A stretch of 54,087 bases of DNA. Origin: Psammoneis japonica (lineage: Eukaryota). A program made the translations under genes and the position numbers. The DNA lies in contig QPGO01000339.1 in assembly GCA_008632985.1 (NCBI GenBank), positions 1-54,087 on the forward strand, written 5' to 3'. This document shows, piece by piece, positions 1-54,087 of the stretch (positions are counted from its first letter, which is position 1; every line of letters begins with the position of its first letter). The notes beneath the pieces are model-generated. The model did no database searches and had not been told where the DNA came from. It worked only from the letters and a program-made list of their open reading frames with translations.

Positions 1-141
1 AAATCAACCCAGGTCGGTGCGACTTGTGATCATGGCAAAATCTCCAAATCTGTCTGTGCCTCACCTGGTCTGGAGGAATGCACCATTGTGGGATTGACCT
101 TGCCTGTGCACAAAACACTGCACACAGCACTGCACATGTTG
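1..141. other. End of a TpA-depleted, TG/CA-rich block continuing upstream of the window
   Basis: No TA dinucleotide in the first 141 bases. CA/TG-rich runs (gtgcacaaaacactgcacacagcactgcacatg) match the texture of the blocks at 32.7-41.7 kb and 50.6-54.1 kb. TA resumes abruptly at gtagaactac. Confidence 0.5.
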
Positions 142-880
142 TAGAACTACAAGGTGTTACAGCTACAGGGCTTTTGAGAAAAGACGCATTGTCGTCATCA
201 TGACGTGCATTAATGGTCGCGCGTGGTCGTAGAAATGTTACGACAAAATGTGTACAAAAGACATTTGGCGATGCTAGTTGGGTCGAGCCAAGCAAGGCAA
301 GTTCGAACATCCTGGAACACAACACCACGACGCCGAGATTGCTTGAAATGAGAACGTTGTTGTACAACATCATTGGATTGTTGTTTTGACTGTTGTTTGG
401 ACGCTTACTTGCTTCTTTGGTGACATTTTCAACCCATTGGAAAGTTTGAACGTGTAGAAAATCGGTTGGTAAGTGAAGGAAACGCACGAGAGAAAGACTT
501 CTGCCTTGGAGGGAGTAGCATAGTCTGTGCGCATTTTCTCATTTTTTCAAATCACGTAGAAAAGTACGTGCGATTTGTACTGACACCGCCTGCCAACGAA
601 CAGCTTTTGAATTCAATCTCATTTTCGTTGTGTGACGGGCAATCAAATAATCATAACTCGGCTGATTTGTTGTCTCTGTGCAGTTTTCGTCTGAGGTGAA
701 CTGTGGCGGTTTTGAATGCGAATCAGGTTTTGTTCCTCGAAGTTCCTCTGTTCAACACGACTTACCGCGGGATCTTGAATCGGAGAAAGTAGCTCAGCAA
801 TCCCATTTTTTTCCTTTTAAAATATATTACAGATCTAACGCTGCTCAAACAGAATTATTGCTTTTACGCGCTGGTGAAAC

Positions 881-3800
881 ATGGGTTTTTGTTCTCGATC
901 CTTCCGAGCCTTGCTGCGAAGGAACGCCATTTATCGCAAGAGGAAATGGGCTGGATCGGTATGTTTTCTGAGATTCATATGAATCTTCAACAATACCTAT
1001 GAAAGACAGATTCTTACATTTTGTCTTGTTTTTTTTTTACCTAGCTCCTCGAAATCGCTCTTCCGGTGGGCTTTATCTGCATTCTCCTAGCAATCAAGTT
1101 GAGTCTCGAAAACACGGATGGTTTTGAGCCAGAGACTATCCCGCCCTCGTTTCCAGATTCTAGCGAAACATACCGCACTTTTAGCTTCAAAGACTACGTG
1201 ACGGCGATTCAAGCTGATCGTTTTTGTCAATCCATTGGTGGCGATGACTTTGTGATCACGGGAATTGCCAGTCAGGGTTACAACTGGCAGGTTCCTTTTG
1301 TCAAGTGCGACTCTCGTGCATGTGTCGAAAACGGAGAAGATGCCCAGGACACGTATTGTGAATATCAGATCCTGGCTCTCGCGCCCGATTCTGAATCGAA
1401 TGAAATAGCCAAGTCGCAGATTGAAAACTTTACAAGCTTCGTGTACAGGGATTACCCTCAGCTGCTGACCAACGTCCCCTTTGAATACGAATTCATTCGT
1501 AACTTTGCAGATGATAAAGCTCTCGAAGACTATGTCAAAGCAGAGGATTACGGAAAAACCGGATTTCCAAAGGTTGGTGTTGCGGTTGTCTTCTCTTCCA
1601 CTTCAGAGAAGGGTTACAAATACAGTGTGAGAGTCAACTCCACGAACTTTAATGGCCTGGAAGAGGAGGCAAGACCGGCGAGCAGAACGACTCCACCGAC
1701 GGATAGGATTTTCGACAACTTTGCCAAGAGGGACAGGGATGTTTGCGAGGGCGAGGGTGGGACACCTGACTTAGGTCCGCTACGATATTCATGCACTGGA
1801 CAGTACATCTACAATGGAGCGCTGATCATTCAGAGGCTTGTTGGAGATTGGATCATGGATAACAGTGGAGCACGCAGTAATGGATATTTTGTGGCGGAAC
1901 ACGGTGTTCAGTTTGTGCCTTTTCCAACGCGCGAATACGTAGAGAATGGCTTCTACGAAGATATCTCCAGTACGTATGATGGCCCAATGCATGCATGCAC
2001 AAGTCTCAGCTGGACACTTCTCACATCTGCCCAATGTTTTCTTTTGTAGACTTTGCACCCTTACTTGTAGTACTCGGCCTTCTCTATCCGGTTGCGGCTG
2101 TCGTTCGAGCCATCACTCTTGAGAAAGAGCTGAGGCAGAAAGAGCTAATGAAGATGATGTCTGTAACTGATTCAGATCTTGGCTGGTCGTGGTTCACCTC
2201 ATTCTCGATTTTTCACCTCTTCACAGCAATCTTTATGGCGATTGCTAGCTCAGCCTTGTATTCGAATTCTGGTGCAGGCTACCTCTTCTTCTTTTGGGTG
2301 TTATCTTTGTTGTCGGCTGTCATTGTGTTTGGCATGGGTATCGCTTCGTTCAACTCCAAGTCCACAAGGGCGACCCTTATCGGTCTTTTGGTCTTCTTCT
2401 GTGGCTACTTCCTCACGCTTGTGGTGGATTATGATACTTCCAGCTCGGGCATTATTGGGTTAGTGTCGCTACACCCAGTTGCTGCGGTCGGTTTTGGTCT
2501 ACAGGAAATTGGACGCCTCGAGGATCTCGGTATCGGTGTCAGAAGTAGCACGTTCAACGAAACTGATAGCCCGTCAGACTACACGTTGCAAAGCACATAT
2601 GTTGCGCTCATTATAGACGCCGTCCTTTGGGGCATTGTTGGTTGGTATCTGAACCGTGTCGTTCCGTCTGGTTTCGGTCAGCCCCTGAAGTGGTACTTTC
2701 CATTTACCGGCGATTACTGGTGTCCAGGTAGAGCAACTGCGCCGCAAGACAGCGAGGAAGATCAAGCAAGGAGAGGTAGTTATACAGAAGGTGCTATTTT
2801 GGAACCAGTATCTGATGCTTTGAAAGCGCAAGCTTCAGAAGGAAAGAGTATCGAGATACATGGTCTGCGAAAGCAGTTTGGCGAAAAGACAGCTGTAGAA
2901 GGACTCAATATGTCCATGTACAGCGGGCAGATCACCGCGCTGTTGGGGGTAAGTGAAGAGCGTACCGTGTCTAGTCTTGTGTCTATTGTCATGGAGTCAG
3001 TCACGAACCTCTCCTGCTTCAACTCATCCTATTCCTCGTAGCACAATGGAGCTGGCAAGACAACTACTATCAGCATGCTCACAGGAATGGTGGCACCCAC
3101 TGAGGGCTACGCGACAGTTGCCGGCAAAGATATTAGAACGCAGTTGAGCCAGATTCGTGGAGAAATCGGTATCTGTCTGCAGCACGATTGCTTGTTCCCA
3201 CATTTGACTGTCAAGGAGCACATTCAGTTTTTTGCGCGTGTCAAGGGTCTGTATGCCACGAAATCCCGCGAAGAAGCTGAAGCGGCGATCATGGCATCAA
3301 TAGAAGATGTTGCACTTCTAGAGAAAAGAGACACCCTATCAACAAATCTGAGTGGAGGCATGAAAAGAAAGCTTAGCGTTGCCATTGCATTTTGCGGGGA
3401 TAGCAAGACAGTGTAAGTTTTATTGTTTTGCACTTGTGCACTGGTCACCTCCATTTCTAAACTTTCTTCTTCTGCTCCTTGTTCCCCAATAGACTCCTGG
3501 ACGAGCCAACTTCAGGTATGAATGAACAAATAATATACCCGGCCCATCTTTTGCCTTCGTTTCGCTTACGATAAGATTCTTTTCCCTCGTTTGCTTTCTG
3601 CTAAAGGAATGGACCCGTTTAGTCGCAGATTCACTTGGAACGTGATTCGTCAGTACCGTCAAGATCGCTGCATCATCCTGACTACGCACTTCATGGACGA
3701 GGCGGATGTCCTTGGAGATAGAATCGCAATTTTATCTCAAGGCCAGCTTCGGTGCGCCGGATCATCTCTATTTCTCAAGAAGCACTACGGCGTCGGGTAT

Positions 3801-6800
3801 CAGCTTACGATCGAGAAAAAGTCAAAATCAGGCGGTCATTTTCATGACGACGGAGGAGCTGGTGAGGCCACTCACGAGGCCAACGGCATGGAAGTTGCTG
3901 AAAACGGTGCAGCAGCTGAAACGACTGATCGCCATTTACAGAAAATTGTCGTTGGTTCAGTAGAAGGAGCAAAGCTTTTAAGCAACGTTGGAACTGAAAT
4001 GAGTTTTCAGCTTCCACTTGACGCGTCTTCGAGCTTCCGACCGATGTTTGACGCTCTCGACGAGGAAGTCGAAGCAGGCAACATTGTGACATATGGTGTA
4101 GGAATCACAACACTTGATGAAGTGTTTCTATTAGTAGCCCGCGGTGATACCGGCGATCGCCAGTCCATGCGTTCTTCCGGGAAAGCCTCTGGCGGCGTCA
4201 CGGAAGGAGACAAGAGCCATCGATCTCGAAACGATCTTCAGAGGGACGGCTTATTTGCGAAGCACGTTCGCGCCCTCTTTTTGAAGCGTGCAGTGAACTT
4301 CAAGCGTGACAAGAAAGCATGGTGTTGCTCAACATTCCTCCCTAGTATCTTCGTCTTCATTGGCTTCATCTTGTTCAAGTACGCAGGCACTGACCGAAAT
4401 CTTGGCTCCCTGACGCTGTCGCTTGAGGACTACAACGAGGGCGTTGAAAGCCCGAGGAATCCCATCGCTTTTAACAATGCTAGTTTGTACCAGTGCCAAC
4501 CAGGGAGATGCATTTATCAGGATCCTCAACCTGATTTAACCGCAACCACTGGCGAGGAGTATCACTTTTGTGGTGAGGGGACTCTTGTTATAGACGGAGA
4601 ATGTAGCATTTCCAACTCGACGGAGATCGTGTCACGAATCACAGATGCGGGAGCCTCCCCCGAAGGTACAGAAGTCTCAACTGTGAATGAGTCATCCTAC
4701 AGCTTGTTCAGTACATCAGATGTGTACGAAGCGTCACAATACGGTGCTTTGTTTTTCACGCATGAGATTGGCAGCACGACAGATGGCCAAGACTACGGTG
4801 ATTCTGTTGTTGCCTCTTGTCTTGATAATCTTGGTGACTACGTCGAAGCTCAGCAGTGCGAAAACTACAGGGGTATAGGCGTGGTTGTCAGCTACAACTT
4901 CACCGCCTACCATTCCAGTCTTTTGTATCAATCGCTTGCAGACGAAGCTATTGTTAGGGAAGGGCTGGATGACGATGAGGTTTCAATCCAAGCTACCATT
5001 CACCCCCTTCCGATTACATCTGTTGAAAGTCAGTTCAGCCAAGCGGAAGACGCGTTCTCGGCTTGGTTTCTTGTTGTTTTGAGTTTCCCGTTCATTACGG
5101 GTGCCTTTGCGGTAAGTTGTTTTTTCGACGAGACAAATAATTAAATTCCATAAAGGATCTGACAACGCTTTTCTTCTTTTGTTTTTGAAGACTTTCATTG
5201 TGACCGAAAAGCAGTCTAAAGCGAAGCATTTGCAAACGGTAGCTGGAGTTAAGCCATCGTCATACTGGACTGCTTCCTTTCTATGGGATATATTGAACTA
5301 CCAGTTTCCATTGTGGATTACTGTCATTCTCATGTTTGCTTTTGGCGTGGAGTCATTTACAACTTCTGAACGCGGGGTAGCGGGAGGAACGATCGTGACA
5401 TTCCTTCTGTTCGGTCCTGCCGCGGCAGGCATCACCTATTGCTTCACTTTCATGTTTCAATCCCCGAGTATGTGTAACCTCTTTGTCATTATTGTGAACT
5501 TCCTGGTCAGCATGGCTGGTCCGCTTGTGATTTTCATTCTGAAGATTATCGGGGGTGACCCAACGAACCCCAATGACAAGCTTGTTGACATTGCCACTGC
5601 AATAGAGTGGCCGCTTCGTTTACTCCCGTCATTTTGCTTGGGAAACTCTCTCTTTAAGATCATCAATATTCAGTCATTGGAGTTTCTTGCGCAAGAGCCG
5701 ATTACGGTTTGGAGCACCGATGGTGTGTTGTACGAAGTTATTTTCCTCGCTTGTGAATCCTTCGTGTATATTCTCTTGGCCATGCAGATTGACAGGTGGT
5801 CGACAAATCCGAGAGCCGTCTCGCGCTGGAAGGCCTTTTTGCGTTTTCTTACTTGTCGCTGCTGTTGCGTCAGCTCGCAAAGATTGGACGAAGGTATTAC
5901 GGTTGCTCAGCCTGATGACGAGGACGTCGCGGCTGAAGCCGAACGCGTCGTCCAAGGAGGAGCGAGCAATGATCTAATCGTTGTAAATCAGCTTACGAAG
6001 CAGTTTGATAATGGCAAAATAGCTGTGAACAACGTGAGCTACGGCATTCCAGGTGGTGAATGCTTTGCTCTCCTCGGTATCAATGGTGCAGGGAAAACGA
6101 CAACGATGTCTATGTTAACTGCTGAGTTCCCTCCGACCAGTGGAGATGCTATATTGGCAGGCTTCAGCGTTACAAGGGAACCCGAACAAACAAGAAGGCG
6201 CATTGGTTACTGCCCACAGTTTGACGCCCACTTCCAGAACATGACGGGCAGAGGTGAGAGTGCCGATGGTGCCACCCTTTTCTTGGCATTTGGTTGGTAG
6301 CTCACTTATCATTCTCTCCCTCCTTTACAGAGCACGTTGAGCTATACGCTTCAATCAAGGGAGTGCCTTCTGAGTTTGTGAAAGAAGCGGCGTCCGCGAA
6401 GCTTTCGGAAGTAGGATTGAGTGAATTCGACAGCGACAGGTTGAGTGCTGGCTACAGTGGCGGCATGAAAAGAAAATTGAGTGTTGCCTGCGCAACAATT
6501 GGACAGCCGGAAATTGTTTTCCTAGACGAGCCGTCAACTGGTGAGTGGGGATCATCGTCGTTCAAAATTTGAATGCAATTCCATTTGATTTACAGACGAA
6601 TCTTACTCCGTATATAGGTATGGATCCCGTTGCAAGACGTGACATGTGGCAAGTGATATCAGATATGGTATGTGGTGATGATACCGGCGATCAAACGAGC
6701 GTGATTCTTACCACTCATTCGATGGAAGAAGCCGAGGCCTTGTGTCCTCGCATCGCCATCATGGCGAACGGAAAGCTGAGATGCCTTGGCTCTGCTCAGC

Positions 6801-7405
6801 ATCTCAAATCTAGATTTGGAAAAGGATTTCAGGCGGAGCTCAAACTTCGAGAAGTTGAAGATGAAGACGAAGATTACAGAGAAGTAGTTCGTATCATCCT
6901 CTCTCACAGCGGTCAGGAACAACCTGCAGCAAGCGAAGATGATCCAGAAGGCGCTGCAGCCGCAGACACACCTGAGGTTTTCCTAAGTCTCGCGGACGCT
7001 CGCGCTGCTGCCGAGGCCGTCACAGGCGATGCGTTCCTGTCATCCAAAATTAGCTCAACCGATCCAACTGGTTATGTTGTATACAAGGCGGCAAATTCCC
7101 AAATTGGTGTGGCTCTGGACGAGTTGGCGTCATTTTGCGCGGAAGAACTTCGCATGCTCAAGCTTACGCAGTTCATTGAGAGAACATACCCTAACTCTTT
7201 GCTGCGGGAACGACAAGATAACAAGGCTCGTTTTGAAATTGGATCAGAAGGTCTGAAGATCTCATCTCTCTTTGGAACCATCGAAGACAACAAAGAGGAG
7301 CTGAGCCTCGCAGACTACGGAATTAGCCAGACGAGCTTGGAACAGGTGTTCAACATGCATGCAGCCGAGGCTGAAAAGCTAAAGCAGGGAACTCACGATG
7401 CCTGA
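881..7405 (+). CDS. Full-size ABCA-family ABC transporter (2 TMD + 2 NBD), 9 exons
   Basis: N-terminal [11 protein letters not shown] motif; Walker A GHNGAGKT and GINGAGKT; signatures [10 protein letters not shown] and [21 protein letters not shown] and [17 protein letters not shown] and SLEQVF. In-frame GT-AG exons: 881-958, 1045-1969, 2050-2948, 3042-3412, 3493-3515, 3607-5111, 5191-6253, 6331-6540, 6618-7405. Confidence 0.95.
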
Positions 7406-7527
7406 GCTCACGCAGTTCTCACGTTGTTTGGAAATTAGTTTTGTTCTTCGTAATAGTTTGCTGAGTTTTGCATCAGAAGTTTTTACATTTTGTCTGTGGT
7501 CGTATCATATCATAGACTAGTACGGTA

Positions 7528-7889
7528 TGGGGACATCCCGAATAAATTTAGCCAGTGGCTAAAAACCTCCTGTAGAATTCTACGCATTTCTCCTGGTATG
7601 CGATTTATTTAATCATAACGCCTTTTAACGTCACCCCATCGTTTTCTTTTATATACATATTATTATTTGTGGGTTTTTGTTTTTGTATTTATTTTTAAAC
7701 GCTTAAAAGCTAAAGGTTTTATATTAACGAACGTTATATTTAGCAGCAAACCGTTACAGATATGACATTTATAGGCTCAGTAAAATGGATAGTAAATATT
7801 TTCTTTGTAGAAAATATACCAGCGTACAAACCTGGTATGTGTCTACACAAGATTTTAGCCACTGGCTAAAATCATTCGGTATGTCCCCA
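7528..7889. mobile_element. MITE (non-autonomous TIR element, ~362 bp) flanked by TA on both sides
   Basis: Ends tggggacatcccgaataaatttagccagtggctaaaa and ttttagccactggctaaaatcattcggtatgtcccca form ~37-bp TIRs with 3 mismatches. TA at 7526-7527 and 7890-7891. AT-rich non-coding interior. A second copy at 50201-50560 in the opposite orientation fixes the boundary at TA|tggggac. Confidence 0.9.
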
Positions 7890-8149
7890 TACCGGGGTAG
7901 AAGATCGACCTGCTTGCTCGTGCGTGAGCGAGCGGCTTGATACCTGTTGACGTCATTGTGACGCAGAAAAGCAATGACGTCAATCGTAACGCAACCTTGC
8001 TTGCTTTTCAAACACCTAAACCGCAAAACCGCTGAATGATTCATCCTTCGTGACATAGGGCTACACTGTGATGTGCTGCTCTCTACTCTAGCTCTAGAGT
8101 ACGCCATTACTCCTTACCCTGACCAGTTCTGTAGAAACAGATTGCAGCC

Positions 8150-9322
8150 ATGAAGGTTTACTTTCAAGCGTTTTTTGCTGCAGCTTTTCTCGCTTTGGAG
8201 GCGTATTCATGGAGTGGACCGTCACATAACAGACATCCGTCCACCGTCAACAGTGGTGCTGATCAGTCACCGCGACAGAACGAGGAAGATCGAAGATCAT
8301 TTTTCAAGAATGCCCTCATTCTTGGTGGCTCGGTAACAGCCGCGACGCTCAATGAACAAGCAGCTCTTGCTGTGTCATCGTACTATGAACCTCCTCCACA
8401 CTCGATGGACAATAAGGCTGTTGTGATAACTGGCGGAAACACGGGATTAGGTTTGGAATCGTCGAAGCGACTAGCGGCTGCTGGCGCGAATGTGATTTTG
8501 ACTAGTCGAAATTTAGAAAAGGGAGAACAAGCTGTCGAAGAAGTCAGAAGATATGCAGCTGAAAAGGGTGTCACTGACAGCACCGTGTCTTTTCTCCCAC
8601 TTGATTTGTGCGATTTGGACAGCGTGAAAAAGTTCCCTCAACTCCTATCTCAAAAGCTTGGTGATAAGTCTATTGATGTCCTAATGAACAATGCAGGCGT
8701 TATGGCTGTCCCCGATCGTCGCCTTACCAAGGACGGTTTTGAGAAGACTTTCCAGACGAATCATCTTGGCCATTTTTTGTTAACTGCCAAACTGATGCCA
8801 ATGTTGTCAAAGGGTGCTAGAGTTGTGAATGTTTCATCGGAAGGGTACAAGTTTGCTCCTACCTTGGAACTGAACAATCTCAATGGAGAGGAAAAGTACG
8901 GACCCTGGTCTTCTTACGGGCAATCAAAGCTTGCGAATATTCTTTTCACCAAGGAACTTCAGAAGCGTGCGGATGCTGCAGGTTTGGATCTAACAGCAGT
9001 CACTCTTCATCCTGGTGCGGTGCAAACAGATCTGGGTAGGTTTGTGGTTGGAGAAGAAAAGTGGGAATCCATGAAGAAGAACGGCATGTCTCTTCAGGAC
9101 AAGCTTTTGTTTGTACCATTATCTAAATTGACCAAGACCGTACAAGATGGTGCATCCACACAAATTTTTCTCGCAGCCGAACCTGGAAAGAGTATCGTGG
9201 GCGGCGAGTTTTACGTGGATTGCAAGCCAGAGAAACTTGACCCGGCAGCTCAAGATATGGACAAGGCGAAAGAGCTATGGGATCTTTCAGAAAAGCTAAC
9301 GGGTACACAGTTTAAACTCTAA
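8150..9322 (+). CDS. Short-chain dehydrogenase/reductase (retinol dehydrogenase/Tic32-like) with plastid-type presequence
   Basis: TGGNTGLG, NNAGVM, TNHLGHF, YGQSK catalytic motif and LHPGAVQTDL. N-terminus has a signal peptide (..EAYS-W) followed by an RRSFF...AALA segment. Confidence 0.93.
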   Translation: MKVYFQAFFAAAFLALEAYSWSGPSHNRHPSTVNSGADQSPRQNEEDRRSFFKNALILGGSVTAATLNEQAALAVSSYYEPPPHSMDNKAVVITGGNTGLGLESSKRLAAAGANVILTSRNLEKGEQAVEEVRRYAAEKGVTDSTVSFLPLDLCDLDSVKKFPQLLSQKLGDKSIDVLMNNAGVMAVPDRRLTKDGFEKTFQTNHLGHFLLTAKLMPMLSKGARVVNVSSEGYKFAPTLELNNLNGEEKYGPWSSYGQSKLANILFTKELQKRADAAGLDLTAVTLHPGAVQTDLGRFVVGEEKWESMKKNGMSLQDKLLFVPLSKLTKTVQDGASTQIFLAAEPGKSIVGGEFYVDCKPEKLDPAAQDMDKAKELWDLSEKLTGTQFKL

Positions 9323-9698
9323 GTCCAAGTGTCACTCAAGTGATTTCCTAGAACTTGTTGTGTACTATTATTATACAGTCAGAAGCATCGATCGCTAATC
9401 TAGCCAGGGTCATGGCCAAGGGGAAGCAGTTGACAAAGAACAGGACATAGGCAGATTTTACGACAACCGAAGATAGTTGGAGACGTGACGTGGCATTGCA
9501 TTCGCTCGGTACCGGTGCGGAGGAAGAGACGGGTGCCCCGCAGAAAAGCTCTCGGAGGTTGTGCCCAGCCGCCTGTCACTGTAGAGCACAATGCATGACG
9601 TTGGACTTCATTAGTTGCGTCGTTTTTGCTTTTTTCTGCCACTAGAACAAAAACGTCGAAAGCGCGCCATAAAAGATGTTCCGCTCAAGGACGAGAGT

Positions 9699-11256
9699 TT
9701 ACTGCCGATTCTCAAGAGTTTCCTTTACGATCCGAGATCGAGCGCGTCTCTCTTTGCCCGTCGCAACTCCAACGACACGTTGGCGATTCGCAATAGCAAG
9801 CTCAATTCCTTTCTCTGTTGTAAACGCTCCTAGCCCTGAGTATGGAGGTTGACCAATTCAAGGTCCGAAATGAGAATCGACGGCCAACTTAGTTCAAATA
9901 CCCACACAAGACTGCACTTACAGGGCCATTGACTTTTTTGCCAATTGTCAAAATCCAATCCCATGTTGAGTTCTCGATTGATCTGCATCAGCGTATACCA
10001 CCACAAGTGTTGTGCCGAATCCAATCGACTGCTCGCATTGACCAGAAGTGGCGGACTCATCCACGGTTTTTGTCTCCCACTAAAGTGTTTCATCTCGCAA
10101 ATGTATTGTCTACAGCTGTCTGTATCCACTACCAAGGGTGGTTGGGCAAGGCCTTCAAACGGCCTTGACAGCCGCTCCTCCATTACCACGGTGCCGTTGG
10201 AATCGTCGGACGACCAGTTCTCGACCGCATCTCGAAAGACAAGATTTACGTGCTTCTTTTCATACTTTACCCAATGATACACTGTCGTTACAATCAAACA
10301 CGAGTAAAGCGTGATCAAACACAAGAGTGATGAGTTCTTTCACGAAAAACAGCGAGGCAACAGCATATAGAAACAAACATACAAAGTCCTTGATCCGAGA
10401 GACCGGCATAAAAGTCCCAAAGTCTTCCTCGTCCACGCCGATGTACCCACTCATCTGGAGGCGTAATGACATGACCAAATCCTTCAGTCACACTGAATGG
10501 CTTGCTTTCTCGAGCTTGAATGATTTCCTGGATATATTTGTAATCGCCCTGTTCCGGAGCAAGCATGAAGAACCCGCCATTTGCTGGCTCGTTTCCTGTG
10601 GCAATCACCAGATTGGGCTTTAGGACTCCTTGCAGGGATAATTCAAACAGAAAATCGAGGTTCGCCAAGGGAATGACATCTCCGTCCAGGTATAGGACGC
10701 GCTTGTATTGTGTAAGCGTCAGTATCCGAAACTTGTTCATGTTGGTTTCATAAAACGATTCCGTTTCCGACGGCTCGAGATACCGCACCTTGACTCCAAG
10801 TGCTTGCAAGGCTCGCGCATCGGCCTCGGGCAGTTTTGTGCGGTTTGTGTATTTTCGATTCGGACTGAGCTGGAAAAATGCGACAATGTCAGCTTTTGAA
10901 TGAAATTCGTAAAAGAGTCGAGCCGCCACGAGAATGTTGTGAATGTATCCTCGGTGCTTGAGGGGTGCATCGAGATTGACACCACCAATCACAAAGCAAT
11001 AAGCGTATGATGCGCTTGCTTGCTCGTCACTGAACTTATCGATAATGGGTTTAAATGCCATTGAGGTCTTCACAATCTGTTGTGTTGCCGAGTCCTCGTT
11101 AATCGCAATTTTGAGGTATTTAGCACTGATGTCACAACTCTGATACAACGCTGAGACGAACAAACCAACTAGAAGTAGAATCAGGGCCATCACTAGTAGG
11201 CATTGCCGTCGCATATTGACATAACTCTGACGTCTTGGTTTTGTCGCGTCCCCCAT
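9699..11256 (-). CDS. Glycosyltransferase family 8 (glycogenin-like) type II membrane protein, 3 exons
   Basis: N-terminal TM; KFRILTLTQYKRVLYLDGD (DxD); NGGFFML; SDQGLLY; HFSGRQKPW. Predicted exons 11256-10383, 10281-9922, 9835-9699; the last exon is less certain. Confidence 0.85.
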
Positions 11257-11540
11257 TGGCCGTACAGATGAGCTTTGAGCTTTTGAGCTTTTCGACTCGG
11301 CCGTCGAAAAGTGTCAGGGCAAGTTTGTGAATGATGGCGTCATTGCCGTTGCAGAAAATCACAAATCACACAAGCATGCGCGCGTTGAGCATTGAGAGCC
11401 GGCCGTTGAGCGAGCGAGCGCGGTGCGCGAGGCTGTCTGTCGGTCTGCCGTTTTTCGAAATCAAAAATTTATCATCTCAAAAATAAAAGCAAAGCGGTGC
11501 GGTGGGGCGTCTGTTGGGTCTGGATTTGCAGTGGTAATCG

Positions 11541-14500
11541 ATGGAGGCCCTTGCCTTACAGCTCTGCTCGGGCAGATTGGATGCAGCATCATCGGCAGAA
11601 CGAGCAAAATTGGTACAAGAAGCGTCTCAGCTTGTCATTGACGACCCAGACGCAAGACGCGATCTTTCAGCGTTGGACGGTGAGTAGTCGTCGACGTAGA
11701 ATCTGTACTGATGTCTACGTTGAAACGCGCGGCTTTTTTTGTGCTCACAAATTTCGCTTGTCGCCCACAAAATTATTTTCTTGGCTTTCTTCAGATGTTT
11801 CATGTACTTCGCTGCATTGTTACAAAAGAACCACAAAGCTTTATTGTTTAGCCTTGTCATCTTCTCTAGACGAGGAGGAATCTGCTGTTGCAAAACTTTG
11901 TCAGGGCCTATGTAGACTGCTCGGCAAATCACAGAATGCGTCTCTAGTGGAAGCATGCAGCAAGTCCTTATCTGGGGCACCCTCTGCACTAAACTCGGCA
12001 CTGTTTAACGTGGCATCCGAAGGAGATGAAGTGTCATTTGCTCCTGCGCTAGCTTTAGGATCAGCACTTGATGACTCGAGACGAGATGAATGGGTCAAGA
12101 TTTTCCTCAAACGCTGTCTCTCTAGTTCTTTTGCTACCGCCACTCAAATCGCCCTCTTGGGACTATTTGTTTCGAGTATTAATCAAGAAGAATTCAATAA
12201 GATTGTATCCGTTATGGGTTTAAAGTTGAAGGCAAATCCAGAAAAAGCGCTTGAAACGGTGAATGCTATTTTTGAAGGACTACCTCGGAGTATTGATGTT
12301 GAAGAAGCCTTGGAGGGAGAGGTTCAGTTGCTGGCAACGATTATGAAACAACTAAAGTCAACAAAGTCTCATGTCCGAGTATTGGCCCAAGGCGCGTTGA
12401 CTCGAATCGCGCTCGTAAACAAGTCGTCCAAGGCATTGAGCAAGATTGTAACAGCATTGGCCGAATCGCTAGCTTCCACTTTGCCACAGCCCGACCAAAG
12501 AATATGTGCCTACCTTGCCTTGAAAGACATTTCCAATGAGCTTGATATCGATACCAAGGTAGATACTGATGCTGTGACTGCGGTGGTTACAGGTGTTTCT
12601 ACTGCACTTGGTAAGGAGAGCAAAACTGCGGGCGCAACTGCGCGTACCGATGGCTTGGATGCGTTCCTTCGGTGGATGGTAGTGGCCAAGAGAAGCAGTG
12701 CTACCAAGGGATACGAAACTGGGTTGGAGTTTCTGAGAAAACCTGTAATAAAGGCCAATGCGACTGACGTTGTTTTCTTCTTGGGGGCGATGGTACAACA
12801 AGTGAATCCCGACATCTTGGCATCAATTGCACTGGACCTTCATAAGGATCCCAAGTTTGAAAAAGGATTACAAAGTATTGTCGAGTCCTCTGCAAAGAAG
12901 CATAGCACTTCTACGGTGGTGCCACCTGTGGAAGGATTGATTGCGGTTTATCTTGCATTGGTTCATGCATTTGCGTCCTCATCGCTCGAGTTGAAGCCAG
13001 TATTCTCAAAGGCGTTGTCAGCCGGATCTCTGTCTCGTTCCAAAACCTCATTTGTCTACGGCAAGGCTATGACAGATGCCGTTTCCAAGAATGCAATTGT
13101 CAGTCAGATGCTTTCTCGGGTCATTGCGCTCTACACAAAACTACTGGCAAAGGCTGACGGGAAATCTACGGCGTTGGTTGGATTGCTAGAGGGTAGCCAA
13201 ACGGATGTCACGGCGGCCACTCATTCTCTCGCTGCTTGTATTGGCCATCCCTCGACTGACAAAGAGCGCCCGGCAACTTTAGCAGTTCTATCGTCGGTTC
13301 AAACTGTGTTGACATATGAGCCACTTGCAGCAGACGGACTAGTGGAAGCCCTCATCAGCCTGGTGAATGACGCGTCACTGGCGCACGAGGCGCTAGCATC
13401 GTCCTTGAACGAAACGAGAGAAGCCCGAGAATCGTTTTCTCCGATTATTGAATCTTATACCAAGCTTCCAATCAAGGGACAATGTAGTGCAACAGCATCG
13501 CACTTTGGACTTGACCCGAACGCAGTGCGACGAGCGGCTCTGCTGGTGGCCTCGCGTGCATCAAACATGCAGTTCGTAGCAAAAGCATTGGTTTTGACTC
13601 ATGTTGGTTCAACGTTGAAAGGCATTGGAAAGCAGCGAAGTTCGTTGGTATCTAGTACGTTGCAATTGATTCGGGAAGTCATCTTACCATCGATAGGCAA
13701 AGCAGAGGCCCGAGAGGCGATGATGTCTCACGTGGCAGATTTTGTATCAAACTGCGCGTGTTCCTACTACATGAAGGATGAAACAAACGTGGAATCTGGG
13801 AATTCTCACGCTGCCGTAAGCGTCGCATTACACCAGGGAGCCCTTAGTCTTATCACAACTCTTGGTGGCATTGCAAGCAACTTTGACCCTGAGTATGACG
13901 ATCCCGACGATGAAGATTTGAAGCCGTTTGTGCTTGCTCGATCGTTGTGTACTGCAGAGTTTTCGTCACAATTTACTTTCAACCTGAAGGTGGCTCTCAA
14001 GGATGTGGAGGCTATTACGGAGAAGGAAATCGACCTATACCGAAGTTCATCGTTGGTTCCATATTATGAGGGAGGTGAAACGACTGAGAAGGACAGTTCA
14101 TCGGACAGAATCCTGAATGCAGACAAGAAAAGGGCCGGTGGCAAGAGCCGAAGAAACAAGGGCGATTTTGGATCTGGGTTCGAAGACGAAGAGTGGGAGA
14201 GACAAATGAAAAAGGAGCTCGCGGCGAAAAAGAAGAAGGAGAATACCGTGGCAGGCGGCGCAGCAGAAAAAGCTTTGTCTCCCGAAGACAAGAAGCTCGT
14301 TAAAGAGCAGAATGCGGAACGAAAACGACTTGACGTAATTCTGGGCGGAAGTTATTCCAGAGTGTTGTCGGCTATCCAGTGCCTCTGCTTGTCCGACATT
14401 GAAGTCGGCAACACCTGTCTACCAATACTGAGCGAAGCCGTCATGGAATGCGCGTTATCGGATTCCCCAGCCCTTCGAATCTTAACGAAGCTCAAAGATA

Positions 14501-17500
14501 AGAGCCTCCAGACCCTGTCAACTTTGGCATCCTGTGTTTACGAGATAGACGAGGTTCATGCGCCAACAATAGCACGAGCGCTTATAGTTGGCTGCAATCG
14601 TAAGGAGAGAATAGTGGTTTCGGCCCTACCTTCCCCATGCCCATCGGCTGCGTGTGTGATGTATGAGATGGAGGAGTTCGACGACAAGCTTTCAGGACCT
14701 TCATTTTTCTTCCTTTTTCCTATAGTGCGGGCATCGTTGACGGGGCCACGTACCCCTCCAGGGTGCGAATCAGCTCTTCGAATACTCAGTCGACACACAA
14801 CAATGCTGAGCGGACCGGAGAAGGACCCGTCAGTGCTTAAACTGCGACGAGATATGGCGATCACCGTATTGGAGTTAATGTCGCACGACCGGTCACAAAC
14901 ATTCGTGGATCCGACCCCAACTGAAGTTCTCATTGCATGTTTCACCACAGACGCTGCGGATGAGTCTAGCTCTCAGCCTCTGAACACCGCGGAACTTGCG
15001 CCTCTGCTAGATGAGCGTGGTGCACTAGGAACCAAAAATTGTCGTGTCGGATCGATGCTTGTGCTAGAAGCAATTGCTAGGGATCACCCAAAAGTCGTTA
15101 AGAATAATCCTCTGGTCGAGAACAGGGTTTGGACGAACTGCTTCGACGACAGAGAAAGTATCCGAAAGGCAGCGCGGAGCACGTGGCTAGTGGCAAATGG
15201 TCAGGATGTAGGGGAGTACGACGGTACAGATTCTGCGTTGCCTCCCCCGTCGCCGTTGTATGCTGTTCCTTTGTTGCCATTGTTCAGCCATTCCGAGCAA
15301 AGCATAGCTGACGCTGCAGCGAAGGCGTATGCATGTGCCATGGGAATGCATGCATCAAGTGTTGAAAGGAATATCAATAAGTTGTGCGTCACTTACATTG
15401 ATTCTTTCCCAACAGATTTTGGCGACCGACGTACGGATGCATCTTCATCTGTGCCGCAACCAAAACAACTCAAGTCAGCTCCCGCTCCAAAGAAGTCCGC
15501 GAAGATTTCCACTGGGTTGCCGAAAAAGAAGCCTCAAAAGAAGTCGGCTTTAGCCGTTGCCGGAATCGGGAAACCGCGGACAACCGCAAGATCAGGAACT
15601 AAGAAGCGGTCGGTGAATTCGGCCCTGCTCGCGCCTAAGAAGGAGCGTACCCTTGATCAAGAAGCTTTAGCGAGCCAATTCTTGACATCGGGGAAGAAGA
15701 CTGATGCCGAAAAAGACAGCACCGAAAAAGTAGCGGTTCGTCTTGGGGTACTACGGGCAATCACCGCACTTACCGAGAGCTCCGCGGAAATCGAATTGAA
15801 CATTGAGACTGTGAAGCTGCTTACTGGATTCTTGATGGCTTACGGCCTAGCGGACGGGGATAACGTGGTTCAAGGGACTGCTAGAAACGCACTGAGAGAT
15901 GTTGTCGCGTCGAACGGTGGCTCCGACGATGCCATAGCGTTCCTACTGCCACATCTGGAGACTACTTTGAATACCGGTGTAGCCGACGAAACCTGTCTTG
16001 GCGATCTGCCACGAGACAAAGTCCTGCGGGATGTGGCAGCTGCTGACCGTCGGAAGGAAGGGGCGGTTGTTGCATTAGGGTCTGTAGCGCTGCATCTTAA
16101 GGGAGAAGGAAGTGAAGGTAAAATCGACAGTACTGTCGACATGCTCATAGCTGCCCTGCGAACGCCGAGTGAAGGCGTACAGTCTAGTGTTGCGGCATGT
16201 CTCGCCAAGCTGATGAAGAAGGGTCGCACTCAGGATCGGGTCGAAGAGCTGTTGTCTGCTCTAATGAAAGAATGTTTGCACGGCGATACTCTCGCTCTTC
16301 GAAGAGGTTCGGCGTACGGGATCTCTGCGGTCGTTAAAGGTAGCGGCATTGCGAGCCTCAAGAAATACGAAATTGTGAAACAGCTCGAGGAGGCGTGTTC
16401 TTCCGGTTCCACTAGTGCGAAGGAGGGAGCCTTGTTTGCGATTGAGTTACTGAGTGATCGACTCGGATTGCTCTTCGAGCCTTATGTTATTGTCCTTCTT
16501 CCAGCCTTGCTCAAAGCGTTCAGCGACAGTAGCGACCACGTTCGAAGTGCTGCTTCTCAAACAGCGGGTTTGATTATGAGCAAGTTGTCAGCCCACGGAG
16601 TCAAACTTGTTATGCCTGCTGTGCTTACAGCTTTTAACGATCCAGCTTGGCGAACAAAACAAGCGTCAATTCATATGCTGGGTAGTATGAGCCATATGGC
16701 ACCGAAACAACTAGCGAGTGCCCTGCCGAAAGTTGTTCCTAAGTTGACCGAGGCATTCAGTGACACTCACCCAAAGGTCAAGGCAAGCGCTGAAGAGGCG
16801 TTGGGAGAGATCAGCAAGGTCATAAAGAACCCTGAAATCTCATCAATTAGTCCTGTGCTTCTGAAAGCTTTGACCGACCCGTCAGATGGCACAGTGAAAG
16901 CGCTGGAGGCTCTCATTGAAACCGAATTTCTACATGCGATTGACGCTCCCAGTCTTGCACTTATCGTGCCAGTCTTGCACCGGGGACTACGAGATCGTGG
17001 TGCAAAGACAAAGCGATACGGGGCTCTCATTTCAGGGAATATTTGCACAATGATTGACGATCCCCGTGATTTCGTTCCCTACCTACCAATCTTGATTCCG
17101 GACTTAAAAGCTGTTCTTCTCGATCCCATACCAGACGTTAGGAGCACGTCAGCAAAAGCTCTTGGATCGTTGACCCGGGGACTGGGAGAGGATACGCTTT
17201 CCGACCTTAGACCTTGGCTCATTGAGACTTTGAGATCAGAGAACATTAGCTCTGCAGAGCGAAGTGGCGCTGGTCAGGGTCTTACTGAAGTATTGATTGC
17301 AGGAGGAGCTTCAGTGGTCGAAGAAGTGATGCTCGAGGAAATTTTGCCTCTGAGGAGTCACCCTCAAGCAAGCACTCGAGAGGGTGTACTCTGGGTTCTC
17401 ACATTCCTCCCATCCTCTCTCGGCCAGGCTTTCACCCCTCTTATCGACCCGTCGTTACCGGCATTGTTGGCAGGTTTGTCCGACGACAGTGAACCCGTTC

Positions 17501-20500
17501 GCGATGTTGCCATGCGAGCCGGTCGTGTTTTGATTCGAAGCCACGGCAAGGCCCATGTGGACAAGATTCTCCCGAGCTTGGAAGACGGCTTGGGTGATGA
17601 AGACTACCGAATTAGAGTTGCCTCTCTCACTCTGCTTGGCGATCTCCTGTCCATGATTGGAGGGACTACAGTCGTTAAAGGCGACGGAGATACCCAGGAT
17701 GATATTCGCAAGGCTGAACGAGCCCAGGCGCAGATTGCACTTGTTCTCGGAAACGAGACAAGAAAGAGGGTGCTGAGCGGATTGTATTTAGCTCGCTGCG
17801 ACACTGCAGCCGTTGTGCGTCAGAGTGCTGTTCAAGTGTGGAAAACTGTTGTCAGCGTCACCGCTCGCGCGCTCCGGGAAATTCTACCGGTTCTGGTTGG
17901 GCAAGTTGTTACAGCGCTCGCAAGTGGGCATCCAGAGAAAACGCAAGTCGCGGGGCGTTGCCTTGGCGATATAACTTTCAAACTTGGAGAATCGGTACTT
18001 CCCGAGATCATTCCCGTACTCCGAGATGCTTTGTACAATGGCGACGAGCACACGAGACGTGGTGTGTGCGTTGGATTATCTGAGGTTATCACCGGATCTT
18101 CAAAAGAAAACATCCTTCGCTTCTCCGAAATTATTGTGAAGGTTGTGAAAGATGCGCTTTGTGACGACGATGAAGGAGTGCGGGAGATGGCTGCATCATG
18201 TTTCCAAAGCCTCTACTCTGTCATCGGGAATAAGGCCATGGAAGAGATCGTCCCTTTGTTGCTGGTTGCACTTGAGGAAGATGATACAGGCGATGGTACT
18301 CGTGTTCGCGCGCTAAACGGTCTGACTGGAATCCTCAGTGTTCGAAGCAGGGAACTGCTACCTTACATCATTCCAAGGTTGATCAAGAGGCCTATTCCAA
18401 AGAATCACGCCGATGCACTTTCGAGCATAGCGTCTGTGACAGGTGGAACGATCCACATGCACTTCAACACCATCCTTCCTGCTATGATTGGGGAGCTCAG
18501 TGACATGTGCGGTGAAGAGCTCGACGAAGAAGAGCGTGAGCGTGAAGCAGCTATTCGAACGTGCTGTAGGTCACTCTGTAGCAACGTTGACGAAGGAGGT
18601 GTCAATTGGTTGGTCGGCGAAATAGCGGCGAAATGCGGTAGTGATAAGGACGAAGTGAGAATAGAGAGCTGCTGGATGCTTCAAGTTGTCGTGGAGGAGC
18701 GTAAGTGTCATGATGAAATTATCGATTCACGTGTTTGCTGTTTCGGATGATCGACAAAACTCGATTTCCCTATTGAGGCGTCAACCATATCATGATGTCC
18801 ATGAGGGGTTCTACAAATGAGATTTCTGCCTGACGAGAAGATGCAGTCTGTTGCGTATTTCTAGATGTCCGTCGAATCCTCTCACGCTTGTGAACTCTAC
18901 TTTTCATTGCGTACAGGTAAAGAGCAGCAAGATTTTTATGAGCAAATTCCAGTAATTTTGAGGGAATTGATCTATCGTTTTAATGACGATGTCCCGGCGG
19001 TCGTCAAGTCTGCCAACACAGCGTTTGGTGCTTTGTCCAAGAATGTTCCAGCAGAGGAGCTTGTAAAGCACATTGAATTTATCCGAAATCTTATCAACAG
19101 CATGGTTAGTGACGCGAGACGAAGGAAAGGCGGTGTCGGCGACGGCGAATTTCTACTCCCAGGCTTTAACATTCCAAAAGGTAAGAATGAATGGTTGGTT
19201 CATGCTCAAGGTGGCCGCAGCTTGTGCAACAACGTGATGACCAATTTTACTACGGTTTCCGACACCAGAATGGAGAAACATGATTAGTCTTTCTGATTGA
19301 GCACCATGCTTTTTTTGGCTTCGCTCCCCTTGTGTTTGATGAGTGTTTCTCGCGATCACTTATACTGCTTCGCGTTTTACTTTTGTTTTCAGGCTTGGAG
19401 CCTCTGTTACCCATATATCAACGCGGCATCCTTTACGGTAATGCAACAATCCGAGAGGCTTCTGCTGCTGGTCTAGGAGAATTGATCGCCCTCACGGATA
19501 GCAAATATTTGGCAGGACCTCTCATTATCAAAATGACGGGCCCGCTGTTACGTATTGTTGGAGATCGTAATCCACCAGAAGTCAAGATCGCCATCTTGAA
19601 AACACTTGGACAAATTCTGGTCAAGGGAGGTCCAGCTCTTCGCGCTTTTGTACCGCAGTTCCAAACCACCTTTGTCAAGGCTCTGTCTGATCCAGCTCGT
19701 CAAGTCCGCGTGGAAGCCATTCAAGCGCTGGCGTTGTTGATGCCCCTGTCGACGCGGGTTGATCCACTAGTCAAAGAACTCGTTTCTGGGTCACTCGGAA
19801 AGAGCAGCAGCGGTACAGGCGAAACTGCCGGGGTGGCTGCCGTGCAAACTGCAACGCTTGAGGCCCTCGCGGTGGTGCTAAAAGCGGGTGGGAAGAAAGT
19901 CAAACTACCAACTAGCATCCCCTCTGCGTTGGATGCAAGTAAGGAGCTCTTTTGCCACGAAGACGAGGGTGTGAGAGAAAGTGCTGCCAAAGTCATGGGC
20001 GCGGCTTGTGAGTTGTTGGACGTCGGTATTACGAATGACTTGATTCGAGACGAAATCCTCAAAGGCAAGGACGACCCTAGCGAGGTGCGTCACGGAAAGG
20101 CGTGTGCGTGCCGCCGAATTCTCGCTTCTTCTGCCGGGTCGAATATTGACGACAACGTCAGAGTTGACATGACGAAACTCATTGAATCATACATGAAGGA
20201 TGATAACAGCTCAGTGAAGGAGGCTGCTTTTGTCGCAATTGGTGCAGCAGTTGGATGTGCTCCAGATCCCAGTGCCGCTCTCCGAAAAGAGGAGCCCACA
20301 CTCTTGGATACAATGCAGGATACCCAGCAAAAAATGGACGTTCACCGTGCTTTGGCAAAAGGACTCTGCTCGGCCGTTCGACTTGCCGGTGGCGACGGTG
20401 TTGCGTTCCTCGGCAAGGCCCTTCTGGACGCATGTTTACAGATGGCAATGAGTGGTGCACAGCGCATTCAGTTCGCATACAACGATGTCTTGTGGCTGGC

Positions 20501-20630
20501 GCTTGATGTGGCCAATGGTGAATCAGGACTTGAAGCGTACGTTGAAATGGCTAATTTTGACAATTCGAAAGCAATGAAATCACTCTACACAAAGGTGTTG
20601 ACCCGTATCAAGCAAGTAGACGACGATTAG
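11541..20630 (+). CDS. GCN1: Translational activator GCN1 (HEAT-repeat eIF2-alpha kinase activator), 4 exons
   Basis: Conserved GCN1 segments FEPYVIVLLPALL, SAHGVKLVMP, WRTKQAS, DAPSLALIVP, ERSGAGQGLTEV and ITGPL-like MTGPLLRIVGDR. In-frame exons 11541-11679, 11870-18700, 18917-19180, 19393-20630. Confidence 0.95.
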
Positions 20631-20870
20631 AGTAAGGGAGATTCGGAGCAATTTTGTCATGAATTCTCCTTAAATGCTAGTAGCAACTTTTATAGAAGGA
20701 AAGCAAATGCCTGGACACTTGATTCAAAGCCAAATACCTTGCCGTAAAGGATCATTTCATTTGCTTTGATCTCTCAATGCTACAAAATCGACTGGAAAGA
20801 CCCGAGGAAAAGAAAAAAGCAGTGCTCCATCGAAGCTATTGAATAGTAGACGGCCAAAAAAATAGCAAAA

Positions 20871-22744
20871 TCACAGTTTCAGTTCTTCCAATGTCGAACC
20901 TCCAACCTGATGTGTCCACTTTTCGAGTTCGGCAGCACTGCCCGTGGTACAAATCGAAACCACAGTCCCCGGCTGAATCACCACGTCACCTTGGTCATTG
21001 GGTGATGCCCGTCCAACACGACCCGCGAGATGCAAATAGGAGGCTGCCGAGGCAGGACGTCCAACCACAAAGACAGCGTCCACCTTGTCAAAATGCAAAC
21101 CACGAGCCGACCCTTCAAACGTGACGAAAAAGGGATTGCTACTCTCCATCATCTCCTCGTCATCGTCGTCGTCGTCCTTGGCATTGAGCTCTAACCCAAG
21201 TGCTACGTGAAGAGGCTATTGTTGTAAATAGAGTTTCAAGAAACAAAAGTTGTTAGTGGAGTCTGAAAGAGTAACAAGAAGACCATTACATTATTTGCAC
21301 TCACCTGTGCATGAATCCCAAATGTCGCCAGTGTCTTGCAGGCTCTTCTCGCCGATAGACGCTCACCACCCTCATTCTTGTTCTTGTCCATGGCCGCCCG
21401 TGTTGCTCGTTGTTTGTTTTTCCGCATGGCATTCCGTCGAGCCTTGGACGTGGCACCACGAATCGCTCGTATTTCTTGTTTTTTCTTGTTGATAATGGCC
21501 TTTCCAAATTGTCCACAAAGAAACAAGAGTGATGTTTGAGGCTTTAATCGTTCTGCCGCCTTGGCCACAGCTTGTAGCACGGCAGACGCCGAGGACGCCG
21601 ATTCCTTGTCGAGTAAAATATACTGATGCGTGACTTGAGACGGTACCGTCACGGCACGAATCGTGTGTTGGTTTTGGTCGTCGCTTGCGTCTACTCGTGT
21701 TTCCGGACGACAAGCCTTAACGTCTCGTGACCAAACCAAATCAAAGGTAGACGAAGCTTCCTGTTCGGCGGCTCTTCGTAATGCTCGATTTAAACGATCC
21801 AATGTTTTGCGACTGGCCGTGGCACTGCCGGCAAGTACTTGTGGAGGAGACGTCGTGTTGTCGTCGTCACTGCCACTGGCAAACCGACCGGCCGCCACCA
21901 AACCGAGAAGCTTTTCGGTTGGCGATACAATCTGTTTGTTATTATTGGTCAATTCCACACCCTTTCGTTTGGCCGACATGAGTTTGCGTCGTTGTTCTTG
22001 ACGTCGTCGTTCATCTTGAGGAGTGTTGTTGTTGCCCTTGTTTTTTGTTCGAGATGCCATTGAGTCGAGCGACGTTCGTAATGTCTTGGGAGGCAGTGGC
22101 AGCAAGACATCCACTTCATCCAATACAATGGCACTGAGCGTCCCACCAGCCACAAAATCGTAACCACCACGAATATTGGTAAGAACCATTAATAATTCTG
22201 GAGGAGTTCCAATAAAAACAGTCGCAGCTTCTAATTGAGATGGAGTTGGCAAATTTACACCACGGACCGTCAAGAGCACTGCGTCGTCGTCGTCCTTGAG
22301 GAGTGCCATGGCATCCCTCATGAGTTGAACCGCCAATTCTCGAGTGGGTGCTACAACTAAAACAGTGCCATTATTGCGAATGGCTCGTGTCAGAGCGGGA
22401 AGCAGATAGGCCAACGTCTTGCCCGAACCCGTGGGTGCAATGAGGAGCAAATTCTCGTCCAGTAACAAACGTGTAGCCGAAGCTTGTTGAATCGGAGTGG
22501 GACAGGAAAACCCAAGAGAATCCAAACGTTCGGCAAATGTTGGAAAGAGAGCAGGGAGTGTCTCGGCAGATTCTTCTTTCATGGCTTGTTCTTCTACGCT
22601 ACTACTACTGAGTGCCGTCGTCGTGGTCGTCGTCAAGAAGGCAAGTGGTCGTGACGGAGCGATTGGCGATACAGAAAAAGAAACTGCATCTTTGAAACAA
22701 ACTGCCAAAGATATGAGGTAGTGCAGACTTCTTAATGCTCTCAT
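20871..22744 (-). CDS. DEAD/DEAH-box-like RNA helicase, probably plastid-targeted, 2 exons
   Basis: Q motif PTPIQ, APTGSGKT, PTRELA, GTP, DEVD, SAT, ARGLHF, YLHLAGRVGR. Signal peptide ends AVS-F. Intron 21304-21216. Confidence 0.88.
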
Positions 22745-23292
22745 TGTTGAAACGTTCTGACAATATATAGGTTGGTGATAGAAGGAAGAACACAGACACT
22801 GCATTTGCCATCGGATGATGTGGATGGGATGGACTTGAAGAGCAAACGAAAACGGCCGAAATTCAATTTTCTGAATGGCTCCGCGCGCTTAGACGCGCAT
22901 TCGACACGGTGATGAATAGACGGATTATATGAAGAGCTTCAAGATCTAATATAATGAATATAAATAACGGTAGCTCATATGGCCGTTAAGCGAGAGGAGC
23001 AACGACCACGCAACGACTTGTGCAATTCCCCGTTGTTCTTTTTCACACTGCTGTGTTGCGCCTCTAACTATTGTGTTTTTGCTCTGTGGGGTTATTGTGT
23101 CGAACGAGTTGCTTCTAAGAGTTATATTGCTTGTCAGAGAAGCGATCGCAGAGTTAGAGAGGAAGAAAATTCCGTCTGGAAACGACTTGGAACGGTAGAA
23201 AAGCGTTCAAGCACCTGATCACGACTCCTTAGTCCGAAAGCACGGTATTTTAGCTCTCGAGAAGAACGAAACAATAAAATAACATCAACATC

Positions 23293-23919
23293 ATGTCGAG
23301 TGTTCCCTTTGAACGATACGACGATGAATTGAGTCCTTAATGGAACAAGTCAAGACGAGTCTGCAGTCTTCGGATGTCGACTCGATCAAGTACACGGCAT
23401 CGTTGCTTTCTCAATGTGACGATTTGCTCAAACAAATGTCCGTCGAGGCTCGGGGTGTCGAAGACGCTACCGCCAAAACGAGACTTACTTGCCAAGGTAC
23501 GAGCCTGTAAATCCAAATTAACGTCACTCAAGGAACAGCACGACACGGTCGTGTCCGAGCTGGATCGAGAGTCCCTCTTGGCGCCGGGAGGCGTCTCCAC
23601 GAGTACGCAGAGTCACAAGCAGCGCTTGTTGAGCAACGAAGCGTCCTTGGAAAAACAAAACAGCACATTGGAGAATGCACGACGCGTCATGGCGGAAACG
23701 GAAGAAACCGCCATGGAAATTACCACGGAATTGGGACGAAACCGGGAAACCCTCACCTCGGCTCATGGTCGTGTCCATGAAGTGTCGGGACTGACCAATC
23801 GTGCCCGGCGTATTTTGCAATCCATGAGTCGTCGAGCGGTACAACAACGGTTGGCGGTGTATTCTGTTGGATTTGTGATTGTGTTTATTTTTCTAGTCAT
23901 TTTATGGAAGTTGCGGTAA
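23293..23919 (+). CDS. VTI1: Qb-SNARE VTI1-like protein (two compensating 1-bp indels in this sequence)
   Basis: MSSVPFERYDDE start; CDDLLKQMSVEAR in an alternate frame; SNARE motif LENARRVMAETEETAMEITTELGRNRETL; C-terminal TM. Frame breaks near 23330 (gaatt-gag) and 23477 (gccaaaacg). Confidence 0.8.
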
Positions 23920-24125
23920 AAAGAAATACAGGAAAATATATCATAATATTATGGAGCAAGCGACATAGTTGATTTGACAGAGTATGAGCAAGTCGTATGA
24001 TAACCATACATCTAAACTATAAATAGTTATGGGAACAGGTATGGTCAGGCAATCCTCTCGTTTCTACTTGGTCAATGGCTAGGTGCCGGTATCGATCGAC
24101 CAAACTCCAGAGGCTTTGTTTTTCT

Positions 24126-24738
24126 CTATTCCACTCCCATTCTCCCAGCTTGTACCGATTTGATTTGTTCGTCACGAAAGGACGACGACACGCGACTTCC
24201 ACACTCATACTTGCAAATTTGACTTGCCTTGAATTGCTTGAGAGAAGCATTGGGTTTGCTAATGACCAGAGCACCATCGTATTGTTTGAGACGCTCGCGT
24301 TCCAGATCCGAATCCAGCACAGCGTACACGTCTTTTTTGGATTTGTAGGGTTCATACTTGCAGCCATTGACAATCTTTGTGGCGATTGTTGGATAAAGTC
24401 TGTGAATAATTAGAAAAAGAAGTAATATGTGTTAGGTAAGTCTTGGCTTTGGTCTTAGAAAAAGAGTTTTCCTAATGTTGGTCCTACCCTGGAAACGCCG
24501 TGAATTCCCGCGCCATTGCATTATTGACATCAATTGTAGGTCCCGAATAGGCCCATGCTTTCTCTTCGAGAGGAAGGGATATCAAAAGAAAACTAGATGC
24601 TGAAGAAATCATGGCGTGTCTTCGATTCATAATGGCGGCTTCCTCAGATCGCATCATGCCAGCGCTTATTGGAGCGAGACCGTGGCTTGTTCTACAAAAC
24701 AGAAACAAGACGCCGAATAACACCGAGAAAAGTTGCAT
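24126..24738 (-). CDS. PsbU-family (photosystem II 12 kDa extrinsic-like) protein, probably a paralog, 2 exons
   Basis: Spliced sequence reads IDVNNAMAREFTAFPGLYPTIATKIV...PYKSKKDVY (intron 24487-24400), matching the PsbU IDxNN..PGxYPT motif. Signal peptide plus RR...AWA lumen signal. C-terminal QICKYECG extension. Confidence 0.8.
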
Positions 24739-25041
24739 TTTGATATAGTAGAGATAAAAGTACACTAAAGCTTTTCGTCTGTAGGGTTTTAGGGTCGCAA
24801 AGGCTAGCAAAGCAACAACATCTATCCGCAACTATGGAGGGAAAAAGTGTCAAAAAAACCATCATCGGGAAAGCTACGTGGGTAAGTACCGGATTTCTAC
24901 GTGAAAATCAGGACATGTGTGATGTCACGCACCGCACGTCCGCATCCATCAAACAACCGCGACAACTCACAAAGGCAATCTGAAATCATACTTGGCATCG
25001 CATCACATCTCTGTTTTATCACACAACCCCTTGTTTTGATT

Positions 25042-25566
25042 ATGAGTTTCAACAAAATGACATGCCGCTTGGTCTTGTTGGTGTCCATGGTGTCATCTTT
25101 GGCCTCTGCCTGGATAACTCCCACCAACGCTGCTGTACCGCGTCGTCGTAGTCTGGACATGATGGCGACAGAGCGGAGCAAAACGACGGCTTTGGAGGTG
25201 ATTCGAAACTGCAACAATGAAAACCATGATGAATCACCCACCGTTGTAACCAGAAGAAATGCACTCGCAAGTGGTTCAGCCCTACTGATGGTATTGCCGT
25301 TGCTTTCGTCGTCAAGGAACGCAAATGCCGATGCGGCGTCTGATTTAGACGCCTTTGGTGCCGCGCTAAGTCAACAGCAACAACAGGAAGGACAGCAAAG
25401 GTCCAGTGGATATCCCATTACACCTTCACCATTACCGACTAGTACCAAAACCGCAGCAGAATTGACTCAGCCAGAACAACAACAACAACAACCGCAAAAG
25501 ACACTACAGGATGCCATCAAGGAATCTGCCAAAAAGAAAAACATTGAACCCAGAACACATGGGTAG
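25042..25566 (+). CDS. Hypothetical plastid/thylakoid-lumen-targeted small protein
   Basis: Signal peptide ending LASA-W, Arg/Ser-rich transit region, then TRRNAL + hydrophobic stretch + ANA-D. Gln-rich mature part ends IEPRTHG. Confidence 0.7.
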   Translation: MSFNKMTCRLVLLVSMVSSLASAWITPTNAAVPRRRSLDMMATERSKTTALEVIRNCNNENHDESPTVVTRRNALASGSALLMVLPLLSSSRNANADAASDLDAFGAALSQQQQQEGQQRSSGYPITPSPLPTSTKTAAELTQPEQQQQQPQKTLQDAIKESAKKKNIEPRTHG

Positions 25567-25751
25567 CGCGGTACGTAGTATCGGAACAGACACGCACCAC
25601 TTTTGATCAACCACGCTGTATGGAAGTTTTATTCTCTAACATACAAAATATGGTACAATAATGTTATAATCTATAAGGTAATCATTTACATTATTGGCTG
25701 CAAAAATACCATACTGTGGGTCCATGCTTCTTCGAATCTCAATCCGACGCA

Positions 25752-28700
25752 TCAGTAGCGGTATCCCAGCCTTGCATTCTCCAATGCGTCCTGCTCCTTC
25801 TTTTGTTTCTTCATGAGCTCGCGTTTGTCTCGTATTTGTGCAGCAATCCGGGCATTGTCCTTGTCCTGCTCCTGTCTCTCATACACAACCTTGGAGGCAG
25901 GCAGGAGTAGCTTGAGAAGATGATCCACCCGTTGCCCCTCGGGTACTGTACCGAAATTCTTGACGACAAAGCGTGGATACTGTTCCATGTCCACTTCATC
26001 CAGGTCCTTAATGTTGAGTGCAGAAGAAATGTCCTTCATGGCCTCCACTTCCTCTTCATCCAAGGCATCCCATTCTTCCTTGTCATCGTCATATCTGGTA
26101 TCGGTCAAGAGTTCCTTGAGATCCAGCTTTTTCCTCCCTTTACTTCATAGTCGTCGCCCGTCATGGAAAAACGAGGAGGAAAGTGTACGTCTAGTCCTTT
26201 TGTGGGCATGCCTCTTGGTAGATTTTCGCAAATATTGGCCCAATGTCGTGGCCGTAACCCCGGTGATCGTAGCAAACAATCGAGTCGTCCTTCGCCATTG
26301 TCTTGCAATCCCACCAAATCAATACCCAACCGTCTTGCGCAAGCGTGAAGGTGCATGGTTTTCAGCTTTGTCTACAGTATTTGATGTTGTAAGAAAATGA
26401 ATGTGCGTTTCGTGAGAGAAAAGACGAAAACGACGGCGAATACCGTATGGACACGAATCAACAAACAAACTCACCTGAAGGGACGCAGGAAGCTTCCCGT
26501 GCTTTTCTTTCCAAGCATTTGTCAATTCTACAAGCTGCGCTGTACTCTCGGCAAGCCGAGCTGCAGTCTCCTCCTTCAATCGCTCCTCCTCATCGGGAAT
26601 GTAGGATTCGGGAATACGAAATGCATGGCTCACGCCATCGGGTCCTGAAACTTCAATGCTTCCTTCTCCACCGGGAAGCAAAACATTGGTACGTGGTACG
26701 AGGGGCAAGTCGAGGCCACGGAGCTGTCGGATGGACTTCTTCAGCATGCGCATGTACAAATCAAAACCGACCTTGGCGGCCATTCCACTTTGTTCCGTTC
26801 CCAAGAGACTTCCTGCACCACGAATTTCCAAATCACGGTTGGCCACATCAAATCCAGATCCAAGCTCGTGAAGTTCACCCATGGCTTGTAATCGCATAGC
26901 GGCTTGTTCTGTGACAGCCTCTTCGCGGTGTAAAAAGTATGCATACGCCTGCAAGTCAGAGCGACCCACGCGGCCCTTGAGCTGGTAGAGAGTCGACATT
27001 CCAAAGGATTGGGCATTTTGAATGATAATGGTATTGACAGCGGGGATATCCACACCATTTTCAATCACAGTTGTTGCAAGAAGCACATCATACTTGCCCT
27101 CGGCAAACAAGGCAACGTTGTCTTCGGCACCACCACGAGGCATTCTTCCGTGCGCTTGAATGATCCGAATATCTGGAAAGAGCTTTTGGATCAATGCTTC
27201 GGCATCTTCAAGCTGTGCAATCCGGGGGACAACATAGTAACACTGTCCATTTCGATCCAACTCAGTCTGAATAGCCTCCTTCACAACATCTTCATCAAAC
27301 TCCTGCACAAATGATATCGTCGGCTTTCGCATCGGTGGTGGTGATCGTATGGTCGACGTGTCTCGAATCCCACTCAACGACATTTGCAGTGTTCGTGGAA
27401 TGGGTGTAGCGGAGAGCGTCAGTACATCCACACCATTGCAAATCAGTTTGAGTCGTTCCTTTTGTTTGACTCCAAAGCGCTGTTCTTCATCCACAACAAG
27501 CAGCCCCAAATCTGCAAAGCCCGTACCCTGCGATAAGAGGGCGTGCGTACCCACAACTAACTGCACTTCACCAGAAGCAATTCTTGCACGGAGTTCTCTA
27601 CCGGCTTTTGTGTTCTTCCCCATGCCTCCTCGCAGAAGCGCAACGGTAACATTGAATTTTGTATCCGGACCCATTCGGGCCAAAGCGCTACGGTAGTGCT
27701 GCGCCGCCAGTACACCTGTAGGTGCCAAGAGTGCTCCTTGGCGACCATTAGCAACGGTCCGATACAATGCTCGCATGGCAACCTCCGTTTTACCAAAACC
27801 GACATCACCACAAATCAATCGATCCATTGGACGTGATTTCCATACCATGTCATTCTCAACATGTTCAAAGCAAGTAGCCTGATCCGGAGTCGGCTCAAAC
27901 GGAAAGGTATCCGCAAATTCTTGAATTTTCTCTTCGACCGCTGGATCAAAAGGAGATCTTTGAAGAGTTTCGCGAGTAGCGTACAAGGCCAGCACGTCTT
28001 GTGCCAGTTGCAAGGTATTCTCCTCCACCTTTTGCTTTGCTTGGCCCAAGCTTCGCCCTTGACACGCGATAGTTTGGGCTTGATGACTGCGTCACCTGCG
28101 CGATATCTCGATAAGCGGTAGGCACGGTCTACAGGAACATGAACCACAGCATCTGCATAACTAATCTCCAACACGGTTGTCTGAGGATTGGAAACAGGAT
28201 CTGTATCCTCTTCGGTCCCAAACTTTTCACGGATCGCTTGAATTTGCTTTTGCGTCACGCCTTTCTTTCCCTGAGCACGTAATTCCTTGTGAGAATTTCC
28301 TTGCGCCGCTCGTCTCTAGCTTTGATTTCCTCGGGAGTAAGATTTGTTTTTGGACGGAGGCACGTGCGTTCAAATCGTCCGATACCAAATTTTCTGTTCA
28401 AATTGAAATCTACTGTGTAAGAAAGATTGCCATACCACGCTCCGGGTTTTATACTTACAACACGCACTTACCGATGAACGACAAAGTCTCCGGAAACACT
28501 TCCAACGTCCATCCACCCGCACTGCCGACTCTTACGCCCTGTAGTGCATCGCGACTCACAATTTTCCATTCACCAATTGAGCCTCTGTTTCGGCTGCCCC
28601 AAGTTCTCCCACTCTTCTTCCAAATCCTTATCGAGACTTTTAAACCACGAAGGCTCCGTTGCACCAGCAGTGATTTTGACATTGCCATTGTCATCCCAAA

Positions 28701-29283
28701 TGCCTTCAAGATTATCCTTTGGATTCAATACTTCCAACGTGACTCCAGTGTCTTGCGCTAGCTTTGCTTTCATTTCATTTTCTAAAAAGAAGGTAACAAG
28801 GTTCAGATATTGTCGGTATTTTGCTTTGTATCGTTACCTCTCATGGCAGCTGCACTTGAAATAGTTCTTCCTACCTTTTGCGATTTCTTCTCGTTGGGCT
28901 TTTTCTACTTCTTCAATTTCTTTTTGGGACGTTGCGTTTGCATACTTGCCCCATGTCTTCCGTCTCCGTTCCTCCTTGAATTCCTTATCTTGTTCTTCCA
29001 GCAACGAATTTATTTTCTCACGACGCAATCGACGCTCCGCTGCTTCGGGATCTTCATCTTCTTCCAGCAATTCCGAGTCGGAGCCAAACACAACATCAAT
29101 GTCGGCTCGCTGTGGGTGGCTTGCGTAGCAGGCTGTTAGTGGCAATGATGGCTTGTATATTCGAGTCTGTTGAAATTGTATTACTCTCTTGTTGTTGGAT
29201 GAGATCGAAAAGCCACGTGTGATGCCAATCAACACGGAGCAACTCAACAAGAAAACCGTCACAAAGCTTCGATTTCTGGGCAT
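25752..29283 (-). CDS. mfd: Transcription-repair coupling factor Mfd (bacterial-type, plastid-targeted); several 1-bp frame breaks in the 5' half
   Basis: FPFEPTPDQ, MDRLICGDVGFGKTEVA, VVDEEQRFGV, LSATPIPRTL, ATTVIENGVDIP, QLKGRVGRS, DLEIRGAGSLLGTEQSG. CarD/RID-like YADAVVHVPV..LSRY. Signal peptide ends TRG-F. Frame shifts near 28045, 28290 and further upstream. Confidence 0.9.
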
Positions 29284-30093
29284 ATTATTAGATGAATAAA
29301 ACGAATTCGCAGACGGTATTTTTGTCGAGTTGTTTCGGACAATCGATTTGAAAGGTTAACCGCCTTTTTCACCTCCAAGCATCAGAAGCCCAGTGATGTG
29401 CTGTCGCTTTGTTTATGGTGTTGTTGCCCATGTTGAAGTGGTGGCTGTGGCTGTGGTGCGTGCGAGGTCTGCCGATCGAAGCGAGAGTCTGCCACATGAA
29501 AGGCCTTGCGTCGCTTGTGCATGTGGTCGGCACCCCTCGAGAAGGAAAACACAGCCAAACACACATCCATCGTACATACACTGTCGTACGAATCGTACGC
29601 AACGGACCTAATGACATTTTGGTGGCACGTGCATATGATAGTGATTACAAATTCAACGGAAACAATATGAAAATTTGGTGTTGGCATGCTCGTTTGTATT
29701 GTAGCAAAAGAAAAACGACAAATAATATGATATTCATCAATTAGGCATTTTATGTAGAGCGCATTCCCATTTCACACATGCATGTAGAATTATACTGCGC
29801 TCTACAGAACCCACATGCATCGGCATGTTTTGGCCCACGAGATTTTTCAAAAAAATCCGAGGAAACGAGGAGCCGAGAGCGAGAGGCGCTATTACAACCG
29901 TCAGGATGCCACATGTAAATCATTTTTTTTCTTCAAATCCAGTGCTCAGTCACGTTGCTAGCAACGTTGCGTTTCATATGTTTCATTGGCTCACTTGTCG
30001 CATTGGATTTTTCCCGGCTTTGCAAAAGATTTGATCGTCCCTACTCTCAAAACTCATAAAGATCGCAAAAGCCCGAAGAACCGCAAGCACGTC

Positions 30094-31432
30094 ATGATGA
30101 AACGACTTCATCTCATTTCGATTCTCGGTGTGTATTCTTGCGGATGCATGGCTCAAGAGCTTGAAGCGCTGACAGTGTTTTACGAATCGTGTAACGGACC
30201 CAACTGGAACGAGAATCTCAACTGGCTCTCGAACGAGACTGTGTGTGAATGGCAAGGCATTACGTGTAACGAAAACGGCACGATCAAGAAAGTTGATCTG
30301 CAACAGAACAATGTTGTATGTGATAGTATTCCCGCTGAGTTATTCGAGTTGGCTGTGTCGCCCGGGACGCTGAAAGTCGTGTCTCTGCAAGGAAACCAGG
30401 CCTTAATGTCGATTTCACAACCATGACGACCGGTCAACGAGTTCGTTTGGAAAAGTTCTACATGCAAGACACGGGTCTCTCTTCACTTGAAAACATGAAC
30501 AATATCTTGTCGACCAATGAACTTACCGAATTCAGTGCGGCTGGCAATGGTTTGGGGGGGAGTTTCCGACTGACCTCTTGGCCTTTACAAACTTGCAACA
30601 CTTGGACGTGTCGGACAACGACTACACGGCATGATTCCTGAAGACGTGGGAGCATATTGGTCGCAACTCAAATCTTGGTCCATGGCACGCAATCTCTTAG
30701 TGGGACCCATGCCAGATTCGATTGGTTTCATGTCGGACTTGTCACTCTTGTTTCTTCAAGACAATCTCATGACGGGAAACATCACGACGCAACTCGGAGA
30801 GTTGCAGAGTTTGACAACGCTGTTTCTCAACGACCAAAGCTTGGCGGTCCACTCTTGGATTTTTCAACCAATCCAGCCTTGCTGATTCTAAATCTTGCCA
30901 ACAATGATTTGGTTGGAGAAGTTCCTTCCACGTTTTTAGAAACAGTCCCTCCTTCGTTTTCTCATGTCATGATGATGACGTACGAAACAACGCCTTGGAC
31001 GGGCGCCTGGGCAGTGAGTTGGCGAGATTTCCAATCTTAAACTTTCATGTCAGTGGAAACCAAATCCAAGACTTGGATGCCGGACTATGCGACGGTGCTC
31101 TTGATTGGTATTCTGGTGCCGTACAGGCGTTTGGCTGTGATGCAATTCTTTGTCCGCCCCAAACCTTCAATTCCTTGGGTAGACAGGCGACCATACACTT
31201 TCCTTGCGACGCCTGTCCCGAAGGAACATTTTCACAGTTCTATGGAAGCTCAACTTGTATTGCATCCGCAGCGAACAGTACCACGGAAGTCATAGCGTTG
31301 GATGGGGGACTCACCTTAACATTGGCAAGTCCCCGTAAAATACAGCGCCACCACCGTCAACGTTGGGAGGTCCTCCAAGGGAAGACATGGCACCGCCTAC
31401 CCCTCCTGCTCGACATGAAGATTCAATCCTAG
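30094..31432 (+). pseudogene. Secreted leucine-rich-repeat receptor-like protein, multiply frameshifted
   Basis: Signal peptide; LRR N-cap ALTVFYESCNGPNW..NWLS..CEWQGITC; plant-type LRRs (LxLxxNxLxGxIP) spread over several frames; C-cap GCDAILCP..FNSLGRQ..PCDACP. Confidence 0.75.
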
Positions 31433-31748
31433 ACAATGATGTTGCAAGTGAGCCATGGGTGTCTTTTCTCCGAGGAGGATCGCGCCACAACTAAGCCCTT
31501 CAAGCATTTCCGACTCCTCTCTAGACAACGTCAATGAGCAGCCTATTTATATTTTATAAAACAGTGGGTTGTATTGTTGTAATCACATGTCTGTTTAGCG
31601 GTCACGATTTCTACTATATCGAGCATTCGTATGTTGCAGTAGTAAGAATTGTTGTTGTGGTCTGTGGATATTACTTATTTATGAACGACTGTGGCACTTT
31701 GCGTACATGTGTTATGAATCAATATTGTGGATATGGCTCGTTCGAGTC

Positions 31749-32488
31749 CTAAGTCTCCCATCCTTGCCACATTTCTGCTTCTAGCAAGGTTTCAAAAGGA
31801 GGAGGAAACACGGGTTCAGACCCAAAGCCCCGCACGAAAGCTCCCCACTTGGTTGAATAAGTGTCTCCAGCGCCCGCTGCAAACCCTGACCAGTACGGGC
31901 CCTCATTTAGACATTGAGGTAGTCCGCCCTGTCCCTCGACGAGACAATGGCCTAGTACTCGCATCGCGGAGAGGTCTCCAAAACATGCCGCACGCTTGAA
32001 GTAATCGTAAAGCTCCCGATTCAGAATCTCCAACCTTGTGTAGGGACCAAAACTGCTTCTTTCTCTTCACCATGCATCTCTATGACCGCGTACCGCTTAG
32101 GTAAGTCTTTCGGCGTTTGCAATCCAACCGATAGAAAGGCTCGAGAAGCCGTGTTGCAATCATCCCCGAACGGTTTCGCGACTGAGCCTGTTCGACCGTC
32201 GTTCTCGCCCCCATGGATGCGAACTGACGTTCCTGTGGGGATGTTCGCAGGGATCCTCTCGAAAATGTAATGAGCGTCCCATTGCTGAAGCTTCTCGTCT
32301 ACCAACTTCTTCATGTCTCGACAGGTGGATGCCAACTGAACGAGTTCAAAGAGCGTCAGATACTCGTCGACGATGCCGACCATGATTTCGACCGGAACAT
32401 CGTTTGTGATAGCCGTCATGGCTCCAAGCTTTGTCGAATCTAGGCCTCTGATGGTGCTTGAGCGGTCTGTTCCGGCAGAACCGCTCAT
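31749..32488 (-). pseudogene. F-box-like N-terminal domain plus Sel1-like repeat protein, frameshifted near 32035
   Basis: DVPVEIMVGIVDEYLTLFELVQLASTCRDMK resembles an F-box. The downstream frame YFKRAACFGDLSAMRVLGHCLVEGQGG resembles a Sel1 repeat. Confidence 0.5.
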
Positions 32489-33956
32489 TGTTTGATGGGT
32501 TTTCTTCCTTCGGAATGCTGATGGTTGATGGGTGATGGGTGTGTGTGACACATCTGTCGTTGGCAGATGATTTTCAAAACGAACACACGAAAAGATATAT
32601 TGATTTTTATTCATATCTGAAGCGTTTAATAATTCTTTTCTATCGGCCTTGAAGCACGAAGATAGAGGGGGTAGCCGTTTGTGTCCTTATCCGAAGATTC
32701 CATCTGACTGGGTGTGTGCGCACCGCTGCGGTTCTCCGCATTGTCCTTGTTGGTGTCTACGATGCCATGTCCTCATCCCATCTAATCTTCCTTGTTGTTT
32801 TGAGTCCATGAGAGCCACACCAAACATGCTCAGAACCATTACATTGCACGTTTTTCTTGTTCCCTCTTTTGGAAGGTGCAATGGCATGCCAGCTCTTCCA
32901 CCCACAGAGACACAGAGAAGCCACCCTGATTGAACAAAATCATGCCCCCCCAACAACAACGGCGGCAGAGCTTGCCAGCTCTTGTCAAATCCAGCGCACA
33001 GCAGGCTGAGACTTTCCAATGCAACAGAATCATTTCAAGCATTTGTTGGGACAGGTGACAATGACGTTGACAAGATTGGTGTCATGCACGCGCGGCTTCA
33101 GCAAGCAACGGCGGTGTGTGCGGTGAGCAAGAAACCTCTCTCCATGAGATGGCTGTCGCTCTCAGCAAAAAGTCAAAGGGGAGAACCACAGCAGTGGCAT
33201 TGACATCTGCTGGGAGTTGTGTGAGACACAGCTCAGGGCATGTGCACAGGCAGTGATGTGCTGCATCACAACACTGCAATGCACCGGCCTTGAAAGCTGA
33301 CAAAAATGACAGCCAAAGCTTGCAGCACCAAGGCGAGGGCCAAGATGGCATCAAACAACAAGGCAAGGCAAGCTCCATGAGAGCAAACAAAGCAGCTGCT
33401 TCATCAGAGGCCGCAACACAGTGTTGTTCACTTTCCTTTGGAAAATTTGGAACATTCACTTTGACAATTGTGTGCAAAAATTAGCGATGGTTCATTTGTT
33501 TTTTGATGGTCAATTTACATTTGTTGTCACCGTTTTATGTTGGCAATTGTTGCCGTTTTATTTTGCTTTTAAGTCACCAAAGAATTTCAACAAGCCCTTC
33601 ATTGTTGAACAACGCTTTTTGTTTTGATTAATTTTTCACATGTTTGTGGAATCGTCAACTTTGACAGTGCTTTTCAACAGCTTCACCGCAGCCTTGCGTC
33701 ACCACAGACAATGGTGTTTCTCCCTCGCCCCAGTCGGCCACGCAATTACCCAGAGGAACACTGTCTCATCATTTCCACCTGCACGCTCCAGTTGTCCAGT
33801 CAATGGGCCCCCACCTGCATTTTGGCACCTTTTCTACATGCGCAGTTCTCTGCCCATTTCACAACAGCACGCCCTCTCCCCAAAATGCTTTTGACGAGAG
33901 GGTGTGCTGTTGTGAATCCTGTGCATTCTACGTGAATCGGCAACTGACTGTTGGCC

Positions 33957-36900
33957 ATGGCGTCTGACGACTTTACCCCGTCTGACGACGAGGTCGACCC
34001 TGACCCTTCTTTCCAAATTACCGAGGACTTAAATTTTGATGAAACAGAACATTTCACCAACGGTTTGGGATTCGAATTGTTCCAACCCAAGCTCAAAAGC
34101 ACAATTGCAACGCGTGCCTCGAAAAAGAAGTTTTTGGAGTCGACGAATTGGACCCCCTCTCCAGAATTCCTCGCTCTTCCCTTCCTTTGTCACAAGCCGA
34201 AGTTGCGCCGTGTTCCTCATGTTGCCGAAGTTATCCGCACCAACACATTGTAAGGAAAACCCTTGGCTATCCCGACATTTGGTCCTGCATCATGACTCGT
34301 GGTTGGTCCATTGAGAAATCCCGCCGTGCGAAAGGCGAATGTGTCCTGTGACACAAAAATCTCAAGGAGGCTCTGCATTTCTCCAAAATGTCCGGAGAGA
34401 CAGAAAAAGAACAGCACAACCGTGTGCTTCTTCACCACAACATCCAGGCGATGGTAGAATTTGTTTGTACGATCATTGCCGGAGACAACCTGAACGATCC
34501 TTTATCCGGCAAGCCTTGTTTCCAATTTTTGCGGTGCAAAAGTCTCCAAAGTTTGATCAACGATCGAGCCCAAGACCTCCACAGTGCCTTTTTGTCACTG
34601 ACATCGTCATGCGTTACGTTCAGTGCAAGCCCAAGGACATGGACCATTGGTTCTTGAAGATTTTCCGTCACGTCAAAACCCAAAAGGAATGGCGCCTCTT
34701 TGTCAACAGCTTTCTGGTTGTGTGCGACACTGACGATCCTGGTGCCCAGGCGGATGAGATCAAGGGGTTCCTTGACGACTCAACCGGTGACACAAAGAAC
34801 ACGGTGACAATGCAAGGCGATTCCCTTGCACGCCGTGAGGCTCATGAAGAAAAAATCAATTCCATGTTGAATCACGAATTTGGGAAGCGTTGTCCCAAGG
34901 AGCAAATTGGCATCCGACCTGGGTGCAGCAAGCAGCTCACAATGCTCCGTTGCAGAATGCGTGATCAGAGGGCCGACTGCTTGGAAGACGACAACAAACG
35001 AATCTACAACTCTAAAACCAAACGCAAAATTGGGAGGACCCGCAAGGATGGCACCTGTTTGTACGATGGTGAGAACCCCCCCCACCTCCCGCCTTCTACC
35101 TTTCTGCCTGCATCTGTCGTCTCAATGTCTCTTCTCACACCCCATGATTGTTCACGACCCACCAGAGCCTTCCTTGACCGTTCCCAACAAGAAGGCCAAG
35201 CCTGCATCTGCAAAAACAAGCCCCTCCATCGCTTTCTGGCAATGTTCCGTCGTCTAGGGAGGCGCACCGGACTCTCACCGCCGACCTTCCGTCACTCTCA
35301 GAAATCATGGAAAACCTAAAACCCACTTCTACCTCCAAAGGTCCTTCGTCCAAACCTCATTCCTCTCCTCCTTCTGTTTCAGCTAATCCTCCCGCGGTTA
35401 CGTCTCCTCCTGGTGACCCCAACGACATGTCGTGGCTGGACCTGTCCACACTCCGCGATCGCTTTGACCCGTCCAAGTGTCGACCCGTCACCACCGAGGA
35501 AGTTTCTTCTCATTTGTCACACCTGCACATCATTGACAAAGCCACCGACACTGATCGGGTGCTTCATCATTCTGCCGCCGACTTTTGCCTGGCGGACAAC
35601 TTGCGGGAAAACTGGCACACGTTCTCAAACAATGCGCCATTGTGTGATTCCGCCACCGCATCTCGTGTTCGAACCGAGCACCCTCCTGACCTCGATCACT
35701 TCTCCGAGGAACTCTCCGTCGCCCGTCAGGCTAACTCTCTGTACAAGGGGCACTTCGGGTGCCTTTGTGCATGCATTCCCACCCTTCTTCCATTTATTTT
35801 GTTGAAGGGAGAGTCCGATTTGACACGTGACGGACCGGTTGCAGTTCAAAACGGCGAAGCACGCAGGACAAAGTTCGGTTGTGCTGGGAGAGCGCATCAC
35901 CCCAAGATGCCTGGTTCTGCCAAACTGGCTAAACCAAAGGCTGCTTACGGACTTGATGTCTTTGAGTTTGATGATAACTTTGACGCCAACGAGACCTCCA
36001 AAATCAAGGCGATGGCAGCCGACATCCTTGACTCGATTCAGCTTTGCGAAAATGAGGTAGAGCTGAAAAAACTGAGCAATCCACCACCATTTAACTGGTC
36101 ACTTCGGTGCGAGGAATGCTCGCAAAAGTTGGGCAACGAAATGGGCTGTCTCTTCTTCAAACGTGAGGACGTCACCATGCAGGGATTGTGCATTTCCCGG
36201 GGTCAAGTCTGTGATGGTCACTGTGACAATAAAAACTGCACCTGGCGTCGATGCAGGAAGACAGCTGCCGGTTGCTTCTTTGTTGTGGATGCCTTTGGCG
36301 ACATCTGGTCCTTCAAGGTTGTTGCCAACAGCAGAAGGACCATTGGTGAATGCTGCGACGACCAGTGCGACATGAAGCCTGTGCTTGCTCGCATGCACCA
36401 CAATCGAGCTCAGCTTGATTTTGCACTTAAAGACTTGGACTTGCAGCACGATGGTCCCACCCACCCCGATGTGTCGCTTTCCAGCATTACATTCAAGCAT
36501 CTTTCCCTTGACGACAACAGGCCGTGGGACAATGTTCTTGTTGGTGGAGGTGGCGACTCTTCACATGTCGAGGTGTGCATGGATCGACTCAAGTTCCCGA
36601 CTTTCCCAGTCAGGGACTTCCACTCATCTGCCCCAGTCACAGTGATCTGCCGTTTCAAGAACATTGTGTGCCGATCGGGTCCCAACCCAAAACGAGTCAT
36701 TCATTTGGCGATCCATGCTGGTTGTCCCACCGGATGTCACCGATTTTACTGCGTGGGGGACAAGTGTCTTCCCAACCTTTGTTGCGAAGGTGCTGACCCA
36801 TTTGTCAACTTTGCCGATTGCTTGCAGAACACATTTGGGGTGCTGTGCGGTGACCCACAGGTGGGTGGGATCAGCCCTGCCAATTTGACGTACAAAGAAA

Positions 36901-38920
36901 TTTTGCGATGTATTTCTAGACCCTTGTTGCGTCGGAACCGCGAATGACCCAATTGACGCAATGGTGGAAGAAATCTATGCTGCACTTCTCTGGATAAACA
37001 ACAATGTTGACACCAACGAGTTCTGTCCCAACTTAATGGAACAATGGTGCAAGGCAGCGTGTGATGCTTGGGCAGACCGGGGAGCAGATTTCAGTGAGAT
37101 TCGTCTCATGTTGGTGCTGCAATGTCTGGTGCTGGCAGGTGTCGCAGTGAAAGACCATCCAAGACTCAATGACATTGTCTGTCCTGTCTTCAATTCGGGA
37201 GCTGCCGCACAACTGGGGCACATTCAACCGGAAGAAAGGCCGCTCATGCACCAAAGGACATCATCCGAAACAGGAACCGAAGAGCACGGTTGGAACGGAA
37301 CCGAGCACAAACTTTGTGAGAATTCAGACAATCGCTGCACCCACACATTTTTGATTGTGTTTTCCGAGGACCCTGTTCAGGACAAGACCTGTTTACCTTC
37401 TCTCCCTCTGGGCAGCGTCTCCACAAGCCACATGGGCCAACCGAGTGTGAAATTTTGGAGTGTGTTGACGACGACCCCAACCTTTGCCAATCACAAGACA
37501 ATGCTGAATCGCGCACATTTGTGTGTGAATCAGCCATGCAATCAGACGGCACCAGTGTTTTCTCTGCTGTTGATGGACTGCCCGCGGACAATGAACTTAG
37601 CTCATTGTCATCAGAGGAGTCTAGACTTGCCGCAAACAATGAACTTAGCTCATTGTCTTTGGAGGATTGTCGATTTGACGCGGAGAAAGAACCAAGTTCA
37701 TTGGATTCGGAGGAGTCTCGACTTGCCGCAGACAATGAACTCAGCTCATTGTCTTTTGAGGAGTCTGTGTTGTCGGAGGACTGCTCGTGTCCTGATTCTG
37801 ACTGCCGCGTTCCAATTGTCACGGCAGATTCTGTTGTCCTTCAGTCGCAGGATCAAGAATCCGATGAAGATGATGCAAGTGACGCAACCGCGTGCGATCG
37901 ACCCAAGCCACCGGTCCTTTTACAAGCACAAGATTTTGACATGGACAAACATGTGAATGCTGTTTTTGAGCAGGTCTGTCAACAGCCGAAGAACTCCTGC
38001 AATTGTTTGGTGTCATGTTTTTCACAAATCTCAACCCGCAACATGACTCCTCCTGTGCTTTTGTTTCACATCATCATGTCATCCCCAGACAAGACGGAGG
38101 TGCAAATGTCCTGTGGCTTTGCATGACGAGGCCCGTCATGGCCGGAAACCTGACGTTGGATGAGACATGTTCGGACCGTGGTGTGGAGGCCATCTGATCC
38201 ACTCAGCAAAGAAGAGATGAGGCAAGGTGTCAAGTCGTTCAGGATCTCCACACGAACTCAAATGTTCGTGCATGCACTGTGTCCCCACAGGATGGTGGCC
38301 CCGCTTGTCACTTGAATTGCAACACATCCGCCAAGAATTTTGCCCAAAGGGTCAAGACGCGGTTTGGAACAGTGATTGATTTTAAGAAAAGTGGCTTTGT
38401 TCAGATCTGCATGGACCACCACTGGATGCAAAAAGGGGAGTGGCTGCAGTCGACACTCGGAAATCGCTTCTTTGGCGAAAACCCAAGGGATGTGATGGAA
38501 ACGTTGTTTCATCCAAAGCTCCAGAGGTGCCGCATCACAATCCCATGCACCATTTGGTCACTGGCCCAAACCGTGTGCAATTTGGACAACATTTTGGAAT
38601 GCGCACTGGTGCAGGCCATGACACAGGACATGGCATGTGAAGTGGTGACGCTCCACCAGGCTTCCCAGGAGATTGTGGAGGAGCACTGTGTGGATTGGCT
38701 GGGGAAACCATCTGACCAGGAAGCATTGCATTTGGGAGTCACGGAACAGGAAATTCGGGAAATGCTGCCACATGAAGAAGCCAATTCAGTCCCAGAGTTC
38801 CCACGAGAGTGTGGAAATTACAACCCGAAGGAACTGTTCCCGCTCCTGTCCTTCGAGAGGAGAATTCCCGATTTCAGGGATGAGTCAAGGAAATGGCTCA
38901 GGAGTTGTTTGCCACACTAG
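33957..38920 (+). pseudogene. Long disrupted ORF(s) of unknown function inside the TpA-depleted block
   Basis: Chain of same-strand, protein-like ORF pieces from ATG 33957 (MASDDFTPSDD) through 35307-36947 (546 aa, 4 Tyr), 36961-37956, 37455-38126 and 38279-38920, broken by frameshifts and TGA stops. Confidence 0.5.
37587..37766 (+). repeat. 48-bp tandem repeat, ~3.7 copies (DNELSSLSxEESRLAA)
   Basis: Units start at 37587, 37635, 37683 and 37731, e.g. gacaatgaacttagctcattgtcatcagaggagtctagacttgccgca. Confidence 0.9.
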
Positions 38921-39341
38921 TTCCCAGTCGGATTTGTGAGCAGATTGTTGAAGCAGGTGAGTGAACGTTGTCTCTGTTGTCCTTGTCGTCCCAATTAAGT
39001 TTTCTGCTGCTGTTGTTGGATGCTCACATGCTTTTCACCTGCTTTTGTGAAACAGCTCTCCCCATGTGTTTCTACGGTCTTGAACTGCCCAAACATGCTT
39101 TGTCCCATCATGTGTCTCAGCAATGATGTTTCACAATGATGTTTTGAACAAAATGCTTTTGCAAGCAATTTACACTGTGGAAGTGGATTTCGAAATTGCA
39201 GCAAAAGAGAGGTTTGAACTGGAATTCGCAATGATTCAAAATTTTCACAAGATCACAAGGAGTGGTAAAATGGACAAATCATGTGTGCATTGAAAGATTT
39301 GGCCAATTCTCAATTATGTTGCATTTGAGAAAAAGGAACCA

Positions 39342-40660
39342 TTGATGGCAACTGTGAGATTTTTGGCATTAAAGAGAGGTTTGAAAATTTTCCAACGGCA
39401 AAAATGGCTGGGACACAAGGCATGGAGCCACCCACAATTGGCGACAATGGCAAGGAAGAAGAAGAAAGGAACTGCAGGGGTGGCTGGAGATCAACCAACA
39501 AGCCCAAGGCCAGCCGCAGCATTGGTGCGGGTGGGAGCCACTGGGGATCACCAGTCTGTGAAGAGAGAGGCAGAAGAGGTGGCGCGGAAGGAACTTTTCC
39601 CAAAGGCAAAATTCCTTGTCAAGGTGGACATGGCAAGCAGTGGCAAAGTGTCGCGGCTCATCAGGAAAAAGACAGCCGGAGGAAATTGCAGCAAGCGAGA
39701 CTGGGTGGGAGCGTGGGAAGACTGGGCAAAGAAGTGCGTCATGTGTGCAATTAACGCGAAAAGGAGCACGGTCACTCAGGCGATCACAAGAACAATGCAA
39801 CGGCTGGCAAGTGTTTTGTGGTGCATGGCATGTTGAGTGTAGTTGTGCTTGACACAACTGCACCTTTGTTTGTTGAAGTCGTGTTGACAGAGAATGAAGC
39901 AGAGGAGGTGCACAGTCAGAAGCCGGCAGCAAAGGGTGGAGGTGGGAAGAAGAGCAAGAAGAGGAAGAAGAACGATCGTGCGGAAGAGGAAGAGCCGTTC
40001 CTGGCGACTTGGGGGGAGGAGACTGTGACAACGATTGTGGAGGACAAGCGCAAGAACAAGGAAGCACATGCTTGGTTCTATGAAAACATCCTGAAATTCA
40101 CAAAGAGCACCACCACATGGAGAAGGAAGGTGGAGTCGGGTGAGACAAAGGCAGCCGGTCTGGCTACAGCGAGCGACGAGGCTCTGGCACTGTTGACATT
40201 GGAAAACCACTGGAAGAGTTGGGAGCACAAGGCACATCATGACAAGACTGTTGCAGCAAGGGGGGGTTCGGACGAAGAAGATGAGGAAGAGTTGGAACCA
40301 ACACCCAAGTGCACGGACCCGTCAAGGCAACGAGACTCGTGGAAAGATGCAGGGATCAAGCGATTCAACGAACTGCTTGCGGCAGCAAAGAAAGACAGGT
40401 TGAGTGAGGAGGGCATGCAGTTCGACACATGGTGCAGCAAAGGCAAGAAAAGGAAGAGTGACGAAAGAGGCAAGGGATCAAAAAGAAAGAAAAAGCAGGT
40501 GGAGGAGGCAAGAACACAGGCAACGATGGAGCTTTCAAGTGACGACGAGGAGAAGGAGGAAGAGGCAACGGACGAGAACAGAGGATGCAAGGACAGCAAC
40601 AAAGGGGAGGAGGACAGTGATGTGGAAAGCGACACGAATGTAGATGCAGATGGTGAGTGA
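39342..40660 (+). pseudogene. Transposon-associated-type acidic/basic protein remnant
   Basis: Motif string ATASDEALALLTLENHW...PKCT...SWKDAGIKRFNEL with charged low-complexity tails. 1 Tyr in the 280-aa ORF. It resembles a repeated diatom ORF family I recall with ENYW and PKYT at these positions (not verified). Confidence 0.5.
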
Positions 40661-42086
40661 GCTGTGGCATGAAAAGGCAGCGGAGGCTTTTGTCAGTGTG
40701 ATGATGGAAAGAGAACAAGCAATGTGGCAGGCTTCAATGTCAACAGTTGTGAGGTTTAACAAAGCATTGGAGGGATCATTGTTTTGTGATCTAACCTTTT
40801 GTTTGACAACCAGTGTGTGCAATGGAACCAGCGCATGCAACAGAAGGTTCTCTTGACCAATGTAACTCAATGATTGGCGCCAAATTGTTGTCAACCAAAA
40901 CATTGTGAACATTGCTTTCAAAAGGTAAAAAGTGGCGGAATTCTGACAGTTGGGGGAGGGGTCCCACAGGCAAAGGAGGGGTCCCATGGTGAAAAATGTA
41001 ATGCTGTGATGTGCAATAAAAAATCACGTTCTACACAACTCACTCAATGTGAAACTGTTGCATTTGCACCTGCAACACAGTGTTGAAAATTGCCTGTGAG
41101 AAGGGTGGTCAGGATCACTGTGTTTCGCGCTCTGATGTTGCAACAGCAACAGCTGCAAATGACGTGTTTCTCTGTGTGCACCACAAATGCTGGGGGAAAT
41201 TTGGAAGCAACCCGGTGCTTTTTTGTCATGTTTTTTGCAAAGAGCAGCAGCAACAAGCAAAACCCAGCTCGCCCACTCTCTCTGCCACCGCCTGACTGCT
41301 GGCACTCTTGTGTTGTGCTTCAATGATGCAACAGTGTTGTGGTTTGACAACGCAAGTTTACAAAAGAGCATTGGGCAGCATGAGATTCTTGTTTTGTTGG
41401 CGCGTGCAGCAGTCGTGGTGACGCCCGAGCTGGCCAGGCAGGCACTTTTTTCTCTGTGCTGGTCACTGGGGATGGGGGTGACCATGATGGCAGGGGGACA
41501 TTTGTTGTTGACCCCTCATCTTGTGAATGGTGCCAGCTTTCCTTTGCCTCACTTTTCGAACAGCAAACTTTCCTTTGCTTCCTGAGCAATTTCAAAAATG
41601 AAAAAGCAATGTTGTGGCGTGGGTGTGACCGCATTCGCATTCTGACAGCATTGTGCGAAAGTTGAGTTGGATCCTCGTCATCGTGCACATTGCAAATATA
41701 CAATGATGGGAGAGTAGATAAGGCATCTATGACCAAAGAGATGTCTGAAACTTTCTAAGGCATTTATCAACAGGTCATTATGTCTAAATTTTCAGTTGCT
41801 TTTCCATGTGTGACATTTCTGAAAGTCATGTGACCTTCACGTTTATGCCCTCGCGTGATGGTCAGTGTCCGCAACATCGAGCAATGGCATTTTGCATCTG
41901 ACTGTCTCATCCACCACGCAAACCACGTTGAACTCCTGCTGCCAGCACATTCATTGCTCATCCACCACTTTGCAACACTTCCTGTCCGGTTCTTTCCGAC
42001 TCATACTGTTCCATATTGCACGAAAGCAGAGCGATTGAAAGCGCGGATCGTAGTCCCAAGGTCTCTTTGCCATCAAGTTTGTCAAG

Positions 42087-42485
42087 ATGAAATCGGCTCC
42101 CAATCAAGACAGCGGGTGGGTTTGTCCCCACTGCACGTACAATAACCCCGATCGCGAGAACATGACTTGCGAAATGTGCTTTAAGTCTCAAGAAGGCGCC
42201 GAGACGGCTCCTCCACCTGCGGCTGGTGGTGATTTACAAGTGCCTACTTCTTCCAACGCGCTTCTGGAACGATTGGTGGCGGACGGGAAAATATCATCGG
42301 CTGCTGCGCACAGTTTTCTCAATCGTCCAGGACTGCCAGGTGCGACAGGCACCGGTGATGGAGATTGGCAAAGGGCGGCACCGAGTGCTCGTGATTTGCA
42401 GCTGCAAGAAATGCGTAAACAACAAGAAGAACTTTACCGCCAAATTCAAGCTGGAAATGGCCGTGGTGCAGATCAAGGTTCCTAG
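42087..42485 (+). CDS. Small protein with a RanBP2-type (C4) zinc finger
   Basis: WVCPHCTYNNPDRENMTCEMC matches W-x-C-x2-C-x3-N-x6/7-C-x2-C. The true start may lie upstream. Confidence 0.7.
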   Translation: MKSAPNQDSGWVCPHCTYNNPDRENMTCEMCFKSQEGAETAPPPAAGGDLQVPTSSNALLERLVADGKISSAAAHSFLNRPGLPGATGTGDGDWQRAAPSARDLQLQEMRKQQEELYRQIQAGNGRGADQGS

Positions 42486-43025
42486 GAGATCGATCTCTTA
42501 CGCCACACTTGTTGTTTTCTGAGAAATCATGCTTGATTTGACACAAGCTTTATTCTGTATGTTCGCAAAGTTCTTTTCTCAGAAACCTATCCTTGTATCC
42601 TATCTTCTTTGTTGGGAGGCTTGTGATATCCCAACTCAGAGGCTGCATGGAACATTAGGTTGTAATTCTATAGCATCGTTATTTGAAAACGAGCGTTTCC
42701 GTTTCCGTTGCATCTCCTAATACACCTTACCAGGTAGTATTGTTAAGTCTACAACCCCTAACTAAGCTTGTTCTCCAAATCTTTTGTCCGGTAAATTTCT
42801 CGTTTTGAATCATGTGAGAAGCACAGAGCTCAGCCTGAAATTGAAAATCATGACACGCTATCAAGCCAATCACTTGAACACAATCGTCACCAAATCAATT
42901 TCTTTCGTGATCCACTACTTGCAGCAGTCACTCAGGATATCTGCACGATGGGTTCAAACGTCATCGAACATGCCAGATCGAAACATTTATTCGAGTTCAC
43001 ACTCTTTTTCTAATCGGCACGTCAA

Positions 43026-43988
43026 CTATTTTCGCAACACATGTACATATCCCGTGCTTCCCATTACTTCTCTGTTTTCCACGTCGAGGCGGTCAACCAG
43101 TTCCCATCCATGAGCTGGGTCCAAGGCACGATCTGTTGTTATTGCAACGCATCCGTTCCCACAAGATTGTGATAAAGTCTTACTCCATTTCTCATCCAAC
43201 ACCATGGCTCCTAGCTCCGGTGAGAACCCCGTGGAGGAAAATACTGTACTGTAAGCAAACAGTAAGTTGCATTGTGACAAGATTTCTTGGTGCTGTTCGA
43301 TTGGCCCGTTATGCAAGCAGACCGTTGTCTCGTCTTTCGAACCACCGGGTGTCGACATGAATAAATGTTCATCAATTCCCTTCTGCAATGCCTGCAGTGC
43401 AAGATTGTGTAGCAAAGGAGAAATTTCAATACCGTGAACCACCCATGGAGTAGGAGCACTCTCCTCTGAAGGGCCACCCCGTGTCAAGGCAGCATACAAC
43501 GCAAGTCTACCGCTTCCCGAACCAAGATCCACCATTTCTATTCTGCTCTCCTGGACTCTCGTCAATGCCAAGTCTAGTAATTCATCAAAGCTTTCTAATG
43601 GAAATTCCCCATAAGTGAATTGAGTACTAGGATCATCTGCTGCCACTGGACCGCCAGCACTTCTAGGACGACCACTCTCGTCTCCAGGTCCCGATTGGGA
43701 CTTCCACAAGCCCTGTGCATCGCCTCCACATGCTATTCGATCACCATAGCTTGCCTCTGGTAATATCAGGCTGTCCATTATTTCTCGACCCTCTTGTCGT
43801 CCCTTTGAATGAGTCGTCCATGCTGATGTCGTAGTTCTCGATGAGGTGTCTCCTCTCGCGGAATTCATGGACGTCATCATCTGGTCCCTAATTCCACGGT
43901 GGAAATGGCGCCATCTTTTGCTTTTTACTACCACCAATGATTGTCCGTGCTCGCATCCTGTTAAGAGCAATAAGAAGAACGCTAGCAT
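43026..43988 (-). CDS. Class I SAM-dependent methyltransferase (DOT1-like motif set), with signal peptide
   Basis: TYGEFP, MVDLGSGSGRLAL (motif I), VHGIEI, LLFAYST. Confidence 0.8.
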   Translation of the reverse strand: MLAFFLLLLTGCEHGQSLVVVKSKRWRHFHRGIRDQMMTSMNSARGDTSSRTTTSAWTTHSKGRQEGREIMDSLILPEASYGDRIACGGDAQGLWKSQSGPGDESGRPRSAGGPVAADDPSTQFTYGEFPLESFDELLDLALTRVQESRIEMVDLGSGSGRLALYAALTRGGPSEESAPTPWVVHGIEISPLLHNLALQALQKGIDEHLFMSTPGGSKDETTVCLHNGPIEQHQEILSQCNLLFAYSTVFSSTGFSPELGAMVLDEKWSKTLSQSCGNGCVAITTDRALDPAHGWELVDRLDVENREVMGSTGYVHVLRK

Positions 43989-44262
43989 GCTGTAGTTCCT
44001 CGGCGGTGGAAGTTTGTGTTTTGAGTTATTAAGTTGTGATGTGCAGCCTTTGGCTGTGTCCGATCATGTGATTCGCAGATTTTGATTCGTTGGCCATTGC
44101 TTGGCGGCATGCTTTTTGTTTTGTGGCGCGCATGGGGGGTGACGTGAGTCAAACGAGTCGACCACGCGATAAACGCGCGATCTTTCGATACGATCGTCCG
44201 TCTTCGACCGGGAAGTGACTCACACGCATAATCATCTCACATCTCACAAAACGAAACCAACC

Positions 44263-45126
44263 ATGATGAGTCGTCACGGCCGTCTTTTCTTTGCAACCAT
44301 GACATGCTTGCTAGGCAACTTATTGATAATGCCGTCATGCCTCGTCGCTTTCACGTGCCCGTCCATGCAACGATCTCGTGCTGGTATCCATAGTGAGCGG
44401 CTTGCGTTCGAGTTGGAGATGACATGTGAAAATCAAGGTGTGGACGGCACTTCACGCCGTTCTTTCATGGAGCAATCCGTAGTTGCCATGTCTGCTATTT
44501 CTACAGCATTTGGTATTAATAATTCGGCATGGGCAGCAACGGCGGCAAAAAAGAAGTCACTGGACGAATGTTTGTACACGATCCTCCGCGTGCGAGAAGC
44601 GACACAGCAGGAAACGCGGCTCTTGAATACGGGGAAATTCAAGGACTTGCAGCGTGCCAACGTAAAGCTAGCTGTTGGATTGATACTCGATAACTATCGC
44701 TTGGCCGATACACTTATTGCGGCATCTTCGTACATTGAATCAAATTCCCAAAGAATCGACGCAGGCAATGCAGGACAACGTGCCGTTCAGAGCCTTTACA
44801 CCATTTTAGAATATTTTGATTCAGCTGACGTGCAGAATATAAAGGTAGGCAGAAAAAGTATGTGTACTTGCAAGTAACCATGAGCTTGTATCATAAGTGT
44901 TTTCTATTCTTGTCTCCAGGTTGGTACGTCAAGTATGGAGGGAAAAGAAGGATTGGTCGTTAAAGGTTTAGCTTCAGCCCGCACTAGCATTGATGAGTTT
45001 CTCGCCTACTTTCCACGCCAGGAGATCGATAAGGTTCGTGCGAGAATCGAAGAAGAGAATGAAATGAATAGAAAGGAATTCGACCCTGCGTTGGGAACAA
45101 TCTTGAATCCTCCACCAGAGAAGTAA
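44263..45126 (+). CDS. Hypothetical thylakoid-lumen-targeted helical protein, 2 exons
   Basis: Signal peptide ending LVA-F; SRRSF...AWA-A twin-arginine-like signal; in-frame intron 44845-44919; predicted helical mature domain. Confidence 0.75.
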
Positions 45127-45778
45127 ATGAAAGTCACTTAGCTATTTCTTGTAGCCGCTCTAGAACCGCTACGGTGACAGCAGCTGTTGCACGACCCTTA
45201 TACTCCAGAGGATACTTAAAACTCTCAGCTATTTACCTTGTCTTTCGATATGGGCTCTTGCTCCTAAGGTATATCGTTGTCGCAAAGTGTCAATATATAA
45301 AGTGTTGAACATCCCAGATACCAGACACTACACAGTGAGCACCTTACAAAACTCTCTCTCACCATTACGATCTCTCTTCAGCTGTTCTACTCGTAAACAA
45401 TAAACAGCAAACTTGTGTTCCCGGGACGCTGGAATCATAGCTTCAATTCACTTCGATCCTCCTACTCGCTTTTCGTCGAGTGACGACTCCTCCTCCTGCT
45501 CCTCCTCAACCACTTGCTGAGTCCCGTTTGATCAGCGACCTCCGACAGAGAAAGTTAGTCTTGGAAAACAAAACTACCGCAAACAAATTGGAAAGTAACA
45601 CGAAATCGATCACGATCTGTCAACGGATATGGATGCTATCTGTTACAATTCGTCGCATGATATAATTGGACACACGCTCGAATTCATCCGCTCGTTCGTC
45701 TCACAATCGAAAGTTCGCTACCACCGCTCAAAGGTCCTGTTTGCATACAAAGAAAGAATCACCTCCTGCCTCGCAACC

Positions 45779-46354
45779 ATGAATTTCCTTTCTCTCTCCA
45801 CCACTCTCCTTCTTGTTCTTGGTACTGCTCCCAGCACTGCCGCATTCACAAGCCAGCAATGTCAAGATGAAACACAAGCACTGAGCTCGAACATGGAGAT
45901 CCAGACTGCCAACGTTTTCAACAGTTTTGAGCCTAACGAGAATGATTGCTCGCAATCTGGCAACTCTATTTCATGCAGCATCGACTTTGCGACGATTTCG
46001 GGTGACTTTGCCACCATTTGTGGCAACAATGGTGGACAAGTGTTTACGACCGATGTCCGCATGACGTGCACAGGCTCGGGCAGCACCTCGAATTATCTTT
46101 ACAATGAGTTTCCAGAGTGTATTGGAGCTTCGTGTGACGCTGAAAAGTATGAAGACTTTGTCGGCGCCTTTTTTGAAGCCCTCGCTGAATTGTCGGAAGC
46201 AGGCGACACAGAGTGCGAAATCGAAACTGGCGATCTCACCAACGGCGATGCGAGCAATCTCCGCAAAAATGGAGGTTCCGGTGGAGCAAGCTACAATCGC
46301 CGCATGGCAGGTCTCCTAGTCGGGATGTCTGCTTTTGTCATGATCTTTCTCTAA
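45779..46354 (+). CDS. Secreted cysteine-rich, probably GPI-anchored surface protein
   Basis: Signal peptide MNFLSLSTTLLLVLG; 8 Cys in the mature part; C-terminal GGSGGAS spacer plus terminal hydrophobic tail. Confidence 0.75.
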   Translation: MNFLSLSTTLLLVLGTAPSTAAFTSQQCQDETQALSSNMEIQTANVFNSFEPNENDCSQSGNSISCSIDFATISGDFATICGNNGGQVFTTDVRMTCTGSGSTSNYLYNEFPECIGASCDAEKYEDFVGAFFEALAELSEAGDTECEIETGDLTNGDASNLRKNGGSGGASYNRRMAGLLVGMSAFVMIFL

Positions 46355-46446
46355 ACGACGCTCTTCGCAGTACTGTAGGCCTGAGCATACTTTTCCTTAT
46401 GCAATCCAAGCCGCATACGTTTCCTTCATGTACGCGTTCTTGCCTA

Positions 46447-47463
46447 TCAGGTAGATAGCTTCACAAACGGCCCACTGGGAGTTTTTCGACTCGTGATGAT
46501 TCCTTCAGAAAGCATATGTTGTAGAACAAATCTTCCTGATAGACAACGGGGATAAGACTGGGATTCGAGTTGATTCTGACTCAGTTCCTTGTAGTGAGAA
46601 CGTTTTATTTGCCGAATCACCTTGTTGGTAGCATCCGACATGGACTTCAACACAATCTTTCCCCAGTTCGGCAACCAAAAGTATAACCGATCATTTTCAC
46701 TTTGTGATTGCACAACCTGCATTTTAACCAACGTATCGACTACCAAAGATGCACTCAAACCGCTGTTCTTGTACTGGCTGCTGTCTTTCCAACGCCTCTG
46801 AAGATCTTCATGCGATACGGTTCGTCCCGTCCAGTTCGATAAGTTCGAGACAAACCAACTTGTAATGATTTGGTTCTTCCTTTCGTTACTATTGTTTTGA
46901 ACTTGATGTGCATCCCAAACACCGCGAATGTAATCCTTGGTTTCCATAATTGCCATGGTGGTTGTCGCACTCTGTGCATACGAAAAGGGCAACCGACGGA
47001 CGGAATTTTCTCGAATCAACATTAACAGTTCGTGAGTGACAACCGAGTCACTTCCATTGATTGACTCTAGCTTTTGATGCAGCTGTGATTCCAACACACA
47101 TGATATCACCATGCTTCCGTTTGCAGCCAGAGGAAACGTCAAGCCCTGACTCGAAGCAATCAAGGAACGCAACGCTAAGAGCGTGTCGCAGGGTAAATCA
47201 TCAAACAACGATGCTTCTTGTTGATCACGATCCGTTTCATTTTCGCCAATGAGACTCTTTTCGGTGTTGGTGGCGGTCTCATGCTGCTGTGTGCCACGCA
47301 ATACCTTGGGCAACCCTTGTTGTTCCAGGCTGCGATGATTCGGGTGGCTTTTCTTTGTCTTTTTGCGCTTCTTCACGACAACTTTTAGGAGTTTTCGATC
47401 TGATTTTTCAGCACGTTTCTCTTTAGAAGGAGTTTCCGACTCGGCCGGAGGTGGAGACGACAT
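46447..47463 (-). CDS. STK19: STK19-like tandem winged-helix protein
   Basis: DTLLALRSL, LESQL, ELLMLIRENSVRRL, LYFWLPNWG, IKRSHYKEL, LQHMLSEGII..KTPSG follow the STK19 family pattern. Basic NLS-like N-terminus. Confidence 0.7.
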   Translation of the reverse strand: MSSPPPAESETPSKEKRAEKSDRKLLKVVVKKRKKTKKSHPNHRSLEQQGLPKVLRGTQQHETATNTEKSLIGENETDRDQQEASLFDDLPCDTLLALRSLIASSQGLTFPLAANGSMVISCVLESQLHQKLESINGSDSVVTHELLMLIRENSVRRLPFSYAQSATTTMAIMETKDYIRGVWDAHQVQNNSNERKNQIITSWFVSNLSNWTGRTVSHEDLQRRWKDSSQYKNSGLSASLVVDTLVKMQVVQSQSENDRLYFWLPNWGKIVLKSMSDATNKVIRQIKRSHYKELSQNQLESQSYPRCLSGRFVLQHMLSEGIITSRKTPSGPFVKLST

Positions 47464-47700
47464 TGCAATGACAAAAGGCCTTCCGGTATGTATCCGGCAT
47501 GAACAGTTAAAACGGGCATGTTGCTGCATGGCCGCCGATGGCCGGCGACGACTCGCGACTCATCATGTCGCGACGCGAGCGCGCTGCGAGGTTTCAGTTT
47601 TCTTTTTGATGGCGATGGCTGATGGCTGATGGCTGGCTGGACTGGAGGACGGCGGCGCGGTCGGTCCGTAGCTTCGATTTTGTCTTCATCTTAAGATTAG

Positions 47701-47910
47701 ACTAAGGTTAGGGCCCTACTGTCTCTAGCTACTCTCTATTTTAACTAAGAGAGTAGCTAGGGTCCTAGAGACTAGAGAATAGTCTCTGGAGAGCGCCAAG
47801 AGAGAGAGTCTACACCTCTGCGACGATAGTCTTTAGCTTGCCATACTTTTTTGCCACAGACGGCCGCCTCTCTAGAGATCGCTTGGCAGAGCAATCACTG
47901 GTCTCTGTAG
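47701..47910. repeat. CTAG/TCTCT-rich patch with a perfect 13-bp hairpin
   Basis: ctagctactctct (47725-47737) is the reverse complement of agagagtagctag (47748-47760), with a 10-nt loop. Repeated ctagag/tctct words; agggccctac at 47710. Confidence 0.6.
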
Positions 47911-47935
47911 ACAACGACGATACATGAACAATGAA

Positions 47936-49820
47936 TCAACTAGAATTAAAACCTACAGACAATCTTCGCCGTAGTCTTGTCATCCAACCCGAAGAACGAC
48001 GAACCTTGGAGGTATCAGCAGTAGGCAGCTCAGTAGCTTCGTTTTTGCTGAGGAATGCCAACAGGATCCGGATTGTGCACCATGCCACAAGAAAAAGGCT
48101 TAGAATCCTGGGCAAAATCACCAGACATGAAAACTTTATGGAAAACATTACGTAGAACATGTCAGTCCAAGCCAGTATTCCAGTTGGTCCAGGAGGACGT
48201 TCTAGACTCAAATTCATGTTCCACTTGGGGTTCACGAAGAAAGGTCCGTCTAGGGATAAATGGAAGCCAACATGTTCGCAGCGCTGCCCGTCGCTCCCCG
48301 TGTCATACCTGGCCTGACGAACCGCATGCAACGGATATAATACGGCACCATTATACGCAGATTGTACCTGATACATTTCTGTATGGCTATCTTCGATGGT
48401 GACTAGCATCCCCTTCATGGGACTTACGGTTTCGCAGAGGCTCCTCCATCGAGTCCCTGCTGGCGTCACCTCGCAATACTTTCGGTGTACATTTTCTAGC
48501 CACCATCTACTTTGCTTTACTTCCGGTTCAAATGCAATCCAGTCGTAAGGAAGACGTAGAGTTCCAAACGACCCTCTAAGGATAGCTCTGCCTGAACTCG
48601 CCACGGCGTTATCTGGCTTGGCTCCCAACGTGTGGAGTACACCCAGAGGCGAAATAGAGATCGCCAGATCCATGTCAAGGACCAACATGTGACTGTAGTG
48701 TTGGTATGCGGGTTTGTTGAGTATATACGACAAAACCCTGTTGCGATAGTGAGCCATTTTCCCGATAACACTGTTGTCTAAGCTATCACCGTCTGTATCG
48801 TAACGATGAACATCTCCAAACATGCAGTCCTTTGCTTCCTCACACTCGATCAAATCAACCGAATACCCTCGCGCTTCCGATGACCATTTCTTGAAGGCTT
48901 CCCTGGTGCCATCCTCACTATCATTCTCAAAAACTACAACTGATAAATGAGAAAAGAAGGGCGTCAGCCCTTCAATGTTTTGACGCAATGGCTTGACGGC
49001 ATGTGCCGTGTCACGCGCCATAATGTTGACGACTAAACCACCGGATTGTCGAGCGTACTGAATACCATTGAAAACAGTTTGCATATCTTGAGACCTCCGA
49101 GTGGAGAGAACTCCAGAGCTTTGTAAGTAAAGTGGAAAAAGGATCAGAAAAGTCTGTAAACTATTGTTTGTGGAAACGCCACTGGGAAATTGAACTAACC
49201 TTAAAGAATTCCAGCTTGCTTCAGAAAGACACAAGTCAGAACGCCCATTTTCCTTGCTGGTCTCTTCATCGTTGAGGCACATCCCAGACAAGCCCTTTCA
49301 GCGTAAAACGTTAGAAAGATCGCAGATGAGGAATTAATTCAAACGAAGAAAGAACAGAACTATCTGTCACCAGCTGACCAACCTGTTGAATATGAATAGG
49401 GTCATAAACCTTGAACGCCCCCCATGCTGCTGGACACAGGACCATAGCGACAGAGGGAAAAGAACGAATCAAAACTTCTTGGAGAAGTGAAACAGGGGAT
49501 ATACAAATTGCTAGAACCAATGCCAATTTCTTCCGTCGGGTGTACGATGAACGGACCCTTTTGCAGAGTGTACGATCTCCCCACAAGCACAGGAGTGCGA
49601 CAAGAGCGGAAAGCCCAGAGGCAAACCACAGCTTCATATGCAAGAAGCAACCCCACATAGTAACAGCCATTCTAAGGTTATCGCGCAAAAGACACACCAA
49701 CAGTAGGGCTAGGCAGAGAAAGGTGATTCCCAGGCGCATTGCCCAAGCCCAAGCAGCATGCCGCGGCGTCGCCAAACTACGACTATAACGAGAAACAAAA
49801 CGGAAGCCGATTTTGAACAT
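47936..49820 (-). CDS. Membrane-bound GT-A glycosyltransferase (GT69/CAP59-like)
   Basis: VVVFENDSEDGT, MAHYRNRVL, LDMDL (DxD), SAYNG, RCEHVGFH; N- and C-terminal TM segments. In-frame intron 49382-49295 and a probable second intron near 49199-49119. Confidence 0.75.
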
Positions 49821-49895
49821 TGTGTTGAACCGAGTTCTGGTCTCGGTACTGGTAAGACCTGGCGCAAAGTTATCTTGAAGACTTTACTGTATTAT

Positions 49896-49969
49896 CCCTC
49901 TAGAGGGCCTACGGTACTGTACTCTCTAGAATGGAAAACGACGTCGCTTCCACGGTAGGGCCCTACCGT
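49896..49969. repeat. Cluster of perfect palindromes upstream of the glycosyltransferase gene
   Basis: ccctctagaggg (49896-49907, 12 bp) and acggtagggccctaccgt (49952-49969, 18 bp). Confidence 0.7.
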
Positions 49970-50200
49970 AGCTCAAATGCCCATCGCGAAAACCTGCTTG
50001 TGTCCAAGAAGTTCGAATTACTATCAGTTTTATAACATAAGAAATAAACGGTTTGTCGCTAATTACAACGATCAACGGCTTGTTGCCCGCCAATTGTATC
50101 GGTTTTGTCGCTTAAAACTATAAATCTATTTTTTGTGCCGTAAAACATTATTTAGTGTATTAATAGTATTTTCAAGTACAGTACATCTAATAATGTAATA

Positions 50201-50560
50201 TGGGGACATAAGAATGATTTTAGCCAGTGGCTAAAATTTTGTGTAGACACATACCAGGTTTGTACGCTGGTATATTTTCTACACAGAAAATATTTACTTT
50301 CCATTTTACAGATACTATAAATGTCATATCTGTTACGGTTTGCTGCTAACTATAACGTTCGTTAATATAAAACATTCAGCTTTTAAGCGTTTAAAAATAA
50401 ATACAAAAACAAAAAACTACAAATAATAGTACATATGTATATAAAAGAAAACAATGGGGTGGCGTTAAAAGGCGTTATCATTTTAAATATATCGCATACC
50501 AGGAGAAATGCGTAGAATTCTACAGGAGGTTTTTAGCCACTGGCTAAATTTTTATTCGGT
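50201..50560. mobile_element. Second copy of the MITE, inverted relative to 7528-7889, with the last ~8 bp of the right TIR missing
   Basis: TA|tggggacataagaatgattttagccagtggctaaaattttgtgtagacacataccagg... aligns along its length to the reverse complement of 7528-7889. It ends ...ggctaaatttttattcggta without tgtcccca. Confidence 0.9.
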
Positions 50561-51494
50561 AACCTTGAAATAAGGTACAAAACTACACGACATACAGAAA
50601 TGTCTCGTTCGCACCCACACATCATCCTTTGACTTCTTTGCAATTCACCACCCTTGCGATCCGTTCTGTCACCTGCCTCTGGTCAACACATGTGTGGCAA
50701 TTCCAATTTTTGCATTTGTCACATCCATTCTCTGCGCATTGTGCACGCTGTTTGAGTTTTTTTTTGTCTGGCCTCACAAGCAGTCCCGCTGTCTCCTTTT
50801 TTGGTGTCTGGGTTTGGCGGGCCAAAGAAGAGCCATCTGGTGCAGTTTTGCAGACCAGTGCAGGCATGATTTTTTGGCAGTTCGCACAGCCACCATTGTG
50901 ACTTTTGGCCATGATGCTCCTGTCATTGTGGTGACAGTTCTTCCCCTGTCTTCCACCGCGCTGTCCTTCCTGCCGACCGCAGCCGACAGAGCCCTCCCTG
51001 GTTGCTTTCTCTGCTGTGGCACAGCAGGGGCAGGGGCAAGAAAGTGAAAAAGTGGATGTTTTGCACACAGCCACAGATTTTGCACAGTTGAAAACTCAGA
51101 AATGAGCTCACGAAACCAGAACAATGTCTCTTTCGCTGGCACGTGTTTTGCACCATCAGAGCTTGCATTGCAGTGATCCAGACCACCTTTCTCATGGTCA
51201 TTTTTTTAATCTGTTGCAGCACAAAATTTTGCTGTTTCAAACCTTGATGGTCATGCAGCTGGCAACAACATGTCAACTGTGACAGATGAACATTTTTGTG
51301 CTGTGGGATCAGACCCCCCCTGCCTCCCCATCAGGAAAACATGCTTCGCTGTGAAACAGGGACATGTTTTCCCTGTGAGAGTGCCCACCCTCTGTCCCTG
51401 CAAAACCTGTAAATTGGAATCATTTGTGTTGCACCACAAACATTCCATTTTGTTATTTGCATTTAAATCAAATGACGCTGATGGAGACAACACC

Positions 51495-52020
51495 CCAGAG
51501 TTTGCAGCAGCAGCTGCAGCTCGCTTTCTTTTGAAGTGCCGCTGCTGGCAGCCACCTTGTTCATTGCCAAAAAAGTGCAGGGTGCATTGTGAGAGCACAA
51601 TGAGGATGAACTGACACTGCCAACAGGAACAGCACAACATGGGCTTGCTGGTGCATCATCCAGTGCTGCTGATTCTGGAGCAGGCGAGTTTGTAGCATGA
51701 GCTGCTGTTGCATGATTTGAAGTGCCGCTGCTCCACTCCACCTCATTCATTGCCAAAAAGAGCAGAACACGTTGTGAGAGCACAACACAGATGAACCAAC
51801 ACAACCCACAGGAATGGCAACATGGACTTGCCAGTGCATCCAACGATGCTGATTCTGGAGCAGGTGAGTTTGCAGCAGAAGTGCTGTTGCTCTGATCCAC
51901 CTCATTCATTGCCGAAAAGCACAGAGCACATTGTGAGAGTGCAACATGGATGAACTAACATGAACGGCAACACACACTTGCCGGTGCATTGGTGCATCTG
52001 GCATTGCTGATTCCGGAGCA
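51495..52020. repeat. Degenerate tandem repeat, ~3 units of ~160-186 bp
   Basis: Recurring ttcattgcc(a/g)aaaa...ttgtgagag...gatgaac...gctgatt(c/t)ggagca; anchors near 51560, 51746 and 51905. Confidence 0.85.
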
Positions 52021-52128
52021 ATGTAGACACCGGTGTGCGGTGCAAGACATCAAGCACCCAGCTCCACCCCCCTGCAACTCAAAGAAAACACAGAAAGAAA
52101 GCATGTGAGCAAGCAAAAAACATCTTAA

Positions 52129-52690
52129 GTGCCACAGAACGAACTTGCTGGAATGGCCATGAGAACAAGCACCACCTGCATGTGCACCACACTGTGCAAG
52201 GCACTGCATGAACAACAAAGTCATGTGGAAATGACTGGGTTCACCCTGCACCTCCCATGCTGTGGATGGTTCATCGATGACATGTTTAGAGCATGGACCA
52301 GAAACAGTGGAGAGACTTGGCAAGCCTTTAAAAATGAGCTTGACAACTCAGGCAACCTCCAATGGGTTGCCTCCCCACTCTCTGCCTCTGCAGTTTTTCT
52401 GGATCTGGACAAAAATTGGAAAAGACAGATGTGATGCAAGTGAATGCATCAAAAACCAATGAAGCTCTTTTTGTGCATGCCTTTTTCGAAGAGTGTCACA
52501 TGTGGCAAAGAACTTTTCATGCGTGTGATTCTGAGAGCTGCAGGAACAAGCACCGCCTGCAGTCTTTCTGGATCTGGGTGTGTGGAAATTGGAGAAGACG
52601 GGTGCATTGTCAGCAAATGCATCAAAAACCAATGAACCTCTTTTTGCACATGCCTTGTTTGAAGAGTGTCATTTGTGGCAACTTGTGATG
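52129..52690 (+). mobile_element. Decayed Penelope-like retroelement reverse transcriptase fragment with a duplicated C-terminal piece
   Basis: GMAMRTSTTCMCTTLC (GxAMG..Y..LY), CCGWFIDDMF (YY.RFIDD; FIDD at 52270-52281), AVFLDL, and HQKPM(K/N)LFL(C/H)MP twice, matching the PLE thumb motif YQKPxNLxLYIP. Confidence 0.8.
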
Positions 52691-52914
52691 ATTTTGGATG
52701 CAAAACTCTGACATGTGCGATTGTGCCAACACTGTAGAAAAGTGAGCTTGTGACGTGCATGCACACAAGAACGACATGCGCCAGCAGCTCAGCATTCTGG
52801 ATGCGGCAGATTCATGACAGCACACTCGCGATCACAAAACTCAAGCGGTGCCTGAATCAAAACCTGTCTTGACCAACCAGAAGGACAGCAGGTTTCACCA
52901 TGCATTGAGCTGCT

Positions 52915-53110
52915 GTCATCGGCCAGTGGGGTGAAGTTTTTTACCACCACCATGGCTGGTTGTTGATTTGCAGATTTGCAACCAAATGTGGAATCCACAT
53001 GAATCATGACAGCACACACTCTCACTTTTTGACTTTTGGGGAGAGGGTGCACCATTGTGAAGCATGCAGAAAATTGTGCATGTGAAAAAAATGCTGAAAA
53101 TGCCATGGAC
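52915..53110 (-). repeat. Diverged inverted homolog of 33810-33990 (upstream region plus start of the long ORF)
   Basis: HAQFSACFTMVHPLPK..CAV..VDST..AM..NFTPLADD here versus HAQFSAHFTTARPLPK..CAV..VHST..AM..DFTPSDD at 33838-33990. Confidence 0.8.
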
Positions 53111-54087
53111 CAAGGGGCTGCAAAAATCTGGGAAGCATGGAGAGGAGTTGAAAGTGGAGGGTGGGTCATGGTGTGCATGAAGCAGACTGCACACGTGCAA
53201 ACACACGCATGTGAGTTGAGGAGGGCCAAAGTGGAAGCCAAGTTCAAATTGATGACCATCAAAAGGAAACCAAACTGTGCATCACAAAATGCAGATGTCA
53301 ATCCCAACCAAATTGAGCATTGCGCACATTTGATTGAAGCTTGTGCAAGAAAAGCTGATGAGACATCAGACCAAATGCAAAAAACAACTGCAATTTGTTG
53401 AGCACTGTTGCCGGCAGTTTTCAAATTTTGCTTGTTAACAATTTTGACAAGGCACATCAAAAAATTTACAAAGGGAAGTGGAAACCACTGCATTGGGGCA
53501 TCTGATGACACTGACAAGACCTGCCATGCTGCAGCACACATTCAGATTCTCCAATGCACTGGGCACCTTTGGCACTGACAACAAAACTTCCATTTGGTCT
53601 TGCCCAACTTTGGCAGATGGCTGCAGATTTTTGTGGTTGCCAACTTGGGAAGAGATGAACCATGCTGGAGCCCAAAGGCCAAGATGCAGGGGTGAGGAGG
53701 TGATGTCCAGCCAAGATGCAGTGAGTTGCACGTGGGAGCGATGATGCCAACAGCTCTTGCTCTTTGTCCAATGAGGCACCAGCTGAACAGTGGGCAGAAA
53801 AGGTGGCACCTGGGCACAATGGCCAAGGAGGATGCTGCTGCTCTGCCAAAAACTGCAGCAAGAGTCACAAAAGGAGCTTTGTTTCTTCTCAACAGACCAA
53901 GTTCTAAGAGCATCAACATTGCCAATTATTTTGGACATGGTGGTGAACCAAGTTGTGGAGTGGGCAATGTGAAATGGTGCAAATTTGTCTTGGAGAGTGA
54001 GCAGATGATGACACTGGCTTCCCCAATGTTGCTCTGTGTAACTTCAAAGGCTGGAACAAAGACAGACTTGAAAATTTTTCAACGTTC

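Follow-up and report, generated by a model that had tools for sequence, protein, structure and literature searches.

The window that we analyzed is a stretch of 54,087 nucleotides from Psammoneis japonica (assembly GCA_008632985.1, contig QPGO01000339.1). Its host genome is that of a gene-dense eukaryote, and the tandem array at 51495 to 52022, the starting point of this work, sits within a silent, many-copy repeat. The features that bear on the array are the following.

33000 to 41690 (about 33.0 to 41.7 kb), no strand: block 1, TA-erased with CG partly kept, delimited by dinucleotide counts
34044 to 37484, plus strand: frameshifted pseudogene from an uncharacterized eukaryotic protein family, tblastn pieces in frames 3, 2, 1, 3, 1, and 3
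50594 to 54087 (open at the window end), no strand: block 2, TA- and CG-erased, delimited by dinucleotide counts
51154 to 53555, no strand: high-copy dispersed repeat (∼2.4 kb) holding both tandem arrays, delimited by contig depth
51495 to 51683, no strand: tandem unit 1 (189 bp; MAFFT alignment; nhmmer E value, 4e-58), TG at 51612
51684 to 51863, no strand: tandem unit 2 (180 bp; MAFFT alignment; nhmmer E value, 2e-58), CA at 51797 and TA at 51693
51864 to 52022, no strand: tandem unit 3 (159 bp; MAFFT alignment; nhmmer E value, 5e-45), TA at 51956 (context CTAA)
52380 to 52725, no strand: second tandem pair, unrelated to the first array (cores 52388 to 52508 and 52557 to 52681, spacing of ∼170 bp)

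Judged by the E values of an nhmmer profile, which was built from all three units, the units are truly homologous; searched against the window, this profile matched the three units and no others (next match, E value of 0.28). Unit 3 lacks about 23 and 9 bp that are present in units 1 and 2. Neighboring units share 71.6% nucleotide identity and 84.5% purine/pyrimidine identity, and at a minimum score of 30 the array escaped Tandem Repeats Finder, because the copies are only ∼72% alike. When the sequence was recoded as purines and pyrimidines for BLAST, we considered only matches of at least 70 columns, among which real pairs occurred only at ∼83% or more; E values are invalid for a two-letter alphabet and short recoded matches are noise. 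We rejected a protein-coding tandem repeat as the nature of the array, given indels of 1, 2, 5, 8, 9, and 23 bp between units in the MAFFT alignment, no Pfam match, and no homologue: a 148-aa frame spanning the units had homologues at an E value of ≤0.001 in 0/71 candidates. The window's own genes are missing from the collection searched (their best match there, 40% identity), which makes it unlikely to contain copies from this organism.

We then examined the aligned states. The sequence-only reading had reported TA, TG, and CA at one aligned site, and its quotations are exact: gatgaac-TG-aca at 51612, gatgaac-CA-aca at 51797, and gatgaac-TA-aca at 51956. Likewise present are gtttgTAgca at 51693 versus gtttgCAgca at 51505 and 51873, gagagTGcaa at 51940 versus gagagCAcaa at 51596 and 51781, and aagTGcagggTGcattg in unit 1 versus aagCAcagagCAcattg in unit 3, as are the contrasts of CG with TG in caggCGag (51685) versus caggTGag (51865) and attcCGgagc (52014) versus attcTGgagc (51676 and 51856). 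The site at 51612/51797/51956 is the sole three-state site of the TA type in the array. Three more three-state sites are of the CG/TG/CA type (51630/51815/51965, 51649/51832/51982, and 51664/51844/52002), and a fourth, aligned by eye across a MAFFT gap, lies at the unit junction (CA at 51497, CG at 51685, and TG at 51865). Altogether, 36 aligned steps are YR in all units; 15 of them vary, solely among TA, TG, CA, and CG, with 7 holding CG, only 2 holding TA, and the other 6, assignable to neither origin, holding only TG and CA. The two TAs of the whole array are those at 51693 (unit 2) and 51956 (unit 3).

Against a null in which the same substitutions were placed at random (5,000 simulations), sites at which one unit has TG where a second has CA were in large excess (10 observed versus 1.74 ± 1.18 expected; attained in 0/5,000 simulations), with the control classes at the null (RY, YY, and RR, 2, 0, and 2 observed versus 1.7, 1.2, and 1.7). 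Three-state YR sites numbered 4, versus 1.15 expected (attained in 93/5,000 simulations). Transitions affected 25/72 columns in YR steps versus 10/78 elsewhere (Fisher P = 0.0019), and all 10 columns with a transversion lay outside YR steps. The excess of TG-versus-CA sites supports the proposal that the units mutated independently after duplication, being what would be expected if a self-complementary TA or CG step decayed separately in each unit. The density of ordinary DNA (96.5 TA+CG per kb) predicts 14.5 variable sites per 150 columns and we counted 15, so an unusual ancestor is unnecessary.

The array belongs to a repeat whose summed contig depth reaches 1,000 to 9,000 versus 49 to 60 in both flanks (1,347 contigs aligned, at least 80% alike; at least several dozen copies of the repeat), the single-copy status of the flanks being defined by contigs at least 80% alike, so that older repeats less than 80% alike may go uncounted there. 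The contigs are those of the one public sequencing run found to contain the locus; two further runs come from the same sample, and no RNA run with the locus was listed. Loose contig ends mark the left limit of the repeat at 51154, and a single-copy contig picks up again at 53555. The second tandem pair has 4 TG-versus-CA sites versus 0.55 expected (2/5,000 simulations attained 4). In the repeat region, Pfam gave no match at an E value of ≤0.001 in 23 stop-to-stop frames of at least 70 aa and Rfam gave none; across both blocks, neither gave a match above cutoff. A metagenome scan with a degenerate 22-letter pattern returned 0 matches. We discarded three metagenome loci matching an exact 21-letter stretch as chance: only 21 to 22 letters match, in ordinary composition. 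Near-identical flank contigs depart from the window at 10 listed places, of which four are CG/CA, one is an adjacent TG/CA pair, and none is a TA change.

Dinucleotide counts place the repeat in a larger erased domain. Block 2 holds 4.9 TA/kb (observed/expected ratio [o/e] of 0.07), 15.2 CG/kb (o/e, 0.27), 115.9 TG/kb, and 113.4 CA/kb, and it reaches beyond the repeat, by 560 bp on the left and by at least 532 bp on the right. Its TA edge is sharp: the last TA of the dense series is at 50593 and the next is at 51207, leaving a TA-free run of 614 bp, and the left flank (50594 to 51153) has 0 TA and 30.4 CG/kb. This edge adjoins an untouched young transposon, and a stretch of 372 bp at 50202 to 50573 differs by presence or absence and may be a recent insertion or a deletion. 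Block 1, with edges at about 32841, where a TA-free run of 642 bp begins (32840 to 33482), and about 41697, holds 8.4 TA/kb (o/e, 0.13) and 40.0 CG/kb (o/e, 0.65). In 1-kb windows, the TA o/e was 0.07 to 0.28 from 33001 to 41001 and 0.06 to 0.09 from 51001 to 53001, the latter with TG and CA at 1.65 to 2.08. The G+C content is 0.48 to 0.50 throughout, blocks and outside alike, and TA is underrepresented genome-wide (o/e of 0.58 outside the blocks). All six reading frames are unusually open within the blocks, because TAA and TAG stops are missing, and no protein family matched any of these frames.

The number of YR steps is conserved, at 240.0/kb outside the blocks (96.5 TA+CG and 143.6 TG+CA), 235.1/kb in block 1 (48.4 and 186.6), and 249.4/kb in block 2 (20.1 and 229.3); therefore, the lost TA+CG returns as TG+CA. 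Between 34000 and 38000, TA falls to 10.2/kb versus 39.8/kb outside, with CG nearly unchanged (51.2/kb versus 56.7/kb outside), and the 29.6/kb by which TA drops is matched by the 28.4/kb by which TG+CA rises. TA loss is demonstrably separable from CG loss. A decayed piece of repeat is common to both blocks (33810 to 34010, reverse complement, versus 52900 to 53110), and at 12 sites block 2 has TG or CA where the less erased block 1 has CG (9 sites) or TA (3 sites), with 0 sites showing the reverse.

The pseudogene in block 1, 14 kb from the array, gives the direction of the TA loss. Its homologues comprise 128 cluster representatives at an E value of ≤1e-3 and 22 at ≤1e-30; Pfam on 10 of them returned nothing relevant, and a search of the family in the protein atlas gave no match at ≥0.9. 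At the 17 Tyr positions of the closest homologue (P0014), the pseudogene has 10 Cys, 2 His, and 3 Tyr, and it keeps Phe at 13/18 positions of the same homologue. In 12 majority-Tyr columns of 25 homologues, the pseudogene has 6 Cys and 2 Tyr, with other majority residues largely kept (Phe, 10/13; Trp, 3/3; Cys, 6/6; Leu, 15/21). The replacement of Tyr (TAY) by Cys or His means that TA changed to TG or CA. The sequence-only reading held that two processes, TA loss and CG loss, converge on TG/CA, and this claim is supported by the surroundings (the YR mass balance, the loss of TA with CG kept at 34 to 38 kb and in the left flank, and the Tyr loss) and not by the array itself.

TA survival in the blocks relative to outside was heterogeneous among sequence contexts (χ2 = 64.3, P = 2e-10), with a 75-fold dependence. 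Retention was 0.75 in TTAA, 0.35 in GTAA/TTAC, 0.29 in CTAA/TTAG, 0.21 in CTAC/GTAG, 0.18 in ATAA/TTAT, 0.15 in CTAG, 0.11 in GTAC, 0.06 in ATAG/CTAT, 0.01 in ATAC/GTAT, and 0.00 in ATAT, ratios that are approximate, since most of the DNA outside the blocks that served as baseline is coding.

The TA ancestor proposed for the three-state site at 51612/51797/51956 is the most parsimonious one, and we consider it probable, favored by a factor of some three to six by our own estimate. The TA that survives in unit 3 has the context CTAA, which counts among the persistent ones. Ordinary transitions among the 98 TG/CA cells of the array would yield ∼4 new TAs, an estimate of ours derived from the 10/78 variable columns over 3 units, and both array TAs could be secondary; the TA at 51693 faces CA in both other units. 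Two TAs of the same repeat copy, at 51454 and 52735, are TG or CA in 17/17 and 19/19 other contigs, in a comparison that covered the 40 best supported of 597 differing places. These two being private to the window copy, a surviving TA is not automatically ancestral.

We propose that the array is an old tandem triplication in a silent high-copy repeat on which two context-specific transition processes have acted, on both strands and nearly to completion, and we regard this reading as probable. The units would have arisen long ago, when a stretch within a noncoding dispersed repeat was triplicated in tandem, inside a sharply bounded silent block. One process would turn CpG into TpG or CpA, as in the classical decay of methylated cytosines, the repeat being presumably methylated. 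The other would turn TpA into TpG or CpA by an A:T-to-G:C change, probably fastest with T after the A, less fast with C or G there, and almost nil in TAA. As CG and TA are self-complementary, the strand struck would decide between TG and CA, and copies decaying independently would end with TG here and CA there, an occasional unit retaining CG or TA. Because TA is erased several hundred bases into flanks of single-copy depth and the erasure ends within a few bases at 50594, guidance by domain membership is suggested; chromatin state, and not repeat homology, may guide the process. As for the enzyme, the only candidate published so far is an adenine deaminase of the ADAT2/TadA type that would act on DNA. 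We advance more tentatively, as a possibility that falls somewhat short of even, that an adenine mutator directed at TpA in DNA marks entire chromatin domains with the order TAT > TAC and TAG >> TAA, side by side with CpG methylation decay yet independently of it, and that, together with the case of Bigelowiella natans discussed below, it represents a widespread ancient genome defense of eukaryotes.

Methylated repeats decay at CpG through deamination of 5-methylcytosine, which lowers CG and raises TG and CA. The blocks share much with this decay: CG is depleted (o/e of 0.27 in block 2) with a matching TG/CA excess, single sites hold CG, TG, and CA, and TG alternates with CA between copies. 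CpG decay would be the whole story if the repeat was born CpG rich and TA poor, with all TG/CA alternation due to methylation-driven C>T changes and the few TAs arising secondarily by G>A or C>T. The 7 CG-bearing versus 2 TA-bearing variable sites, the three or four CG/TG/CA sites, the privacy of the TAs at 51454 and 52735 to the window among all contigs compared, and the estimate of ∼4 secondary TAs in the array, where 2 are seen, all fit this account. However, it demands that the ancestor of the array carried at least 100 CpG/kb (56.7/kb in ordinary DNA) and zero TA. CpG decay cannot remove TA, and of the rise in TG+CA it explains no more than about half in block 2 and almost nothing at 34 to 38 kb. 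It fails where CG stays at 51.2/kb with TA at 10.2/kb (34 to 38 kb) and in the left flank with 30.4 CG/kb and 0 TA, and it leaves unexplained both the change from Tyr to Cys or His at 12/17 pseudogene positions and the 75-fold context dependence of surviving TA. We therefore judge CpG decay alone unlikely.

Only marginally less probable is A-to-I editing at the RNA level, in repeat transcripts or double-stranded RNA, by an ADAR or an ADAT-derived enzyme with a 5'-U preference, fixed through reverse transcription and reinsertion. The array does belong to a many-copy family and ADAR usually prefers an upstream U, as noted in the preprint text (bioRxiv 10.64898/2026.01.13.699255), yet the TA erasure runs 560 bp and at least 532 bp past the repeat limits into sequence of single-copy depth, a frameshifted pseudogene of cellular type is likewise affected, and a single strand shows TG and CA enriched to the same degree (115.9 versus 113.4/kb). 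The Pfam-searched frames of block 2 yielded neither a reverse transcriptase nor another element protein, and the B. natans changes, in the preprint's account, arose in resident DNA in a mutation-accumulation experiment (bioRxiv 10.64898/2026.01.13.699255). The least probable of the three accounts, and a very improbable one, is that the blocks avoid TA and CG for reasons of function or structure (DNA flexibility, protein binding, or overlapping frames) with no directional mutation. The open frames and the TA o/e of 0.58 outside the blocks might be read in this way, but the open frames are a by-product of the absent TAA and TAG stops and match no protein family, the alternation of TG with CA between paralogous units is exactly what decay would leave, and the pseudogene has lost conserved Tyr codons besides being frameshifted. 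Moreover, the conserved number of YR steps is predicted by mutation and not by selection.

For the two-process reading, the closest precedent is the local hypermutation, specific to TpA, of giant-virus and virophage DNA integrated in B. natans. According to the preprint, mutation-accumulation lines of this alga hypermutate in two integrated viral regions, with almost nothing but A>G and T>C changes, every one of them at TpA (bioRxiv 10.64898/2026.01.13.699255), with a de novo rate ∼1,000 times the genome baseline in some lines only (Mettrop et al., bioRxiv 10.64898/2026.01.13.699255), and the genome holds clusters poor in TpA and rich in CpA+TpG (bioRxiv 10.64898/2026.01.13.699255). Both systems share a change of TpA to TpG or CpA on both strands, confined to regions, and low-TpA, high-CpA+TpG clusters of 1-kb windows, which in B. 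natans go with transposon-type and unannotated genes. Under the cutoffs given by Mettrop et al. (a Rho TpA of no more than 0.43 with a Rho CpA+TpG of at least 1.52), the present blocks pass widely, except for the TG/CA values of windows 34001 (1.41/1.23) and 35001 (1.34/1.10), which lie under the enrichment cutoff. Here, A>G and T>C changes at TpA are seen in the Tyr loss (12/17) and in the balance at 34 to 38 kb, to which the array adds only 2 sites, and confinement to foreign or repeated DNA is seen in the sharp edge, the high-copy core, and the pseudogene, though flanks of single-copy depth are included.

The two cases differ in several respects. The window offers a historical footprint alone, and the erasure is far deeper here (TA o/e of 0.07 to 0.13 versus 0.45 for the B. 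natans viral insert). Instead of viral inserts, the process has struck a dispersed repeat and a pseudogene, along with their flanks; CpG, which is unmentioned in the main text of Mettrop et al., is also erased; and a 3'-neighbor preference (TAT > TAC and TAG >> TAA) appears where none was found in that text. RIP of Neurospora and other ascomycetes (RIPCAL, PMC2621366) likewise ruins repeated DNA by dinucleotide-specific transitions, and its compositional traces can serve as an index, but it turns CpA into TpA, raising TA and A+T. Its direction is opposite to that seen here, where TA falls to 7 to 13% of expectation with G+C unchanged. RIP was accordingly rejected for the blocks (TA of 4.9 to 8.4/kb versus 39.8/kb, CA up, and G+C of 0.48 to 0.50).

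A TA-erasing process has been reported so far in one preprint, on one unrelated alga, and no description of TpA erasure was found for diatoms or other stramenopiles in the literature as consulted. If the TA erasure is real and enzyme driven, it would be a second independent genome defense by point mutation besides fungal RIP, and a chemically opposite one (A:T to G:C). Blocks of this kind lose all TAA and TAG stops and so present long false reading frames that gene callers are liable to annotate. They are also unrecognizable by nucleotide search, with an identity of 72% where purine/pyrimidine identity is 84%. The change from Tyr to Cys would serve as a simple diagnostic of dead genes in them, and the context preference (TAA spared and TAT erased) as a fingerprint by which a candidate deaminase might be recognized. 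Dispersed copies and tandem arrays offer natural replicates from which both processes could be timed and their rates and context preferences estimated. Block 1 contains a further 48-bp array (37582 to 37766), where inspection by eye showed too few variable sites to count, one CG/TG/CA and one TA/CA.

The repeated stretch comprises three tandem copies, with the following layout.

51495-52022: tandem array of three units in head-to-tail order (51495-51683, 189 bp; 51684-51863, 180 bp; 51864-52022, 159 bp)

A profile built from the three units recovered each of them in the window at an E value of 5e-45 or better and no further unit at E below 0.28; Tandem Repeats Finder did not call the array, the divergence of the units being too high. 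All strings quoted by the sequence-only reading were present, including TG, CA, and TA at the aligned positions 51612, 51797, and 51956 (the three-state site). In the three-way alignment, 45 of 150 ungapped columns were variable, 35 by transitions only and 10 with a transversion. Pyrimidine-purine (YR) steps occupied 36 dinucleotide positions in all three units, and the 15 that varied did so only among TA, TG, CA, and CG: 2 contained TA, 7 contained CG (including three CG/TG/CA three-state sites, 51630/51815/51965, 51649/51832/51982, and 51664/51844/52002), and 6 showed TG/CA alone. The count by dinucleotide context that this reading had suggested revealed an excess at YR steps, with transitions in 25/72 columns within them versus 10/78 elsewhere (Fisher p = 0.0019) and all 10 transversion columns outside.

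TG in one unit faced CA in another at 10 sites, each of which, read directly, requires two adjacent changes. With equal numbers of transitions and transversions placed randomly, 1.74 ± 1.18 such sites were expected and 10 were reached in 0/5,000 simulations; control double swaps stayed at the null (observed versus expected: RY, 2 versus 1.7; YY, 0 versus 1.2; RR, 2 versus 1.7). A second, unrelated two-unit array (52388-52681) had 4 TG/CA sites versus 0.55 expected, a value reached in 2/5,000 simulations. On the simplest reading of the alignment, each TG-versus-CA site would have begun as a self-complementary CG or TA, which decayed to TG or CA according to the strand hit, separately in each unit. 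The excess thus upholds the proposal that the units mutated independently after duplication.

We aligned contigs from the one public sequencing run that contains this DNA to the window. Their summed depth reached 1,000 to 9,000 over 51154-53555, versus 49 to 60 on either side, with 1,347 contigs at least 80% alike over this interval; therefore, the array is an internal part of a ∼2.4-kb high-copy dispersed repeat. The contigs differed from the window mostly by transitions (A>G, 121 places; T>C, 121; C>T, 97; G>A, 116), with 5 to 24 places per type of transversion. Contig joints skipped 192 bp (from 51595 to 51788) and 349 bp (from 51530 to 51880): one or two units are missing from some copies, and unit number varies within the repeat family. 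The repeat matched no recognizable protein or RNA family, indels between units do not keep a reading frame, and no additional copies turned up in metagenome scans or protein searches.

The array lies in the second of two blocks from which TA has been erased. Outside the blocks, the eukaryotic DNA of the window is gene-dense and its frames run long without interruption; Pfam matches in the window included GCN1, an ABCA-type transporter, a short-chain dehydrogenase, DEAD helicases, and a SNARE.

Dinucleotides per kb in the blocks and outside them
Outside blocks: TA 39.8, CG 56.7, TG 73.7, CA 69.9; YR steps 240.0
Block 1, 33.0-41.7 kb: TA 8.4, CG 40.0, TG 94.1, CA 92.5; YR steps 235.1
Block 2, 50594 to window end: TA 4.9, CG 15.2, TG 115.9, CA 113.4; YR steps 249.4

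Across the blocks, YR steps are conserved in number and G+C is constant at 0.48 to 0.50; blocks 1 and 2 lost 48 and 76 TA+CG per kb and gained 43 and 86 TG+CA per kb, respectively. On its left side, block 2 begins abruptly, with a TA about every 9 bp until 50593 and then none for 614 bp. TA erasure extends past the high-copy repeat into flanks at single-copy depth, which could themselves be older repeats with a likeness below 80%. In all six frames of 50594-54087 and 33000-41700, TAA and TAG are nearly absent and each frame stays open for 70 to 250 codons or more; gene callers would yield many false proteins in both blocks, rich in Cys and His and almost free of Tyr.

CpG decay alone cannot explain these blocks, because TA was lost where CG was retained. 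At 34-38 kb, TA falls to 10.2/kb with CG nearly intact at 51.2/kb, and the gain in TG+CA (28.4/kb) equals the loss of TA (29.6/kb); in the 560 bp that separate the block 2 edge from the high-copy repeat, TA is 0 and CG 30.4/kb. The same two regions bear out the earlier claim that TA loss and CG loss are two processes. Near-identical contigs showed 6 differences from the window in each of the flanks 50574-51183 and 53555-54036. Among the 10 listed, four are CG/CA alternations (50958, 51021, 51141, and 53674) and one adjacent pair (53978-53979) is TG versus CA, which suggests that CpG decay is still segregating there; none is a TA change, since almost no TA remains in these flanks.

The direction of TA loss was read from a coding relic in block 1.

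34044-37484 (+): frameshifted pseudogene
35178-36947 (+): open frame of 589 codons within it

The open frame matched 128 cluster representatives at E ≤ 1e-3, 22 of them at E ≤ 1e-30. The homologues match in frames 3, 2, 1, 3, 1, and 3 along the interval, which identifies it as a frameshifted pseudogene; its protein family has no Pfam domain and no protein-atlas match at 0.9 or more. The 17 Tyr residues of the closest homologue (53% identity) read Cys (10), His (2), Tyr (3), and Phe (2) in the pseudogene, and Phe is kept at 13/18 positions. In columns with one residue common to a majority of 25 homologues, Tyr is kept in 2/12 and is Cys in 6/12, versus Phe 10/13, Trp 3/3, Cys 6/6, Leu 15/21, Arg 12/18, and Gly 18/24 kept. 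TAY to TGY or CAY corresponds exactly to TpA to TpG or CpA. Judged from these alignments, true outgroups fix the direction as TpA to TpG/CpA, in block 1 and not in the array. A decayed repeat piece common to both blocks has 12 sites that are TG/CA in block 2, the more strongly erased of the two, and CG (9) or TA (3) in block 1, and 0 sites with the reverse pattern. A 48-bp tandem array of ∼4 units (37582-37766) lies immediately downstream of the match to the pseudogene; with a single CG/TG/CA/TT site and a single TA/TA/AA/CA site, it is too small to analyze.

For the three-state site, a TA ancestor needs 2 steps, TG or CA 3, and CG 4, so parsimony favors the TA ancestor that had been proposed. 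This preference is tempered by three observations. Ordinary transitions run at ∼0.043 per site per unit (10/78 columns over 3 units), and the array's 98 TG/CA cells should have produced ∼4 new TAs without re-erasure; only 2 are present. The TA at 51693 in unit 2 is CA in both other units, and a C>T in unit 2 explains it as well as two parallel losses. The TAs at 51454 and 52735 are TG in 17/17 and CA in 19/19 other aligned contigs, so that either they are derived or this repeat copy branches outside all others. Taking a prior TA:CG of 39.8:56.7, a TA retention of 0.12 to 0.29, and ∼0.03 for CG decaying to a secondary TA, we roughly infer that a TA ancestor is favored at odds of 3:1 to 6:1. For the TA component taken by itself, the locus is a weak witness.

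Survival of TA depends strongly on its neighbors (chi2 64.3, 9 df, p = 2e-10).

Retention of TA by context, blocks (33000-41690 plus 50594-54085) relative to outside
TTAA: 0.75
GTAA/TTAC: 0.35
CTAA/TTAG: 0.29
CTAC/GTAG: 0.21
ATAA/TTAT: 0.18
CTAG: 0.15
GTAC: 0.11
ATAG/CTAT: 0.06
ATAC/GTAT: 0.01
ATAT: 0.00

A per-strand model appears to fit these values roughly multiplicatively; under it, A would be lost fastest in TAT, at an intermediate rate in TAC and TAG, and be nearly spared in TAA. TAA is found on at least one strand at 14/17 TAs remaining in block 2, and the array's TAs lie in more persistent contexts (51956, CTAA; 51693, GTAG). CG retention also varies, far more weakly (CCGG, 0.98; TCGA, 0.37; chi2 p = 0.026).

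The transitions are specific to YR steps on both strands, with two separable components, an established direction of TA loss, and sharp block edges. Deamination of methylated cytosine is the classical route of CpG loss, and the CG component here would have arisen in this way from cytosines that were presumably methylated. TpA could have been lost through deamination of adenine directed at DNA, or through some equivalent process. RNA editing followed by reinsertion, as another source of TA loss, fits poorly, since a single strand shows equal enrichment of TG and CA and the erasure also reached the flanks and a cellular-type pseudogene. An ADAT2-like deaminase, suggested for the alga Bigelowiella natans, is the sole mechanistic proposal in print; in mutation-accumulation lines of that alga, A>G or T>C accounted for 20/20 changes in a virophage insert and 210/211 in a giant-virus insert, all of these on TpA (bioRxiv 10.64898/2026.01.13.699255). 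Our blocks fall within the compositional definition applied to B. natans with a much deeper footprint; they differ in what is targeted, in that CpG is erased as well, and in a visible 3'-neighbor preference. The footprint is the opposite of that of fungal RIP, and literature searches turned up no title or abstract opening that described TpA erasure in diatoms or other stramenopiles.

Two other features of the window were recorded.

11497-18750 and 19332-20630 (+): long frames of a GCN1-like HEAT-repeat protein, 2,417 and 432 aa
50202-50573, and 7528-7894 (minus strand): TA-rich element of ∼360 bp in two copies that are 93% alike

About 580 bp separate the GCN1-like frames, a distance that presumably reflects a single intron or an interruption of the frame. 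The element has terminal inverted repeats starting GGGGACAT. Its copy at 50202-50573 adjoins the block 2 edge, with TA dense as far as 50593, but is itself unmutated. In a 2,604-nt contig of the sequencing run, 50201 is joined straight to 50574 without the element. This has the appearance of presence/absence variation, among haplotypes or nearly identical copies, and hence of a recent insertion.

Follow-up and report, generated by a model that had tools for sequence, protein, structure and literature searches.

Loss of TpA in two blocks of an algal genome, with conserved tyrosines of a reverse transcriptase relic turned to cysteine and histidine

Results

A dead reverse transcriptase gene in the window

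The window analysed here, a 54,087-nt stretch of Psammoneis japonica DNA (contig QPGO01000339.1, positions 1 to 54,087), contains at 52144–52909 the 5′-truncated 3′ half of a putatively Penelope-like, endonuclease-less reverse transcriptase (RT) gene, which is dead. Searching with a profile of 12 long relatives (hmmsearch) matched three colinear segments, all on the + strand. The first (52144–52485; profile positions 343–455, E = 1.7e-24) covers the motifs GTAMG..., RFIDD, FLDL and YQKPxNLxLYIP and is interrupted by two in-frame TGA stops. The second, from the thumb/C-terminal region (52614–52844; profile positions 441–522, E = 6.6e-7), lies in a different frame, has in-frame stops and is missing about eight residues (PxSAHPPG). 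The third (52769–52909; profile positions 560–606, E = 0.32), a weak match taken alone, is probably the C-terminal end, and now reads ...AHSRSQN... where relatives have ...AYSRPKN.... The original prediction had recognized a real remnant but drawn it too short, its actual extent being 52144 to ~52909. The accompanying claim that the 101-aa open reading frame (ORF) at 52129–52434 has no tyrosine was confirmed, and tyrosine is likewise missing from the 229 residues translated, in three pieces, from the complete remnant.

Searched with phmmer against a set of 1.84 billion representatives, this ORF had 76 matches at E ≤ 1e-3. Eleven multi-stretch matches were excluded as spurious, the two that were scanned being β-propeller/LRR repeat proteins; the single-stretch matches span ORF residues 5–94 at ~40% identity. 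Four Tyr-poor fragments (P0003, P0023, P0034, P0073), possibly mutated themselves, were left out of the first consensus. A search for homologues by shared words, run with the 101-aa relic (55–177 aa range), produced no candidate and thus no closer relative. The relic region is multi-copy, with a summed word depth of 400–8457 against 49–60 in its flanks, and with 884 contig pieces.

Affiliation with Penelope-like elements

Assigning the relic to the Penelope-like elements (PLEs), as originally predicted, is reasonable but not fully proven; the relic matches its RT family at E = 1.7e-24. The family consists of ~650-aa proteins encoded by a single ORF, with RT core and thumb motifs and without an endonuclease domain. 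Its nearest atlas clusters (score 0.98), which are a lead only, carry the labels DUF8422/HTH_animal/RVT_1 and come mostly from rotifers, chordates and arthropods. Pfam returned no family, RVT_1 included, for the relic, the neighbouring open frames, 13 single-stretch relatives or one locus ORF; a PDB profile search was empty, telomerase included.

PMC8557442 describes an N-terminal DKG motif and motifs N1–N3 in PLEs. Relatives have DKNLGP (judged by eye) where a DKG-type motif is expected, and the window relic, being 5′-truncated, is without that part. Five of six relatives' contigs show the pseudo-LTR feature of terminal direct repeats or tandem units, 3.9–5.5 kb apart. Tandem or circular forms, once assembled, could also produce such terminal repeats. 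The copy in the window is a fragment whose sole arrangement of the sort is an internal duplication of 170 bp. PMC8557442 also places a hammerhead ribozyme motif in the repeats of canonical PLEs, EN+ and EN− alike; Rfam gave no match of any kind, hammerhead included, in 50000–54087 (E ≤ 1) or in the 14 loci scanned out of the relatives' 80 (E ≤ 0.1). A mutated copy such as that in the window could not be expected to retain the motif.

Pfam found no domain, and hence no GIY-YIG endonuclease, in any of the 13 single-stretch relatives or in the single locus ORF scanned, and relatives' ORFs stop ~40 residues past the ...RPKNLRD... motif; absence of this domain, a feature of EN+ clades only, is consistent with the EN− type, in which it is not required. 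EN− clades are described (PMC8557442) at chromosome ends beside telomeric repeats; the window has two TTAGGG-type matches (2 mismatches), where 1.58 would be expected at random, and both lie outside the block around the relic. The relatives appear to resemble Athena/Coprina-type EN− PLEs in their ~650-aa ORF, DK..G-type motif, RT and thumb regions and lack of endonuclease, and differ in that no hammerhead and, in the window, no telomeric repeats are seen.

Conserved tyrosines and the direction of change

The 170-bp internal duplication comprises copy A (52388–52508, + strand) and copy B (52557–52681, + strand, with a frameshift inside it), 79% identical across 125 nt by blastn. Tandem Repeats Finder returned no rows for 50000–54087 because the copies are too diverged; blastn detected the repeats. 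The original prediction was that one tyrosine had become cysteine in one copy and histidine in the other. The letters are as it gave them, TTG TGC ATG CCT (LCMP) at 52471–52482 and TTG CAC ATG CCT (LHMP) at 52644–52655, and the blastn self-match makes the two stretches true tandem copies. Codon Tyr-452 has become TGC in copy A (52474–52476) and CAC in copy B (52647–52649).

At this column 69 of 71 metagenome relatives have Tyr (TAC 48, TAT 21) and two have Phe; none has Arg, Cys or His, the residues that had been named in advance as speaking against a tyrosine ancestor. Because the relatives have Tyr and not Arg, TGC and CAC descend from TAY rather than CGY, and CpG decay cannot explain them, as predicted. 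Since TAY codons have an obligatory TA, conserved tyrosines record the direction of the change, and the predicted direction from Tyr to Cys or His is supported. In the proposed ancestor, TTG TAC ATA CCT, the TAC is borne out and the ATA is a guess: relatives with Ile at the Met-codon column have ATC in 32 cases, ATA in 8 and ATT in 6.

The pattern extends beyond this codon. Tyr is the most frequent residue of the relatives at 16 columns; of these, eight are Cys or His in the window, three are Phe, five are other residues and none is Tyr. In the relatives, the 1095 cells of these columns include 16 Arg, 3 Cys and 51 His. Where at least 40% of relatives have Tyr, the window shows Cys or His at 8 of 12 columns (binomial p = 3e-10, against a background of 47 Cys/His per 1549 cells in 77 relatives). 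In columns with a consensus of at least 0.5, Tyr was retained in 0 of 11 cells versus 61 of 117 for other residues (Fisher p = 7e-4). Several of the Tyr columns are mixed, having Phe or Trp beside Tyr in the relatives. Among the four motifs originally cited, the Tyr of LY(I)P and the second Tyr of MY..LY (59/73) are well conserved; the others are less so, YQK being a mixed column (Tyr 37, Phe 34 of 72) and the two Tyr of YY.RFIDD standing at 19/73 and 34/73. The relatives that give polarity come from other organisms and are just 35–50% identical, so single columns could be lineage differences. Parsimony over 41 changed columns (consensus ≥ 0.6) counted 10 TA-type changes, 9 CG-type changes, 10 other transitions and 22 transversions, with a classifier permitted to favour context-fitting ancestors and much ordinary divergence mixed in.

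A TpA-depleted block around the relic

The relic lies in a block depleted of TpA and CpG and enriched in TG/CA (B2, 50594–54087), which reaches past the end of the window. In 500-nt windows the observed/expected ratio (o/e) is 0.03–0.12 for TA, 0.06–0.43 for CG and 1.4–2.6 for TG/CA, with AA, AT, GA and the other dinucleotides near 1 and a GC content that holds at 0.44–0.51. The left edge, 50593/50594, is abrupt: in the AT-rich neighbouring DNA (TA o/e ~1) a TA occurs every ~10 nt up to 50593, the next one comes only at 51207, and 17 are found across 50700–54087. Conserved tyrosines give TA as the ancestral state and TG and CA as the products, and the loss is symmetric between the strands (TG 395 vs CA 382 in 50700–54087). 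GC-biased gene conversion was considered and rejected, since neither AA/TT nor AT steps show depletion and CpG declines.

Non-coding DNA is affected as well. Upstream of the relic, three diverged copies of a ~185-bp tandem repeat (51498–52020, + strand; blastn self-matches at 70–71% identity) have TA o/e of 0.07–0.10 in 500-nt windows, and the flank at single-copy depth is also depleted (TA o/e 0.03 at 50751–51250), so that a strictly homology-triggered process is a poor fit.

Repeat copies differ from each other in a distinctive way. Copies A and B show four TG↔CA double differences against a shuffle mean of 0.53 (four reached in 4 of 5000 shuffles), pairs of the 185-bp repeat show 5–8 against 0.9–1.5, and the doubles exceed shuffle level in all four copy pairs (the RT duplicate and the 185-bp pairs). 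In the 185-bp repeat alignment some columns read TG/CA/CG and others TG/CA/TA. The loss acted both before and after the tandem duplication: copies A and B share some outcomes (CAT at column 443, ATG at column 453) and have different products at the same ancestral dinucleotide elsewhere (TGC vs CAC). Other copies of the family in a public DNA run, which contains half of the sampled window words, keep TA at three sites where the window has TG, with the converse at two, and four TG↔CA doubles are among the 40 differences listed. No RNA run was recorded as containing the sampled words, which is uninformative on expression.

The TAs that survive are mostly in TTAA, TTAC/GTAA and TTAT/ATAA; ATAT and GTAT/ATAC are nearly absent relative to a genic baseline. 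The apparent order of 3′ neighbours for loss is T > C > G >> A, measured against that genic baseline and not against true ancestors.

Unbiased neutral decay, with a transition bias and chance, would also turn Tyr into Cys and His, these being the sole transition products of Tyr codons, and 22 transversions are indeed present. It is scarcely credible given a Tyr retention of 0/11 vs 61/117, TpA at 3–12% of expectation with other dinucleotides near 1, TG↔CA doubles above shuffles and sharp block edges. An artefact of assembly or base calling deserves a hearing, as modified bases can cause systematic long-read miscalls. Contigs of the public run cover 30 of 30 bins, with 220 pieces at ≥99% identity, and pieces over 53074–53170 and 53420–53571 show no differences; the run may come from the source sample, so this check is only partly independent. 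A second run of the sample behind it contributed no pieces. An artefact would, moreover, not yield frame-consistent Tyr→Cys/His changes or differing outcomes in tandem copies, and we regard it as highly improbable.

A second block and an unrelated element

A second TpA-depleted block, with mild CpG depletion (B1, 32841–41696), has 9.2 TA per kb against 37.8 in the genic part of the window and 39.7 CG per kb against 57.7. TA o/e is 0.03–0.35, CpG is at 0.6–0.9 and the products are again balanced (TG 846 vs CA 837). Its edges are sharp: no TA occurs between 32840 and 33482, and dense TA resumes at 41697. Short stretches of B1 resemble B2 in inverted orientation (blastn). TpA loss is a property of two kilobase-scale blocks with sharp edges rather than of one relic, and the original prediction undersold its scope.

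B1 contains a 589-aa open frame (35178–36947, + strand) from an element unrelated to the RT relic; its relative P0093 is 53% identical (E = 6e-118), and further relatives are P0094–P0100. At its 10 Tyr-majority columns the frame has Cys at four, His at three, and Tyr, Phe and Ala at one each; in two of these columns every relative has Tyr (8/8 and 6/6). Tyr was retained at 1/10, versus 177/304 for other residues (p = 0.003), and against P0093 alone there are 10 Tyr→Cys and two Tyr→His changes with none in reverse. The frame replicates the tyrosine loss independently in an unrelated element. It is still open; in TA-free DNA, where neither TAA nor TAG can occur, either strand should carry long open frames.

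That open frame might instead suggest that TA is avoided natively, by selection (a TA/TTAA-cutting nuclease, TA-targeting transposons) or as the own composition of foreign DNA, with no decay at all. Long open frames would be expected in any case where TAA and TAG are missing, and the relic has stops, frameshifts, a deletion and lost family-invariant residues. One site has different products in the two tandem copies, TTAA is the very context in which TA survives best, and the loci of 80 relatives have TA o/e of 0.39–1.13, compared with 0.03–0.12 in B2; the RT family is not natively TA-poor. Native avoidance is very unlikely.

RNA-level A-to-I editing of transcripts before reverse transcription, by an ADAR-like enzyme or an ADAT-like one with a preference for U before A, would fit changes of A to G after T/U in a many-copy retroelement. 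The sense strand has both A→G and T→C, in the similar overall numbers given above for TG and CA, adjacent tandem DNA copies differ (TGC vs CAC), and depletion is equal in the non-coding repeat, in the flank of single-copy depth and in an unrelated element 10–20 kb away. AA, GA and CA steps are not depleted, and RNA hyper-editing is not known to be restricted to a single dinucleotide. We consider editing of this kind an unlikely source of the pattern.

CpG decay in the same relic

CpG decay is plainly recorded in the relic too: T346 (73/73 relatives) is now ATG, A357 (73/73) ACC, R382 (72/73) TGG and R499 (66/67) CAC, and T442 is ATG. Two processes, CpG decay and TpA decay, are superimposed there. 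CpG methylation decay alone, with the Cys and His codons derived from Arg (CGY), can draw on these sites, on the strong CpG depletion of B2 and on the fact that CG likewise yields TG in one copy and CA in another. It cannot remove TpA, which stands at 3–12% of expectation, and Arg is present in 0 of 71 relatives at the key column and in only 16 of 1095 cells at the Tyr-commonest columns. B1, in turn, has lost TpA and Tyr with CpG still at 0.6–0.9, so the two kinds of decay are uncoupled there. TpA loss is independent of CpG decay, and we give CpG decay as the only process almost no credence.

Discussion

We propose, at a probability of about three in four, that the relic was rewritten after insertion, on both strands, by CpG decay plus TpA→TpG/CpA transitions aimed at repeat blocks. 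The RT relic would have inserted as a copy of a multi-copy repeat family, its DNA then being rewritten in place. Ordinary CpG decay would have converted CG to TG or CA, and TpA decay would have converted TA to TG or CA, an A:T→G:C change restricted to an A preceded by T. A change of the top-strand A would turn TAY into TGY (Cys), and a change of the bottom-strand A would turn it into CAY (His).

The mechanism behind the loss can only be inferred. Its cause would be a mutator with silenced or repeated DNA as its target: either an enzyme that deaminates adenine in a T-A context, or a symmetric, miscoding base modification of the palindromic TpA step. More tentatively, with the odds slightly against us, we suggest that the alga, probably a diatom, has a heritable DNA-level mutator or miscoding epigenetic mark that converts TpA to TpG/CpA in silenced or repeated DNA. 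This would imply a T-A-specific DNA adenine deaminase, or else that heterochromatin keeps a symmetric modification on TpA, for which N6-methyladenine and a modified thymine are examples. Searches of openly accessible literature turned up no TpA→TpG/CpA mutation of repeats for diatoms or other algae.

If true, hypermutation directed at repeats would extend beyond fungi and beyond cytosine, and the erasure of TpA from the repeats of an alga would point to an as yet undescribed activity, enzyme or DNA mark, on the adenine (or thymine) of double-stranded DNA. This would bear on genome defence, on the debate over adenine methylation in eukaryotes and on natural A-to-G activity on double-stranded DNA. 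It would also account for the failure of Pfam and BLAST to recognize transposon relics in such genomes and for the long spurious open frames seen on both strands of TA-free DNA. For annotation, such blocks could be indexed by TA o/e together with TG/CA excess, and by Tyr→Cys/His changes at conserved tyrosines.

Comparison with known systems

ADAR/ADAT A-to-I editing is similar in that an A is read as G after U/T, and these enzymes prefer U or T before the edited A. They are RNA enzymes, whereas the evidence here is for DNA, with both strands affected, fixed loci and strict confinement to TpA; instead of one-strand A→G change, both A→G and T→C are seen on the sense strand, and non-element DNA is affected.

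Decay of 5-methylcytosine at CpG is alike in converting a self-complementary pyrimidine-purine step to TG or CA from either strand, and the two kinds of decay stand side by side in B2. Here the target is TA rather than CG, with A or its paired T changed, and B1 uncouples the two. The part of the literature covered yielded no symmetric TpA mark with a TG/CA outcome.

Fungal RIP shares the most features: DNA-level, heritable hypermutation of repeats by transitions only, in a dinucleotide context and on both strands, in sharp-edged kilobase-scale blocks whose dinucleotide indices are extreme, and with destruction of transposon genes. In the sources covered, RIP is described as changing C:G to T:A mainly at CpA, creating TpA and lowering GC. 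The changes here run in the opposite direction, A:T→G:C at TpA, so that TpA is destroyed (0.03–0.12 of expectation, TG/CA at 1.4–2.6, TAY→TGY/CAY) and GC stays at 0.44–0.51; the host is an alga, and the depletion includes DNA at single-copy depth. The process proposed here would be an adenine-directed mirror image of both fungal RIP and 5-methylcytosine decay.

Results

The reverse transcriptase (RT) relic at 52144-52909 contains two real tandem copies (copy A, 52388-52508; copy B, 52557-52681; 79% identity, 125 nt), reading TTG TGC ATG CCT at 52471-52482 and TTG CAC ATG CCT at 52644-52655 as originally described. Tyr is absent from the ORF at 52129-52434, and also from all 229 residues of the relic. 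A Pfam scan of the relic matched no family. phmmer, run exhaustively against 1.84 billion representatives, returned 76 matches at E ≤ 1e-3, led by the database proteins P0003 (2.9e-12) and P0004 (1.3e-10); 65 were single-stretch matches spanning residues 5-94 at ~40% identity. The 11 multi-stretch matches were excluded, the two scanned being beta-propeller/LRR repeat proteins. Residues 50-90 of the 52129-52434 ORF recurrently and spuriously match beta-propeller (SBBP) repeat proteins, a pitfall for automatic annotation.

A profile built from 12 relatives of at least 400 aa and searched against the six-frame window found three pieces in colinear order: 52144-52485 in frame +0 (profile 343-455, E 1.7e-24), 52614-52844 in frame +2 (profile 441-522, E 6.6e-7), and 52769-52909 in frame +1 (profile 560-606 of 610, E 0.32, weak alone). 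The relic is therefore the 3′ half of a gene: it is truncated at the 5′ end, TGA stops and two frameshifts interrupt it, a short piece has been deleted, and it carries the internal duplication. The predicted Penelope-like affiliation is probable, the family being placed with endonuclease-less elements by criteria taken from PMC8557442. Favoring it, relatives are single ORFs of ~650 aa with the motifs DKNLGP, GTAMGT, RFIDD, FLDL, and YQKPMNLYLYIPPxSAHPPG; atlas neighbors carry DUF8422, HTH_animal, and RVT_1; and in five of six relatives the contig ends in direct repeats or holds tandem units, at a spacing of 3.9-5.5 kb. On the other hand, Rfam found no hammerhead ribozyme in 50000-54087 or in 14 relatives' loci, no telomere repeat was found in the window, and a PDB profile search with the family was empty. 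Intact relatives' ORFs are followed 3′ by short tandem arrays of 19-nt and 74-nt units (metagenome loci L028:3982-4371 and L001:4331-4483), which recall the 185-bp array adjoining the relic.

Querying metagenomes with five intact relatives confirmed 156 relatives, of which 80 loci were kept and ORFs from 77 were aligned to the profile. At profile column 452, where copy A reads TGC and copy B reads CAC, 69 of 71 relatives have Tyr (TAC 48, TAT 21) and two have Phe. The ancestor was thus Tyr, as predicted, and because Tyr dominates in relatives the alternative that they themselves carry Cys, His, or Arg there fails. Across the 16 columns where Tyr is commonest, the relic has Cys or His at eight (360, 380, 443, 452, 469, 485, 578, 604), Phe at three, other residues at five, and Tyr at none; of the relatives' 1095 cells there, 3 are Cys, 51 are His, and 16 are Arg. 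The relic kept Tyr in 0/11 cells and residues of every other kind in 61/117 (Fisher p 7e-4), and has Cys/His at 8/12 well-supported Tyr columns versus a background of 47/1549 (p 3e-10). Against an earlier set of at most 61 database proteins, the relic likewise had Cys/His at 10/16 columns and Tyr at none. The ancestral dinucleotide was TA, and its products are TG and CA. Some of the other proposed examples were less secure than column 452: relatives are mixed at columns 356 (Trp 36, Tyr 33), 379 (Phe 24, Leu 20, Tyr 19), and 443 (Tyr 37, Phe 34), and the ATA suggested as ancestor of the Met codon occurs in just 8 of 46 relatives having Ile. Some family fragments from environmental assemblies are also Tyr-poor at Tyr columns, with Cys/His instead (P0034 0/6, P0073 0/6, P0003 3/10); other samples or organisms may show this decay too.

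Dinucleotide tables placed the relic within one of two TpA-depleted blocks: B1 (32841-41696; TpA observed/expected 0.03-0.35) and B2 (50594 to the window end; 0.03-0.12). In the two blocks together TG/CA reaches 2.6, and dinucleotides besides TA, TG/CA, and CpG are near expectation. GC-biased conversion was excluded: among A/T steps, loss is limited to TA. The surrounding DNA is gene-dense and eukaryotic (a GCN1 homologue, ABC transporter pieces, helicases, and a short-chain dehydrogenase whose closest atlas clusters are haptophyte and diatom), and TpA in neighboring genes is 0.5-0.7. The GCN1-like gene comprises a 2446-aa frame (11410-18750) and a separate 448-aa frame with more C-terminal HEAT repeats (19284-20630), probably a single gene split by an intron or frame break. 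The blocks have sharp edges: TA occurs every ~10 nt through 50593, next at 51207, and only 17 times in the ~3.4 kb right of the B2 edge. The spacer at 50000-50593 is AT-rich (GC 0.30-0.36, TA ~1.0) and meets the TpA-free block without a transition zone. Both strands were hit, TG and CA numbering 395/382 in B2 and 846/837 in B1. Relatives' loci have TA observed/expected of 0.39-1.13, so low TA is not native to the RT family. Surviving TAs are chiefly TTAA, TTAC/GTAA, and TTAT/ATAA, with ATAT and GTAT/ATAC almost gone; a rough estimate against the genic baseline suggests that loss by 3′ neighbor runs T>C>G>>A. Selection for TA avoidance is unlikely, since the gene is destroyed and TTAA survives best. 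Inverted matches between 33817-33931 and 52988-53103 (71% over 116 nt) and between 41086-41143 and 51148-51205 (78% over 58 nt) indicate that the blocks have at least some repeat material in common.

B1 supplied an independent case: a 589-aa frame (35178-36947) of an unrelated family, for which a Pfam scan found no match. Against its relative P0093 (53% identity, E 6e-118), Tyr became Cys 10 times, His twice, and Phe twice, and was kept three times, with no reverse changes. P0093 as query recovered seven further relatives, one of which its source names as the diatom Attheya; besides that record, the frame has relatives in environmental assemblies. Judged against 5-8 outgroup relatives, the window at 10 Tyr-majority columns, among them columns where 8/8 and 6/6 relatives have Tyr, carries Cys at 4, His at 3, and Tyr, Phe, and Ala at 1 each (Tyr kept 1/10, other residues 177/304, p 0.003). 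B1 shows only a mild CpG deficit (39.7/kb vs 57.7/kb); TpA loss therefore does not follow from CpG decay and proceeds independently of it. Long open frames run along both strands of B1, as DNA unable to form TAA or TAG should show; a NELSSLS-like motif repeated in translation at 37320-38126, on both strands, is a short tandem repeat.

CpG decay also reached family-invariant residues of the relic: T346 (73/73 relatives) is ATG, A357 (73/73) ACC, R382 (72/73) TGG, and R499 (66/67) CAC. The relic records two overlaid processes, CpG decay and TpA loss. Parsimony assigned changes at 41 columns (consensus ≥0.6) to TA-type (10), CG-type (9), other transitions (10), and transversions (22), with a classifier that preferred context-fitting ancestors and in a relic where ordinary divergence from distant relatives is likewise large.

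Two derived states, CAT (column 443) and ATG (column 453), occur in both copy A and copy B, which differ at column 452 as TGC versus CAC; the process was active before and after the local duplication. In four copy pairs, TG↔CA doubles numbered 4, 6, 8, and 5 against shuffle means of 0.53, 0.94, 1.5, and 1.0, values reached in 0-9 of 5000 shuffles for every pair. The non-coding 185-bp tandem repeat (51498-52020) has some columns with TG/CA/CG and others with TG/CA/TA, leaving both ancestors, CG and TA, still visible. Contigs of one DNA sequencing run were placed on 50600-54087. Word depth was 49-60 in the flanks; over 51.1-53.5 kb, summed depth, which does not equal copy number, was 400-8457 in 884 pieces, making the relic a member of a multi-copy family. 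The 40 listed differences from the window comprised 13 CG↔TG/CA, five TA↔TG/CA (TA kept by the other copy in three, by the window in two), four TG↔CA doubles (8 positions), and 14 other changes. Flank DNA at single-copy depth lies equally within the depletion. The process repeatedly struck DNA already in place. Three findings make RNA-level editing ahead of reverse transcription unlikely: the strands are hit symmetrically, the tandem copies differ at the DNA level, and DNA outside the element is depleted; an artefact is improbable too, as sequencing-run contigs agree and the pattern is codon-consistent.

Discussion

These results support the original prediction and generalize it to block-scale loss, replicated in the unrelated B1 element; we put this descriptive explanation of relic and blocks at roughly three chances in four. 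The responsible mutator would target silenced or repeated DNA. As TpA is self-complementary, a mark or enzyme recognizing it would strike both strands symmetrically, in the manner of 5-methylcytosine at CpG. There are two candidates: adenine might be enzymatically deaminated in a T-A context, or a modified base at TpA might miscode. TadA/ADAT-type deaminases typically prefer T/U preceding the target.

There is a fair chance that the signature reflects new chemistry. Full-text searches of openly accessible literature turned up no account of repeats in diatoms or other algae undergoing A:T→G:C mutation directed at TpA. Fungal RIP makes TpA, and the window's signature runs the other way; the signature groups with repeat-targeted, context-specific hypermutation.
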